Source: Chitinophagales bacterium (GTDB lineage Bacteria; Bacteroidota; Bacteroidia; Chitinophagales; Chitinophagaceae). From it: DNA of 64,000 bases. Under the pieces are notes generated by a model, which was not told the DNA's origin, did no database searches, and worked only from the letters and a program-made list of their open reading frames with translations. The stretch's first letter is position 1; every line of letters starts with the position of its first letter. Positions 1 to 64,000 of the stretch are shown piece after piece. The position numbers and the translations under genes are program-made. The DNA is taken from positions 14,619 through 78,618 of the forward strand of contig JBBRCW010000001.1 of NCBI GenBank assembly GCA_038204535.1, given 5' to 3'.

Positions 1-1
1 T

Positions 2-580
2 GCCACCGTTGAAGACAAGATGCGCAATGCCATGTATCGCACCGAAAAAACCAGGAAACTGGAGCAGGAGAACCATAGTTCATACAACGAATTTTTACAG
101 TCGCTGCACATAAAAGTAACCACCAGGCCCATAGAAGAACGGGATATTGACAGGGCATTGCAATTGGGGCTGCGTACCAACCAGTTTAATATGAATGGCA
201 TCAGGCCCGAAAGGGAACTGATTAAAAGCCATATATTAAGCGAACAACGGCTGGGATGGATGATAGACGTGGCCGACCGCTTTGGTGACTATGGCACAGT
301 TGGATTGCTGCTGGGCACACATAATATGGCTACCTTACAATTGCAAACATTTTTATTGAGTTGCAGGGTGCTGGGCAGAGGCGTTGAAAAAATCATATGG
401 CAAAACGTTCATCAATATTGCGTAACTCATTCGTTGAACGATATAATGCTTCGGTTTCAGACAACTTCAAAAAATAAGCCCTTTGAAATTTTTTTAGCAT
501 CCTCAGGGGTGCAGTGGAGCAACGACAGCCAAAATTGGCATTCAACAGTTAAATATTCTATAGAAGAAATTGGGATTTAA
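2..580 (+). CDS. fkbH: FkbH-like protein (HAD-IIIC glyceryl transferase/phosphatase with C-terminal GNAT-like domain), 5'-truncated by the window edge
   Basis: The frame is open from base 2 (ATVEDKMRNAMYRTEKTR resembles the FkbH T.ED..R..MY..E..R motif), so the ORF-track start at 20 is internal. FkbH C-terminal motifs present: QLGLRTNQFN, DRFGDYGTVG, FLLSCRVLGRGVE. Stop at 578-580, 3 nt before the next ATG. Confidence 0.85.
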   Translation, partial: ATVEDKMRNAMYRTEKTRKLEQENHSSYNEFLQSLHIKVTTRPIEERDIDRALQLGLRTNQFNMNGIRPERELIKSHILSEQRLGWMIDVADRFGDYGTVGLLLGTHNMATLQLQTFLLSCRVLGRGVEKIIWQNVHQYCVTHSLNDIMLRFQTTSKNKPFEIFLASSGVQWSNDSQNWHSTVKYSIEEIGI

Positions 581-583
581 TAA

Positions 584-3500
584 ATGAGTGAAAGTAAGAA
601 ACCAGCCGTTCGTACCGGTAAAGATATTTTTAACCTCGTCCGTTCTAAACAAAACGAAGGACAGGTTAATGTGATTCCCGAACCGGCAGGGGAAGTTCAA
701 ATTGCGCTGATGACTATTTGGAAAGGTATTTTACCGGGCGCCGGGTTTACAACCAGCGACGATTTTTTTAAAGTGGGTGGCAACAGTATAAAAGCGGTTC
801 AACTGGCCAGCCAGGCGTCCAGGCATTTTAATATCTCCGTTGAACTTACCGACATCTTTCTAAATCCCACCATAACCGGACAGGAAATTTTTATTTCGGA
901 AAAAAATCACCAATCAACTATTGTTGCCGCGATTTCTGTTCAGTCGCGTAACGGCAACATCCCCTTATCGTACAATCAGCAGTGGTTATGGTTTGCGGAC
1001 AAATTTGAAGACAGCGTTGAGTACCATTTGGCCGAAGTTTTACAATTAAAAGGAAAGATAAACTACGAGGCGCTACACTTTGCTTTTAATAGATTAATCA
1101 CCCGGCACGAGGTATTGCGAACAATTTATACTGAATATGAAGGTGTGCCTTTTCAAAAGGTAATGGGCCCGGATGAATTTAAAATCGATCAGGAGAATGG
1201 TTTTTTATACCAGGCCGATGAAGAAAGATTGAATGAATTTATTGACGGGGAAATAGGTAAACCCTTCGATCTCTCCAAAGATTACCCCATACGGGCCTTG
1301 CTGATTGCCAAAGGTAATTTTGAACATTTGCTGGTCATTAATATGCACCACATTGCTTCGGATGGTTGGTCCATGTCGATAATTGTAAAAGAAGCCATTG
1401 AAAACTATAATGGTTTTATCAGTGGCAAATTGGATAATAAAGAACCGCTAAAAATCCAATATGCGGATTACGCTATTTGGCAGCGCGATTTCTTACAAAC
1501 CAAGTCCTTAAAGGATAAGCTGGAATTTTGGACAAAAAAATTGGAGGGAGTTACAGCCATAGATCTGCCGGCCGATTTTAGCAGGCCCGCTGTAAAAACC
1601 AAAAAAGGCGCGGTAAAACATTTTTTAATTGATAACGACCTTACAGATCAGGTCCGCAAGTTGGGTAACCAGGAAGGAAGCACTTTGTTTATGACATTGA
1701 TGGCTGCCTTTAATGTGTTGTTACATAAATACAGCGGTCAAAATGATCTATGCGTAGGTACCCCCATGGCCAATCGCTTACAAAACCAAACAGAAAATCT
1801 TGTTGGGTTTTTTACAAATACGATTGCTTTTCGAAGCCGGGTAGATCCCCGGCAATCTTTTAGCGCTTTTTTGACTTCAATTAAACAAACCGCACTGCAG
1901 GCTTACTCGCACCAGGAAGTGCCGTTTGAGAAAGTAGTTGAAGCAGTTGTTAAAGACCGTGACATTAGCAGAAGTCCTTTGTTTGACGTTGTATTTATTT
2001 TACAGAATACGCCGGATATTGAGGAGATAAAATTAATAGATGCAGAGGTCAAACATACAACCCATCATTCATACCAGGTAAAATACGATCTTACATTTAC
2101 GGTTACTGAAATGCCAGATGGACTGGATTTTTTAGTAGAGTATAGATCCGATCTGTATACTTCAGGCCGCATTGATAAGATGATGGATCATTTTATCCAC
2201 CTGCTGAAGTGTATCGTTAATGCTCCTCAGGAATTAATAAGCAAGTACAAAATTGTAACGCCTGCCGAAGAAGACCAGATACTTCATGAGTTCAATTCAC
2301 CTTCCGCGTTTACCCCGCAAAATGTAGTAGAGGTTTTTGAACAGCAGGTAGAAAATGCCCCGGGCAATATTGCCCTTACCTTTAACAACCTGAGCTATTC
2401 CTATGCAGAGTTGAATCAAAAGGCGAACCGGCTGGCCCGTTTTCTTCGTGCCAAAGGGGTAACCACAGAAACACTTGTGCCAATATGTTTGGAGCGAAGC
2501 ACTGAAATAATAGTAGCCATTTTAGGTATATTAAAAGCAGGCGCTGCTTATGTACCCATCGATCCCGCATACCCGGTTGATCGAATACAATACATGCTGG
2601 ACGATATAAAGGCAACCGTTGTATTGGTGAGCCTGGAAACGGTTGATGCTATTCCGCATTTACCCGCAATTGACGTGTTGGATATTTCCTCATCCCATAG
2701 TGAAATTGACGAATTTTCACCTGAAAATCCAAAAGTTGATATCAAGCCCGATAATTTGGCTTATATCATTTACACTTCAGGTTCAACAGGTAAGCCAAAG
2801 GGGGTTATGCTTGAGCACAAAGGGGTAGTTAACCTGGCGAAAAGCCAGGCCGATAATTTGCGACTGAAGCCTGGGTTAAAAACGCTTCAGTTTGCCTCGT
2901 ATGGTTTCGATGCTTCCTGTTACGAAATTTTTAATACCCTGTTAAGTGGCGGCCAATTAGTAATTCCTAAGAAAGAAGACCTTTTATCTGCAAGCCAGTT
3001 TGAATCTTTTATCAACCTGCATAAGGTAGATGTAGCGGTATTGCCGCCATCTTTTTTGCAGGTAATGAAAAACAATATAGGTACCATCAGCACAATTGTT
3101 TCCGCAGGCGAACCCATAAATCCCGACACTTGTAAATTTTTACAGTCGCGGGATATAAGAATGATAAATGCTTATGGTCCTACTGAAAATACGGTATGTA
3201 CCACTTTAACCGATAATCCGGTTTTGGAGAATGATATTATTACCATCGGCAAACCTATAGCCAATGTACAGGTACGAATTGTTGATAAAAATAATGATCT
3301 ATGTTCTATTGGTATTAATGGAGAGATGTGCATCGCGGGTGCACAGGTGGCAAGAGGATATTTTAACCGCCCCGATCTAAGCAAAGAAAAATTTGTAAAG
3401 GACTGGTTTAACAAAGATGAAGACCAGTTAATGTATCGCACCGGCGATATTGGCCGCTGGTTACCCGATGGCAGTATTGAGTTTATCGGCCGTATGGACG

Positions 3501-6500
3501 ACCAGGTTAAGATTAGGGGTTATAGAATTGAATTGGGCGAAATTGAAAATGTATTGCAGCAATGTGAGGGTGTTGAGTTGTGTACCGTAATAGCCGGCGA
3601 AGATAAGTTGGGTGACCTGCAGTTGGTTACCTATATAGAAAGCGATGGCGTTCTTACTCGTCAGCAGGTAACGGAATATTTGCAGACCAGTTTGCCTGAA
3701 TTCATGGTACCGGGCATCATTGTATTTCTGCCTAAAATGCCACTGACCATAAGTGGTAAAATCGACAAAAAATCTTTGCCGGATCCTTCGTCTGTCGAGC
3801 TAACGGATACCGAATTCCAGGCTCCGCAAAATCCGTTACAACAAAAGTTATCTGAAATCTGGATGGAGCTTTTGGAAATTGACCGGTTGGGAATAAATGA
3901 TAACTTTTTTGAACTGGGTGGACATTCAATGCTTGCAATGCGCATGGGGGCCGCGATTCGCAGACAGTTAAACGCGGATCTGCCGGTCAAAGCCATTTTT
4001 CAACATCCAACAATAGCCTCACTATCAAAAATAATTGAACAATTTAAAGAACTGGCTCCGCTGCCCGCGATCATTCCGGGCGACAGACCTGGTAGAATTC
4101 CACTATCGTTCAGTCAGGCAAGGTTATGGTTCATTCACCAGCTTCATGGTACCAATCCGTACCATATTCCCGCGGTATTAAGGTTAAATGGTAAGCTGAA
4201 TATTGATGCGCTTAACCAGGCGTTGCAAAGCGTAGTTGACAGACACCATGCATTGCGTACCATTGTTTTGGAGGACGAAGGGCGACCTTACCAGGTTATT
4301 CAGTCTTCGAAAAAGTGGAAGCTTATGCTGGTAAATGATCCGGATTTGTCTGATGAGGGAAAGCTAAAAGATTATATCCATCAACAAGTTACAAGGGTAT
4401 TTGATCTTTCAAAGGATTATATGCTTAGGGCCCGGCTTGTTGAGTTAAATAGTGAAGAACATATATTAATATTAACGGTACACCATATAGCTGCAGATGG
4501 ATGGTCAATGCCTGTTATAGTGAAAGAAATTGTTGCTCTGTATCAACATTTCGCTTATGGTGCAGTGGCTAGCCTGCCTGTACTTAAGGTTCAATATGCT
4601 GATTATGCTATATGGCAAAACCAGTTTTTGACCGGTGAAGTGCTTGAAAACAGATTGGCGTATTGGACAAAGGTTTTGGAAGATGTTCCTCCGCTCCAAC
4701 TTCCGCTCGACTATAAACGTCCTCCTGTTCAAAGCACCAATGGCGCGGTAACGGAAATGGTATTTCCTGTAGAGGTTTTGAACGGCTTAAAGTTATTGGG
4801 AAAGCAACAATACGCAACTTTGTTCATGACTTTGTTGTCGGCATTCAAAGTATTGCTATACCGCTACTCGGGCCAGCAGGACATTTGCGTTGGAACATCT
4901 GTTGCTAACCGGCAGCATGAGGAAACCGAGGGTGTAGTTGGATTTTTTGTAAACAATATTGCTTTGCGTAGCCAGGTAATTGGCAACGAATCATTTGTAG
5001 ATCTATTAAGCAATGTCAACACTTCAGTACTTGATGCTTTTCAATACCAGGATGTACCTTTTGAAAAGGTGGTTGACGCGGTTGTTCACGAAAGAGAAAT
5101 GAGCCGCAACCCGATTTTCCAGGTGTTGTTTGTTTTACAGAATACACCGGAAATTCCTGCAATAACATTACCGGGGCTGCAGATGTCGCCGCTGGATTTG
5201 GAACACACCACGGCGCAGCTTGATATGATATTCAACGTTAAAGAAAGTGCTGAAGGTTTGCATCTTTCCGTTGAATACTGTACCGATCTTTTTGCTGTTG
5301 AAACCATACAGCGGATGATTGCCAATTTTGGTGTCTTACTTCATTCAGTCACCAAAAATCCATCTTCAAAAATTGATCAGCTTGAGTTGTTCACTGAGGT
5401 TGAAACCAATAAACTATTAAGCGAATTCAATAATACCAATGCAGCTTTGGGCATTGAAAATACTGTTGTGGACTTGTTCAATGCGCAGGTGTCACGGGTG
5501 CCAAATAACATTGCTCTAATTTATGCTGACGAGTCAATCACATTCTCTGAATTAAATGAACGATCAAACCAATTGGCGGGTTACATCGTTAGCAAGGGCA
5601 TACTTGTTGGCGACATAGTTCCCGTTTGCATGCACCGTGGTTTCGATATGCTGGTAGCAATCTGGGCGATTTTAAAAGCCGGGGCAGCCTATGCGCCAAT
5701 TGACCCTGAATATCCTGCGGAACGCATACAATTTATAGCCGGCGACACCAAAGCAAAACTTATTATCTGTAATGAAGATTCAATTTTAAACCTGGATTTA
5801 TTGCAGGCGGTTGAGCAGGTTAATCTTGACCGGTTGCAAAACACGCTTAGCGGGTTTCCAACCCATTTTACAACCATGGCAAAGCCTGGTCAGCTTGCTT
5901 ATATCATTTATACTTCCGGTTCAACCGGTACGCCAAAAGGTGTGGCAATTCAACATTGCTCATTAAGCAACTACCTTTTAAATGGCAGCACAAACTACGT
6001 AAACAGGTCAAGCGGCGGAACGGGTTCGTTCCTTAGTTTGTCATTCACATTCGATGCTTCAATTACATCCTTGTTCATGCCGTCGATAGCAGGAAAGACG
6101 TTGGTGCTAAGTGCGAATACTGGCGTTAAAGTTTTTGATGATGAGAACTTCCTGGCACATGCTCCTTTCGATTTTTTGAAGATAACTCCGGCTCACCTTG
6201 AACTTTTAAAAGCTGTTGATGACAGTTACCTCACTAATTGGTTCACGCGAAAATTAGTTATTGGAGGTGAAGCTTTGTTGCCTGGTCATATCGATCATTT
6301 CATAAAAGAGGACATCAACGTTCAGGTTATAAACGAATACGGCCCAACGGAAGCGGCTGTGGGTTGCAGCACTTATAGTTTTTTTACAGTGACCGACAAG
6401 GATATGATCAAAAACAGCATTTCCATCGGCAAACCAATTGATAACGTAAAGCTATCTATCCTCGGCCCTTCAGGCACCTTGATGCCAATAGGCGCGGCAG

Positions 6501-9500
6501 GGGAAATATGTATCGCGGGCCAAGGTTTATCGTCAGGATATTTGAATCAGCCAGAACTGACAAGCGAAAAGTTTATAGCTGATCCGTTTGGCAAAAGCGC
6601 GAAATCAAAAATTTATAAGACCGGTGACTACGGCCGGTGGTTGCCCGATGGAAACATAGAATATATAGGAAGGATCGACGACCAGGTAAAAGTGAGAGGA
6701 TACCGCGTTGAACTATCCGAAATTGAAAATGTATTGCTGAAAAGTGGGCTGGTAAAACAAGCTGCTGTAATTGTAAAACAAGACAAAGAAAATAATAAGC
6801 GCCTGGCGGCCTATGTTGTTTGCGACGACACTGAAGAACTGGAGCAAGTAAAGGAGTATTCAATCAGGGTATTGCCCGAACACATGCTGCCGTCTTTTTG
6901 GATAGCAGTTAATAGCATGCCCCTAACCATTAGTGGTAAGATTGACAAAAAAGCCTTGCCCGAACCTGTTGATAACAGCCAGCCTGAAAAAGAAATTGAG
7001 GATGCACCTTTAAGTGAATTGAATAATAAACTTGCGGATATTTGGAAAGACCTGCTGGAACTTGACGAGATTGGTATAAACGATAATTTCTTTAACCTTG
7101 GCGGAGATTCTTTACTGGCTGTTCGGGTAGTAGCTGCAATACGTAAAAAGTTGCAGGCCGGGCTTGAGATCAACGCCATATTTGATCATCCCACCATTGC
7201 CGGTTTATCATCCGTTATAGAAGGAGACAAGAACGACTTTTTGTTGCCGCCGATTGTGCCGGCTGATCGCCCGAAGAATATTCCCTTGTCGTTTAGCCAG
7301 GAGCGCTTATGGGTCATTCATCAACTTGAAGGAAGTGTGCAATATCACCTCAATACGGTCTTAAGCATAGATGGTGAGCCTGAGTTGGCGGCGCTGAATG
7401 ATGCGCTGCATCAAATCGTTTCGAGGCACGAAATATTGAGAACCGTGTATCGCCAGCAAGATGGTAAACCTTACCAGGTAATAATGTCTGCCGGCGATAT
7501 CACCCTTAAGTCAATCGATCGATCTTTCAATAATATTAGTGATGCGGAATTAAATCAACTGATATTGGAAGAGACCAGCCAGCCTTTTGATCTGGCTACC
7601 GATTACATGATCAGGGCCAGCCTGGTAAAAATTAATATGGCCCGGTTTGTTTTGATCGTCACCCTGCATCACATTGCATCCGATGGCTGGTCCAATAATA
7701 TTTTTATTAAAGAAGTAACCGAATGTTATAATTCCTTCAAACAAAAAAAGAAAGCCAGCTTACCGGCGTTGCCCATTCAATATGCCGACTTTGCCATTTG
7801 GCAGCGGGCGAATTTGCAGGGCGATCTAATGGGGCAAAAGATCGCTTTCTGGAAAACATATTTACAAAACGTAGAACCGTTGCAGCTTCCGGCCGATTAC
7901 CAGCGGCCAGCCATGCAAAGCTTTAGAGGAGCGGTCATTCCGTTTTCCATCTCATCGCAAATAAAAGAAAAGCTTCAAAACATCAGTAAGCAACACGATG
8001 CTACATTGTTTATGACCCTTTTGTCGGCCTTTTATATTTTACTGAAAGAATACAGCGGGCAGCAAGATATAACCGTTGGCACACCCGTAGCCAATCGAAA
8101 ACAGCAGGAGGTTGAATCGTTAATCGGCTTTTTTGTAAACACGCTGGTTTTACGCACCAGGGTCGATAATGACTTGTCGTTTACCAGCTTGCTTCTGCAG
8201 GTAAAGGGGGATACACTCAAAGCATTTGAACACCAGGATCTTCCGTTTGAAAAAGTGGTGGATGCGGTGGTGAGTGAAAGAGATATGAGCAGGAACCCGC
8301 TTTTCCAGGTAATGTTTGTTTACCAGGAAGATGTGCGGCAGAATAAACATGTTTTAAATGATCTCAGTGTAGCGGTCGTTCAGCCTCAACAGGATACATC
8401 AAAGTTCGACCTCTCGTTTTTTATAAATGAATCAGACGGAGATTTAGAATGTTTTGTAGAGTATTGCACCGATTTATACAGCCACGATACGGTTGTAAGA
8501 ATGATCAGTCACTTTACAAACCTGCTTCAAAATATTGCTTTGAAGTCCGATCAGCGGATTGGATCGCTCTCCTTGCTTTCACCAAACGAGCAGCACCAGT
8601 TGCTGCACGAATTTCAGGGCAGGCACATGGCCTTGAAACAAGAAAGCATGGTTAGCTTATTTGAGCAGCAAGTTGCTTTATCGCTGGATAAACCGGCGAT
8701 TGTAAGCGGCGAAAGATCCATTACTTATAACGAGCTTAACGCGCTTAGTAATCGCATTGGCCGTTATCTGCAGAGCCTTGGTGTTAAGGCCGGAAGTTTT
8801 GTGCCCGTGAATATGGAGCGAAGTATAGAGATGGTAGTGGCGCTGCTGGGCGTGTTAAAAGCGGGTGCGGCTTACGTTCCCATAGATAAGACTTACCCGC
8901 TGCAAAGGGTGGCATACATGATAAAAGACTGCGGCGCCTCAATAGCGCTTTGCAACAGCTCCACCAGCAGCCAATTGATAGATATTTCAGGAATTACAGT
9001 GGTCGAAATTGATAACAACGCAGCGATTGGCCTTCAAAAGTCAGACAATACCAGGCAGGCCATCAGCCAGAACGATCTTGCTTATGTAATGTACACTTCG
9101 GGAAGCACAGGCCAACCAAAGGGAGTAATGATAGAACACAGAAGCGTATCGGACTTTTTGCAATGGTGTCACCAGGAGTTTGGCCAGTCGGATGTGGAAA
9201 CAGTATATGGCGGCACTTCCATTAATTTTGATCTGTCGGTGTTCGAAATTTTTTACAGCCTTACCAGCGGCAAAACCTTAAGGCTTTTGCAAAACGGCTT
9301 AGAGGCCGCCCGCTACCTGCCGGGAGATCAGAAAGTACTGCTCAATAGTGTGCCTTCCGTCATAGAAAGTTTATTAAAAGAAAACACCGATCTACGAAAT
9401 GTAACGGTGCTGAATATGGCTGGCGAGCCTGTATCTGCATTCATACAGCAGCATCTTGACCAGGAAAATATAGAAGTGAGAAACCTGTACGGCCCTACCG

Positions 9501-12500
9501 AAGACACTACCTACAGCACGGTTTACCGCATGCGCAAAGGACAGCCGCTCCTGATCGGCAAGCCTATTGCCAATTCGTATATACGTATTGTAAACCCGCA
9601 ATTGCAATTACTGCCAGTTGGAATAACAGGAGAAATTTGTATTGGAGGTGCAGGCCTGGCGCGGGGTTATTTAAACCGGCATGACCTGACGAATGAAAAA
9701 TTTATAAATGATCCTTTTAGCAGCGAAGCTGACGCGCTATTATACAAGACAGGCGATGTAGGGCGTTGGTTACCCGACGGCAATATAGAATATTTAGGCA
9801 GAATAGACGACCAGGTAAAAATTCGGGGCTACAGGATAGAACTGGGCGAGATTGAAAATGTTTTACAGCAAAACGAAACCATAAGCCAGGCAGCAGCCGT
9901 GGCTATAACAGACAATAATGGAAGTAAAAGATTAGCCGCCTACGTGGTGCCCGGGCCTGGATTCAATAAAGAAAAACTGGAATTGTGGCTGGCTCAAAGA
10001 TTGCCTGACTATATGGTGCCGCATTTGTGGATGCAACTGGAGCGCCTTCCACTAAACCAAAATGGTAAGATCGACAGAAAGGCTTTGCCCGCGATAGAAC
10101 CGGCGGAAAGCTCACCAAAGCGTTACACTGCACCCACCACGCAGACGGAAATTCAGCTTGCCGCCATTTGGGGCGAACTTTTGGGCAAAGAACAGGTGGG
10201 GGTCGATGATAACTTCTTCGGGTTAGGGGGCGATAGCATTTTAACCATTCAGGCGGTAAGCCGGGCCAACCGGCTGGCATACCATTTACATCCGCGGGAT
10301 ATATTTAAGCACCAAACCATCAGGCGTTTGAGTAAAGCCCTGGCTGATAATCATGCAAAGGCAATCACCGGCGAACAGGGTCAGTTGCAGGGTATAGCAG
10401 GGTTGTTGCCCATTCAACATAATTTTCTGGAAAGCGATCAGCCTGAACCTTCGCATTATAATCAAAGCGTGTTGCTGAACATAAACAAAAATGTTAGCAA
10501 ACACATGTTGCGGCAGGTTGTCAGGTTGCTGGTACAACAGCACGATGCGCTCAGGTTTCGCTATTTTAAAAATGACGGAATCTGGCAACAGGAATATGGC
10601 CAGGCACCAGGCGAATTATTTATAGAAGATTTGAGGAGTTCAGGCGATGTACCTGCAGCCCTTGATCAAATAGCCAACCAATACCAGCAGAGCCTTAATA
10701 TTGAAAAGGGCGGCCTGGTAAGAATGGTATGGATACAAATGCCAGGGGAAGTGAATAGTGAAGAACGAATAGTGAATAATGAAGAACGAATAATGAATAG
10801 TGAAGAACGAATAGTGAATAATGAAGAACGAATAATGAATAGTGAAGAACGAATAGTGAATAGTGAAGAACGAATAGTGAATAATGAAGAACGAGCATTA
10901 GTTAATGAAGAATCTTCATCCCTCATTCCTCAACCCAATTCCTTCAGCAATCGCCAACTGACAACTGACAACTCACCACTCACCACTCACCACTCACCAC
11001 TCACCACTCACAACTCACTCACCGCTCACCAGAAAAATCGTCTCCTTATCATCATCCACCACCTGGCAGTAGACGGTGTATCGTGGAGGCTGTTACTGGA
11101 GGATTTGGAAGTGTTGCTGACAGCCGCGGCCAGCGGACAGCAAGCCATTCTTCCCACTAAAACCAGCAGTTACCGCCAATGGTACCAGGCATTGGAACAA
11201 TATGGGCAAAGCAGCAGTCTGCTGAAACAAAAAGAATACTGGCATCAGGCGGCAAGCAGGCAAAGCTTACAGATAACAGATACGAAATACGAAGGCCCCA
11301 TATTGGTAAAAGACCTGGGCAATTACAAAACAAGCTTAGATGCCGGCGAAACCAGTCTTTTGCTGCAGCAGGTACCCAAAGTGTACCATACAGGCATCAA
11401 CGACCTTTTGCTTGCCGCCCTGGCCCGCGCCTTTCAACAGCTTTTGAAAACAAATACATTATTGATCGGTCTCGAGGGGCAGGGCAGGGAGGATATCTCC
11501 GCAGTCATAGATACAAGTCATACGGTTGGCTGGTTCACCAGTTTATACCCGGTGCTGCTCAATATCGAAAATTGTATAAACCACGATCAACTGATAAAGG
11601 CAGTAAAAGAACAGTTGAGAGCGGTACCTGATAAGGGGCTTAGCTATGGGGTTCTAAAATACATCAACCATGATAAAGCGCTTAAAGGGAAAGAGCAGTA
11701 CGATCTAATATTTAATTACCTGGGGCAATTGGATAACGTGACGGGTAACAGCAAATGGTTCAGTGTAGCACGTGAAAATTCAGGCGAAAACAGAAGTGGC
11801 GAAACCGAAGTGTTTGAAAAGATATCTTTAGCGGCACAGGTATTAGAAGGGCAACTCGAACTTCATTGGAGCTATAGTACCAAACATTTTAATGCGCAAA
11901 CCATACAGAATTTAGCCGGGGTTTTTGTAGGCCACCTGGCAGCCATCATCAGCCATTGTCAAAAGCAAGAGGAGATTGCCGGTGCAGTTTATACCCCGTC
12001 TGATTACGGCATAGAAAAAGAGGTAAGTTATCCTGAACTGGATGCCTTTTTACAAACCGGTGTCAATGGGCAGCCCATCAGCCGGCAGATAGAAAGCATT
12101 TACCGGTTAAGCGGATTGCAGCAAGGCATGCTGTTCCATAGCCTTTATCATCCGGGCGGCGCTTATATTGAGCAGTTTACCTGCAGCCTTCCGGCGGAGG
12201 TTAACCTGGAGGCCTTTGAAAAAAGCTGGCAGGCGGTGATAGAACGCCATACCATTTTGCGTTCTTCATTTTGGTTTGATGCCTTAAGCATACCGGTGCA
12301 GGCCGTCATGAAACAGGCCGTACTGCAAATCACCCAAATTGACCTTCGGCAAAAATCCATAGAGGAACAGGCGGCTGCCATATTTACCTTTGAAAGCGAA
12401 GACAGAACGCGGGGCTTCGATTTTAAGCAGGCGCCGCTTATGCGCCTGGTCTTGCTGCATACCACAAACGGCTACAGGTTGGTATGGACCTACCATCACC

Positions 12501-15500
12501 TGCTGATTGATGGCTGGTCGATGCCAGTATTGTTCCAGGAGTTTCTGAAAGCCTACGACCAATTATCTGCCGGGCAGCAACTACCGGCACAACCAATAGA
12601 CCATTACGAAGACTACATCCGGTACATAGAAGGCATCAATAAGGACGAAGAAGAAAGCTACTGGAAAAACTACCTTAAGGGTGTTGACGGCCCAACCTTG
12701 CTGCCCTTTATCAGCGCCCTTGCCGGCCGCAATAAGGCGGGGGGCATTTTTGAAACTATACAATGGAATGCTGATGAAGCCCTTCAAACGGCTGTCCATC
12801 ATTTTGCCCAAAAGAACCGGATAACGGTCAATACGATTATGCAGGGCATATGGGCGTACCTGCTGAGCCAATATACAGGAAAACCAAACGTGGTTTTTGG
12901 TATCATTGTATCTGGCCGTCCAAACGATTTGCCGGAGGTAGAACAACGGGCAGGCCTGTACATCAACACCTTGCCGCTTGCTGCGCATATTGAAAATGCC
13001 GATACAATAGCCGATTGGCTGCAACGCATGCAGCAGGAACAAATTAACAGCCTGGCTTATCAATACACACCGCTGGCAAACCTGCAGGCCTGGGCTAAAA
13101 TACCAGGCGATTTTTTCGACAGCATATTAATTTTCGAAAACTACCCGGTCAGCAAATTATTGACCGATACGCATTGGGGATTAAAGGTGACGGATGCCCG
13201 GATGAACGAGCAAACCAACTATCCTTTGACAATCGCCATTCACGATAGCGGGCAGTTGCAGTTCAGTTTTAGCTATAACACCCAATTGTTAGCGGAACAA
13301 TATGTACACAACATACAAGCTCATTTTAAGCGGGTATTGGCACAGGTGGTGCAAAATGAAGCTACCGCTATCGCCGATCTGCAACTGCTGAGCAAAACCG
13401 AAGAAGAAAAGTTATTGGGATCATACAACCCAACTTCTGCTTATTATCCCAATGACAAAACCATTACCGCTTTATTTGAAGAGCAGGCAGCCAGGACACC
13501 TGAAAACGTAGCGGTAGTTTTCGAGGGTAAGCATTATACGTATGAACAAATAAATAAAAGGGCAAACCAGGTGGCGCACTGCCTTAAAAACAAGGGAGTT
13601 ACTGCTGAAACATTGGTGCCCATTTGCCTGGAAAGAAGTGTGGAGATGATAGTGGGACTGCTGGGTATAATGAAAGCAGGCGGCGCTTATGTTCCTATTG
13701 ATCTGGATTATCCGCTTGACCGCATACGTTTTATTTTGAAGGATACAGCGGCAACGCTTCTTGTAACGAGCGGAGAAGTCGCTGATCGCTTGCATAGTGA
13801 GGTTTCGATAGAGGTCATAAAGATTGACAGCGATCAGCCGCACATCTATAACGAGCCCGAAACCAACCTGCCCGCCATAGCCGGTGGAAATAACCTGGCG
13901 TATATTATTTACACCAGCGGATCCACAGGCATACCCAAGGGCGTAATGATTGAGCATAGTTGCGTGGTCAATTTAGCCATGAGCCAGATCAGGGAATTTG
14001 GTATAGACGAAAGCGAGAAAATACTACAGTTTTCCAGCTATGCATTCGATGCTTCGGTAGAGCAAATAATCATCGCCTTATTTACCGGTGCGGCTTTAAT
14101 ATTGGTTGATAAAGAAACACTAACGGATACCGGCAGGCTGATTGCGCTGATTGAGCGGGAAAAGGTAACACATGTGCATGCCACCCCCAGCTTTCTTGAA
14201 ACAGTAACGCCAGCAAAATATGGCCATTTAAAAAGAGTGATTGCCGGTGGCGAACAATGCCCGCTTGTATTGGCGCAGTCGTGGGGCAAGCTGGTGACCT
14301 TTTATAACGAGTATGGCCCTACCGAAACATCGGTAACCAACATTGAACACAAATATTCACCCGATAATGATTTAGATACACTTGCTATTGGAAGGCCGAT
14401 AAGCAACACTCCCGTCTATATCGTAAATACCGATGGGCAACTGGCACCCGAAGGGGTTGTGGGCGAAATATGGATTGGCGGATCAGGCGTAGCACGTGGA
14501 TATTTGAACCGTGCGGAACTTACAGAAGAAAAATTTATTGCAAACCCATTTGATAAACAAGAGAACGCCAGGGTTTATAAAACCGGTGATTATGGCCGAT
14601 GGTCAGCCAATGGCTATCTTGAATATTATGGCAGAATAGACGAACAGGTTAAGATCAGGGGATACCGGATTGAACCAGGCGAAATTGAAAAAGTATTGCA
14701 GCAGAGCGGGCTGGTAAAACAGGCGGTGGTGGTGGTAAGCGAAAGCAGCACCGGCAACAAGCAATTGGTTGCCTATGTAGTAGCTGGTGAAAAAGCGTTC
14801 GAACAAAAACTTGCTCAGGATTATCTGTTCGGCAGGTTACCTGCTTACATGGTACCCCAGGTTTGGATCGAAATAGAAAAGATACCGCTATCAGCAAATG
14901 GTAAAGTAGATAAAAGCGCTTTGCCATCAGCCGACGATTTAATGGCAGACAGTAACTTGAAAGTACTTCCCCGCAATGCAACCGAAGCAACGCTGGCAAC
15001 CATCTGGCAAAACATATTAGGCACAGATCAGCCATCTGTATTAAGTAATTTCTTTGAGCTGGGAGGCCATTCTTTGCTGGCCATGCGTTTATTGTCTGCT
15101 ATACGCAGGCAGTTCAATGCTGAACTGGGAATAAAAGAAATATTTACGCATCCAACCATCGCGCAAATGGCGGAGCTGCTAAAAACTGTATCGGCAGGTT
15201 CCGATGTAACTCCAATTGTTCAAGTTGATCCAAAACCAGAAAATATTCCCTTATCGTTTGGCCAGGAACGCTTGTGGTTTATCGACAAACTTGAAGGAAC
15301 CACCCAATACCACATCCCTGTCTTGCTGCGCTTAAAAGGAACCCTTGACAGAACATTACTGCAGAAGGCTTTTGAAAAGATAATCGAAAGGCACCATGTG
15401 CTCAGGACCGTACTTGCGGAAAACGCCGGTTCTCCATTCCAGGTGGTAAAAGAAGCGACTGATTTTGATTTGCAGTTTGCCGATGGCGCGGGCTACAGTA

Positions 15501-18388
15501 CCGAAGAAACCAATAAGACTATTCTTGAAGCGGTAAATGCTCCCTTTAATTTGTATGCCGACCAAATGCTTAGGGCAGGGATCATCCAGGCCAATGAAAA
15601 CGAAAACCTGCTTTGGGTGGTGGTGCATCATATAGCCGCCGATGGCTGGTCGATGCCGATATTAATAAAAGAGGTCGTAACGTTTTATAATGCATTTATA
15701 AACGGACAAACTTTCGAACTTTCGCCCTTGCCTGTTCAATATGCAGATTATGCTATTTGGCAGCGAAACTATTTCGATACTCCGGCACTTCATAGAAAAC
15801 TGGCTTACTGGAAACAACAGCTTGAAGATGTGACTGCGCTTGACCTGCCGGCAGATCATAGCCGCCCGGCGATGTTGTCGGGTAAGGGAGACACTTACAC
15901 ATTTACTGTAGAGCAACCAATGGTTGATGCTTTAAATAAAATCAGCCTGCAGCACAATAGCACGTTGTATATGTTGTTATTATCCGCGTTTAAGGTGTTG
16001 TTATTCCGCTATACGGGCCAGGGAGATATTTGCATTGGCGGTACCGTAGCCAACCGCACTCAGCCCGAACTTGAAAATCTTGCAGGCTTCTTTGTAAATA
16101 CAATTGCTTTACGCGATCAGCTTACAGCAGACATGCTGTTTTCAGGCTTATTGCAGCAAGTGAAAAACACTTTACTACAGGCCTACGATAACCAGGAGGT
16201 ACCTTTTGAAAAAGTTGTGGAAGAAACAGTGAGTGTGCGAGACATGAGCCGCAGTCCGTTGTTCCAGGTTATGTTTGCTTTACAAAATGAAGAAAGAACA
16301 GCGGCGCCCCTGTTAGAAAATCTGGAAATCTCAGCGGAAAATATCCCACAAAATACCGCTAAGTTCGAGTTAACCTTCAACCTTGCCGAAACAGGGAACG
16401 GAATGTACGGTACTATTGAGTATAGTACCGATCTGTACCTAAGAGAAAGAATGGAAGCGATGACCGGGCATTTTCTCCAGATTTTGCAATCGGTAGTTTT
16501 AGATCCCGGTCAGTCTATATCAGATTTAACCATCTTAACTAAAGACGAAGAACAGCAAATCCTTACTCAGTTTAACGAAACCCATGACGCTTTTACCGGC
16601 CCTTCAACCTTTATAGAATTTTTCGACAGGCAGCTGCTGGCAAGGCCCAATGATGTTGCCCTGGTTTTTGGAGAGGATAAAATAACTTATGGCGAACTGA
16701 ATAAAAGATCGGCCCTGCTGGCTGATTATCTTACTTCAAGGGGTGTTGCCAAAGAAACGCTGGTGCCGGTTTGTTTGTATAGAAGTGCGGACCTGGTGGT
16801 GGCAATGGTTGCTATTTTAAAAGCGGGCGGCGCTTATGTGCCCATCGATCCCCATTACCCTGCCGAAAGAATTGAATACATGTTGCGCGACACCGGAGCA
16901 ATGCTTGTTATATCAAATAAAAAGGCCGCCGGCGAATTGCCCCGCAATATTGACCTGGAGAAAATATTGATGGATGAAGTGGATTTAAACATTGTCACTT
17001 TGCCTGGCAATCAGACGGTATCCATATCTCCCAATCAGTTGGCTTATGTCATTTATACCTCTGGATCTACCGGCAGGCCAAAAGGCGTAATGATAGAACA
17101 TGCCTCGCTGGCAAATCTTATCCATTGGCATATTAAAGAGTACTGGTTAACCCCTCAAACCATCAGCACTGCTATGGCCGGTGTAGCCTTTGATGCGTTC
17201 GGCTGGGAAATTTTCCCATATCTCGCCGCAGGCGCAACCATTCATATATTAGATGATGATGGGGGGCTTTTGCCTGAAAAGCTGGTTAAAATATTTAATG
17301 CTGAAGGTATTACGCATAGTTTTATTTCTACCGCGCTGGTACCCGAATTTGTTGAACGGTCAAAAGGCAATTTGGCTGCCCTGCAAATGTTATTAACGGG
17401 CGGAGATAAATTGCCACCGGTTGATATTTCGGGTCTGCACTACCGGTTGATCAACAACTATGGCCCCACCGAAAATACTGTAGTGGCAACCCGTTTTGTT
17501 TTGCAGGCATCAAATTATCAGCAAACGCCCCTCATCGGATCACCCATTAGTAACACCAGTTTATTTATTCTGGATGAGAATGACCATTTACTCCCAATCG
17601 GTGTGCCCGGTCAATTATGTATAAGCGGGGCACAGGTAGCGAGGGGTTACCTTCACAATGCAACTTTAACCAGTCAAAAGTTCATCAATAACCCATATAG
17701 GAGCAGCCTGGGCGATGTTTTGTATAAAACAGGCGACAAATGCAGGTGGACAAAAGATGGAAATATTGAATTTTTGGGCAGGCTCGACGACCAGGTTAAA
17801 ATAAGAGGTTACCGGATTGAATTGGGCGAAATTGAAAGTTGTGTGTTACAATCTGGTCTGGTTCAGCAAACACTCGTTTTGGTAAACGACAACGGAAAAA
17901 ATGAAAAACGGCTGGTGGCATATATCGTAGCCGAAAAAGAAGTTGATACGCAATTGCTGATTGGCTATCTTCAAAAATTTCTTCCCGATTATATGATACC
18001 AAGGCTTTGGGTGCCTTTAGAGGCTTTTCCCTTAAATAGCAATGGAAAAATAGATAGAAAAGCCTTGCCCGATGTTGAAAAGGCAGGCACGTCTGAAACG
18101 CCGTTTGTTGCGCCTGAATCTAAAACAGAAATTCAGCTTGCTGACCTTTGGCAGGAATTATTGAAGGTGGAAAAGATTGGCATAAACGATAACTATTTTG
18201 AGGCAGGGGGCCATTCGCTGCTCGCTATGCGGTTGATTGCCGACATTCAGAAAACGTTTGGAATGGAGATAGCGGTAAAAGAGATTTTCGAATTTACCAC
18301 TATCAGAGAGCTTGCGAGGTTCCTTGAAGTAAAAATGGCTGCTCAAAAAACGGATACCATCAATGAATTTGATGAGATAGTGATATAA
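584..18388 (+). CDS. NRPS subunit 1 (5934 aa): T0-[C-A1-T]-[C-A2(Asn)-T]-[C-A3(Ala)-T-E]-[C(DCL)-A4-T]-[C-A5(Leu)-T]
   Basis: N-terminal carrier FFKVGGNS (Ser codon 785-787). Five HHxxxDG C domains, five A domains (YTSGSTG, YGPTE, YRTGD/YKTGD, NGK/SGK.D). T motifs GGHS/GGDS. One E domain (HHLAVDGVSW, EGQGRE). Manual codes: A1 DAYVVAAVCK, A2 DATKVGEVGK, A3 DLFNNALTYK, A4 DAEHIGEVTK, A5 DAWFLGNVVK. Confidence 0.97.
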   Translation: MSESKKPAVRTGKDIFNLVRSKQNEGQVNVIPEPAGEVQIALMTIWKGILPGAGFTTSDDFFKVGGNSIKAVQLASQASRHFNISVELTDIFLNPTITGQEIFISEKNHQSTIVAAISVQSRNGNIPLSYNQQWLWFADKFEDSVEYHLAEVLQLKGKINYEALHFAFNRLITRHEVLRTIYTEYEGVPFQKVMGPDEFKIDQENGFLYQADEERLNEFIDGEIGKPFDLSKDYPIRALLIAKGNFEHLLVINMHHIASDGWSMSIIVKEAIENYNGFISGKLDNKEPLKIQYADYAIWQRDFLQTKSLKDKLEFWTKKLEGVTAIDLPADFSRPAVKTKKGAVKHFLIDNDLTDQVRKLGNQEGSTLFMTLMAAFNVLLHKYSGQNDLCVGTPMANRLQNQTENLVGFFTNTIAFRSRVDPRQSFSAFLTSIKQTALQAYSHQEVPFEKVVEAVVKDRDISRSPLFDVVFILQNTPDIEEIKLIDAEVKHTTHHSYQVKYDLTFTVTEMPDGLDFLVEYRSDLYTSGRIDKMMDHFIHLLKCIVNAPQELISKYKIVTPAEEDQILHEFNSPSAFTPQNVVEVFEQQVENAPGNIALTFNNLSYSYAELNQKANRLARFLRAKGVTTETLVPICLERSTEIIVAILGILKAGAAYVPIDPAYPVDRIQYMLDDIKATVVLVSLETVDAIPHLPAIDVLDISSSHSEIDEFSPENPKVDIKPDNLAYIIYTSGSTGKPKGVMLEHKGVVNLAKSQADNLRLKPGLKTLQFASYGFDASCYEIFNTLLSGGQLVIPKKEDLLSASQFESFINLHKVDVAVLPPSFLQVMKNNIGTISTIVSAGEPINPDTCKFLQSRDIRMINAYGPTENTVCTTLTDNPVLENDIITIGKPIANVQVRIVDKNNDLCSIGINGEMCIAGAQVARGYFNRPDLSKEKFVKDWFNKDEDQLMYRTGDIGRWLPDGSIEFIGRMDDQVKIRGYRIELGEIENVLQQCEGVELCTVIAGEDKLGDLQLVTYIESDGVLTRQQVTEYLQTSLPEFMVPGIIVFLPKMPLTISGKIDKKSLPDPSSVELTDTEFQAPQNPLQQKLSEIWMELLEIDRLGINDNFFELGGHSMLAMRMGAAIRRQLNADLPVKAIFQHPTIASLSKIIEQFKELAPLPAIIPGDRPGRIPLSFSQARLWFIHQLHGTNPYHIPAVLRLNGKLNIDALNQALQSVVDRHHALRTIVLEDEGRPYQVIQSSKKWKLMLVNDPDLSDEGKLKDYIHQQVTRVFDLSKDYMLRARLVELNSEEHILILTVHHIAADGWSMPVIVKEIVALYQHFAYGAVASLPVLKVQYADYAIWQNQFLTGEVLENRLAYWTKVLEDVPPLQLPLDYKRPPVQSTNGAVTEMVFPVEVLNGLKLLGKQQYATLFMTLLSAFKVLLYRYSGQQDICVGTSVANRQHEETEGVVGFFVNNIALRSQVIGNESFVDLLSNVNTSVLDAFQYQDVPFEKVVDAVVHEREMSRNPIFQVLFVLQNTPEIPAITLPGLQMSPLDLEHTTAQLDMIFNVKESAEGLHLSVEYCTDLFAVETIQRMIANFGVLLHSVTKNPSSKIDQLELFTEVETNKLLSEFNNTNAALGIENTVVDLFNAQVSRVPNNIALIYADESITFSELNERSNQLAGYIVSKGILVGDIVPVCMHRGFDMLVAIWAILKAGAAYAPIDPEYPAERIQFIAGDTKAKLIICNEDSILNLDLLQAVEQVNLDRLQNTLSGFPTHFTTMAKPGQLAYIIYTSGSTGTPKGVAIQHCSLSNYLLNGSTNYVNRSSGGTGSFLSLSFTFDASITSLFMPSIAGKTLVLSANTGVKVFDDENFLAHAPFDFLKITPAHLELLKAVDDSYLTNWFTRKLVIGGEALLPGHIDHFIKEDINVQVINEYGPTEAAVGCSTYSFFTVTDKDMIKNSISIGKPIDNVKLSILGPSGTLMPIGAAGEICIAGQGLSSGYLNQPELTSEKFIADPFGKSAKSKIYKTGDYGRWLPDGNIEYIGRIDDQVKVRGYRVELSEIENVLLKSGLVKQAAVIVKQDKENNKRLAAYVVCDDTEELEQVKEYSIRVLPEHMLPSFWIAVNSMPLTISGKIDKKALPEPVDNSQPEKEIEDAPLSELNNKLADIWKDLLELDEIGINDNFFNLGGDSLLAVRVVAAIRKKLQAGLEINAIFDHPTIAGLSSVIEGDKNDFLLPPIVPADRPKNIPLSFSQERLWVIHQLEGSVQYHLNTVLSIDGEPELAALNDALHQIVSRHEILRTVYRQQDGKPYQVIMSAGDITLKSIDRSFNNISDAELNQLILEETSQPFDLATDYMIRASLVKINMARFVLIVTLHHIASDGWSNNIFIKEVTECYNSFKQKKKASLPALPIQYADFAIWQRANLQGDLMGQKIAFWKTYLQNVEPLQLPADYQRPAMQSFRGAVIPFSISSQIKEKLQNISKQHDATLFMTLLSAFYILLKEYSGQQDITVGTPVANRKQQEVESLIGFFVNTLVLRTRVDNDLSFTSLLLQVKGDTLKAFEHQDLPFEKVVDAVVSERDMSRNPLFQVMFVYQEDVRQNKHVLNDLSVAVVQPQQDTSKFDLSFFINESDGDLECFVEYCTDLYSHDTVVRMISHFTNLLQNIALKSDQRIGSLSLLSPNEQHQLLHEFQGRHMALKQESMVSLFEQQVALSLDKPAIVSGERSITYNELNALSNRIGRYLQSLGVKAGSFVPVNMERSIEMVVALLGVLKAGAAYVPIDKTYPLQRVAYMIKDCGASIALCNSSTSSQLIDISGITVVEIDNNAAIGLQKSDNTRQAISQNDLAYVMYTSGSTGQPKGVMIEHRSVSDFLQWCHQEFGQSDVETVYGGTSINFDLSVFEIFYSLTSGKTLRLLQNGLEAARYLPGDQKVLLNSVPSVIESLLKENTDLRNVTVLNMAGEPVSAFIQQHLDQENIEVRNLYGPTEDTTYSTVYRMRKGQPLLIGKPIANSYIRIVNPQLQLLPVGITGEICIGGAGLARGYLNRHDLTNEKFINDPFSSEADALLYKTGDVGRWLPDGNIEYLGRIDDQVKIRGYRIELGEIENVLQQNETISQAAAVAITDNNGSKRLAAYVVPGPGFNKEKLELWLAQRLPDYMVPHLWMQLERLPLNQNGKIDRKALPAIEPAESSPKRYTAPTTQTEIQLAAIWGELLGKEQVGVDDNFFGLGGDSILTIQAVSRANRLAYHLHPRDIFKHQTIRRLSKALADNHAKAITGEQGQLQGIAGLLPIQHNFLESDQPEPSHYNQSVLLNINKNVSKHMLRQVVRLLVQQHDALRFRYFKNDGIWQQEYGQAPGELFIEDLRSSGDVPAALDQIANQYQQSLNIEKGGLVRMVWIQMPGEVNSEERIVNNEERIMNSEERIVNNEERIMNSEERIVNSEERIVNNEERALVNEESSSLIPQPNSFSNRQLTTDNSPLTTHHSPLTTHNSLTAHQKNRLLIIIHHLAVDGVSWRLLLEDLEVLLTAAASGQQAILPTKTSSYRQWYQALEQYGQSSSLLKQKEYWHQAASRQSLQITDTKYEGPILVKDLGNYKTSLDAGETSLLLQQVPKVYHTGINDLLLAALARAFQQLLKTNTLLIGLEGQGREDISAVIDTSHTVGWFTSLYPVLLNIENCINHDQLIKAVKEQLRAVPDKGLSYGVLKYINHDKALKGKEQYDLIFNYLGQLDNVTGNSKWFSVARENSGENRSGETEVFEKISLAAQVLEGQLELHWSYSTKHFNAQTIQNLAGVFVGHLAAIISHCQKQEEIAGAVYTPSDYGIEKEVSYPELDAFLQTGVNGQPISRQIESIYRLSGLQQGMLFHSLYHPGGAYIEQFTCSLPAEVNLEAFEKSWQAVIERHTILRSSFWFDALSIPVQAVMKQAVLQITQIDLRQKSIEEQAAAIFTFESEDRTRGFDFKQAPLMRLVLLHTTNGYRLVWTYHHLLIDGWSMPVLFQEFLKAYDQLSAGQQLPAQPIDHYEDYIRYIEGINKDEEESYWKNYLKGVDGPTLLPFISALAGRNKAGGIFETIQWNADEALQTAVHHFAQKNRITVNTIMQGIWAYLLSQYTGKPNVVFGIIVSGRPNDLPEVEQRAGLYINTLPLAAHIENADTIADWLQRMQQEQINSLAYQYTPLANLQAWAKIPGDFFDSILIFENYPVSKLLTDTHWGLKVTDARMNEQTNYPLTIAIHDSGQLQFSFSYNTQLLAEQYVHNIQAHFKRVLAQVVQNEATAIADLQLLSKTEEEKLLGSYNPTSAYYPNDKTITALFEEQAARTPENVAVVFEGKHYTYEQINKRANQVAHCLKNKGVTAETLVPICLERSVEMIVGLLGIMKAGGAYVPIDLDYPLDRIRFILKDTAATLLVTSGEVADRLHSEVSIEVIKIDSDQPHIYNEPETNLPAIAGGNNLAYIIYTSGSTGIPKGVMIEHSCVVNLAMSQIREFGIDESEKILQFSSYAFDASVEQIIIALFTGAALILVDKETLTDTGRLIALIEREKVTHVHATPSFLETVTPAKYGHLKRVIAGGEQCPLVLAQSWGKLVTFYNEYGPTETSVTNIEHKYSPDNDLDTLAIGRPISNTPVYIVNTDGQLAPEGVVGEIWIGGSGVARGYLNRAELTEEKFIANPFDKQENARVYKTGDYGRWSANGYLEYYGRIDEQVKIRGYRIEPGEIEKVLQQSGLVKQAVVVVSESSTGNKQLVAYVVAGEKAFEQKLAQDYLFGRLPAYMVPQVWIEIEKIPLSANGKVDKSALPSADDLMADSNLKVLPRNATEATLATIWQNILGTDQPSVLSNFFELGGHSLLAMRLLSAIRRQFNAELGIKEIFTHPTIAQMAELLKTVSAGSDVTPIVQVDPKPENIPLSFGQERLWFIDKLEGTTQYHIPVLLRLKGTLDRTLLQKAFEKIIERHHVLRTVLAENAGSPFQVVKEATDFDLQFADGAGYSTEETNKTILEAVNAPFNLYADQMLRAGIIQANENENLLWVVVHHIAADGWSMPILIKEVVTFYNAFINGQTFELSPLPVQYADYAIWQRNYFDTPALHRKLAYWKQQLEDVTALDLPADHSRPAMLSGKGDTYTFTVEQPMVDALNKISLQHNSTLYMLLLSAFKVLLFRYTGQGDICIGGTVANRTQPELENLAGFFVNTIALRDQLTADMLFSGLLQQVKNTLLQAYDNQEVPFEKVVEETVSVRDMSRSPLFQVMFALQNEERTAAPLLENLEISAENIPQNTAKFELTFNLAETGNGMYGTIEYSTDLYLRERMEAMTGHFLQILQSVVLDPGQSISDLTILTKDEEQQILTQFNETHDAFTGPSTFIEFFDRQLLARPNDVALVFGEDKITYGELNKRSALLADYLTSRGVAKETLVPVCLYRSADLVVAMVAILKAGGAYVPIDPHYPAERIEYMLRDTGAMLVISNKKAAGELPRNIDLEKILMDEVDLNIVTLPGNQTVSISPNQLAYVIYTSGSTGRPKGVMIEHASLANLIHWHIKEYWLTPQTISTAMAGVAFDAFGWEIFPYLAAGATIHILDDDGGLLPEKLVKIFNAEGITHSFISTALVPEFVERSKGNLAALQMLLTGGDKLPPVDISGLHYRLINNYGPTENTVVATRFVLQASNYQQTPLIGSPISNTSLFILDENDHLLPIGVPGQLCISGAQVARGYLHNATLTSQKFINNPYRSSLGDVLYKTGDKCRWTKDGNIEFLGRLDDQVKIRGYRIELGEIESCVLQSGLVQQTLVLVNDNGKNEKRLVAYIVAEKEVDTQLLIGYLQKFLPDYMIPRLWVPLEAFPLNSNGKIDRKALPDVEKAGTSETPFVAPESKTEIQLADLWQELLKVEKIGINDNYFEAGGHSLLAMRLIADIQKTFGMEIAVKEIFEFTTIRELARFLEVKMAAQKTDTINEFDEIVI
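10751..11035 (+). repeat. In-frame bipartite tandem-repeat insertion in E domain 1 (about 95 aa)
   Basis: Seven copies of a 21-nt unit (gtgaatagtgaagaacgaata-type, encoding (V/M)N(S/N)EERI), a spacer, then 7-nt repeats actcacc/actcaca/actgaca (LTTHHSP-type). Confidence 0.95.
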
Positions 18389-18515
18389 TGAGGTGCGCCT
18401 TTTTGTAAAGTTGACATTGATTGAAATTTGGAAAGGAAATAATGTAATGTGCGTTTGACAGGGATTTTAAATGATTTTCGGCAAAAATTATATTTTATAG
18501 AAAAACGAAACAATT

Positions 18516-21500
18516 TTGAAGAAAGCGATCGACATATTGTATTTAGCAAGGCAGGCCGGTGTTGAAATATTACTCAATGGCAACGATCTGAATGTGCGCA
18601 TTCCGAAAAACAAAACGATTGATAAGGATATTATTGCTGGTATCAGGGCCAATAAAGAGGCCATCATCAATGTGTTAAGAAACAACGTTTTGGGCAGCGG
18701 TGCCGAAGAAGACAAAATACAGCCATATGATAAAGCTGCTATTCCCTTTGTTCCGCTGTCTTTTAGCCAGGAGAGGTTGTGGTTTATCCATCAAATGGAG
18801 GGCAGCCTGCAGTACCACCTTACAAAACAATTAATATTAAAGGGAAAGGTTGACGCTGATGCCTTGAACCATGCACTGAAAAATGTGCTGGAGAGGCATG
18901 CGATTTTACGCACAGTTTTGCGCGAAAATAGCGGCAAACCTTATCAGCATGTGCTCGATTCCGCCGACTGGAAAATGGATGTGATTGATCTTTTCGCCGA
19001 AAACAACCCCGAATTTGTAAAGAAAGCTGTCGCCGCCCGGTCAAATCTGCCTTTCGATCTAAGCAACGATTATTTGATGCGGGCCTCATTGTTCAGGCTG
19101 AATGAAACAGAACACCTGCTTACATTAACAATGCACCACATTGCCGCCGACGGATGGTCTTTTCCAATAGTTGTAAGAGAGATCATTGAATTGTACCAGC
19201 GCTATCTAACAGGCAATTTGGAGCCCTTAGGTGCTTTGCCGATTCAGTTTGCCGATTATTCCATTTGGGAACGCAGGCAATTGACCAAAGAAGTGCTTGA
19301 TAAAAAACTGGAATACTGGAAAGAAAAATTGAAAAGCATAACACCTTTACAAATACACACTGATTTTGTAAGGTCTTTGGTAAGAAATGCAAAAGGAGCA
19401 TCGGTCAGTGGATCCATAGATAACGACCTGTTAAAACAATTGGTTAAGCTGGCCAATCAGCATGGCTGCACTTTGTACATGCTGATGCTTTCAGTTTTTA
19501 AAGTGCTTTTATATAGACTGAGCAACCAGCAAGATATATGTGTTGGTGCGTCTATTGCTAACCGCAGCCGTGACGAGATCAAAGATCTGGTCGGCTTTTT
19601 TGTAAATACGCTTTCATTCAGAAGCGAGGTTAATGGAACAATGCCGTTTACTGAATTACTTCAGCAGGTAAAGAAAACAACCCTGGAGGCATTTCAGCAC
19701 CAGGATGTTCCGTTTGAAAAAGTAGTGGAGGCGGTTCTTAAAGAAAGAGATACATCGCGTACACCTGTTTTTCAGGTGATGCTGGTGCTGAACAATACAC
19801 CTGCTACTCCGAATATTAATCTGGGCGGGCTCCAAATAGTTGCCGCCGAAGAAGAAGTACCGCTTTCAAAATTCGATTTTACTTTCTTTTTGGCGGAGAC
19901 CGCCAATGGCCTGAATATAAATGCGGTGTATAGCACTGATTTGTTCAGGCACGATACTGTTGTGTCAATGCTTGATCGGTATGTTACGCTCCTGCGATCC
20001 GTGGTAAATGAGCCGGGCTCGCGGGTTGGGCTGTTACGAATGATGACGCCTGCCGAAGAGAAAACTATCGTACAGCGTCTCAAGGCTCCTGCATTTACGA
20101 TGCCTTTAAATAAAAGCGTTGTCAATTTATTTGAAGAACAGGTAGTAAGGTCCCCCGACAGGCTGGCGGTAGTATTTGAAGATGAAGAATGCTCGTTTGC
20201 CGAAATGAATGCCAGGGCAAATAAACTGGCCGGGTTTTTAAATCAGCGGGTGATGCATCCCCAATCGCTTATTCCGGTATTTTTAGATCGGTCGGTCGAT
20301 ATGGTAATAAGCATTTTGGCCATACTAAAGGCAGGTCATGCATATGTGCCTATAGAAGTTGATCTTCCTGAAGGCAGGATTGACTTTTTACTTAAAGACC
20401 TTGATGCGCATTTCATAGTCAGCAACACTATGAATGCCGCCAAACTAAGTGGCCGAAAAGATATTGAAATAATCAGATCGGATGATAATGCCATCGATGC
20501 GCTATCAGCCGATAATTTGCAATTGGAAGTTACCGCCGGCCACCTGGCGTATGTAATTTATACCTCTGGCTCTACGGGCAAACCCAAAGGTGTAATGATC
20601 GAACATGGCAGCATTGTGGATTATGTATGGGGACTGAATGCAGCCATCAGGATAGACGAATGCAAGTCTTACGCGCTGGTTTCGTCGTTTGCTACAGACC
20701 TTGGCAACACCGTTGTGTTCAGCTCATTACTTTTAGGAGGAACCCTTCACATCCTGTCTAAGGAAAGTGTTGCAAGCAGCCATTACCTCTCCGGTTATTT
20801 TTCCAAACACCAGATTGACTGCCTTAAAATAGTCCCTTCGCATTGGAAAGCTTTGAGCCAGGATGGTGAATTATTGCTGCCAAAAAAACGCTTGATTTTT
20901 GGAGGAGAGGCATTGTCAGGACGAATAATTGAAGACATCAGGGCAGCTGATCCTTCCTGTAATATTATCAATCATTACGGACCTACCGAAACAACCATTG
21001 GCAAATTATTGCATCGCGTAGATCTCAACCAAAATTACACCGATACCATTGCCATAGGTAAGCCATTTGGAAATACCCGCGTGCTGGTACTAAGCAGCCA
21101 AATGCAGGTTTGCCCGGCGGGTGTGCCCGGCCAGTTGTATATAGCAGGAAGTGGCGTGGCAAGAGGTTATTTGAACAACGAAGAACTTACCCGGCAAAAG
21201 TTTATACAATACATTTCCGGCGAACAATCAATCAGAATGTACGCAACCGGCGATTTGGTGAAAATGTTGCCCGACGGAAACATTTTGTTTTTAGGCAGGG
21301 TTGACGACCAGGTAAAAATAAGGGGCTACCGCGTAGAGCTCGGGGAGATAGAAAGCGTGCTCCGAAAAATGCCTGGCATTCATTTATGCGCGGTAACTGC
21401 GCCAGCCGATACGCTGGGTGTGCGAAATTTGATAGCATACATCCAGCCGGAAAAATCACTTACGCAGCAGCAGGTTTTGGAATACCTGCAGGCGCTTTTG

Positions 21501-24500
21501 CCTGACTATATGCTGCCCGCCGAAATTGTTTTCTTAGAAGAGATGCCTTTAACCATCAACGGAAAGATTGACAAAAAAGCCTTGCCCGATCCCGGGCAGT
21601 ATACCCATAAACAGCAAAGTTATACACCTGCCCGCAACAGCACAGAACAACGTCTCTGCCAGCTTTGGCAGCATATATTGGAAGTGGAGCCTATTGGTAT
21701 TCACGATGACTTTTTTGCCCTCGGAGGCCATTCGTTGCTGGCTGTCAGATTGATTTCACTTATAAGAAAGGAGTTCGATATTGAAATACCTATCAGTCAT
21801 ATTTTCGATTATCCTACCATAGCCCTGCTGTCAGAACAGTTGGTTAGCGCAAAAGCAGGTGTGGTTTTGCCTCCTGTTTCTGCGGTAGATCCGCGGCCCA
21901 AACATATTCCGCTCTCTTTTAGCCAGGAACGGCTTTGGTTTATTGATAAGTTAGAAGGCAGCCTTGCTTACCATGTTCCTGCTGTGTTGCGTTTAAAGGG
22001 AAAACTGCAGACAGATGCACTCGGTTTGTCGCTCAAAACCATTGTTAATCGTCACGAGGTTTTACGTACTTTTTTTATTGAGCAGGAAGGCCAGGTTTAC
22101 CAGCAGGTAAAAGAAAAAGATCAATGGCATTTGCAATTGGTGGATGGAACAGCATTTATTGGCGATGATACGAGCCTGCGCGGGTATGTGCAACAGTTAA
22201 TAACGTCGCCGTTCGATTTGTCTAAGGATGATATGTTACGGGCAACGCTCATCACAATCTCCGACGAGGAATTTGTATTAGTTATCACGGTGCATCATAT
22301 TGCCTCCGATGGATGGTCGCGTTCAATTATTGTTGATGAGCTGGCCAGCATATATAGCGACATTACAAACAACCAGCCGGTTCATTTATCACCCTTAACG
22401 GTGCAGTACGCGGATTATGCCATTTGGCAACGAAATTATATAAAGGACGACGTTCTGCAGAAACTGCTGCAATACTGGAAAGAAAACCTGGCTGGCACCG
22501 AAACACTACGGTTGCCTGTTAACCATCAGCCTGGTTCAGGCCAAAGTAAGTTAGGTGGCAGCGTTCCCTTTGAAATAGACAGCCAGTCGGTGGTCTCTTT
22601 GCACCGGTTAAGTCAGCAACAGGGCAGCACGTTGTTTATGACTTTGTTGGCTTGTTTTAAAGTGTTGTTATTCCGCTATACCGGTCAAACGGATATTTGT
22701 ATTGGAACACCCATAGCTGGACGGCAACATCAGGAACTGGAAAATCTGATCGGGTTTTTCCTCAATACATTGGTCATTCGCACTAACATTGATTCCAAAC
22801 AGTCTTTCATACAGTATTTGCAGCAGGTTCGTGCGGTAACACTGCAGGCATATGAGCACCAGCAAGTGCCCTTCGAGAAAATTGTGGAGGCGGTAGTTAC
22901 CCATCGCGATGTGGGAACAACACCTTTGTTTAATGTAATGTTTGTGCTACAGAATACACCCGATGTAAAAGTGCTGGTTCTGGGTGATGTTAAACTGACG
23001 GATGAAATGACAGACCTGCATGCCTTCCGGTACGAGCTGTCTATGTTTTTAACTGAAGCAAATGGCGTTATAACCGGATCCCTCGACTATGATGCCAGGT
23101 TGTATAGCAAGCAATGGGTTGAAACACTCGTGGGGCACTATATTCAATTAATTAAAGAAATAGCGGGCCAGCCGGATAAGTCAATTTCCGGCGTTCAGTT
23201 ATTGAGCCAGCAGCAAAAACAACATTTGCTTTTCTTATTAAATGAAACCGGTACCGCAGCACCGCAAGGCAAAACTATCATTCAGTTGTTTGAAGAAAGG
23301 GTTGCTGCCGGTCCGCACCAGGTTGCATTGATACACGGCAACCATTCGCACACTTTTCAAGAGATAAACCAGCGTGCCAATAGCCTGGCAAACCTGCTGA
23401 TTGAAAAGGGGGCAGGTGCCGGAACAATTGTGCCTGTTTATATTGAAAGGTCGGTGGAGATGGTGATCGGTTTACTGGCCGTTGCCAAAACAGGTGCCAT
23501 CTATGTACCGTTAGACCCCGACTATCCCGAAGAAAGGATACAGTATATTATCAATGACACCGAAGCACAGTTTGTGGTTACAAGCCAGGCATTGGCTCAT
23601 TACTTTGACAACGGGCAAAAAAGAACCATCATTGCCATACCTGAAGAATGGAAAAACGAAACTGATTGCAATAATTCATCGCCGGGCATCACGGCTGATT
23701 CTACTTTCTGTATGGTGTATACTTCCGGTTCAACGGGTAATCCAAAAGGAGTAAAACTCAGCAATGCAAATGTACTGAACCGCATCAACTGGATGAACGA
23801 TGCCTATCCTTTTACCCAGGGAGAAAGGGTTGCGCTTAAAACTTCCATAGGCTTTGTGGACCATATCAGCGAAATATTTTCGCCGTTGATATTTGGCATT
23901 ACCGGGGTAATTTTTAGTAAGAACGACTTGTTAGACATGGAACTTCTTTGCGAAAAATTATACAGCCACCAGGTGAGCCGCTGGGTGCTGGTTCCATCAT
24001 TATTAAGCGCCTTTATACAGCATATAAAAGACAACCCGATGTCGTTGCCGGCATTAAAGTATTTTACCAGCAGCGGCGAATTGCTCAGCGGCGAATTGGT
24101 GAAAGATTTTTACAAGGTTTTTCCAGCCGCCCATCATAAACTGCTGAATATTTATGGCTCCAGCGAAGTATCGGCAGACGTAACCTGTTACGATACAAGT
24201 GCAGATTTTATGGGTTATGGCAATGGTAATACAAATGCGGAGCTTTCAGAAAGCGGATATAAAGTGCCCATTGGTAAGCCCATTGCTAATTGCAGCATTT
24301 ACCTGGCAAATAAAGATATGAACCTTGTACCCCAGGGATGTTATGGCGAAATTTGTGTGGGCGGCGCACCGGTGGGCCAGGGATATTATAAGAATGAAGA
24401 ATTAAACCTCCAAAAATTTATAAACGATCCTTTTAATGGCAATGGAGGTAAGATATTTAGAACGGGCGATATTGGCCGCTGGCTGCCCGATGGCAATATT

Positions 24501-25118
24501 GAATATGCCGGCAGAATAGATGACCAGGTAAAAATTAGAGGCAATAGGGTAGAACCGGGCGAAGTGGAGAACGCCTTGATCGAAAGCGGATTGATTATAC
24601 AAGCGGCGGTAGTGGCTGGTAAAGACCAAAAGGGCAATAATTATTTGGTAGCCTATTTAGTTGCAAATGATTATAATAAACAGGCCCTGATAAGTGTTTT
24701 GCAAAAGAAAATACCGGCTTATATGATACCGGCCTTTTGGGTTCAGGTGGAATCTTTGCCTCTAACCCCCAGTGGTAAGATCGATAAAAAACAATTGCTT
24801 TCGTTACCTCTGCCGCAGCAATCGCAAAACGAATATATAGCCCCCCGTACTGCTACTGAAAAAGTATTGGCCGAAATTTGGCAGCACCTTTTGCATATTG
24901 AAAAGGTAGGTGCGGAGGATAATTATTTTGAATTGGGCGGGCATTCATTAATGATCGTAAAATTGGTCTCGGCTATCCGCAAACAATTTTCTATTACGGT
25001 TCCCCTGGCGGTCTTATTTCAGTTGAATACCGTTGCGGCATTAGCCGGTTATATTGATTGGGAGCTAAATTCTATTGGCCACGAGGAAACGGCAGCAATG
25101 GAAGTTGTAAAATTATAA
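18516..25118 (+). CDS. NRPS subunit 2 (2200 aa, TTG start): N-terminal docking domain-[C-A6(Asp)-T]-[C-A7(beta-amino-acid type)-T]
   Basis: TubC_N-like N-terminus (AIDILYLARQAGVEILLNGNDL...IRANKEAIINVL). C motifs HHIAADGWS and HHIASDGWS. A6 code DLTKIGHIGK (Asp type). A7 has FVDHISE and YGSSEVSAD (code VDSVTSIADK). Two GGHS carriers. Confidence 0.96.
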   Translation: MKKAIDILYLARQAGVEILLNGNDLNVRIPKNKTIDKDIIAGIRANKEAIINVLRNNVLGSGAEEDKIQPYDKAAIPFVPLSFSQERLWFIHQMEGSLQYHLTKQLILKGKVDADALNHALKNVLERHAILRTVLRENSGKPYQHVLDSADWKMDVIDLFAENNPEFVKKAVAARSNLPFDLSNDYLMRASLFRLNETEHLLTLTMHHIAADGWSFPIVVREIIELYQRYLTGNLEPLGALPIQFADYSIWERRQLTKEVLDKKLEYWKEKLKSITPLQIHTDFVRSLVRNAKGASVSGSIDNDLLKQLVKLANQHGCTLYMLMLSVFKVLLYRLSNQQDICVGASIANRSRDEIKDLVGFFVNTLSFRSEVNGTMPFTELLQQVKKTTLEAFQHQDVPFEKVVEAVLKERDTSRTPVFQVMLVLNNTPATPNINLGGLQIVAAEEEVPLSKFDFTFFLAETANGLNINAVYSTDLFRHDTVVSMLDRYVTLLRSVVNEPGSRVGLLRMMTPAEEKTIVQRLKAPAFTMPLNKSVVNLFEEQVVRSPDRLAVVFEDEECSFAEMNARANKLAGFLNQRVMHPQSLIPVFLDRSVDMVISILAILKAGHAYVPIEVDLPEGRIDFLLKDLDAHFIVSNTMNAAKLSGRKDIEIIRSDDNAIDALSADNLQLEVTAGHLAYVIYTSGSTGKPKGVMIEHGSIVDYVWGLNAAIRIDECKSYALVSSFATDLGNTVVFSSLLLGGTLHILSKESVASSHYLSGYFSKHQIDCLKIVPSHWKALSQDGELLLPKKRLIFGGEALSGRIIEDIRAADPSCNIINHYGPTETTIGKLLHRVDLNQNYTDTIAIGKPFGNTRVLVLSSQMQVCPAGVPGQLYIAGSGVARGYLNNEELTRQKFIQYISGEQSIRMYATGDLVKMLPDGNILFLGRVDDQVKIRGYRVELGEIESVLRKMPGIHLCAVTAPADTLGVRNLIAYIQPEKSLTQQQVLEYLQALLPDYMLPAEIVFLEEMPLTINGKIDKKALPDPGQYTHKQQSYTPARNSTEQRLCQLWQHILEVEPIGIHDDFFALGGHSLLAVRLISLIRKEFDIEIPISHIFDYPTIALLSEQLVSAKAGVVLPPVSAVDPRPKHIPLSFSQERLWFIDKLEGSLAYHVPAVLRLKGKLQTDALGLSLKTIVNRHEVLRTFFIEQEGQVYQQVKEKDQWHLQLVDGTAFIGDDTSLRGYVQQLITSPFDLSKDDMLRATLITISDEEFVLVITVHHIASDGWSRSIIVDELASIYSDITNNQPVHLSPLTVQYADYAIWQRNYIKDDVLQKLLQYWKENLAGTETLRLPVNHQPGSGQSKLGGSVPFEIDSQSVVSLHRLSQQQGSTLFMTLLACFKVLLFRYTGQTDICIGTPIAGRQHQELENLIGFFLNTLVIRTNIDSKQSFIQYLQQVRAVTLQAYEHQQVPFEKIVEAVVTHRDVGTTPLFNVMFVLQNTPDVKVLVLGDVKLTDEMTDLHAFRYELSMFLTEANGVITGSLDYDARLYSKQWVETLVGHYIQLIKEIAGQPDKSISGVQLLSQQQKQHLLFLLNETGTAAPQGKTIIQLFEERVAAGPHQVALIHGNHSHTFQEINQRANSLANLLIEKGAGAGTIVPVYIERSVEMVIGLLAVAKTGAIYVPLDPDYPEERIQYIINDTEAQFVVTSQALAHYFDNGQKRTIIAIPEEWKNETDCNNSSPGITADSTFCMVYTSGSTGNPKGVKLSNANVLNRINWMNDAYPFTQGERVALKTSIGFVDHISEIFSPLIFGITGVIFSKNDLLDMELLCEKLYSHQVSRWVLVPSLLSAFIQHIKDNPMSLPALKYFTSSGELLSGELVKDFYKVFPAAHHKLLNIYGSSEVSADVTCYDTSADFMGYGNGNTNAELSESGYKVPIGKPIANCSIYLANKDMNLVPQGCYGEICVGGAPVGQGYYKNEELNLQKFINDPFNGNGGKIFRTGDIGRWLPDGNIEYAGRIDDQVKIRGNRVEPGEVENALIESGLIIQAAVVAGKDQKGNNYLVAYLVANDYNKQALISVLQKKIPAYMIPAFWVQVESLPLTPSGKIDKKQLLSLPLPQQSQNEYIAPRTATEKVLAEIWQHLLHIEKVGAEDNYFELGGHSLMIVKLVSAIRKQFSITVPLAVLFQLNTVAALAGYIDWELNSIGHEETAAMEVVKL

Positions 25119-25125
25119 AGTTAAA

Positions 25126-28100
25126 ATGGTTAGCAAGGTTATTGACATATTGCAAAACGCAAGAAGCAAAGGAGTGATTGTCACTTTTGAGGATGGCGAG
25201 CTATTGGTAAAATTTGCCAAAGACCATGCTGTTTCTCCAGGCTTAATGGCCGAATTAAAAGAGAATAAACATGCCATCATTGATTTTTTGAGTAATGATA
25301 AATGGAAATCAACAAAAAACGATGCCCTTCAATTTCATATAAAACCGGCTGATAAAACTTTACTTACATGTTTACCATTATCGTTCAGCCAGGAGCGGTT
25401 GTTATTTATTGATGCGTTGGAAGGAACACTTCAATATCATTTGCCTGCTGTATTTAAAATATCGGGCAATTTAAATACAGGTTATCTTGAAAAGGCCTTT
25501 CGGCAAGTCGTAAATCGCCACGAAGTATTGCGTACCGTAATAGGTAAAACCAAAGAAACCTGGTGCCAGTTAATCAGCCCGCAAGACGAGTGGTTTTTAA
25601 ACAAGACCGATCTTGAAATAGATAGCCGGCAGGATGAAGCAATTGAAGAGGAGATTAAGAAGTTAATAGCAAAGCCTTTCGATCTGTATAAAGACCCTAT
25701 GCTTAGGGCAAACCTTGTTTACCTGGGCGCAGACGAATACCTGCTGGTAGTTGTGGTGCATCATATTGCTGCCGATGGCTGGTCGCTGGGTATTATAATG
25801 AGCGAAGTGGCTGAGATCTTTAACGCCTTGTACCTGCAAAAAGAAGCTCAGCTACTGCCATTGCCCATACAATTTGCCGACTTTGCCATTTGGCAGCGCA
25901 ACTACTTACAGGGCGATGTTTTAGAAAAAAAACTTAAATATTGGACTGATAAATTAAACGACGTCGCTCCCTTGCAACTGCCTGCCGATTTTGCACGACC
26001 GGCCATTCAAAGCACACGTGGAAATGCGGAAACTTTTGAAATTGATTCACCGCTGGTGACATCGCTGCAAAAACTTAGTATCCAGCAGAATAATACCCTT
26101 TTTGTAACCTTGCTTGCAGCCTTTAAATTGTTACTATTCCGGTATAGCAACCAGGCAGACATTTGCGTGGGGTCTCCCATTGCGGGCCGCCAACAAGACG
26201 AGCTGGAAAATTTGGTGGGGTTCTTTGCCAATACCGTTGCATTACGCTCTATTGTTGATCCTGAACTGTCGTTTGTTGATTGGATGCAGCTTGTAAAAAC
26301 AACTACACTGCAAGCTTTTGAACATCAGGAGGTGCCCTTTGAAAAAATAGTTGAAAAGGTAAACATCAAAAGAGACCTTAGCCGAAGCCCGGTTTTCCAG
26401 GTATTGTTTGCGTTGCAAAACATTGGCGGTGTTGCTGCAACGGGTTTAACAGGTGCGGTACTGACCGGCCTGTCTTTGCCGCATTCCACCTCGCGTTTCG
26501 AACTGAGTTTTAATTTAACGGAAACAGCCAATGGTTTACGTGTTACGGTAGAGTATTGTACCGATCTGTTTAAACGGCAGACAATTGTAAGAATGAGTAC
26601 GCATTTTCTGCAATTGCTTCATGAGGTGGTCAACAACCCCGCCCAAAAAATTGCGCATATTAACCTGTTGCCTGATGCTGAAAGGCAACAACTATTGCGT
26701 GATTTTAACAGCACCGAAAAAGCATTGCCAGGCATTCAAACCATATGCGGCATGTTTGAACAGCAGGTAGCTGCCACGCCCAATGCAATCGCCTGCGTAT
26801 TCGAAGACAGTCAAATTAACTATGCAGAATTGAATGGCCGCGCCAATCAACTGGCGCATTATTTACAATTTCGTGGTGTAGGGTCAGAAACCCTGGTGCC
26901 CATTTGTATTGAGCGGGGCATTTCTTTAATGGTGGGGCTTTTGGCCATATTAAAAACCGGTGCGGCATTTGTTCCGGTTGATCCCGAATTTCCGGCTGAA
27001 CGAATACAGTTTATGGTTGAGGATTCAGCTGCAAAATTGATAGTTACCAGCGCACAAAGCAGGGGCAGATTGCCGCAAACGAATACGGCAGCAATCATAG
27101 ATCTGGAAGCCCTTCAGGATACCTTAAACCAACAACCTGCAGAAAATCTTTCAACCGTGGTTTCACCCGGCAGCCTCGCTTATATTATTCACACTTCAGG
27201 TTCTACCGGTAAACCAAAAGGTGTAATGGTTGAGCATAGAAGTGTGGTGAACCTGCTGATGGCAATGGCAGAAAGAATAGATTTTAATGCTTGTTCTTCT
27301 TTTTTATCAGTCACTACCTACAGCTTCGATATTTGCTATCTCGAAGTTTTTATGCCTTTGGTATTCGGTGCCAAATTATTCATAGTACCCAGGCATGTTT
27401 CGGCCGATGGTTTTTTGCTACAAAATAGCCTTTCTAAATTTTCGCCTACCCACATGCAAGCCACACCTTCAACCTGGCAAATGTTAGTGAGCAGCGATTG
27501 GCAGAATAGTGGAGAAATGAAAATGTTAATCGGCGGGGAGGCGGTAAAGGAAGAGATAAAAGAAAGCCTGACCCGGCTGGGAAACGTCTGGAATGTTTAT
27601 GGCCCAACCGAGACAACCATTTGGTCGGCAACACAAAAACTAGAACAGGGCGAAAAGATTGTAATTGGTTCGCCAATCGACAATACACAAATTTATATTT
27701 TAGACCGCAATAATAACCTGGCAGGTATTGGACTGCCCGGCGAAATATGCATAGCCGGCATTGGCCTTGCCAGGGGATATTTAAACAGGCCCGATCTTAC
27801 CGCCGAAAGATTTGTAATAAATCCGTTGGCTGATGCCGGGGGAGCCATCATGTACAGAACCGGCGACCTGGGCAAATGGCTGCCCAACGGAACCATTGAA
27901 TACATAGAGCGTATAGACGACCAGGTAAAAATAAGGGGTTACCGGATAGAATTGGGTGAGATAGAAAATGTGCTGCAGCAAAGCGGGTTGGTTAAACAGG
28001 TGGTGGTAGCGGCCAAACAAGACTTTGCCGGCAACAATATGCTGGTGGGCTATTTTATCGCCGCCGGCAAAGTAGACAAAGATGAGTTGATTAGCTATCT

Positions 28101-31100
28101 AAAAGAAAAATTGCCGGAGTATATGGTCCCCGGCCTGTGGTACGAACTGGAAAGTTTTCCTTTAACACCCAATGGTAAAATTAACCGCAAGGCCCTGCCC
28201 GATGTTGATCTAAAGGGAATTTCGCAACAGGTATATTCAGCGCCGGCAAACGAACTTGAAATACAGCTTGCCAATATCTGGCAATCGTTTTTAGGGTTGG
28301 ATGCAATAGGTGTTCACGATAACTTTTTTGAGCTGGGCGGCCATTCTTTACTTGCTATGCAGGTGATAGCTTCCATTCGAAAAAATTTGGGGATAGAAAT
28401 TTCATTAAGGGAAATATTTATTCATTCAACCATTTTCGATCTGGCGAAAACCACAAAGCAAAAGAAAGATCAAACGGCGGTTGTCAAAATTACACTGGCG
28501 GAGCGCCCTCAACACATACCGCTTTCATTTAGCCAGGAGCGGTTGTGGTTTATTGATCGTTTAGAAGGAACGCTGCCATATCATCTGCCTGCTGTTTTGC
28601 GTCTTACAGGAAATTTAAATGCAGATGCTTTGGAGCAGGCATTTAAAACGGTGATTGCCAGGCACGAGATATTAAGAACCATTTACCTCGACGATCAGGG
28701 CCAGCCTTACCAGTTAGTAAAAGATACATCCGGATTTTTATTGGCTTATAATAAAGATTTGCGTAGCACCTTGCCACAAGACTGGTTATCGTTAATCGCT
28801 AACATTGTATCAAGGCCTTTCGATCTTACAAAAGATGATATGCTGCGGGGCGAATTAATACAGCTAAACGATCAGGAGCATTTACTGGTGGTTGTTTTGC
28901 ACCATATAGCGGCAGACGGCTGGTCAATACAATTGTTTGTTAGCGAGGTGGCATCCTTATACAAACAATACAGTACGGCACAGCCGGCAAACCTGCCTGC
29001 ATTGCCTTTTCAATATGCCGATTATGCCGTTTGGCAGCGTTCCTATTTGCAGGGTCACATCCTTGAAAACAAACTGGCATATTGGAAAAATAAATTAACC
29101 GGAACAGAACCATTGCAGCTTCCCATCGATCATGTACGACCGGTTGTTCAAACGTCGCTGGGCGGTGTAGAGAGCTATTCTTTGCCCGATGACCTGGTAA
29201 ACGGGGTTTGGAATATTAACCGCAAAAACGGGGTTACCACGTTTATATCTATACTATCGGTAATAAAAATATTATTACACAGGTATTGCAGCCAAAGCGA
29301 TATATGCATTGGAACGCCGGTGGCCAACCGCAACCTGCCGGGCCTCGAAGATTTGATCGGTTTTTTTGTAAATACACTTGCTCTGCGTACGCAGGTCGAT
29401 GCCGGCGATTCTTATGACCAGCTACTTCAGAAAGTTAAAACCACCGTATTAGAAGCTTTCGATTACCAGGAGGTTCCTTTTGAAAAAGTGGTTGAAGCCG
29501 TAGTTAAAAAAAGAGATCTCAGCCGCAGCCCCTTGTTCCAGGTGTTGTTTGTAATGCGTACCAGCAAAGGTGGGCAGGCTTTTGATACAGGCGAATTGCA
29601 GATAAGTAACGAACCTTTTGAGCAGTCTACGGCAATGTTCGATCTTATTTTTTACCTGACAGAAACCGGCACCGGCATGCACCTGGCCATAGAATACAGA
29701 AAAGATATTTTTAAGCCGGATACCATACAGCGCATGGTAATTCATTTTAATGAATTACTGACAGGTATTATAATGGATACGGGTCAAATGCTTGGCAATC
29801 TATCCATGCTTACCGGCGTGGAGAAAAGACAGCTATTAATTAATTTCAACGATACCGGTGCGGCTTATCCGGCAAACAAGCGAATAGAACATTTTTTTGA
29901 AGAACAGGTATTGCTTCAGCCAAACGCCACCGCGGTTGTTTTTAACGATGAAGAACTTACCTATAAACAACTGAATCAAAAGGCCAACCAATTGGCGCAT
30001 TATCTGCAGGGTAAAGGTGTTAAAGCCAATACCCTGGTGCCTTTATTTCTGGAGCGTGGTTTTAATATGGTGGTTGCCGTAATGGCAATATTAAAGGCAG
30101 GAGGTGCCTATGTTCCGGTCGATCCCGAATATCCCGCGGAAAGAATTGCATTTATGCTGCAAGAAGTGGAGTCGCCTTTTATCTTATCCACCCGGCAAAG
30201 CAAATCCTTGCTGCAGCCTATGACCAATGCGCAAATTATTGATCTTGACGAAGAAGAGGTTTTTGAAAAACAGCCCATATCCAATCCGATAAAAGAATAT
30301 GTGCCTAATGATATTGGATACATTTTGTACACCTCTGGTTCAACGGGCAGGCCTAAAGGAGCGTTTATGCCGGTTGGTGCACTGGTAAATTTGTTGCATT
30401 GGCAGCAACAGCAGTTTGCTCCCGGACATCGCAATGTGTTGCAATTTGCAACACTAAATTTTGATCCCAGCTTTCTTGAAATTTTTGGCACCCTGGGTTA
30501 TGGTGGTACTTTATTTTTAATTGATGGTGAACGCCGGAAAGATGTGGCCGAACTGGTAGCAGATTTTAAGCGATTCCGCATTACGCATTTTTATACGCCC
30601 TATGTGGTGTTAAAGGCCATTGCGGAGTATATGGGCGATAGAGGTGCTGAATTAACAGATATGAAAGAATATCTGGTTGCCGGTGAGCAGCTTAAAATGA
30701 ATGAAGAACTCATAAATTTTCTTCAAAAAAGCAACGCGGTTCTTACCAATCAATATGGCCCTACAGAGGGGCACGTCGTCAGTAGTTTTACATTCAGGCA
30801 ATATAGCAATGTGCCGTTGCTGCCACCCATAGGCAAACCCATTTATAATACGCAGTTATATATTTTAAATGATTGTTTGCAGCCGGTGCCTGTGGGTGTT
30901 ACCGGCGATTTATTTATTGGGGGAGTGCCGTCGCTGGCCGGATATATAAAACAGCCGAAATTAATGACTGAAAAATTCATTAACGATCCATTTAGTGATA
31001 TTGAAAATGCCCGGCTATATAAAACCGGCGATGTAGCAAAATGGTTGCCCGATGGCAACATCGATTTTTTAGGTAGAAAAGACGATCAGGTTAAAATAAG

Positions 31101-34100
31101 GGGTTTTCGTATTGAACTGGGCGAAATTGAAAGTGTATTGCTGCAATGCGACGAGGTAAACCAGGCAGCGGTTTTGGCAAAAGAAGACCGCAATGGAAAT
31201 AAGCGATTGATCTGCTATGTGGTTTCAAATACAAAATTCGAACAGGATACGCTGGTCAGGTATCTTAAGCAAAAATTGCCCGACTATATGGTGCCTTCTC
31301 TATGGGTACCTATGCAAACGCTGCCCGTAAACAAAAGCGGTAAGATTGACAAACGCTCGTTGCCCGAACCTGATTTAAATAACCTGTTCGATAATCAATA
31401 TACTGCACCGCGAAACCCTGCAGAGAATGCCCTGGCAGAAATCTGGAAAAATTTATTGAAGGTTGAAAGGGTAGGCGTTTATGATAATTTCTTTGAATTG
31501 GGGGGGCATTCTTTATTGGCCACCCGTTTGGTATCAGCAATACGAATTAAGCTGCAGGCAGAACTATCGATACGCGACTTGTTTATGCATCCCGTTATCG
31601 CTGAGCTGGCTGAGCTTATTAAGACGCAAAATACCGAAACCCTGCTGCCACCTTTGCAGCCTATGGAAAGGCCTTTGCACCTGCCATTATCTTTTAGCCA
31701 GGAGCGCCTTTGGTTCATAGACCAGTTAAACGGAAGTGTTGCCTATCACCTGCCTTCCGTTATCAGTCTGACTGGTAATTTACAGTTGCAGGCATTGCAA
31801 TTTGCCTTAAAAACGTTGATTGATCGCCACCAGGTTTTGCGTACCGTTTTTCCAGGTATAGACGGTAAACCCAGCCAGGTGGTAATGGATTCCGATGACT
31901 GGCAAATGTCTGTTATTGATATGCCCGCTACCGATAAAGAGAATGCAAACCTGCATGTTTTAACGGCCAGGCTTATTCAGCAGCCTTTTGATCTTTCAAA
32001 AGATTTCATGCTTCGGGCAACTGTTATAAAAAAGTCGGAAACAGACCATCTGCTTGTCATCAATATTCATCATATTGCTACCGATGGCTGGTCGGTACCA
32101 ATTATTGTAAAAGAAATTTCAGAACTATACCTGGCCTTTATTGAGCGCCGCGAACCGTTGCTGCCTTTATTGCCCGTGCAATATGCTGACTTTGCCATTT
32201 GGCAGCGAAATATTTTACAGGGGGCTTTCTTGGAAACAAAGCTGCAATATTGGAAGCAGAAATTGCAGGGTGCAGAAACCTTACAATTGCACGAAGACTA
32301 TACAAGGCCGGCCTTACAAAGCTATACGGGGGCAAGCATTGAGGGTGCTGTTTCAAAAGAAATTACCGACGGGTTGCAGCAGCTTAGTCTGCAGCACGAC
32401 AGTACGCTATTTATGACTTTGCTGGCTGCGTTTAAAATATTGCTTCACAAATACAGCGGACAAAAGGATATTTGTGTGGGCACACCTATCGCTAACCGTA
32501 CCACCCAGGAAACAGAAAGCCTGGTGGGCAATTTCATTAACCTGCTGGCTATTCGTTCGCATGTGGAGCCAGATGAGGCTTTTACCGCTTTTTTAAAGCA
32601 GGAAAAAGACGAAACCCTACAGGCATACGAACACCAGGAAGTTCCGTTTGAAAAAGTGATTGAAGCGGTAATGCCTGAGAGGGATGTTAGCCGCAGCCCG
32701 CTCTTTCAGGTAATGCTGGTATTGCAGAATTTTGAAGAAGCGCCCGCCCTTTCATTAGGCGATATGCAGCTTTCGGTACAAAGGTATAGCCATGAAAGCA
32801 CCAAATATGATATCACCCTTTTTGCGGTTGAAGGTAAAGACGGACTTCGGTTAACCATAGAGTATTGCTCTGCCTTGTATAAAGAAAGTTCTATCAGCCG
32901 CCTCTTTGAAAACTACATGCGTTTGCTGGGTAATATTGCGGCAAGGCCCGATCAAAAAATTAAAGACATCTGCCTGTTAAATGCACAAGAAAAACAAGGC
33001 CTGCTTTATTTTGGCAGTGGTGCAAAAGTGATTTTGCCGCAAAGTAAAACGGTCGTGACTTTGTTTGAAGAACAGGCTGCAAAATCGGAAGATGCGGTTG
33101 CCCTGATATTTAACGATCAATCCATTTCTTATCGTCTATTGAATGAACAGGCAAATTTATTAGCGCGCCAATTAATAAAGGCTGGTGCAGGTGCAGAAAC
33201 ATTGGTTCCCATTTGCACAAGCGAGGGCCCCGAAATGATTATTGGCATCCTGGGTATTTTAAAAGCCGGTGCGGCATATGTACCCATTGATCCCGCATTG
33301 CCTGCTGAAAGAATTTTATTCATTTTAAAAGATACCGGTGCAGAAATATTGGTCGTTAATTCAGCGGCGTTAAAAAGTATTCCTCCGTCATTGGCCCTTC
33401 ATATCATAAACATTGATACAATGAGGTCAGCAGGTGCCGCAGAAGAAATTAGTAACCTCAACGCAAACATTTCGCTGCAGCAGCTTGCGTATGTTATCTA
33501 TACTTCGGGTTCAACCGGCACACCTAAAGGAGTCTTGTTACAGCATGGTAACTTATTAAATTATTTATTGAACAGTAAAACCCGTTACATCCTAAACAAC
33601 CCGGATGGCGCAGGTTCTTTTGTGCATCTTTCTTACACATTCGATGCTTCGTTAACGGCTATATTTATGCCCCTGGTAGAAGGCAGGCCAATAGTTATTG
33701 CTTCAAAACAATATGCGGATGTATTTGAAGATCCGAATTTTCATATCAATGCACCCTATGATTTTATTAAAGTAACTCCAGCCCATTTGCCATTGCTTTT
33801 TAACCGTTTTAGAACTGAGACAGGTAAAATCGTAACTAATAAAATTGTGGTGGGAGGAGAAGCTTTACAGTTGAGCCAGTTGCAGGTTCTTCAAGACGAA
33901 ACATTAGCCGTAGAGGTGATCAACGAATATGGTCCGACTGAAGCAACGGTTGGGTGCAGCACTTTCAATTTTTTGCGTTCACACATCGATGAAAAGGAAA
34001 AGAGTATTTCTATTGGCAAGCCGATCGATAATGTCGAAATATTTATTCTGGATGATGAACTGCAGCCAATGCCCATTGGTATTGCGGGGGAGATATGCAT

Positions 34101-36453
34101 TGGCGGCGATGGCCTTGCAAGGGGGTATTTAAATCGGGCGGATCTTACAATGGAGAAGTTCATACCGCACCCCTTTGATAATGGAGCGGCTAAAAGATTG
34201 TATAAAACCGCCGACCTGGGCAGATGGTTAGCCGATGGAAATATAGAATACCTTGGGAGGATTGACGACCAGGTAAAGATTAGGGGATATAGAATAGAGC
34301 CAGGCGAAATAGAGAATGTGCTGCAGCAGAACAGTATGGTTAACCAGGCTGCTGTGCAGGTAGTAACGGGCGACAATGGCAATAAAAGATTGGCTGCCTA
34401 TATAGTGCCGGGTAATGGTTTCGAAAAAGAAGCGCTTATAGCCTGGTTAACAGAAAGGCTGCCCGATTACATGCTGCCGCAAGCATGGGTATTGTTACAA
34501 CAAATGCCCCTGACTGCTAATGGCAAAACCGATCGCAAAGCGCTGCCGCCTTTTGAACAGCAGCCACACACTGGTGCCTATATTCGGCCGCAAACAGAAT
34601 TGCAAATGGCAATGGCCGCTATCTGGAGCGAATTGCTGGGCTTAGAACAGGTTGGATTAGACGATAACTTTTTTGAGCTGGGCGGAGATAGTATTCAAAC
34701 GATACAGGCCGTAAGCCGTGCCGGCCGCTTAGGTTATCGCATGCAGCCACGCGACATATTTATTCATCAAACCATAGGGCGTTTAAGTAAAGCGCTGGCA
34801 GACAGATCTGGCCAAAACATTACGGCCGAACAGGGCGAACTTAAGGGGCCTGCCGGTTTGCTGCCAATCCAACAATGGTTATTAAACAACAATACATCCG
34901 GTGTTTCGCACTTCAATCAGAGTGTGTTGCTGCAGATCAGCAAAAGTATTAGTGCCCAGGTTTTACAGCAGGTATTAAATGCGTTGCTCAGGCACCACGA
35001 TGCCTTGCGGTTCAGGTACGAAAACGAACAGGCAAAATGGCTGCAGGTTTATGGTGAGGTCCTGGGAAAGCTGTATATAGAAGACCTGAGAGAAGCACAA
35101 GATAGCAAGTTGGCTGTAGAGGAGGTTACCAACCGGTATCAGCAAAGCCTCGACATACAAAGAGGTGATTTGGTAAGAGTGGTATGGATGCGAATGCCGG
35201 AGGAAGGGAAAAATGAAGAACGAATAGTGAATAATGAAGAACTAATAGTGAACAGTGAAGAACGAATAGTGAATAATGAAGAACCTTCAACTCAAAACCC
35301 TCAGCCATCAACCATCAACGCTTCCGTCAACCGCCAACTGACAACTGACAACTCACAACTCACAACTGACAACTCCCAACTCAACACTCACCACGAAAAT
35401 CGCTTGCTGATCATCATTCATCATTTAGCGGTTGATGGTGTATCGTGGCGAATACTTTTAGAGGATATAGAATTGTTATTGGCTGCTGCTGAGAACAAAC
35501 AACAGGCATTACTTCCGCCAAAAACAAGCAGTTACCGCCAATGGTACCAGGCTTTGGAACTTTATAGCCAATCTAATAAGCTTTTGTTGCAGAAAGATTA
35601 TTGGCAGCAGGTAACTCAGTATAAAAGCAGCATAACCACCGATAGGTCATTTGAGGGAGTTATACAGGTAAAGGACCTTGTAAATCGGAAGGCAGTACTC
35701 GACGCGGAGAATACCAGGCAGTTATTGCAAGACATTCCACGGGTGTATCATACAGGTATAAACGATTTGTTATTGGCCGCACTGGCCCGCACTTTTAAAC
35801 AACAATTCAAAGCGCAAAAATTACTGATTGGTTTAGAGGGCCATGGCCGCGAAGACATAAGCCCCGATATTGATATTAGCCGTACGGTTGGGTGGTTCAC
35901 CAGCCTATACCCGGTACTACTCGATACAGAAAATTGCAGGGATGACGACCAGTTGATTAAAAGTGTAAAGGAACAGTTGCGTGCCATACCCGACAAAGGA
36001 CTCGGCTATGGCGTTTTAAAATATATTAATGGGGAGAAAGATTTACAAACAGATCCTTCGCAGGCGCAATGGGATGTATTATTCAATTACCTGGGCCAGT
36101 TAGACAATACAGCAGGCAGCAGTCCTTATTTGCTGGCAGCTTCGGAAAGTTCGGGTGCTGGCCGTGGTGAGGATATTGCTGTTGATGAAAAGATCTCATT
36201 GCTGTGTTTTGTAACCAATGGCCAGCTTGTTTTTAAATGGGATTATAGCCAGCGTCATTTTTCGCAAAACACGATCATCGCATTGGCTGGTCTTTATGTT
36301 GAAAATCTGAAGGCAATCATTTCGCATTGCAAATGGATAATGGCTAAGGGTGCCACCGTTTATACACCATCAGACTTTGGTTTATCCGGCGATGTTAGTG
36401 TAGAGGAGCTGGACAATTTTTTAGAAGAAGAGGACAATATTTTAAGTTTTTAA
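25126..36453 (+). CDS. NRPS subunit 3 (3775 aa): docking domain-[C-A8(Gly)-T]-[C-A9(Pro-clade)-T]-[C-A10(Asn)-T-E]
   Basis: TubC_N-like N-terminus. Codes: A8 DILQLGVIWK (Gly), A9 DPLYLAQVVK, A10 DATKVGEVGK (Asn). Third carrier is GGDSIQTIQ, followed by an E domain (HHLAVDGVSW, EGHGRE). Acidic tail YTPSDFGL...EELDNFLEEEDNILSF. Confidence 0.96.
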   Translation: MVSKVIDILQNARSKGVIVTFEDGELLVKFAKDHAVSPGLMAELKENKHAIIDFLSNDKWKSTKNDALQFHIKPADKTLLTCLPLSFSQERLLFIDALEGTLQYHLPAVFKISGNLNTGYLEKAFRQVVNRHEVLRTVIGKTKETWCQLISPQDEWFLNKTDLEIDSRQDEAIEEEIKKLIAKPFDLYKDPMLRANLVYLGADEYLLVVVVHHIAADGWSLGIIMSEVAEIFNALYLQKEAQLLPLPIQFADFAIWQRNYLQGDVLEKKLKYWTDKLNDVAPLQLPADFARPAIQSTRGNAETFEIDSPLVTSLQKLSIQQNNTLFVTLLAAFKLLLFRYSNQADICVGSPIAGRQQDELENLVGFFANTVALRSIVDPELSFVDWMQLVKTTTLQAFEHQEVPFEKIVEKVNIKRDLSRSPVFQVLFALQNIGGVAATGLTGAVLTGLSLPHSTSRFELSFNLTETANGLRVTVEYCTDLFKRQTIVRMSTHFLQLLHEVVNNPAQKIAHINLLPDAERQQLLRDFNSTEKALPGIQTICGMFEQQVAATPNAIACVFEDSQINYAELNGRANQLAHYLQFRGVGSETLVPICIERGISLMVGLLAILKTGAAFVPVDPEFPAERIQFMVEDSAAKLIVTSAQSRGRLPQTNTAAIIDLEALQDTLNQQPAENLSTVVSPGSLAYIIHTSGSTGKPKGVMVEHRSVVNLLMAMAERIDFNACSSFLSVTTYSFDICYLEVFMPLVFGAKLFIVPRHVSADGFLLQNSLSKFSPTHMQATPSTWQMLVSSDWQNSGEMKMLIGGEAVKEEIKESLTRLGNVWNVYGPTETTIWSATQKLEQGEKIVIGSPIDNTQIYILDRNNNLAGIGLPGEICIAGIGLARGYLNRPDLTAERFVINPLADAGGAIMYRTGDLGKWLPNGTIEYIERIDDQVKIRGYRIELGEIENVLQQSGLVKQVVVAAKQDFAGNNMLVGYFIAAGKVDKDELISYLKEKLPEYMVPGLWYELESFPLTPNGKINRKALPDVDLKGISQQVYSAPANELEIQLANIWQSFLGLDAIGVHDNFFELGGHSLLAMQVIASIRKNLGIEISLREIFIHSTIFDLAKTTKQKKDQTAVVKITLAERPQHIPLSFSQERLWFIDRLEGTLPYHLPAVLRLTGNLNADALEQAFKTVIARHEILRTIYLDDQGQPYQLVKDTSGFLLAYNKDLRSTLPQDWLSLIANIVSRPFDLTKDDMLRGELIQLNDQEHLLVVVLHHIAADGWSIQLFVSEVASLYKQYSTAQPANLPALPFQYADYAVWQRSYLQGHILENKLAYWKNKLTGTEPLQLPIDHVRPVVQTSLGGVESYSLPDDLVNGVWNINRKNGVTTFISILSVIKILLHRYCSQSDICIGTPVANRNLPGLEDLIGFFVNTLALRTQVDAGDSYDQLLQKVKTTVLEAFDYQEVPFEKVVEAVVKKRDLSRSPLFQVLFVMRTSKGGQAFDTGELQISNEPFEQSTAMFDLIFYLTETGTGMHLAIEYRKDIFKPDTIQRMVIHFNELLTGIIMDTGQMLGNLSMLTGVEKRQLLINFNDTGAAYPANKRIEHFFEEQVLLQPNATAVVFNDEELTYKQLNQKANQLAHYLQGKGVKANTLVPLFLERGFNMVVAVMAILKAGGAYVPVDPEYPAERIAFMLQEVESPFILSTRQSKSLLQPMTNAQIIDLDEEEVFEKQPISNPIKEYVPNDIGYILYTSGSTGRPKGAFMPVGALVNLLHWQQQQFAPGHRNVLQFATLNFDPSFLEIFGTLGYGGTLFLIDGERRKDVAELVADFKRFRITHFYTPYVVLKAIAEYMGDRGAELTDMKEYLVAGEQLKMNEELINFLQKSNAVLTNQYGPTEGHVVSSFTFRQYSNVPLLPPIGKPIYNTQLYILNDCLQPVPVGVTGDLFIGGVPSLAGYIKQPKLMTEKFINDPFSDIENARLYKTGDVAKWLPDGNIDFLGRKDDQVKIRGFRIELGEIESVLLQCDEVNQAAVLAKEDRNGNKRLICYVVSNTKFEQDTLVRYLKQKLPDYMVPSLWVPMQTLPVNKSGKIDKRSLPEPDLNNLFDNQYTAPRNPAENALAEIWKNLLKVERVGVYDNFFELGGHSLLATRLVSAIRIKLQAELSIRDLFMHPVIAELAELIKTQNTETLLPPLQPMERPLHLPLSFSQERLWFIDQLNGSVAYHLPSVISLTGNLQLQALQFALKTLIDRHQVLRTVFPGIDGKPSQVVMDSDDWQMSVIDMPATDKENANLHVLTARLIQQPFDLSKDFMLRATVIKKSETDHLLVINIHHIATDGWSVPIIVKEISELYLAFIERREPLLPLLPVQYADFAIWQRNILQGAFLETKLQYWKQKLQGAETLQLHEDYTRPALQSYTGASIEGAVSKEITDGLQQLSLQHDSTLFMTLLAAFKILLHKYSGQKDICVGTPIANRTTQETESLVGNFINLLAIRSHVEPDEAFTAFLKQEKDETLQAYEHQEVPFEKVIEAVMPERDVSRSPLFQVMLVLQNFEEAPALSLGDMQLSVQRYSHESTKYDITLFAVEGKDGLRLTIEYCSALYKESSISRLFENYMRLLGNIAARPDQKIKDICLLNAQEKQGLLYFGSGAKVILPQSKTVVTLFEEQAAKSEDAVALIFNDQSISYRLLNEQANLLARQLIKAGAGAETLVPICTSEGPEMIIGILGILKAGAAYVPIDPALPAERILFILKDTGAEILVVNSAALKSIPPSLALHIINIDTMRSAGAAEEISNLNANISLQQLAYVIYTSGSTGTPKGVLLQHGNLLNYLLNSKTRYILNNPDGAGSFVHLSYTFDASLTAIFMPLVEGRPIVIASKQYADVFEDPNFHINAPYDFIKVTPAHLPLLFNRFRTETGKIVTNKIVVGGEALQLSQLQVLQDETLAVEVINEYGPTEATVGCSTFNFLRSHIDEKEKSISIGKPIDNVEIFILDDELQPMPIGIAGEICIGGDGLARGYLNRADLTMEKFIPHPFDNGAAKRLYKTADLGRWLADGNIEYLGRIDDQVKIRGYRIEPGEIENVLQQNSMVNQAAVQVVTGDNGNKRLAAYIVPGNGFEKEALIAWLTERLPDYMLPQAWVLLQQMPLTANGKTDRKALPPFEQQPHTGAYIRPQTELQMAMAAIWSELLGLEQVGLDDNFFELGGDSIQTIQAVSRAGRLGYRMQPRDIFIHQTIGRLSKALADRSGQNITAEQGELKGPAGLLPIQQWLLNNNTSGVSHFNQSVLLQISKSISAQVLQQVLNALLRHHDALRFRYENEQAKWLQVYGEVLGKLYIEDLREAQDSKLAVEEVTNRYQQSLDIQRGDLVRVVWMRMPEEGKNEERIVNNEELIVNSEERIVNNEEPSTQNPQPSTINASVNRQLTTDNSQLTTDNSQLNTHHENRLLIIIHHLAVDGVSWRILLEDIELLLAAAENKQQALLPPKTSSYRQWYQALELYSQSNKLLLQKDYWQQVTQYKSSITTDRSFEGVIQVKDLVNRKAVLDAENTRQLLQDIPRVYHTGINDLLLAALARTFKQQFKAQKLLIGLEGHGREDISPDIDISRTVGWFTSLYPVLLDTENCRDDDQLIKSVKEQLRAIPDKGLGYGVLKYINGEKDLQTDPSQAQWDVLFNYLGQLDNTAGSSPYLLAASESSGAGRGEDIAVDEKISLLCFVTNGQLVFKWDYSQRHFSQNTIIALAGLYVENLKAIISHCKWIMAKGATVYTPSDFGLSGDVSVEELDNFLEEEDNILSF
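35206..35397 (+). repeat. In-frame bipartite tandem-repeat insertion in E domain 2 (about 64 aa)
   Basis: About four 21-nt VN(S/N)EE(R/L)I units, a ccatcaa heptamer spacer, then actgaca/actcaca heptamers (LTTDNSQ). Same position as in E1. Confidence 0.93.
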
Positions 36454-36467
36454 AAGAAGAAAATTGT

Positions 36468-39400
36468 ATGGGTATTCAGGAATTTATAGAGCATTTACGG
36501 CAAAACCAATTTTCTTTAATTGCTGACAACGATAAATTGTTATTAAAGGGAGATAAGCGCAAAACGCCCGGTGAAAAAGGCGCACCGATCAACCCCGGTG
36601 ATTTTATAGTTAACTACATTAAGTCAAATAAGCAAGCGCTCATTGAATATTTATCGGACACCACAAGCGATATTTTACAGCAGAAAAATACCAGGAACAT
36701 TGAATCTATGTACCGGTTAAGCGGGCTGCAGCAAGGTATGTTGTTTCATGGTTTGTACGATGCTGGTGTGAAGACATACACCAACCAGTTTTTTTGCGAT
36801 ATAAAAAATGTTCAATTAGATGTTTTTAAAAAGAGCTGGGCTGTTGTATTAGACCGATATACTATTTTAAGAAGCGCCTTTTTTTACGATACGTTTAAGG
36901 TTCCTGTTCAGTGCGTTTTCAGGCAAGTGGAAATGCCGGTAGAGGTAATTGATGTAAGTGATAAAAACGACGCAAGCATTGATGCGCTTTTTCAGGAGTA
37001 CCTTGAAACCGATCGAAACAAAGGATTTGATTTTAAAGCGCCCCCTTTAATGAGGGTAACTTTATTTAAGAAAGACAGCGGAACTTTTAAAATGTTGTGG
37101 ACATTTCACCATCTTTTGTTCGATGGCTGGTCTTTGCCGGTTATTATTGGCGAGTTATTAAAGACCTACGAAATACTTGTTTCGGGCGGGGAGGTAAATC
37201 GCGACGTTGATCATTTTAGAGACTATATCAACTACCTTGACCAGATTGACAGGGAGCTGGAAAAAAAGTATTGGGTAAACTATTTAAAAGGATTGGAATA
37301 CGGCACTGTAATGCCGTTTGCCAGTGCGGCACAAGATCGCAACAAAGGGGCCGGATTGTATAAAACGAATTCGGTAAATCTAAACGTTAATGAAACTGCC
37401 GGGATCATTGCCTTTGTTCAAAAAAATAAAATAACCGTCAATACTTTAATGCAGGGCGTTTGGGCCAGCCTGCTTCATCAATATACCGGCAATAAGCAGG
37501 TTGTTTTTGGTGTAATCGTTTCCGGACGGCCCGAAGATCTTTCGGATGTTGAACAGCGGGTAGGCATGTATATCAACACGCTGCCATTAAAGGCTGTTTT
37601 TGATGATGAACAAACGATTAGCGGGTGGCTGCAGCAGCTTCAGCGCGAACAGATTTCTTCAAGACAATTTCAATATACACCGTTACAGAAAATAAAAGAA
37701 TGGTCGGGGCTAAAAGATGAATTGTTTGACAGTTTACTGGTATTCGAAAATTATCCCGTCAGTGAACTGTTATCATCAAAAAAATGGGCTATCGGGTTCG
37801 ACAATATTTCTTTTAAAGAAAATACAAATTTCCCGTTCACTATTCTCGTTTCGCAGTCAAGCCAGATAAATATATCCTTCAGTTATAATGCTGATATAAT
37901 TGGTGATAATGATGCTGCGGCTATCCGCAATCACTTTACCACCCTGCTTCAAAATTTAGTGCTGAATTCAAACCAGCCGCCGGGGTCGCTGTCGTTGCTT
38001 TCAGATAGTGAGCGGCGGCAAATACTGCATGATTTTCAGGGAAGGAAAGCCTTATTTAAAAAAGAGAGCCTGGTAACTTTATTCGAACAGCAGGTTGCTG
38101 TTTCCTTGAGCAAGCCCGCAATTATAAGCGGAGATCGAACGATTACGTATCAGGAACTAAATGAACGGGCAAACCGTCTCGGTCATTATTTGCAAAGCCT
38201 TGGCGCAAAAAAAGATAGCCTGGTTCCTGTTTTTATGGATCGGGATATAGAAATGGTTGTAGCCTTGTTAGCCATTTTAAAATGCGGTGCGGCGTATGTG
38301 CCGGTAGATGTAAGCTATCCGCAGCAAAGGGTAGATTACATGATCAAAGACAGCGGCGCTGCATGGGTACTTTGCAGCACAACTGTCAGCGACCGGCTGC
38401 AGCATATAGAAGGCGTTCAGGTGATTGAGATTGATAAAGAAGTACAATTTAATCTTCACCCGATAAGCGACCTGCATTTAACCATCAGCCTGCATGATCT
38501 GGCTTATGTAATGTACACCTCTGGCAGCACCGGCCAGCCAAAGGGAGTGATGATAGAACATAAAAGCGTCAGTACATTTATACAATGGTGTCACCAGGAG
38601 TTTGCGCAATCCGACATTGAAACGGTATATGGCGGCACGTCAGTTTGTTTCGATCTTTCGGTGTTTGAAATTTTCTTTAGCCTGACCGCCGGTAAAAGAC
38701 TGCGCATCTTACAAAACGGCCTGCAGGCTGCTGCTTACCTGCAGACCGACCAAAAAGTCTTGCTCAACAGCGTTCCTTCGGTCATAGAAAGTTTACTAAA
38801 AGAGCAGGCCGGCTTCAGCAATGTAACGGTCATAAATATGGCTGGCGAACCAGTACCTGTTTACGTTCAGCAACACCTGGACCAGGACCGGATTGAGGTG
38901 CGTAATTTATATGGCCCCACAGAAGATACTACCTACAGTACTGTGTACCGTATGCGCAAAGGGCAGCCGCTGTACATAGGCAAACCAATAGCCAATACAA
39001 ATGTGTTTATAGTAAACCCACAGATGCAATTGTTGCCGCCGGGTATCGCCGGCGAGATTTGTATTGGAGGCGATGGCCTTGCCAGGGGATATTTGAACAG
39101 GGAAGACCTTACGAAAGAAAAATTTCTACCAAATTCTTTTTACAATGAATTAAAGGAAAGACTATATAAGACCGGCGATTTGGGGCGCTGGTTACCTGAC
39201 GGAAATATTGAATACCTGGGCAGAAAAGACGACCAGGTAAAAATACGCGGCTACCGGATAGAGTTGGGCGAGATAGAAAGCGTGTTGCAACAAAACGAAT
39301 CGATAAGCCAGGCAGCAGTCCTGGCAATTGCCAGCGATCAGGGCTCCAGGTTATTGGCAGCCTATGTAGTGCCCGCAGCAGGATATAACAAAGAACAGTT

Positions 39401-42400
39401 AGGAGCGTGGCTTGGCGAAAGATTACCCCAGTATATGATACCGCAAGTGTGGGTAACATTACAAAGCCTGCCCTTAACCCCCAATGGAAAAATTGACCGA
39501 AGGGCTCTTGCGGAAATTGAACACAACCAATTGACCGGATACAGTACAAAATACAAGGCGCCTCAGACTAAATTCGAAATAGAGACTGCAGCCATATGGG
39601 GCGAACTTTTGGGCAGAGAGCAAGTAGGTTCAGAGGACAATTTTTTCGAGTTGGGCGGCGACAGTATATTAACCATACAGGCAGTAAGCCGCACCAACAG
39701 GCTGGGCTACCACCTGCAGCCCAAAGACATTTTTGAGCACCAAACAATCAGGCGCCTGGGCAAAGCGCTCGCCGACAGAAAAGCCGCCGCCATTACAGGT
39801 GAACAGGGACGCCTGGAAGGTTTTTCGGGGCTGTTGCCCATACAGCAGGAGTTTTTGAATAGTGAACATATTGAGCCATCGCATTATAACCAAAGTGTGC
39901 TTTTAAGTATCAGCCAAAGTGTTGATAAAGACACGCTGCAGCAGGCGGCGGAGCTATTGTTGCAGCATCATGATGCACTTAGGTTCCGCTATTTTCAGCA
40001 GGATGGACACTGGAAGCAATCGTATGGCGATGCCACAGGAAAATTATATACGGAAGACATAAGAAACGCAGGCAATCCCTCCACCGCTATCAACGAGATA
40101 GCCAACCGCTACCATCGCACGCTGGATATTGCGAAGGGCGACCTCGTAAGGCTGGTTTTGATTCAAATGCAGGAGGAAGTGAACAGTGAAGAATCATTAA
40201 TGAATAGTGAAGAACGAATAGTGAATAATGAAGAATCATTAGTGAATAGTGAAGAGCGAATAGTGAATAGTGAAGAAGGAGCATCTCTAAGCAATCGCCA
40301 ACTCACAACTCACAACTCACAACTCACAACTCACAACTCACCACTCACCACCACTCACATCTCACCACTCACAACTCACCACTCACCACTCACATCTCAC
40401 CACAAAAATCGTCTGCTGATTATCATCCATCATTTAGCGGTAGATGGCGTTTCGTGGCGCATAATGCTTCAAGACCTGGAAATATTACTGCATGCCGCGG
40501 AAAAAGGGCAACTGCTAAAGGCAAACCTGCTGGGTGCCAAAACGAGCAGTTACCGGCAATGGTTTACCGCGCTGGAGCAATATGGCCAAAGCAAAAGGGT
40601 ACTTAACCAGGCCGGCTTTTGGAAACAGGTGAAAAGTCACCAAAGCCGTTTGCCCACCGATTCAACCTTTGACGGAGTAATAAAAGTAAAAGACCTCGGC
40701 CACTGCCAGGTAACCTTTGACGCCGATAAAACAAAGAGCCTGCTGCAAGACATCCCCAAAGTGTACCAAACCGGAATGAACGATTTATTGTTAGCTGCAC
40801 TTGCCCGCACCTTTAGCCAGCAGCGGCAAACCCGCCAACTGCTGATTGGTTTAGAAGGTCATGGCAGACAAGAGATTGCTGAAGGTATTGATACCAGCCA
40901 TACAGTCGGCTGGTTTACCAGTTTATATCCCCTTTTGCTCGATACCGAAAATTGTACAAACGACGACCAGTTAATAAAAGCGGTTAAGGAACAGTTACGT
41001 GCCATACCCGGCAAAGGGCTTGGTTATGGTGTGCTTAAATATATCAGCAAAGAGGATGCGCTGAAAGGCAATGAACAATACGACATTTTGTTCAATTACC
41101 TGGGCCAGTTAGATAATGTAGTAACAAGCAGCCGTTTCTTTAGCGCGGCGCCCGAAAGCACCGGGCAGGGTAGAAGTCCGGAAATGGTAGTCAAAGAAAA
41201 GATATCACTGAGCGGCCATGTTTCCGATGGTCGTCTGGTACTTAATTGGAGCTACAGTAAAAAACATTTTGAGGAAGCCACTATCCAAAATATAGCTGAA
41301 AGCTACCTGGGCCACCTGGCGGATATTTTGCAGCATTGCCAAAACCAGGGCCGCGTTTGCACCCCGTCCGATTTTGGTATTGCTAAAGAAGTAAGTTATA
41401 CTGAACTCGACGCCTTTTTACAAACTGAAGTGAACGGCCGGCCGCTTGGCACCCAATTCGAAAGCCTCTGCCGGTTAAGTGGTTTGCAGCAAGGCATGCT
41501 TTTCCACAGCCTGTATGGTGCCAATGGAACTGCGTATGTGCAGCAGCTTAGCTGTTTGCTGCATAATGCGGATATAACAGCGTTCAGGGCAGCATGGCAG
41601 CAAGTAGTGGATCGCCACAGTATTTTACGTACCGCGTTTTTCGCCAGTTCTTTGCCTATACCTGTTCAGGTAGTAATGAAAAATGTATTTGTAAATGTGG
41701 ATGAAAAAGACCTGACACATCTTGCGGAACAGGAACAACAAAATTCCATTGTTGCTTTTGAACAGGCCGACAGACAGCAAGGCTTTCGTTTTGACGAAGC
41801 ACCGCTAATGCGGCTTACATTATTAAAGGTTAAAGGTGGCCACCAAATGGTGTGGACTTATCATCACCTGGTGAGCGATGGTTGGTCGCTGCCAGTAATG
41901 ATGCAGGAATTTCTCCAGAATTACGATCAGCACCGGGCAGGTTTTCACTTAGCGGGGGAACTTCAAATGGAGGACCGTTACGAAGATTACATACATTTCA
42001 TAAATAACACTGACGAAGAAGGAGAAGAAAATTACTGGCGTCATTACCTGCAAAGCGCTGACGGGCCAACGCTGCTGCCTTTTATTAGCTCATCGTCTGA
42101 CCGCAATAAAACCGAAGGCCAATACGTAAATGAGCACCTGCGGTTAGATGCCGATGCCAGTGCCCTTGTTCATCGCTATGCCAGGCAGCATCGCCTTACA
42201 GTTAATACCATTATGCAAGGCGTTTGGTCCTTTTTGTTAAGCCGGTACACAGGCAACGCTCATGTAACCTATGGCATTGTCGTCTCGGGCCGTCCCGACA
42301 GTTTGCCCGAAGTGGAGAACCGCGTTGGTTTGTATATTAATACGCTTCCGTTGCATGCCGCCGTACCGGCAGATGCCGGTATAGCCCAATGGCTAAACGA

Positions 42401-44636
42401 AATACAGCAAGGACAGGTTAATAGTTTACCATGGCAATTCACGCCATTATCAAAAATTCAAAGCTGGACAGAGGTAAAAGGCGGTATGTTCGACAGCCTT
42501 TTGGTTTTTGAAAACTATCCCATTAATAAATTGCTCACCGATCGTCAGTGGGGGCTAAAAGCTACGAACATAAAGGTAGAAGAGCAGACCAATTACCCGC
42601 TGAACCTGGTTGTGCAAAGCGCACAGCAGATACACATCACCTTTAATTATAACTGCGATTTGCTGGCTTCTAACTACGCAGCAGCCATAAGAGACCATTT
42701 TGCGCAAGTGTTGGATGAGGTAATTAAAGGAGCGGAAAAGCTATCGCAGTTAAACTTAATGAGCGAAAAAGCCCGGCTTCAGCTAATAAATACCGGCCTT
42801 GGCCCCAAATTCGACTATCCCCAAAATAAAACCCTTAGCCAGCTTTTTGAAGAGCAGGTACAAAAGTCGCCTGACAATATTGCCCTGGTGTATGAAGAAC
42901 GTCACTTGACCTATCAACAACTAAACGAACGTGCCAACCAGGTGGCGCATTTTCTTAGAAGCAAGGGTGTAACGGCCGAAATGCTGGTGCCTGTTTGTTT
43001 AGAAAGAAGTGTTGAAGTGATCGTGGCCATGCTGGCCATAGTGAAAGCAGGTGGTGCTTACGTGCCGATCGATCCATCGTACCCGCAGGAACGAATACGG
43101 TTTATGATTAAGGATACCGGGGCCAAAATGGTTATTAGCAGCAGCGAATTAGAAGGCAAACTAACTTTTGATACGGAAGGTGGATTAAATAATTCAGCGT
43201 TACCAGACATAATTTGCCTCGATAAGGCTGAACAGGAAATCAACCGGCATCCAGTTGAGAATATTCAGCCCGTTTCGGGCAGCAATAACCTGGTGTATGT
43301 AATCTATACTTCGGGTTCTACCGGAAAACCCAAAGGTGTTATGGTGGAACATCGTAATTTGATGAATTTGATTTTCTGGCATATATCGCATTACGAATTG
43401 AATGCATCGGCCAAAGCCACCTGCCTGGCAGGAATTGGTTTTGACGCGTTTGGCTGGGAAGTTTGGCCGTACCTGGCAGCAGGGGCATCGGTCTTTCTAA
43501 TTTCAAATGAAACGAGGAGTTCCTATCTGCAGCTCACAAATTATCTTTTGGAGCACGATATCACCCATAGCTTTATTCCAACTGCGATTGTACCCGATGT
43601 AATTAGTTACGCGAAAAACATATTAATAAATTTGAGGTTTTTATTAACCGGAGGCGACAAACTTTCGTCATTAGATATAGACGGTTTAAATTTTAAGGTA
43701 TTCAATAACTATGGGCCAACAGAAAATACGGTAGTGGCAACCAGTTATTGCTTATCCATGCACGATAAAATTTTGAATCCTGCTATTGGTAAACCTGTAG
43801 CAAATGCCAGTGTTTATATTGTGGATAAAGATAAAAAACTGGTTGTAGAAGGGGCTTTAGGCGAAATTTGGATCGGGGGTGATAGTTTGGCGAGGGGATA
43901 TTGGAACCAGCCGGATATAACACTTCAAAAGTTTAAGCCGGATCCTTTTTCGAATCTGCCAGGTGCCAGGATCTATAAAACCGGCGATCTTGGCAAATGG
44001 TTACCAGGCGGAAAAATTGAATTTGCCGGAAGAATTGATAACCAGATTAAATTAAGAGGTTTTAGGATTGAATTGGGCGAAATTGAAAATGTAATAATGC
44101 AAAGTGGCCTTGTTCGGCAGGTAGTTGTGATATTAAAGGAAAATGATTTATTAAATAAGAATCTGGTAGCTTATGCGGTTTTTTCGCATAAAGGCACGCG
44201 GGATCAAATAATGCGGTATTTGCAGAATCAATTACCTGCTTATATGGTGCCGGCAGCCATGATCGGTCTTCATGAGTTACCTTTAACCGCTAATGGTAAG
44301 ATTGATAGCAAGGCTTTGAGGTTGAGAAATGATGAATCTGAAAAAAGTGTATATGTTGGGCCGGAAAACGAAACAGAAGAAAAATTGGTTGAAATTTGGG
44401 AAAAACTTTTAAATGTTAATAAAGTTGGGATCTATGATAATTTTTTCGATTTGGGAGGAAATTCTATAATGATCATGAGAATGGTTGCATCCATTGAAAA
44501 AGAGTTGTCATTAACTATTCCAATGAAGGTCATTTTTCAATCAAAATGTATAAAAGATTTAAGTAAATATTTTGAAATTCAGTCTGGTCAAAAGTGGGTA
44601 GAAAATTCGGAAGCTTTTGAGGTGATTGATGTATAG
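36468..44636 (+). CDS. NRPS subunit 4 (2722 aa): docking domain-[C(DCL)-A11(Ala)-T-E]-[C(DCL)-A12(Leu)-T]
   Basis: DCL-type C starts (YRLSGLQQGMLFH; FHHLLFDGWS, YHHLVSDGWS). A11 code DLFNNALTYK, A12 code DAWFLGNVVK. Carriers GGDS (before E) and GGNS. E domain HHLAVDGVSW / EGHGRQ. Confidence 0.96.
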   Translation: MGIQEFIEHLRQNQFSLIADNDKLLLKGDKRKTPGEKGAPINPGDFIVNYIKSNKQALIEYLSDTTSDILQQKNTRNIESMYRLSGLQQGMLFHGLYDAGVKTYTNQFFCDIKNVQLDVFKKSWAVVLDRYTILRSAFFYDTFKVPVQCVFRQVEMPVEVIDVSDKNDASIDALFQEYLETDRNKGFDFKAPPLMRVTLFKKDSGTFKMLWTFHHLLFDGWSLPVIIGELLKTYEILVSGGEVNRDVDHFRDYINYLDQIDRELEKKYWVNYLKGLEYGTVMPFASAAQDRNKGAGLYKTNSVNLNVNETAGIIAFVQKNKITVNTLMQGVWASLLHQYTGNKQVVFGVIVSGRPEDLSDVEQRVGMYINTLPLKAVFDDEQTISGWLQQLQREQISSRQFQYTPLQKIKEWSGLKDELFDSLLVFENYPVSELLSSKKWAIGFDNISFKENTNFPFTILVSQSSQINISFSYNADIIGDNDAAAIRNHFTTLLQNLVLNSNQPPGSLSLLSDSERRQILHDFQGRKALFKKESLVTLFEQQVAVSLSKPAIISGDRTITYQELNERANRLGHYLQSLGAKKDSLVPVFMDRDIEMVVALLAILKCGAAYVPVDVSYPQQRVDYMIKDSGAAWVLCSTTVSDRLQHIEGVQVIEIDKEVQFNLHPISDLHLTISLHDLAYVMYTSGSTGQPKGVMIEHKSVSTFIQWCHQEFAQSDIETVYGGTSVCFDLSVFEIFFSLTAGKRLRILQNGLQAAAYLQTDQKVLLNSVPSVIESLLKEQAGFSNVTVINMAGEPVPVYVQQHLDQDRIEVRNLYGPTEDTTYSTVYRMRKGQPLYIGKPIANTNVFIVNPQMQLLPPGIAGEICIGGDGLARGYLNREDLTKEKFLPNSFYNELKERLYKTGDLGRWLPDGNIEYLGRKDDQVKIRGYRIELGEIESVLQQNESISQAAVLAIASDQGSRLLAAYVVPAAGYNKEQLGAWLGERLPQYMIPQVWVTLQSLPLTPNGKIDRRALAEIEHNQLTGYSTKYKAPQTKFEIETAAIWGELLGREQVGSEDNFFELGGDSILTIQAVSRTNRLGYHLQPKDIFEHQTIRRLGKALADRKAAAITGEQGRLEGFSGLLPIQQEFLNSEHIEPSHYNQSVLLSISQSVDKDTLQQAAELLLQHHDALRFRYFQQDGHWKQSYGDATGKLYTEDIRNAGNPSTAINEIANRYHRTLDIAKGDLVRLVLIQMQEEVNSEESLMNSEERIVNNEESLVNSEERIVNSEEGASLSNRQLTTHNSQLTTHNSPLTTTHISPLTTHHSPLTSHHKNRLLIIIHHLAVDGVSWRIMLQDLEILLHAAEKGQLLKANLLGAKTSSYRQWFTALEQYGQSKRVLNQAGFWKQVKSHQSRLPTDSTFDGVIKVKDLGHCQVTFDADKTKSLLQDIPKVYQTGMNDLLLAALARTFSQQRQTRQLLIGLEGHGRQEIAEGIDTSHTVGWFTSLYPLLLDTENCTNDDQLIKAVKEQLRAIPGKGLGYGVLKYISKEDALKGNEQYDILFNYLGQLDNVVTSSRFFSAAPESTGQGRSPEMVVKEKISLSGHVSDGRLVLNWSYSKKHFEEATIQNIAESYLGHLADILQHCQNQGRVCTPSDFGIAKEVSYTELDAFLQTEVNGRPLGTQFESLCRLSGLQQGMLFHSLYGANGTAYVQQLSCLLHNADITAFRAAWQQVVDRHSILRTAFFASSLPIPVQVVMKNVFVNVDEKDLTHLAEQEQQNSIVAFEQADRQQGFRFDEAPLMRLTLLKVKGGHQMVWTYHHLVSDGWSLPVMMQEFLQNYDQHRAGFHLAGELQMEDRYEDYIHFINNTDEEGEENYWRHYLQSADGPTLLPFISSSSDRNKTEGQYVNEHLRLDADASALVHRYARQHRLTVNTIMQGVWSFLLSRYTGNAHVTYGIVVSGRPDSLPEVENRVGLYINTLPLHAAVPADAGIAQWLNEIQQGQVNSLPWQFTPLSKIQSWTEVKGGMFDSLLVFENYPINKLLTDRQWGLKATNIKVEEQTNYPLNLVVQSAQQIHITFNYNCDLLASNYAAAIRDHFAQVLDEVIKGAEKLSQLNLMSEKARLQLINTGLGPKFDYPQNKTLSQLFEEQVQKSPDNIALVYEERHLTYQQLNERANQVAHFLRSKGVTAEMLVPVCLERSVEVIVAMLAIVKAGGAYVPIDPSYPQERIRFMIKDTGAKMVISSSELEGKLTFDTEGGLNNSALPDIICLDKAEQEINRHPVENIQPVSGSNNLVYVIYTSGSTGKPKGVMVEHRNLMNLIFWHISHYELNASAKATCLAGIGFDAFGWEVWPYLAAGASVFLISNETRSSYLQLTNYLLEHDITHSFIPTAIVPDVISYAKNILINLRFLLTGGDKLSSLDIDGLNFKVFNNYGPTENTVVATSYCLSMHDKILNPAIGKPVANASVYIVDKDKKLVVEGALGEIWIGGDSLARGYWNQPDITLQKFKPDPFSNLPGARIYKTGDLGKWLPGGKIEFAGRIDNQIKLRGFRIELGEIENVIMQSGLVRQVVVILKENDLLNKNLVAYAVFSHKGTRDQIMRYLQNQLPAYMVPAAMIGLHELPLTANGKIDSKALRLRNDESEKSVYVGPENETEEKLVEIWEKLLNVNKVGIYDNFFDLGGNSIMIMRMVASIEKELSLTIPMKVIFQSKCIKDLSKYFEIQSGQKWVENSEAFEVIDV
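40179..40406 (+). repeat. In-frame bipartite tandem-repeat insertion in E domain 3 (about 76 aa)
   Basis: Five 21-nt units (VNSEESL/MNSEERI type), a short spacer, then a long actcaca/actcacc heptamer run. Same position as in E1 and E2. Confidence 0.93.
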
Positions 44637-44662
44637 CCGGTAATGTTCAGGCAACTAAATCT

Positions 44663-47600
44663 ATGAAACAAACGTTTAACAAAATAGTTGATATTATATA
44701 TACCGCCCGAAAAGATGGCGTTGAATTTGTGTTGAATGGCGACAAATTGCAACTTAGGTATGCTGAAAAGAAAACGATCGATAAAGAGTTACTCCAGGAG
44801 ATAAAGGACAACAAACTTGAAATAATTGATTTTTTAAGAAACGATAGTTGGAAAACACGTGCGGTTAATGGCGCGCCTAAATTGATAGGAGCCTTTGATA
44901 GAAATGATGTTTCTCAAATTCCACTCTCGTTCGCCCAGGAGAGATTGTGGTTTATAGACAAATTACAGGGAAGTATCCAATACCATACAGTAGTCGCATT
45001 AAGATTAAAAGGCAATTTAAGCCGGCAGGCACTGGAGCATGCCCTGGAGCGTTTGATTGAACGACACCAGGTTTTACGCACGGTCTATTATGAGTTAGAG
45101 GGGGTTGTATATCAAAAAATTAAAGAAGCAACCGAATGGAAACTTTCGTGGGATGATGGTCTGTTCGGCAATGCGGATAACCATGTGCTTGAAAGAAAAA
45201 TAAACGAGCTGATTAGCCAGCCATTTCATCTTGATAGAGATTATATGTTTAGGGCCACGCTGCTGGCGCTTGATGACAATGAATTTTTATTGGTGGCGGT
45301 AGTTCATCACATTGCCTGCGATGCATGGTCTGCCCCGATTATTGTAAAAGAGGTAGCAGACTTTTACAGCAGGTTTACAAAAGGTGAAACTGCGCCTTTT
45401 GCCTCTTTGCGCCTGCAATTCGCCGATTATGCGGTTTGGGAAAGAGCCCATCATACAAAAGACTATCTGCAGCCAAAAATTGACTATTGGAAACAGAAGC
45501 TTGATGGTTTTTCGCCTCTTCAGCTCCCGTACGATTTTGATGCTCCGGTAGTAAGATCAGCAAAAGGCGACAGTATAAGCTATAAGATTGATGCTGAGGT
45601 GGTTGCAAAATTAAATGACATATGCAGGCAGAATGACTGTAGCCTTTATATGTTGCTGCTGGCCGCATACAATATTTTGCTTTACAGGTATAGTAACCAA
45701 ACCGATATTACGGTAGGCGCATCTGTGGCCAATAGAAACCAGGCTGAAATAGAAGAGCTGGTAGGTTTTTTTGTAAATACGGTTGTCTTCCGCAATCAAA
45801 TTGAAAGCAACAGAAGTTTCATTGATTTATTAAACCAGGTCAAAGCCACTACCATTGGGGCATACGAAAATCAGGACGTTCCGTTTGAAAAGGTGGTAGA
45901 AAATGTTTTAAAGGAAAGAGAAAGCAGCAAAGCATCATTGTTTCAGGTGATGCTTGTTTTTCTGAATACCCCGGGAGGAGACAGAAAAGCATTGGGGGAA
46001 CTTGAAATTACCGGGGAACCTGTTCGGTCATCTGTTTCAAAATTCGACTTTACCTTTTTTATTGCCGAAACGCTTCCCGGGCTCTCAATAACAGTAGAAT
46101 ACAGCACAGAATTATTTAAAGAAGCCACCATTTTTCAGTTGCTGCAACATTTTGATAAACTGCTTCAGGAAATTACCATTGATCCAAATAGGTCTGTCTC
46201 ATCGCTGCCCATGCTTACAGATAAACAGCGGCATAAACTGGTAAACGACTATGGCTTCAGCTCCGTGGCCTTACCAGCAGAAAACAACATTGTTTCGCTT
46301 TTTGAAAATGAGGTTAGAAAAAAGCCGGGTATTGCTGCGGTTAAATTTGAGGGAGAAAAAATGACCTACGGGCAATTGAACAAAAGGGTCAATCAGGTAG
46401 CGCATTATTTAAGATCTAAAGGTATTGGGCCTGATAAATATGTTCCAATTATAGCGGAACCTGGTTTGGATCTCGTGGTAGGCATTCTTGGTATTTTGAA
46501 ATCGGGCGGCGCTTATGTACCCATAGATACCGCATTACCTGCCGAACGAATTGGTTTTATAACAAAGGATACCGGCGCTTCAATTGTTCTGGTAACCCCA
46601 AAGCAAAGGCACAAAATTGAAGTGTCTGATTTTTCGTCGTTGATCGTATTACAAACCGATGAGGCTGCATTTGAAACCCAGCCTGGTACCGATCCCGAAC
46701 CAGTTATTAATAATGACCATCTGGCCTATGTTATTTATACCTCCGGATCTACCGGCACGCCAAAAGGTGTAATGATTACGCACCGGTGCTTAGTGGATTA
46801 TTTTTACGGAATTGCTGATAAGCTGCCGGTGAAGCTTTGCAATTCGTTCGCGCTTTTATCATCGGCAGCTACCGATTTGGGTAACACGGTTATTTATAGC
46901 GCATTCTTAACGGGCGGATGCCTTCATCTCTTTTCTGCTGAAACTTTAAGTGACGCCTATGCGTTGCACAGCTATTTTGATGAGCATAGTATAGATTGCA
47001 TAAAGATTGTTCCATCGCATTGGAACGCCCTGGAGATAGAGGAGAAAAAATTACTGCCAAACAATTTATTGATTTTTGGCGGCGAAGTTTTATACACCGA
47101 TTCAGTAAAGAATATTTTATCTGCCAATCCAAATCTCACTGTTGTCAACCATTATGGTCCAACTGAAACAACTATTGGAAAGTTGTTGCATGTTTTAGAT
47201 AGAAATGCTGTTTACGGAAATACAATTCCGCTGGGCAGGCCGTTTGGAAATACAAGCGTATATGTGTTGTCGAACGACATGAAACTATCGCCTGTTGGCG
47301 TGCCAGGCAAACTATTTATTGCAGGCCAAGGCTTAGCAAAAGGTTACCTGAACAATGAAGCACTTACAAATGAAAAATTTGTTTCCAATCCAATTGACGG
47401 CAATAAATATGATATTGTTTACAATACCGGCGATATTGTAAAATATTTACCCGACGGTAATATCTTATTTATCAACAGAGCCGATGACCAGGTAAAAATA
47501 AGGGGATACAGGGTAGAACCTGGAGAGGTTGAGGCCGCATTTCAATCAATAGATTCCATTAGGCAGGCTGTGGCTATAATTAAAGAGGATTCAAGCCGAA

Positions 47601-50600
47601 ACAAGAACCTGGTTGTTTTTGCAGTACCTGATAAGGCTTTTGACCATGAAGAAGTTTTAAATATTATAAAAGCGAAACTTCCTGATTACATGATTCCGGC
47701 TAAGATTGTTGAGCTGGAAAGTTTTCCATTAATGCCAAATGGAAAAGTAGATCGGCGAGCGCTTCAGTTTATTGATATTAAGTCAACTGGAAAATCAAAT
47801 AACGTAAATCCACGCAATAATACCGAAGCAAAACTTGTTGAAATTTGGATGGAGGTGTTAGAGTTGGATAACGTAGGAATCAACGATGATTTTTTTGAGC
47901 AAGGCGGACATTCGTTGCTGGCAATCAGGGTGGTTTCAGCTATTCGTAAAGCCTTTAAGGTAGAGTTGCCTATTGGCGATATTTTTGACTTTCCAACTAT
48001 CGCACTTCTTTCTGCACAGGTTGAAGCACGGAATGAAAATGAATTGTTGACAAGTATTAAGGCTATCACTCCCAGGCCGGATTATGTACCCCTTTCATTT
48101 AGCCAGGAGCGGCTTTGGTTTATTCATCAGCTTGGCGGAAGTGCTCAATATCATATTCCTGCGGTTTTTAAATTGGCAGGTTCACTGGATGTAAATGTTT
48201 TAAAAAATGCTTTTCACCAGGTAATAGAGCGGCACGAAGCACTTAGAACAGTTTTTATTACAAAGAACGATTTGCCCGGTCAATACCTTAAGAAAAGTGA
48301 AGATTGGCAATTATCAATTATAGCAAAGGAAATTGCCATTAAAAAGCAGGAGGAGATTATAGCTTCTATGGTAAATGAGCCTTTCGATCTTGAAAAAGAT
48401 TTTATGATAAGGGCTTGTGTATTAGAGCTGGATAAACCGGAATTTTTGCTGGTAATAAATCTACATCATATTGCTTCAGATGCGTGGTCATCTTCACTGT
48501 TCGTAAAGGAAATTACTGAAATATACAACGCGCAATTCGAAGGCCGGGCTCCGGTTCTCCCCATTTTGCCCGTTCAATATGCCGACTATTCCATCTGGCA
48601 AAGAGAACAGGCAAAAAGCGAAAGCTGGAAGAAGAAAATAGAATTCTGGAAAAATTACCTGCAGCAAATTGACGTTTTACAATTGCCTGCCGATTTTGTA
48701 CGGCCAATGGTGCAAAGCCTGAATGGGGCAATGTTGCCGGTTGCTGTAAATAGCGAATTGGCTCATCAAGTTCGAAAATTAAACATGCGGCCTGGTACAA
48801 CCATGTACATGACTTTGCTTGGGGCCTTCAATTTGCTTTTATATAAGTATACCAACCAGACTGATATTTGTGTTGGTACGCCAGTGGCCGGTAGACAAAT
48901 GCAGGAAATTGAAAGTCTGATAGGTTTTTTTATAAACACCGTTGTGGTGCGTACCCGTATCAACGAACAGGAAACATTTTCTGATCTTTTATATAATGTC
49001 AGGGAAAATACGCTTTCCATGACTCCCTACCACGACATTCCATTCGAAAAGGTAGTTGAAGCAACTGTCAGCGAAAGAGACATAAGCAGAAATCCAATTT
49101 TCCAGGTGGCCTTCAGTTATCAAAGTATCGGCGAAGGCGACACCGGGCACCTAAAAAATATTACACTTAAGCCTTTTAATTCAAAAGGAACGGAACATAA
49201 AACTTCCAAATTCGATATAACCTTTAATATCACTGAAAGTCAAAATAATTTATTTCTTTCTGTTGAGTACTGCACCGACCTGTTTAAGGAAGAGACCATA
49301 CAAAGAATGATAGCTAATTACATCCAGCTGTTATCGGTGGTTTGTAAGAATTCTGATATCCCTTTAAATCAAATATCGGTTATCACCCCTGCAGAACAGG
49401 ATCAACTAAACCGTTTGAATGATACTTACCGTGATATTCCTTCTGATTTAGGTTTGGTGCAATTGTTTAAACAGCGCATAGCTGCTGCACCTGAAACTAT
49501 TGCAATCGTTGATAATCATACAAAAGTTACCTATAGGCAATTAGATGAAAGGTCAAACCAGGTTGCTAATCAATTATCGACTGGCGGAATAAAAGAAGGG
49601 GCATCTATAGCGTTAATTGCCAACCGTGGTATCGACATGATTGTCGCCATTTGGGGTATTATTAAACTCGGTTGTACTTATGTTCCGTTGAATATTGACT
49701 TTCCAACAGAAAGGTTACAATTTATTGTTGAGAACGCTAATGCAGCCGCTGTTGTATGTACAGATGCCAGTCTGCTTCAAACTAAAACCATAACAGGGTG
49801 CAAGACTTTTTGTGTTGCCGGGGCCGAAACATTTGAAAGAAGTTTTGAACCGAAAGCTTATCTGCCCCAAACGCCGGTTTACATAATGTTCACAAGCGGC
49901 ACTACCGGTAAGCCAAAGGGAATAAAGGTAAGCCAACAAAATATAGTGAACCTGGCATGTCAGCAAAATGAAATCAGGGTGCGCCAAAATGATGTATTGC
50001 TGCAATGGTCTGATTACGGATTCGATGGCAGCATCTACGAAATTTTTGGCGCTCATTTAAATGGTGCCTCTTTGTGTCTATTACAGGAAGGAATGGCTGC
50101 CAATGTTGAGGCCATGGCAAAAGTAATCATTGACAACAAGGTTTCGGTATGCTTTATAACCACCGCTATTTTCAATGCAATTGCCGATACTGACCCTTTT
50201 ATATTAAAGGGCCTGCGAAAGGTGTTGTTTGGGGGAGAAGCTGTTTCTTCTTTTCACGTTCGAAAAGTGATTGGGATCATAGGTGCCGACAAAATTGTTC
50301 ACGTTTACGGGCCTACCGAAACAACGGTATATGCTACCAGCTGCCCTTTAAACCAGGTGAATGAGAATGAAATAATTCCTATTGGAAGACCGCTGAATAA
50401 TGTGAAAGCTTTTGTTTTAGATCAGAATAAAAATCCGGTTCCAATAGGTGCACCTGGCGAATTGTACATAGGTGGCAAGGGTGTATCCATGGGTTATTCT
50501 AATAATGAAGCCTTAACCGGTGAGAAGTTCTTAAGTTTATTTATCGTAAATAGTATAGAAAGACTTTATAAAACGGGAGACATTGTAAGATGGAACAGCA

Positions 50601-53506
50601 ATGGTTTACTTGAATTTATGGGTCGAATAGATGACCAGGTTAAAATTCGCGGTTATCGGATTGAGCCATCCGAGATCGGGAATGTGCTGCAGGATAATGT
50701 GATGGTACAATCGGCATTTGTAAATGTTAGAAATTACCGAGGTTTTAAATCGCTGGTAGCCTATGTTATTCCGGGAGCTAATTTTGAAAGACCAAAACTC
50801 ATCAATTGGTTAAAGTCGAAAGTGCCAGATTTTATGGTGCCTGCCTATTGGGTTGAGATGGAGGGTTTTCCCTTAACAGCCAATGGAAAGATTGACAAAA
50901 ATGCGCTGCCCGAGCCGGCTATGGATGAACGGGATGCACGTAAACTGGAGGCCCCTTCTACCGATCTTGAAAGAAAATTGGCGGATATGTGGCAGTCGCT
51001 TTTAGGAATAAAAAATATTGGTGTCAATGATAATTTCTTTGAGATCGGTGCCGATTCTATCCTTACCATACAGTTTGCAAACCTTGCACGCAGAAATAAT
51101 ATCGAAATTCAGCCGAGGGATATTTTTGTTTACCAAAGCATTTCTCAATTAGCGGTATTTATAGCAGAAAATGCAGGAGTAAAAATTAATGGCGAACAAG
51201 AGCTTTTAACCGGAAATGCCGGATTGTTACCTGTTCAGCAATGGTTTTTTGAAAATACAGGCCCGGCTGTGTCTCATTTTAACCAGGCACTCATATTGGG
51301 TATCGAAAAGCAAATAACTCCCGACCAGCTAAACAGGGCCTGGAGTTTATTGATCAAACAACACGATGCCTTAAGATTTGTTTATTCTAAAAGTAATGGT
51401 AACTGGAGCCAGGAATACAGTAATCAATTACCTGCGGTGATAGTAGAGAATATTGAAACAGGTGACGAGGCTGCTTTAAGAACGAAATTGCTGGAAAGAT
51501 CAAATTATTTCCAGCAAAGTCTGGACATTTTTAAAGGCCAGATAATAAAAGTTGTATTATTTCAAACTCCTGGCTTCGAAAGCCGAAATCGTTTGTTAGC
51601 GGTAGTTCATCACCTGGCAATCGATGCAGTTTCGTGGAGAATATTGATTGAAAATCTTGAATATATTTTATCCGCAATAGTAAAAGGGGATGAACCGGAC
51701 CTGGGGAGTAAAGGTTCGTCGTACAGGCAATGGCACCAGGCGTTAGTGAAATATGGGCAGCAGCCAGCCGTAAAAAGAGAAGTTGAGTACTGGAAAGAAG
51801 AACAAAAAAAGTATCGGCCAATACAAAAAGGAAAAACAACTATTGGAAGGGTTCGAATTGGAGATATCAGGTCTCTATCAATGAATTTAAGCAGCGAACA
51901 GACCAGCATTTTGGTGAATGAAGTTCCGAAAGTTTATCAAACTGAAATAAATGATGTTTTATTAACCGGGCTTGCATTAGCTATTAAACAGTGGGGAGGA
52001 ATTAGCGATGTAACGATCGGAATGGAGGGATATGGCAGAAATGAAATAGATAAGGAAATTGACTTGAGCAGAACGGTAGGCTGGTTTACCACTATCTATC
52101 CGGTTGTTATAGAGACCGGCGATCATAGTCTTCCGGCGTCGCTTTTGCCGGTTGTTAAAAACGTACTTAGAAATTTGCCGGCCAAAGGCATTGGTTTTGG
52201 AGTTTTAAAATATATAAATAAAGATGAAAGGCTTGCTGATGTGCCAAAGTGGAATGTTGTTTTTAACTACCTCGGCCAACTGGATAGTGTGACCAGATCC
52301 GGGCAATGGATATCAGCAACGACTGATTCTGCTGGTAAATCGATTGGCGACGAGCATTTTGTTCAGGAAGATTTATCGCTAAACGGATCAATTCAAAACG
52401 GGCAGCTGTTTTTTAATATAGGGTACAATAGTAAAAACTTTTCTCAAAGCGACACCGAAGATTTTGTCAGTAAATTCCAGGCTATTCTTGAAGAACTGAT
52501 AAGCGCTGTTGCTTTAGAAAAAATTAAGTTTGAAGCCGACAAAACAACCTCATCGTTTGCTGCGGCTAATCCGTTGGAAGAAATTATAGAAGAGGATTTG
52601 ATTAAGAGTGCAAAAAACAAATATCTTATACCACTAAAGGCGGCTGGCAAAAAGAGCCCTTTGTATATAGTTGCTGGCGGGGGAGGCACAGCTACAAAAT
52701 TTATGCGTTTTGCAAGAATGTTAGACGAAGAGCAGCCTGTGTATGCATTGCAGCCACCGATTGATTATGATGATCTGAAAGCTTTTCCGGATACGATTGA
52801 AAAGATCGCCGAGGTATTTGTAGCGGAAATTCTTTCGGTTGACCCAGATGGTCCATTTGCATTGTCTGGCCATTGCACCGGGGGAAAAATCGCTTTTGAA
52901 ATGGCTAAGCAACTAAAAGCGGCCGGCAAAGAAGTATCTATGCTCGCTATGTTTGATACCTTGATCGGACGAAAATTTGTTGATGAGAAGCCGTCCTTAA
53001 AAAACTACTATAAAATTCCGGCAACTTTTAAATCGATTATAGCAAGTGTAAAATTGAAAATTGACTTTGAAACCTATTTATTGCGAAAACATACTAAAAA
53101 AGCCATTCTCTATAAATTAAATTCGCTCCAAAACTTTTTCAAACATCATTTTGGCAAGCGATCAAATAACGATTTGAAGACTTATGATGAATATGAGATA
53201 TTCTTTAAAACCTCCGAACACTACACTAAGGCCAGCAGAAAATACCAAATGGCGCCCTATGATGATGCGATTATCCTTTTTTATGCAAAAGAACGTTACT
53301 ATTTTGTAGATGTTAATAATAAGATCAATTTTAAAAAGATAGATTTGGACATTGGATCGCAGCATGCCTGGGAGGATTATGCAACAAAAGTGATGTTATA
53401 TGAGATAAAGGGAGAACATTCCAATATTTTTGAAAGCATACATGGCGATGAGTTTGCAATGATCTTACAAGAGCAGTTAAATAAATCATCACTGTTAAAC
53501 AAATGA
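44663..53506 (+). CDS. NRPS subunit 5, termination (2947 aa): docking domain-[C-A13(Asp)-T]-[C-A14(Ile-like)-T-E]-TE
   Basis: TubC_N-like N-terminus. A13 code DLTKIGHIGK (Asp). A14 code DGYFLGVVYK (one residue from the Ile code DGFFLGVVYK). Carrier GADS, E domain HHLAIDAVSW. C-terminal alpha/beta-hydrolase TE with GHCTG, AMFDT and GEHSNIF. Confidence 0.96.
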   Translation: MKQTFNKIVDIIYTARKDGVEFVLNGDKLQLRYAEKKTIDKELLQEIKDNKLEIIDFLRNDSWKTRAVNGAPKLIGAFDRNDVSQIPLSFAQERLWFIDKLQGSIQYHTVVALRLKGNLSRQALEHALERLIERHQVLRTVYYELEGVVYQKIKEATEWKLSWDDGLFGNADNHVLERKINELISQPFHLDRDYMFRATLLALDDNEFLLVAVVHHIACDAWSAPIIVKEVADFYSRFTKGETAPFASLRLQFADYAVWERAHHTKDYLQPKIDYWKQKLDGFSPLQLPYDFDAPVVRSAKGDSISYKIDAEVVAKLNDICRQNDCSLYMLLLAAYNILLYRYSNQTDITVGASVANRNQAEIEELVGFFVNTVVFRNQIESNRSFIDLLNQVKATTIGAYENQDVPFEKVVENVLKERESSKASLFQVMLVFLNTPGGDRKALGELEITGEPVRSSVSKFDFTFFIAETLPGLSITVEYSTELFKEATIFQLLQHFDKLLQEITIDPNRSVSSLPMLTDKQRHKLVNDYGFSSVALPAENNIVSLFENEVRKKPGIAAVKFEGEKMTYGQLNKRVNQVAHYLRSKGIGPDKYVPIIAEPGLDLVVGILGILKSGGAYVPIDTALPAERIGFITKDTGASIVLVTPKQRHKIEVSDFSSLIVLQTDEAAFETQPGTDPEPVINNDHLAYVIYTSGSTGTPKGVMITHRCLVDYFYGIADKLPVKLCNSFALLSSAATDLGNTVIYSAFLTGGCLHLFSAETLSDAYALHSYFDEHSIDCIKIVPSHWNALEIEEKKLLPNNLLIFGGEVLYTDSVKNILSANPNLTVVNHYGPTETTIGKLLHVLDRNAVYGNTIPLGRPFGNTSVYVLSNDMKLSPVGVPGKLFIAGQGLAKGYLNNEALTNEKFVSNPIDGNKYDIVYNTGDIVKYLPDGNILFINRADDQVKIRGYRVEPGEVEAAFQSIDSIRQAVAIIKEDSSRNKNLVVFAVPDKAFDHEEVLNIIKAKLPDYMIPAKIVELESFPLMPNGKVDRRALQFIDIKSTGKSNNVNPRNNTEAKLVEIWMEVLELDNVGINDDFFEQGGHSLLAIRVVSAIRKAFKVELPIGDIFDFPTIALLSAQVEARNENELLTSIKAITPRPDYVPLSFSQERLWFIHQLGGSAQYHIPAVFKLAGSLDVNVLKNAFHQVIERHEALRTVFITKNDLPGQYLKKSEDWQLSIIAKEIAIKKQEEIIASMVNEPFDLEKDFMIRACVLELDKPEFLLVINLHHIASDAWSSSLFVKEITEIYNAQFEGRAPVLPILPVQYADYSIWQREQAKSESWKKKIEFWKNYLQQIDVLQLPADFVRPMVQSLNGAMLPVAVNSELAHQVRKLNMRPGTTMYMTLLGAFNLLLYKYTNQTDICVGTPVAGRQMQEIESLIGFFINTVVVRTRINEQETFSDLLYNVRENTLSMTPYHDIPFEKVVEATVSERDISRNPIFQVAFSYQSIGEGDTGHLKNITLKPFNSKGTEHKTSKFDITFNITESQNNLFLSVEYCTDLFKEETIQRMIANYIQLLSVVCKNSDIPLNQISVITPAEQDQLNRLNDTYRDIPSDLGLVQLFKQRIAAAPETIAIVDNHTKVTYRQLDERSNQVANQLSTGGIKEGASIALIANRGIDMIVAIWGIIKLGCTYVPLNIDFPTERLQFIVENANAAAVVCTDASLLQTKTITGCKTFCVAGAETFERSFEPKAYLPQTPVYIMFTSGTTGKPKGIKVSQQNIVNLACQQNEIRVRQNDVLLQWSDYGFDGSIYEIFGAHLNGASLCLLQEGMAANVEAMAKVIIDNKVSVCFITTAIFNAIADTDPFILKGLRKVLFGGEAVSSFHVRKVIGIIGADKIVHVYGPTETTVYATSCPLNQVNENEIIPIGRPLNNVKAFVLDQNKNPVPIGAPGELYIGGKGVSMGYSNNEALTGEKFLSLFIVNSIERLYKTGDIVRWNSNGLLEFMGRIDDQVKIRGYRIEPSEIGNVLQDNVMVQSAFVNVRNYRGFKSLVAYVIPGANFERPKLINWLKSKVPDFMVPAYWVEMEGFPLTANGKIDKNALPEPAMDERDARKLEAPSTDLERKLADMWQSLLGIKNIGVNDNFFEIGADSILTIQFANLARRNNIEIQPRDIFVYQSISQLAVFIAENAGVKINGEQELLTGNAGLLPVQQWFFENTGPAVSHFNQALILGIEKQITPDQLNRAWSLLIKQHDALRFVYSKSNGNWSQEYSNQLPAVIVENIETGDEAALRTKLLERSNYFQQSLDIFKGQIIKVVLFQTPGFESRNRLLAVVHHLAIDAVSWRILIENLEYILSAIVKGDEPDLGSKGSSYRQWHQALVKYGQQPAVKREVEYWKEEQKKYRPIQKGKTTIGRVRIGDIRSLSMNLSSEQTSILVNEVPKVYQTEINDVLLTGLALAIKQWGGISDVTIGMEGYGRNEIDKEIDLSRTVGWFTTIYPVVIETGDHSLPASLLPVVKNVLRNLPAKGIGFGVLKYINKDERLADVPKWNVVFNYLGQLDSVTRSGQWISATTDSAGKSIGDEHFVQEDLSLNGSIQNGQLFFNIGYNSKNFSQSDTEDFVSKFQAILEELISAVALEKIKFEADKTTSSFAAANPLEEIIEEDLIKSAKNKYLIPLKAAGKKSPLYIVAGGGGTATKFMRFARMLDEEQPVYALQPPIDYDDLKAFPDTIEKIAEVFVAEILSVDPDGPFALSGHCTGGKIAFEMAKQLKAAGKEVSMLAMFDTLIGRKFVDEKPSLKNYYKIPATFKSIIASVKLKIDFETYLLRKHTKKAILYKLNSLQNFFKHHFGKRSNNDLKTYDEYEIFFKTSEHYTKASRKYQMAPYDDAIILFYAKERYYFVDVNNKINFKKIDLDIGSQHAWEDYATKVMLYEIKGEHSNIFESIHGDEFAMILQEQLNKSSLLNK

Positions 53507-53686
53507 TCATTGTTTTTTAAAAAATTTAAACCGCGTTTAAAATAAACGATCTACAGAGTTTGGCCATTAAATGAGAACCGGGATGCTGAAGTTCATTTTC
53601 AAAATGCAACTATAAAGGGTAAAACCAAATCTACATTTAGTATTGCCGGGCTAAATCAAAAATCAAATCGCTGAGCCTTCAAAATT

Positions 53687-54457
53687 ATGAGAAAAATAAA
53701 CCACAGCAGGTTAAAATCCTTTATTGCATCAAATGTTGTTTTTTTAATAATTGTATTTTTGGCATCCTGTAAAACTTCCAAAAGCCTCGATTACTTCACT
53801 TTTCCAGCTTACGATAGCAGCCACATGTTTGTACAGGAAAGTTACGAAGTGCCCATAAAGGTGGGCGACCAGCTTAATATTACGCTGACCTCGTTAAAAC
53901 CCGAATATGCTATTCCATACCTGGTTCCGCCTGGCAAGGCTTTAACTGTAGACGATGATGGTTATATTCTTTACCCGCAATTGGGACCTCAAAAGGTGGT
54001 TGGTATGTCAAGAAACCAGGTAAGAGATATGCTTGTAAATAAATTGAAAGTTTACCTGATTGATCCGGTTGTTTTTGTTGATTTTGTCAATTTTAAGATT
54101 ACAGTAATGGGTGAAGTGGGAAGGCAGGGCACACTTTCGGTTCCTGACGGAAAAATAAACCTGTTGGAGGCTTTGGCCCAGTCGGGAGATATTACTCAAT
54201 ATGGGAGAAAGGAATCAGTGGTAATAATTCGCGAGAAAAACGGGCTGAGAGAATTTGGATATGTTAACCTTTTATCGCCTAACTTTTTTACAACACCGTA
54301 TTATCGTTTGCAACAAAATGATATCATTTATGTTCGTTCTCAAAACAAGCAACCGGTAAGCGAACAGGTGTTAACGAGAAAGATTTCTTTTGCTTCAACT
54401 ATCTTAGGCGCCTTTACAACTGTCACATTCTTAATACTTACGTTAACCCGAAAATAA
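53687..54457 (+). CDS. wza: Polysaccharide export outer-membrane lipoprotein (Wza/Poly_export-SLBB family, Bacteroidota type)
   Basis: Lipobox FLASC. Motifs IKVGDQLNI, VDDDGYILYPQLG, ITVMGEV..QG, NLLEALAQSGDIT.YGRKESV..IRE, YYRLQQNDIIYV. Confidence 0.85.
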   Translation: MRKINHSRLKSFIASNVVFLIIVFLASCKTSKSLDYFTFPAYDSSHMFVQESYEVPIKVGDQLNITLTSLKPEYAIPYLVPPGKALTVDDDGYILYPQLGPQKVVGMSRNQVRDMLVNKLKVYLIDPVVFVDFVNFKITVMGEVGRQGTLSVPDGKINLLEALAQSGDITQYGRKESVVIIREKNGLREFGYVNLLSPNFFTTPYYRLQQNDIIYVRSQNKQPVSEQVLTRKISFASTILGAFTTVTFLILTLTRK

Positions 54458-54846
54458 GCCATAGCAAATAAACCTAATGCGAATGGTTGTACCCGAAATC
54501 TTGGTTTTTAAGTAAATATTTCCTATTTTTAAATCCTGCTCCAATATCAATCACTTGTTAAATGCTACAAGTGTTATGCTGCCATTAATCAACAACAAGG
54601 ATTTTCAGTGGATTTTTATTTTGCTGGCCAATTGAATACATTTAAAAAAATTATAATTAGATTTATCTTCTAATTTATACTTTGGGTATTATGCAACCTA
54701 AAGTGTTTTTTAGCCTTCTTTTAAAGGCTGATAATTCAGTTTTATTTTATTATAAATTTTTATAAGTAAATATTGATTTATAATTTAAAAGCAGGTTTTA
54801 TATCGTCCATTCCTGATCAACCTTTGCAAATTGAAAAGAACAGAAG

Positions 54847-56328
54847 ATGAATTTTTTTTATAAAGAAACCCGAAAAAAGCAGCTTCATTATTACCGAAAT
54901 AATAAATCAGGTAAGAGTTCTTCATTTAGTATCGGCCGCAATATAGATTTTGAAAATATTGACGTCGTTTCGCCTACTCCAATCAAATTATTTCGATTTT
55001 CAATATTATTTATTGACTTGCTGGCGCTTAACGTTATAAAAATTGCGTTGTTTCATTTGCCATATTTTGCACTTGATGCTAATAATCAGCCTTTTTTTAT
55101 TACAATAAATCTTTCCTGGATTTTTTCAAGTTATTTAACTGCCCTGTATTTTGGCCGGGAGCGGCTTTTATTAAGAACCATCCAGGCATATTTTTTATTT
55201 TTTGCATTCACTTTGCTCTTGAACTTTTTGCTAAAAAGTGATTTTACCAGGGGTTATGTTCTTGCAAATTTCCTGTGTTTCGGACTTTCTCTGGTGGTTT
55301 CGCGGGTGGTCCTTTTAGGGGCATCTTCTTACATTAAGCATAATATGGTTTCCCATAAGTATATTGTTTTAGGATGTAATGAATTATCGCACCGTTTGGT
55401 AACCAACCTTAAGGCTCAGAATTCTGGTAATAGTATGGCAGGTTTTTTTGATGATTTGGCCCCAATTTCCTCCAGCCACTCTTCATTTCCGGTATTGGGC
55501 TGTTTGAATGATTGTCTTGCCTATGCTGTTCGAAACGGTATTTCCGAAATTTATTCAACGATACCCCCCGAAAGAAACCCGGATATTTATGAGATAGCAC
55601 ATGAGGCTGAAATGAATTTCATTCGGTTTAGATTTGTGCCAGACTTCAGTGTTTTTATCAACAAAAGGGTGCATGTTAGCTTTGTGGAAGATTTGCCGGT
55701 ATTGTCTTTAAGGCAAGAGCCATTGGAGGATATTGGAAACCGGTTTAAGAAGAGGGTTTTTGATGTTGTTTTCAGTTCGTTAATTATATTGTTTGTGTTA
55801 TCGTGGCTGGTGCCAATCATTGCACTCTTAATTAAACTTGATTCGCGGGGTCCGGTGTTTTTTAAACAATTGCGCTCAGGTAAGAATAATCAGCCATTTC
55901 TTTGTTTTAAGTTTAGAAGCCTTACTGTAAATGATGAGGCGAATTCTAAGCAGGTTACAAAAAACGATACCAGGTACACGAGGTTAGGCAGATTTCTCCG
56001 GAAATCTAATTTGGATGAATTTCCGCAGTTTTTTAATGTATTTCAAGGCTATATGTCGATTGTTGGTCCCAGGCCTCATATGCTTAGACATACACAACAA
56101 TACTCTGAAGAAATTAACCAATACATGATCAGGCACTACGTTAAACCAGGAATAACCGGTTTGGCTCAGGTGAATGGCTTTAGAGGCGAAATTACCAAAG
56201 AAGATGATCTTGCAAAAAGAATTGAATTCGACATAAAATATATGGAAAACTGGGGGATGTTATTAGACATTCAAATAATTCTACAGACAATCTATGTTAC
56301 ATTCAAGGGAGACAAGAATGCATTTTAA
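54847..56328 (+). CDS. wcaJ: Undecaprenyl-phosphate glucose phosphotransferase (WcaJ/WbaP-like priming glycosyltransferase)
   Basis: N-terminal TM segments, a CoA-binding-like middle region, and a bacterial sugar transferase domain (KRVFDVVFS, IKLDSRGPVFFKQLRSG, FKFRS, GRFLRKSNLDEFPQFFNV, MSIVGPRPH, VKPGITGLAQVNG). Confidence 0.9.
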   Translation: MNFFYKETRKKQLHYYRNNKSGKSSSFSIGRNIDFENIDVVSPTPIKLFRFSILFIDLLALNVIKIALFHLPYFALDANNQPFFITINLSWIFSSYLTALYFGRERLLLRTIQAYFLFFAFTLLLNFLLKSDFTRGYVLANFLCFGLSLVVSRVVLLGASSYIKHNMVSHKYIVLGCNELSHRLVTNLKAQNSGNSMAGFFDDLAPISSSHSSFPVLGCLNDCLAYAVRNGISEIYSTIPPERNPDIYEIAHEAEMNFIRFRFVPDFSVFINKRVHVSFVEDLPVLSLRQEPLEDIGNRFKKRVFDVVFSSLIILFVLSWLVPIIALLIKLDSRGPVFFKQLRSGKNNQPFLCFKFRSLTVNDEANSKQVTKNDTRYTRLGRFLRKSNLDEFPQFFNVFQGYMSIVGPRPHMLRHTQQYSEEINQYMIRHYVKPGITGLAQVNGFRGEITKEDDLAKRIEFDIKYMENWGMLLDIQIILQTIYVTFKGDKNAF

Positions 56329-56395
56329 GTCGGCAGTTCATTTTCGGTCATTCATTTGTGGTCTTTTTTAAAAAAATGAGCAATTACCTGTTACG

Positions 56396-57046
56396 TTACC
56401 CTCCTACTTTTTCTATATTTCCTCTATTATCAAACCATTTTTGTACCAGAACTGAAAATAACATAGTGCAAACAGCTACCAGCATACCTGCCGCAATATC
56501 TAAGGGGAAATGCTGGCCTAAATAAATGCGCGAATATCCAACCAGGCTTGCAGCAACAAAAGTTGCAATTGGCCAAACTTTCTTTTTTGATAACAGGGCA
56601 ATCAAAATGCAAAATGTAAATGCCGTAACTGTATGGCCCGAAGGAAAGCTATTGATAGAATGTACAGTAACTCCATTTACGTAGTGAACAAGGTGCTGAT
56701 CGCTTATCGCCAGCAGCGGCCGGGCTTCGTCTGGTAAAATAACCTGTTTACTAAACTGGGTTATTGCGGTAGAAAAAATGATGGCCGAGAAAAGAAGTGG
56801 TAAGAGGTTGTATTTTTTTGATACAATAACGAAAATAAACCAGCCGATCCATAAAACGCCATCGCCGGCATAGGTATAATATTGAAAAAAAATGTCAGAT
56901 ACCCTTCCCATATCATTGTTCAAAAAGAGGAAGAATTCGATTTTACCTATGTAAAATGAAAGTAATAACAAGACGCCGCCCAGCGAGGCAACAATCGCCA
57001 TCAAAGTCTTGTAATAGGAATAATTCAGGTTATTTTTTAACTGCAT
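56396..57046 (-). CDS. PAP2-family membrane phosphatase
   Basis: K...ARP, SFPSGHT and SRIYLGQHFPLDI motifs within hydrophobic TM segments. Confidence 0.88.
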   Translation of the reverse strand: MQLKNNLNYSYYKTLMAIVASLGGVLLLLSFYIGKIEFFLFLNNDMGRVSDIFFQYYTYAGDGVLWIGWFIFVIVSKKYNLLPLLFSAIIFSTAITQFSKQVILPDEARPLLAISDQHLVHYVNGVTVHSINSFPSGHTVTAFTFCILIALLSKKKVWPIATFVAASLVGYSRIYLGQHFPLDIAAGMLVAVCTMLFSVLVQKWFDNRGNIEKVGG

Positions 57047-57220
57047 AAATAAAAGTGGTGGAATTGTTAAACAGATCGTGGTATTGGGCCTTTTGATGAA
57101 GCGGGAGTGATTGTAATGCGTCTGCGAATTCGGTGCGGGAAAAGAGCATAAAAGCCAATAATCCTAATAACCACCAAAAATGTGCTGGCTTATGTAATTT
57201 ATAATATTGCAATAAAATTT

Positions 57221-57634
57221 TTATTTCGGGGCCAAAACTACAACATTTGAATTCTCTGCTATGATGGTTTGTTTTTCTCTTGGTTTTACAACAATATAAT
57301 AATAACCAATGATAAGCAACCCAAGCGAAAAAGGAATGATGGTATAAAACCTGAGACTGTCGTTGGTAGAAAAGAACTCCACCAGCATCCAATAGGCGTT
57401 TGCGGTAATCCATAAAACGACCGCCAGGTTGTGTAATAATTCGCTTTTTATGTTACGCGTTTGCCAGGTTATCAAAAGGGCCGCTATCATTGTAGGAAAA
57501 ATCATGATTAAACCCAGCGGTTTCCATAACATCGCCCAGCTCAGGTCTTTTATCAGCCAGAATACAATATGAAGATTTTCGATCCGCCTAAATCGGGCGG
57601 GAATGGAATAAAGCGTTTCCTGCTGTTGTGGCAT
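57221..57634 (-). CDS. Hypothetical integral membrane protein (about 4 TM)
   Basis: 137-aa ORF with four hydrophobic stretches (ENLHIVFWLIKDLSW...). Lies in a run of co-oriented minus-strand genes. Confidence 0.7.
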   Translation of the reverse strand: MPQQQETLYSIPARFRRIENLHIVFWLIKDLSWAMLWKPLGLIMIFPTMIAALLITWQTRNIKSELLHNLAVVLWITANAYWMLVEFFSTNDSLRFYTIIPFSLGLLIIGYYYIVVKPREKQTIIAENSNVVVLAPK

Positions 57635-57673
57635 GGGTTAAAGTTTTGATCTAAAAATAATGAGAATCAAAAC

Positions 57674-58747
57674 TCAATGCATTTTTCTGGCTAATACTTT
57701 TTCGAATCTGGCTACATCAATCTCTGCATCCAGCGGTTTTTCATCAACCAAATATTCGGCAAACTGCCGGGCAAAAAATGGCGCCAGCGAGCAGCCTTTG
57801 GCGCCCATCCCATTAAATATGCCCAGACTTTTAAATTGGGGATGTAACCCGACAAAAGGCCTTCGTTCCAGATTAGCGGGCCGTTCGCTGGCCAGGTGAT
57901 CTACTGTGTTGAACGGCAGTCTTAGCCAATAATTTAGTTGTTCTTCAGCTTTTTTTCGCCAGGCAGGTGTTGGGCGTAAGTCCTTAAATGACCATTCATA
58001 GGTAGAGCCAACCCAAAAAAGATCATGCTTCCAGGGCACAATGTTTAAGCCTTGTTTGTAAATTTTATCCCTTGTCAATCCGGGTATAGAAACAATCAAT
58101 GCCTCGCCCTTCATACGTGTATAAGGAAGGTTTTTAAAGTATGGGTTTTCAAATCCTTCCACACCTTCGCAGCAAATTAACTTGCCGCCTTTTGTATCAT
58201 TATAATGCACTCCATCATTTGAGAACTTGCAATTTTCCCAGCTAAATTTTTCTTCTAAAAGGCTTTTGGATTGTTTTAAATGAATTCTCCAGCCATCCAA
58301 TAAAGGATGAATATCTATCAGCAGGCTGCCTAAAATTTCACCTATGCCATAATTGAACCGAAAGGTTTCTTTCCATTGATCTTCATCGGGATTTCTTTGC
58401 AAATAGGTAGTTTCGTCTTGCAACCTGTTATCAAAAGCTTCCTTCATTTGCGGGGTGGAATGAAAATCGAGGATGGGACAATCATTCACCAGATCAACTC
58501 CCAATTCCTTGCCAATGGTCTCGTATTCATTTAAAGCAAATGGAAGCAATTCGTTGATGCGCCAGGTAGTAGCGATGCGGCGGCCGGTAACAGGATTTAT
58601 TATGCCGCTTGCCACTTTTGACGCCGTAAAGGGCCTGTCCTCATCAATAACCAATACGGTTTTGCCTCTTTTTTGTAATTGCCGGCTAAGCAATGTGCCG
58701 CAGATGCCCTGGCCCAGAATGATATAGTCGTAAGATGAATTCGGCAC
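57674..58747 (-). CDS. FAD-dependent oxidoreductase (DAO/glycine oxidase-like family), GTG start
   Basis: Rossmann motif IILGQGICGTL, ASKVASGIINPVTGRR, and C-terminal RPANLERRPFVG...GIFNGMGAKGCSLAP. Confidence 0.85.
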   Translation of the reverse strand: MPNSSYDYIILGQGICGTLLSRQLQKRGKTVLVIDEDRPFTASKVASGIINPVTGRRIATTWRINELLPFALNEYETIGKELGVDLVNDCPILDFHSTPQMKEAFDNRLQDETTYLQRNPDEDQWKETFRFNYGIGEILGSLLIDIHPLLDGWRIHLKQSKSLLEEKFSWENCKFSNDGVHYNDTKGGKLICCEGVEGFENPYFKNLPYTRMKGEALIVSIPGLTRDKIYKQGLNIVPWKHDLFWVGSTYEWSFKDLRPTPAWRKKAEEQLNYWLRLPFNTVDHLASERPANLERRPFVGLHPQFKSLGIFNGMGAKGCSLAPFFARQFAEYLVDEKPLDAEIDVARFEKVLARKMH

Positions 58748-59006
58748 TTTTTTTATATTTTTTCAATTTAATGCAAACGAAAAATAAATGAATTTAAAGT
58801 GCCAACGCACCAGTTCGGATAATTTTTAGGGGGGAGCCATATTCGGGCTGATCACTCCAGTATTTTTTAATGGCCTTATTTGACTAAGGATGACGTCAGG
58901 AGTACAAGCCAAATGCGGCGATTTTTGTTAGAGCAGTTGTTAACTTTTTATATTATAATTATTAGTTTGCAGGGTAGTGGTACATTTATTAAAATTTTTC
59001 AAGAAC

Positions 59007-59555
59007 ATGAGGCGGTTTTTTTTGTTTGCAATCATTTCGTTTTTATCATTGCAGGGCTCCGCGCAAGGATTTCTGCCTGCGGAATTTATTGGAATGCCGG
59101 TGAGCGGCCGATTTTATCGTTCGGTACCTTTTGACAGCCTTTCAAATAAGAAATGGTCCCTATCAAGATACAGCGGAATTTCAACGTCATTTTCAATTTT
59201 TAACGGAGGGTCGGCAACCGTCTTCTCGGCACCAGTCGGTTTGCAATTAAACCGAAAAATCACCAACAACCTCTATGCATTTGCCGGTGTTAATCTCGCT
59301 CCTTCATATGTAAATTTTAACCAGGCTTTTTTAAATAGTACGGGTGTTAATAAGTTAGCAAACGGCAATTCTTTTATGTATAGCCCCAATGGTTTTGCTT
59401 TATACCGACGCGCCGAATTGGGATTAATGTACACCAATGATGAGCGCACCTTTCAAATTTCGGGAAGTATTGGAATAGAGCGGAAACAGTATCCTGCCTT
59501 TGGCGGATTTCAAAATGTCACTCCTAAAAGCAATCGCCAGATTATTGTCCGGTAG
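59007..59555 (+). CDS. Hypothetical secreted protein (signal peptide)
   Basis: Likely ATG at 59007 (MRRFFLFAIISFLSLQGSAQ is a Sec signal ending in Q, typical of Bacteroidota). The ORF-track start at 58977 is an upstream GTG. Confidence 0.65.
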   Translation: MRRFFLFAIISFLSLQGSAQGFLPAEFIGMPVSGRFYRSVPFDSLSNKKWSLSRYSGISTSFSIFNGGSATVFSAPVGLQLNRKITNNLYAFAGVNLAPSYVNFNQAFLNSTGVNKLANGNSFMYSPNGFALYRRAELGLMYTNDERTFQISGSIGIERKQYPAFGGFQNVTPKSNRQIIVR

Positions 59556-59579
59556 CAGAAAATCAACTTAAAAGAAGGT

Positions 59580-59924
59580 TTATATTTTTCGGGTATTCTT
59601 ATAATTGTTTTTGAGAAGCCACTGCAATACCTTTTCGCGCTGGTCGCCCTGAACTATAATTTGCCCGTCTTTGGCGCTTCCCCCTGTTCCGCAAAAATTT
59701 TTCAGCTTTTTACCCAGGTCTTCCAGGTCTTCATTTTTTCCTGCAAATCCTTCAACCAATGTAACCGCTTTACCTGCCCTATGGCGTTTATCCAGCATAA
59801 TTTTTAATTTCTGTTGCTGGGGCGGCAATGTTTCCAATAATGGGTCTTCGGTATGTTCAAATGAAAAGCCGGGGTCGGTGCTATAAACAAAACCCCTGCT
59901 GTCTGGTTTGTTTTTCTTGTTCAT
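59580..59924 (-). CDS. yciH: Translation initiation factor SUI1/eIF1 homologue
   Basis: RAGKAVTLVEGF, LEDLGKKLKNFCGTGGSAKDGQIIVQGDQREKV. Confidence 0.92.
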   Translation of the reverse strand: MNKKNKPDSRGFVYSTDPGFSFEHTEDPLLETLPPQQQKLKIMLDKRHRAGKAVTLVEGFAGKNEDLEDLGKKLKNFCGTGGSAKDGQIIVQGDQREKVLQWLLKNNYKNTRKI

Positions 59925-59988
59925 ATAAAAATTGACTAATCTTTAATGGTGGTGATAGCTGGTTTCGAAAGAACACGCTGCTGATGAA

Positions 59989-60846
59989 TCAAAACTCAGC
60001 TTTCAGGCTAAGGTCAACGCTTTGAGCCTGGTGAATTAAGGCGCCCACACTTATAAAATCCACACCGGTTTGGGCATATTTTTCAATATTGTCCAGGTTG
60101 ATGCCACCGCTTGATTCTGTTTCAAATTGTTTATCAATAATGGAAAGCGCTTCGCAAATCATCATCGGTGTAAAATTATCAAGCATAACCCTCGATACTT
60201 TACCCAAGCCTGTCGCAACCACCTCTTTTACCTCTTGTAAATTGCGTGTTTCCACCTCAATTTTTAAACCGGGTTTTTTGGCGGTAACATAGTTCCATGC
60301 TTTATTCACTGCTTTTTCAATTCCGCCGCAATAGTCAATATGATTGTCTTTTAGCATGATCATATCATACAAAGCATACCGGTGATTATAACCCCCGCCA
60401 ATACGAACCGCCTCTTTTTCAAGCAATCTGAAGTTGGGCGTTGTTTTTCGGGTGTCCAATATTTTTGTGTGATAGCCCGAGATCTTCTGGCTATATTGAT
60501 GCGTTAATGTAGCAATACCGCACATTCGCTGCATTATATTTAAGACGACACGCTCTGTTTGTAAAATTTTTTGAATTTCGGCTTCCAGGGTAAAAGCTTT
60601 TTCGCCATTTGTCATTTTATCGCCATCTTTTTTATAAAAGGCCAATACAGCGGAACTGTCCACTTTCTTAAAAATATGTTCTGCCACATGCATACCTGCT
60701 AAAATGCCATCTTGCTTAATTTTTAAAACCGCTTTGCCCCGAACGCCGGGCGGAATACAACTAAGAGTACTGTGATCGCCCTCTCCAATATCTTCTTTTA
60801 AAGCTTCGGTAACCAGGTGGTTTAATAAAGGTTGGTAGGTACTCAT
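59989..60846 (-). CDS. nadC: Nicotinate-nucleotide pyrophosphorylase (carboxylating), quinolinate phosphoribosyltransferase
   Basis: ALKEDIGEGDHST, ILDTRKTTPNFRLLEKEAVRIGGG.NHR, MIMLKDNH, KIEVETRNL, VMLDNF, ESSGGI, GVDFISVGALIH. Confidence 0.97.
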   Translation of the reverse strand: MSTYQPLLNHLVTEALKEDIGEGDHSTLSCIPPGVRGKAVLKIKQDGILAGMHVAEHIFKKVDSSAVLAFYKKDGDKMTNGEKAFTLEAEIQKILQTERVVLNIMQRMCGIATLTHQYSQKISGYHTKILDTRKTTPNFRLLEKEAVRIGGGYNHRYALYDMIMLKDNHIDYCGGIEKAVNKAWNYVTAKKPGLKIEVETRNLQEVKEVVATGLGKVSRVMLDNFTPMMICEALSIIDKQFETESSGGINLDNIEKYAQTGVDFISVGALIHQAQSVDLSLKAEF

Positions 60847-60960
60847 GCGGATAAAATTAGAAAAAGAATAATTGATGACCTATTTAGATCAGAATCAACG
60901 CTCACAAACCGTGGTCAAAAGAACTTTTGAAAGTGACGGTTAAATGAATAAATGTTAAGA

Positions 60961-60997
60961 AAAGTCAAAAGCCCCGCTAAGCAGGGCTTTTGACTTT
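60961..60997 (-). terminator. Rho-independent terminator downstream of the 61015-61398 gene
   Basis: Perfect 14-bp inverted repeat aaagtcaaaagccc / gggcttttgacttt with a 9-nt loop, 18 nt past the minus-strand stop. T-rich on the minus strand after the GC core. Confidence 0.8.
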
Positions 60998-61014
60998 CAC
61001 CAGGTCTTTTAAAT

Positions 61015-61398
61015 TTAATTTATTCTTACGGTAATGATCTGGTATTTTCCGTCTTTTAATTTCAGCATAATAGATAGTTTGTAACCATCTGAATTATTTA
61101 ACAATTTTCCGGCTATATACATTGTACCGCTCATTTCGCGTTGCGATGAAAGTTCAAAACCATTGATCTTATTATCATCGTAAAACGACTTTAATGCAAT
61201 ACCTGCCTGGTTTCTGCCAATACTTTTAATCTCGTCTTTATCAGGAAATTTTATATCAAGAATTTTGTCGAAATAGTCTGAAACCGCTTCTGCATTGCCC
61301 GATTTTAATGCGTTAACTATGGGAGTGCCGTCGGTTTGCGCCTTAAAAGACATCCCAACTATCGCTAAAAAGGCAAAAAATAATACTCTTTTCATCAT
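61015..61398 (-). CDS. DUF4783-like secreted protein
   Basis: Signal peptide, then IVNALKSGNAEAVSDYFD..LDI, QAGIALKSFY. Resembles this Bacteroidota family, which is often found near nadC (recalled, not searched). Confidence 0.7.
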   Translation of the reverse strand: MMKRVLFFAFLAIVGMSFKAQTDGTPIVNALKSGNAEAVSDYFDKILDIKFPDKDEIKSIGRNQAGIALKSFYDDNKINGFELSSQREMSGTMYIAGKLLNNSDGYKLSIMLKLKDGKYQIITVRIN

Positions 61399-61511
61399 AA
61401 CTTTTATTAATTAAATCAATCTTCGCTAAAAATATGCCAAACTAATCAATATCTAAAAGGCAGTTTCCTGGCGGTCTCAAAAAGATCCTTCAAATAAAGT
61501 AGCTTTAACGC

Positions 61512-63041
61512 ATGGAAAAAAAACGTGTTATCCTTATAATTATGGACGGTTGGGGTCTCGGAAAAATTAAATCAGCCGATGCAATTCAAAATGCCAACGT
61601 TCCTTTTGTAACCTCTCTATACCAAAAATATCCCAATACAACCCTTATTACCTGCGGCGAAGCAGTGGGCCTGCCAGACGGTCAAATGGGGAACAGCGAA
61701 GTAGGCCATTTAAACTTAGGCGCCGGCCGCGTGGTGTACCAGGAGCTGCAGCGTATTAATGTTGCCATAAGGGATGGAAGTATGTTCACCAATCCTGTTT
61801 TACTGAGAAGTATTCAATATGCAAAAGCAAATAACAAAGCTTTGCATTTAATCGGGTTGGTGAGCGACGGCGGTGTTCACAGCCATATAAATCATGTAAA
61901 AGCGCTTACCACATTTTGTAAAAACGAAGGCTTGACGGAAGTTTACCTGCATGTTTTTACCGATGGACGGGATACCGACCCAAAAAGCGGGTTGGGTTTT
62001 ATAACCGAATTACAACAGCACCTTAATCAATCGGTGGGTAAGATTGCTACTGTTAGCGGCCGTTACTATGCCATGGACAGGGATAAGCGCTGGGAAAGGG
62101 TAAAACTGGCCTACGATGCAATGGTAAATGGCGAAGGCGCAAAGGCAACTGATGCGATCGCGGCTATTGAGCAATCGTATGCGGCAAATGAAACCGATGA
62201 ATTTTTAAAACCAACTGTCGTTGTAAATGAGGCCCGGCAACCATTGGCTACTATTAAAGAGGGTGATGCGGTCATTTGTTTTAATTTCAGGACAGATCGC
62301 TGCCGCGAAATTTCTGAAGTGCTTACCCAAACCGATTTTCCCGCGTTTGGTATGCATAAACTGAACGTGCATTTTACTACCATGACCGAGTACGATGCCA
62401 GCTTCAAAAATGTATCGGTCATTTTTGAAACCGATAATTTAATTAATACGATTGGACAAGTATTAGCCGGGAATGGTAAAAAGCAAATTCGTATAGCCGA
62501 AACTGAAAAATATCCGCACGTAACTTTCTTTTTTAGCGGCGGCAGAGAAGCCATTTTTGATGGCGAAACCCGAATTATAATTCCTTCGCCAAAAGTTGCC
62601 ACCTACGACCTGCAGCCTGAAATGAGTGCTGAAGGCATTACTGATGCCATTGTAGCGGAGTTGAAAAAAGAGGAAGTAGACTTTGTTTGCCTCAATTATG
62701 CCAATGCGGATATGGTAGGCCATACCGGCTTTTTTAATGCAGTGGTTAAGGCAGTTGAAACAGTTGACCGTTGTGTACAAAAGGTGGTAACCACCGCTAT
62801 CGATCATGGCTACACCGTATTTTTGACCGCCGATCATGGTAATGCCGACTTTATGATCAATAACGATGGTTCGCCCAATACTGCTCATTCGTTAAATCCG
62901 GTGCCGTTTTTTATAATCGATAACGAATTTAAAGGAAAGCTAAAGCCCGGAAAATTAGGCGACCTGGCCCCTACTATATTAACCATGATGCAATTACCGG
63001 TACCCAAAGAAATGGCTGGCGATATACTTATTAACCCTTAA
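61512..63041 (+). CDS. gpmI: 2,3-bisphosphoglycerate-independent phosphoglycerate mutase
   Basis: LIIMDGWG, GLPDGQMGNSEVGHLNLGAGR, SDGGVHSH, FTDGRDT, GRYYAMDRD.RWER, FNFRTDR, AETEKYPHVTFFFSGG, NYANADMVGHTG, TADHGNAD. Confidence 0.98.
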   Translation: MEKKRVILIIMDGWGLGKIKSADAIQNANVPFVTSLYQKYPNTTLITCGEAVGLPDGQMGNSEVGHLNLGAGRVVYQELQRINVAIRDGSMFTNPVLLRSIQYAKANNKALHLIGLVSDGGVHSHINHVKALTTFCKNEGLTEVYLHVFTDGRDTDPKSGLGFITELQQHLNQSVGKIATVSGRYYAMDRDKRWERVKLAYDAMVNGEGAKATDAIAAIEQSYAANETDEFLKPTVVVNEARQPLATIKEGDAVICFNFRTDRCREISEVLTQTDFPAFGMHKLNVHFTTMTEYDASFKNVSVIFETDNLINTIGQVLAGNGKKQIRIAETEKYPHVTFFFSGGREAIFDGETRIIIPSPKVATYDLQPEMSAEGITDAIVAELKKEEVDFVCLNYANADMVGHTGFFNAVVKAVETVDRCVQKVVTTAIDHGYTVFLTADHGNADFMINNDGSPNTAHSLNPVPFFIIDNEFKGKLKPGKLGDLAPTILTMMQLPVPKEMAGDILINP

Positions 63042-63054
63042 ATTATCGCCCCTC

Positions 63055-63558
63055 ATGTTTAAAAAGCTGATTGTCTTTTTGGTGGTGCTTTTGATTTTAT
63101 TACAGTTTTACCGGCCCAAACGCAATATATCTGCGGAGCCTATGCCCAACGACATTAGCCAGGTATTTACCGTACCTGGCGATGTGGAAGCGATCTTAAA
63201 AAAATCGTGTAATGATTGCCACAGCAATAATACCTTTTACCCCTGGTATGCTGAGCTTCAGCCGGTGCGCTGGTGGCTTGACGATCATATAGCCGAAGGA
63301 AAAAAAGAGTTGAATTTTAATGAGTTTAAAACCTACAGGCCCGGTAAACAATATAACAAACTGGAAGAGGTTGTTAAAATGGTAAAGGAAGATGAGATGC
63401 CGTTGTCGTCCTACACATTGATACATACCAATGCAAAATTATCCAAAGCGGAGAAGAATAAATTAATAAACTGGGCCAATGACATCCGCGATACCATGAA
63501 AGCAACTTACCCAATAGACAGCCTTGAAAGAAAGAAGCCGCCGGTGTCGGCTAAGTAG
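63055..63558 (+). CDS. Haem-binding domain protein (c-type haem, Haem_bd-like)
   Basis: N-terminal anchor, CNDCHS (CxxCH), YPWYAELQPVRWWL..HI.EGK..LNF, MPL.SY...H..AKLS. Confidence 0.85.
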   Translation: MFKKLIVFLVVLLILLQFYRPKRNISAEPMPNDISQVFTVPGDVEAILKKSCNDCHSNNTFYPWYAELQPVRWWLDDHIAEGKKELNFNEFKTYRPGKQYNKLEEVVKMVKEDEMPLSSYTLIHTNAKLSKAEKNKLINWANDIRDTMKATYPIDSLERKKPPVSAK

Positions 63559-63633
63559 ATTTTTGTGAAATCGAATGATTATTCAGGTGAAGACAGGCAT
63601 TGTTTTTGAAACTTTTTCTAAAAATAAATAGAT

Positions 63634-63870
63634 ATGCAAAACCAAACTTTTCAGTTGTTGATTGATGGAGTACCGTACCAGGTAAATGCCGAAGCTTTTA
63701 AATTTAATGAGGGCGTGCGGTATAAGGTGAGCTATAACCAAAGCGACGATTTTATTTTTGCCTGGGACGATAATGTTGGGCAATATATCTCTATTGATTC
63801 CGATAGTCCCAAAATACCTTCGAACGTTGAAACGGCAATTGCTGTACAATTAGAGCGGATGACCGCCTGA
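63634..63870 (+). CDS. Small hypothetical protein
   Basis: 78-aa ORF co-oriented with its neighbours and with plausible composition. No family recognised. Confidence 0.6.
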   Translation: MQNQTFQLLIDGVPYQVNAEAFKFNEGVRYKVSYNQSDDFIFAWDDNVGQYISIDSDSPKIPSNVETAIAVQLERMTA

Positions 63871-63981
63871 TCTTAATTTATATATTTATTGCTTCCATGG
63901 AATCTCTGCAATGCACGTTGAAAACTATGCTGCATGGTGTAACTTTATGCATTATAAAATTTAATAAACAAACTTTCCATC

Positions 63982-64000
63982 ATGAAAAAAATAACTTTTT
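63982..64000 (+). CDS. Possible start of a gene running off the window (MKKITF...)
   Basis: ATG AAA AAA ATA ACT TTT resembles a Bacteroidota signal-peptide start after an AT-rich spacer. Only 6 codons are visible. Confidence 0.35.

What the first reader, a model, noticed from the sequence alone, without database searches (positions are those of the whole stretch)
52620..53506. Terminal thioesterase has a cysteine nucleophile (GHCTG)
Seen: the nucleophile elbow reads ALSGHCTGGK (TGC at 52874-52876) instead of GxSxG. The Asp (AMFDT) and His (GEHSNIF) of the triad look intact, and a long Lys-rich lid region lies between them. Known: Cys-nucleophile type I TEs are a minority and include strained-ring-forming enzymes such as ObiF (obafluorin beta-lactone) and SulM (sulfazecin beta-lactam). 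Inference: release may involve non-standard chemistry, for example lactonisation onto a glycerate hydroxyl, rather than simple hydrolysis.
Basis: partly seen in the sequence, partly recalled or inferred. Interest (0 to 1): 0.75.

Follow-up and report, generated by a model that had tools for sequence, protein, structure and literature searches.

The report
Cysteine-nucleophile NRPS release domain, clade-conserved
The last domain of a 14-module peptide synthetase really does use cysteine instead of serine as its catalytic nucleophile, but this is the conserved hallmark of an uncharacterised lineage of release enzymes in Chitinophagaceae-type soil and sediment bacteria, not a sign of beta-lactone or beta-lactam chemistry.

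Summary
TGC at 52874-52876 encodes Cys94 in ALSGHCTGGK. Asp121 (AMFDT) and His275 (GEHSN) are present, with a 100-residue basic lid region within the 153 residues between them.

The Cys is not an error. A syntenic orthologue and about 44 representative relatives all read GHCxGG, using both TGC and TGT. In an NJ tree they form one clade (44 Cys, 1 Ser). Named members are Segetibacter, Ferruginibacter, Ginsengibacter, Paraflavisolibacter and Mucilaginibacter. Ser relatives (GYSxGG) are all 38% identical or less.

The clade carries a co-varying active-site signature:
- GGGGT loop
- S-G-H-C elbow
- His-Ser
- an acidic residue after beta7
- a 13-residue insertion

The ObiF/SulM analogy is not supported:
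- Asp sits at nucleophile+27 (EntF/AB3403 type), where ObiF1 has Gly.
- The last A domain is predicted to load Ile (then E), which has no beta-nucleophile.
- Clade members end lines of 2 to 14 modules with varied last residues.

The closest solved structure is AB3403, which also has Cys and has no known product.

An FkbH fragment followed by a leading carrier domain supports a glyceryl starter. That keeps macrolactonisation possible, but it is untested.

Verdict: a real but ordinary-to-moderately interesting new member of the known Cys-TE kind.

The parts
52620..53503 (+). Type I thioesterase (TE) domain, C-terminal domain of NRPS-5
   Evidence: PF00975 E 2e-19. AF2 model with mean pLDDT 83 and an alpha/beta-hydrolase fold. 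Foldseek top hits are AB3403, Pks13 TE, Skyxy TE and EntF.
52874..52876 (+). TGC = Cys94, catalytic nucleophile in the elbow S-G-H-C-T-G-G after strand 88-93
   Evidence: Aligns with the Ser of EntF and Skyxy-TE and the Cys of AB3403. Cys in 44 of 45 clade members. Both TGC and TGT are used among relatives.
52955..52957 (+). GAT = Asp121, the presumed triad acid at the canonical position (nucleophile+27, directly after strand 114-120)
   Evidence: Aligns with the 'DT' Asp of EntF and AB3403. 43 Asp and 2 Glu among 45 clade members. ObiF1 has Gly1173 at this position (PMC6668435).
53417..53419 (+). CAT = His275, the triad histidine (GEHS)
   Evidence: His in 45 of 45 clade members and 69 of 70 relatives. 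Aligns with the GDHSS of AB3403.
52958..53257 (+). Lid region, residues 122-221, with three long helices (143-165, 167-186, 199-216); basic
53291..53293 (+). GAA = Glu233, an acidic residue 2-3 residues after core strand beta7 (FYAKE). It is the topological equivalent of the ObiF/SulM/RifR acid position. Its role is unknown.
   Evidence: Acidic in 39 of 45 clade members against 17 of 70 Ser relatives. The spacing to His is 42 residues, or 29 without the clade insertion.
53312..53350 (+). Clade-specific 13-residue insertion (VNNKINFKKIDLD, residues 240-252), predicted as a beta-hairpin after beta7 and preceded by the invariant Asp239
   Evidence: Absent from 66-69 of the 70 non-clade relatives, depending on the column. 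Alignment. Strands 222-239 and 244-249 in the model.
51200..52582 (+). Epimerisation domain of module 14, lying between the last carrier domain and the TE (PVQQWF, HHLAIDA, EGYGRN, RTVGWFT, FNYLGQ)
50960..51172 (+). Carrier (T) domain of module 14 (FFEIGADSI, Ser2132)
44663..53506 (+). NRPS-5: C-A(Asp)-T-C-A(Ile)-T-E-TE, 2947 aa
584..44636 (+). NRPS-1 to NRPS-4 (584-18388, 18516-25118, 25126-36453, 36468-44636), carrying modules 1-12. NRPS-1 starts with T then C.
2..580 (+). 3' part of an FkbH-family gene (glyceryl-carrier loading), cut by the window start
   Evidence: TIGR01686 E 7.8e-37, profile positions 150-320 of 323.

Best explanation
This is a working type I NRPS thioesterase with a Cys94-His275-Asp121 triad in the canonical EntF/AB3403 arrangement. 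It belongs to a coherent lineage of release domains found in Chitinophagaceae, with some Mucilaginibacter-labelled members, in which Cys replaced Ser long ago and the surrounding active site changed with it. The proposed mechanism is inferred by homology. The carrier domain of module 14 presents the glyceryl-capped 14-residue peptide first to the E domain, where the C-terminal Ile is epimerised, and then to the TE. The Cys94 thiolate attacks and forms a peptidyl-S-enzyme thioester. That intermediate is then resolved. The most likely route is attack by an intramolecular nucleophile to give a macrocycle, either a glycerate hydroxyl or the side chain of the unassigned residue 4. The less likely route is hydrolysis. 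A thioester acyl-enzyme favours capture by weak or hindered nucleophiles over water, as shown for BulbE-TE and ObiF. Four-membered ring formation is not expected.
For: Shown here:
- Motif and codon.
- TE family and fold.
- Asp at nucleophile+27 aligned with the Asp of EntF and AB3403.
- Clade conservation: the top ~55 of 28,029 HMMER relatives read GHCxGG, and the NJ clade is 44 Cys to 1 Ser.
- 10 of 80 GTDB loci carry Cys, all from Chitinophagaceae or Chitinophagales.
- Both Cys codons are used.
- The syntenic orthologue L081 and loci L001-L003 and L009 have the same E-TE order and the same downstream genes.
- Co-varying signature positions.
- FkbH fragment plus a leading T domain.

From the literature:
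- Cys-to-Ser turns BulbE-TE and ObiF into hydrolases (PMC11536411, PMC6668435).
- AB3403 has Cys with a position-I Asp (PMC11298585).
Against: - No member of this clade has a known product, so cyclisation versus hydrolysis is inference only.
- The clade also terminates 2- and 3-module lines, where macrocyclisation is unlikely. The Cys therefore does not in itself predict a macrocycle.
- One clade member (P0055) has Ser, so the scaffold tolerates both residues.
- An acidic residue enriched at position 233 and the invariant Asp239 leave open a different acid partner for His275. The model coordinates could not be inspected.
- The A-domain specificities rest on Stachelhaus codes matched from memory.
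- The codon is not covered by public contigs.
Confidence: 0.75

Rival explanations
1. The Cys is an inherited lineage trait with little chemical consequence. The TE simply hydrolyses the thioester and releases a linear N-glyceryl 14-residue peptide acid.
For: Clade members sit on very different lines, including 2-3-module NRPSs, with varied last residues. One member carries Ser. No Ser, Thr or Dap module is predicted in this line. According to PMC11536411, oxoesters and thioesters hydrolyse at similar rates.
Against: 44 of 45 members retain Cys using both codons, and the active site is remodelled around it. That argues for selection rather than drift. In characterised Cys-TEs the Cys is needed for cyclisation and Ser variants hydrolyse (PMC11536411, PMC6668435). 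A free glycerate hydroxyl and an unassigned, probably cationic residue 4 are available as nucleophiles.
Confidence: 0.3
2. This is an ObiF/SulM-type TE that closes a strained beta-lactone or beta-lactam at the C-terminal residue.
For: There is a Cys nucleophile. An acidic residue (Glu233) is enriched at the post-beta7 position in the clade, with ObiF-like spacing to His once the 13-residue insertion is discounted.
Against: Asp is present at nucleophile+27, where ObiF1 needs Gly and where G1173D/L mutants lose activity (PMC6668435). There is no Gln-Cys-Asn motif (PMC11298585); the elbow reads His-Cys-Thr. ObiF1 matches at E 0.05 and SulM gives no hit. The last A-domain code is Ile-like and identical in the orthologue. 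No hydroxylase is seen next to the TE.
Confidence: 0.03
3. The TGC is a sequencing or assembly error in a low-coverage metagenome bin, and the true residue is Ser.
For: Public contigs are only about 4x deep and leave a gap over the codon.
Against: All close relatives and the syntenic orthologue encode Cys. The partner residue His93 and other signature positions of the Cys clade are also present in the window. TGC to a Ser codon needs a specific change (TCC or AGC).
Confidence: 0.01

Closest known systems
AB3403 (ABBFA_003403) termination-module TE, Acinetobacter baumannii, PDB 4ZXH/4ZXI
   Same: Cys nucleophile, Asp at nucleophile+27 (position I), and His followed by Ser (GDHSS). It is the best Foldseek hit (E 5e-16) and the best profile hit (E 4e-48 with T-TE). 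Its product is also unknown (PMC11298585, PMC10510592).
   Different: About 22% identity. The elbow reads GWCFGG, not GHCTGG. It comes from a gammaproteobacterial single C-A-T-TE module. It shows no special closeness beyond that of the Ser-type Skyxy-TE, so the Cys probably arose independently.
BulbE-TE (bulbiferamide, Microbulbifer)
   Same: A Cys/Asp/His triad with the Asp after beta6 (position I). It is a macrocyclising TE in which Cys cannot be replaced by Ser, and the Ser variant hydrolyses (PMC11536411).
   Different: It acts on a short ureidopeptide and uses a Trp indole nitrogen as the nucleophile.
ObiF1-TE and SulM-TE (beta-lactone and beta-lactam forming)
   Same: Cys nucleophile in a GxCxG elbow, and an enlarged lid.
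   Different: Their catalytic Asp follows beta7, and position I is Gly (ObiF1 Gly1173). SulM has a Gln-Cys-Asn motif. Both act on di- or tripeptides with a beta-OH or beta-sulfamate on the last residue. Sequence similarity to this domain is marginal or undetectable.
Ser-type TEs of other Bacteroidota NRPSs (GYSxGG; Saprospiraceae, Pedobacter, Puia, Runella, Chitinophaga pinensis loci)
   Same: These are the nearest relatives outside the clade (30-38% identity). They share the fold, the FDT Asp, the GDH His, and a long basic lid.
   Different: They have a Ser nucleophile preceded by Tyr, a GAGLN loop instead of GGGGT, Lys rather than an acidic residue at position 233, and no 13-residue insertion.
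Skyxy-TE (skyllamycin-type, PDB 7CRN/7DXO)
   Same: The best single-sequence PDB match (E 1e-14). It is a cyclising NRPS TE.
   Different: It has a Ser nucleophile, is annotated as a bifunctional epimerase/cyclase, and comes from an actinomycete.

Membership tests
Type I NRPS/PKS thioesterase (PF00975, alpha/beta-hydrolase) | Profile match and alpha/beta-hydrolase fold at the C-terminus of a termination module | tested here: met
   PF00975 at 71-75 bits against a cut-off of 26.4. AF2 pLDDT 83, with Foldseek probability 1.0 to many TE structures.
Type I NRPS/PKS thioesterase (PF00975, alpha/beta-hydrolase) | Nucleophile elbow GxS/CxG after beta5, an acid, and His after beta8 | tested here: met
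   GHCTG follows strand 88-93, Asp121 follows strand 114-120, and His275 lies at the end of strand 263-275. The 3D distances within the triad were not inspected.
Cys-nucleophile TEs with an EntF-like triad (AB3403, BulbE-TE) | Cys at the nucleophile position | tested here: met
   Cys94 aligns with the AB3403 Cys in GGWCFGG.
Cys-nucleophile TEs with an EntF-like triad (AB3403, BulbE-TE) | Acid at position I (after beta6, nucleophile+27) | tested here: met
   Asp121 aligns with the 'IDT' and 'LDT' Asp of AB3403 and EntF. It is conserved in 43 of 45 clade members.
Cys-nucleophile TEs with an EntF-like triad (AB3403, BulbE-TE) | Cys required for cyclisation, with the Ser variant hydrolysing | not testable with these tools
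   This needs enzyme assays of C94S and C94A.
Strained-ring Cys-TEs (ObiF, SulM) | No Asp at position I (Gly in ObiF1), with the catalytic Asp on the loop after beta7, about 30 residues before His | tested here: not met
   Asp is present at +27. Caveat: Glu233 occupies the post-beta7 position and is acidic in 39 of 45 clade members. Its geometry is untested.
Strained-ring Cys-TEs (ObiF, SulM) | Last residue carries a beta-hydroxyl, beta-amine or sulfamate (A-domain specificity) | tested here: not met
   The module-14 code is DGYFLGVVY (Ile-like), identical in orthologue P0016. The code assignment is from memory.
Strained-ring Cys-TEs (ObiF, SulM) | SulM-type Gln-Cys-Asn motif and Arg-rich pocket | tested here: not met
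   The elbow reads His-Cys-Thr. The criteria come from PMC11298585.
FkbH-primed (glyceryl-starter) NRPS | FkbH domain next to a loading carrier domain followed by a C domain | tested here: inconclusive
   Only the C-terminal 171 profile positions of FkbH lie inside the window (127 bits against a cut-off of 146.65). T-C at the NRPS-1 N-terminus is present.

The most novel reading that the evidence does not exclude
The GHCxGG clade is a distinct, uncharacterised class of Bacteroidota release enzymes whose remodelled active site is specialised for difficult acyl transfers. The remodelling comprises Cys, a GGGGT loop, a gained acidic residue at the classical post-beta7 acid position, and a 13-residue hairpin. 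Hindered beta-branched or D-configured C-termini captured by weak hydroxyl nucleophiles such as an N-terminal glycerate would be examples of such transfers. The clade may use a hybrid or RifR-like acid geometry while keeping the EntF-type Asp.
Probability: 0.2. Interest if true: 0.6.

Novelty: new member of a known kind. Interest (0 to 1): 0.4.

Why it matters
Cys-nucleophile TEs are sought as biocatalysts for hard cyclisations, and only a handful have been characterised (ObiF, SulM, BulbE; AB3403 has been solved but has no known product).

This work shows a sizeable natural family, about 45 clusters at 50% identity, of Cys-TEs with the canonical Asp position. It has a clear sequence signature and at least two cultured hosts: Segetibacter koreensis (WP_018612579.1) and Paraflavisolibacter caeni LB-8.

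That gives a tractable set for testing what a Ser-to-Cys switch buys in an otherwise ordinary TE. It also warns against reading 'GxCxG' alone as a predictor of beta-lactone or beta-lactam products in genome mining.

Tried and rejected
- **Read-level confirmation of the codon.** Two sediment-metagenome runs hold the region, but their contigs leave 52851-52891 uncovered. The result is inconclusive.
- **Exact look-ups of the window's own proteins.** NRPS-5 and iPGM were not found in the collection, so the source organism is not identified beyond 'Chitinophagaceae-like'. The best TE relatives are 62-67% identical.
- **A test of whether FkbH always accompanies Cys-TEs.** It does not. FkbH was seen only in the window and next to the P. 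caeni TE (L008). The complete small clusters of S. koreensis (L082) and L084 have none within 10 kb of the gene.
- **The Lys-rich lid as a special feature.** Rejected, because the basic fraction is the same in the Ser relatives.
- **A profile search of PDB to place Asp239 and Glu233 against known triads.** The alignments to AB3403 cover only the N-terminal half plus the His region. AF2 coordinates are not exposed, so which acid contacts His275 could not be measured.
- **Literature searches for a described Bacteroidota Cys-TE clade.** Nothing was found.
- **The minus strand and the 3' flank.** No competing ORF and no terminator-like site were found.
Full report
**Observation.** The ORF 44663..53506 (+, 2947 aa) ends in a thioesterase domain whose nucleophile elbow reads FALSGHCTGGK. 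CAT-TGC lies at 52871-52876. The presumed acid is Asp121 of the domain (AMFDT, GAT 52955-52957). The histidine is His275 (KGEHSNIF, CAT 53417-53419). Domain numbering starts at nt 52595. Pfam PF00975 matches with E about 1e-20, though only over the N-terminal half of the profile. An AlphaFold2 model built on 16 homologues has mean pLDDT 83 and a standard alpha/beta-hydrolase order of elements:
- strand 88-93, then Cys94
- strand 114-120, then Asp121
- three long lid helices (143-216)
- a long strand/hairpin (222-249)
- strand 263-275 ending at His275

The region between Asp and His is long (153 residues). Residues 122-221 hold 17 Lys and 4 Arg. No competing ORF or terminator-like element lies in or just after the region.

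**Is the Cys real?** Direct read support could not be obtained. Two sediment-metagenome runs hold the locus at about 4x, but their contigs leave 52851-52891 uncovered. Comparative evidence is strong:
- A syntenic orthologue carries GHCTGG with TGT. This is L081, whose protein P0016 is 2942 aa with a TE 66% identical. It has the same downstream genes: Poly_export, Bac_transf, PAP2, DAO, QRPTase and iPGM.
- Ten further related loci encode Cys with TGC or TGT.
- An exhaustive HMMER search of 1.84 billion representative proteins found 28,029 relatives. The best ~55 (E of 1e-44 or lower) all read GHCxGG, except one that reads GHSAGG.
- A neighbour-joining tree of 115 full-length TE domains places the window in one clade of 45 sequences, 44 with Cys and 1 with Ser.
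- Among one-genome-per-species GTDB contigs, Cys occurs in 10 of 80 related loci. All are labelled Segetibacter, Ferruginibacter, Chitinophagaceae, Chitinophagales or Paraflavisolibacter caeni. Every locus at 38% identity or less (Saprospiraceae, Pedobacter, Puia, Runella, Winogradskyella and others) has GYSxGG or GFSxGG.
- Source names for other members add Ginsengibacter, Segetibacter koreensis (WP_018612579.1) and Mucilaginibacter.

**A clade signature.** Columns that are at least 80% conserved in the clade and at most 25% outside it cluster around the active site:
- Gly31-Thr32 (GGGGT versus GAGLN, the loop after beta3)
- Ser91 and His93 (His in 45 of 45, against Tyr outside)
- Cys94
- Ser276 directly after the catalytic His, which AB3403 also has (DHSS)
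- Tyr230 and Tyr235

Three looser features accompany these: an acidic residue at 233 (39 of 45 against 17 of 70, where Lys is the commonest), the invariant Asp239, and a 13-residue insertion at 240-252 that is absent from nearly all other relatives. The Cys therefore sits in a remodelled, long-standing active site. The basic lid is not part of this signature, because the K+R fraction is 0.19 both inside and outside the clade.

**The assembly line.** Five NRPS genes carry 14 adenylation domains.
- NRPS-1 begins with a carrier domain followed by a C domain.
- The window's first 580 nt encode the C-terminal part of an FkbH domain (TIGR01686, E 8e-37, profile positions 150-320 of 323). This supports a glyceryl starter.
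That segment returned the published Phe code DAWTIAAIC, which checks the numbering.
- The predicted order is aromatic, Asn, Ala(+E), unassigned (DAEHIGEVT), Leu, Asp, a beta-amino-acid-like unit (VDSVTSIAD), Gly, unassigned (DPLYLAQVV), Asn(+E), Ala(+E), Leu, Asp, Ile(+E). The residue names are matched from memory.
- No Ser, Thr or Dap module is predicted.
- The terminal order is T-E-TE. The terminal E domain keeps its core motifs.

**Comparison with known Cys-TEs.** By sequence, the best PDB matches are Skyxy-TE (Ser) and AB3403. AB3403 also has Cys (GGWCFGG) and its Asp at the same spacing. By fold and by profile, AB3403 is the top hit. The literature states that ObiF1 and SulM place the catalytic Asp after beta7. 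ObiF1 has Gly1173 at nucleophile+27, and introducing a side chain there impairs loading. AB3403 and BulbE-TE keep the Asp after beta6 (PMC6668435; PMC11298585; PMC11536411). This domain has Asp at +27. ObiF1 matches only at E 0.05, and SulM does not match at all. With an Ile-type last module, beta-lactone or beta-lactam formation is excluded for practical purposes.

**One caveat remains.** Glu233 lies 2-3 residues after core strand beta7. Its spacing to His (42 residues, or 29 without the clade insertion) matches the 30-residue Asp-His spacing of ObiF1 and SulM. Which acid contacts His275 needs coordinates, and I could not access them.

**What the clade does elsewhere.** Clade members terminate very different lines:
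- single C-A-T-TE proteins
- 2-3-module NRPSs, often with a His-like code
- 4-module proteins
- this 14-module line

Their last residues are predicted as Val (commonest), Ile, Leu, Thr, Ala, aromatic or cationic. Most are T-TE; E-TE occurs only in the window's close orthologues. FkbH is not a constant partner. It sits next to the P. caeni TE together with an MBOAT gene (L008), but it is absent within 10 kb of the S. koreensis gene and of one MAG gene. The Cys is thus a lineage trait and not an adaptation to this substrate.

**Mechanism.**
- Shown: a TE with Cys, His and Asp in the EntF-like linear arrangement, under purifying selection.
- Inferred by homology: transthioesterification from the module-14 carrier to Cys94 after epimerisation, followed by resolution of the thioester.
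- Inferred from characterised Cys-TEs (BulbE, ObiF; the engineered Pik TE as cited in PMC6668435): the thioester favours capture by weak nucleophiles over hydrolysis.

For this product the candidate nucleophiles are the glycerate hydroxyls or the side chain of residue 4. I put macrocyclisation at roughly even odds, hydrolysis at about 0.3, and four-membered ring formation at about 0.03.

**Verdict.** The domain is a new member of the known Cys-nucleophile TE kind. Its added value is that it belongs to a sizeable, uncharacterised, taxonomically restricted clade with a recognisable signature and cultured representatives.

Noticed in passing
window 10750-10894 and 10957-11018; 35208-35284 and 35334-35391; 40178-40277 and 40299-40400: In-frame 21-nt and 7-nt tandem repeats lie inside the three internal epimerisation domains (modules 3, 10, 11), just upstream of HHLAVDG. 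They encode (S/N)EERIVN heptads and QLTTDNS/PLTTHHS repeats, an insert of about 70-110 aa that is absent from the terminal E domain.
   Followed up: partly
window 2-580: This is the C-terminal part of an FkbH-family gene cut by the window edge, directly upstream of an NRPS that starts with T-C. It implies a glyceryl starter unit.
   Followed up: partly
window 44663-53506 versus 584-44636: NRPS-5 has lower GC (about 0.40) than NRPS-1 to NRPS-4 (0.43-0.465). Its C domains read HHIA[CS]DAWS instead of DGWS, and its E domain is divergent from the other three. This suggests a different origin or recombination of the last two modules.
   Followed up: no
window modules 2/10, 3/11, 5/12, 6/13 (A domains at NRPS-1 aa 1777, 2838, 5492; NRPS-2 aa 683; NRPS-3 aa 2793; NRPS-4 aa 684, 2281; NRPS-5 aa 693): Four pairs of modules share identical Stachelhaus codes (Asn, Ala, Leu, Asp in the same order). 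This indicates an internal duplication of a module block.
   Followed up: no
window about 23700-24600 (NRPS-2, second A domain, A3 motif at aa 1736): An unusual A domain: its code is VDSVTSIAD with the Asp235 position shifted, and it reads NIYGSSE instead of NxYGPTE. It looks like a beta-amino-acid activator.
   Followed up: no
L008 792-8533 (Paraflavisolibacter caeni LB-8): A C-A-T-TE with the intermediate elbow GYCVGG is followed directly by a full FkbH gene and an MBOAT O-acyltransferase gene.
   Followed up: partly
L077 4240-8997 (Ferruginibacter MAG): A Ser-type A-T-TE gene (GFSAGS) lies immediately upstream of a Cys-type T-TE gene (GHCIGG), next to a phage-type integrase.
   Followed up: no
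run X2, loose end at window 52895: A contig from the same sediment metagenome continues as SGHCLGGIIA, which is another Cys-clade TE from a different organism in the sample.
   Followed up: no
P0025 (L082), P0026, P0033, P0036 (L084), P0040: These form a recurrent family of 2-3-module NRPSs ending in the Cys-TE and containing a His-like A-domain code (DSACIAEVW). The S. koreensis copy is flanked by a PPTase and a C39-peptidase ABC exporter.
   Followed up: partly
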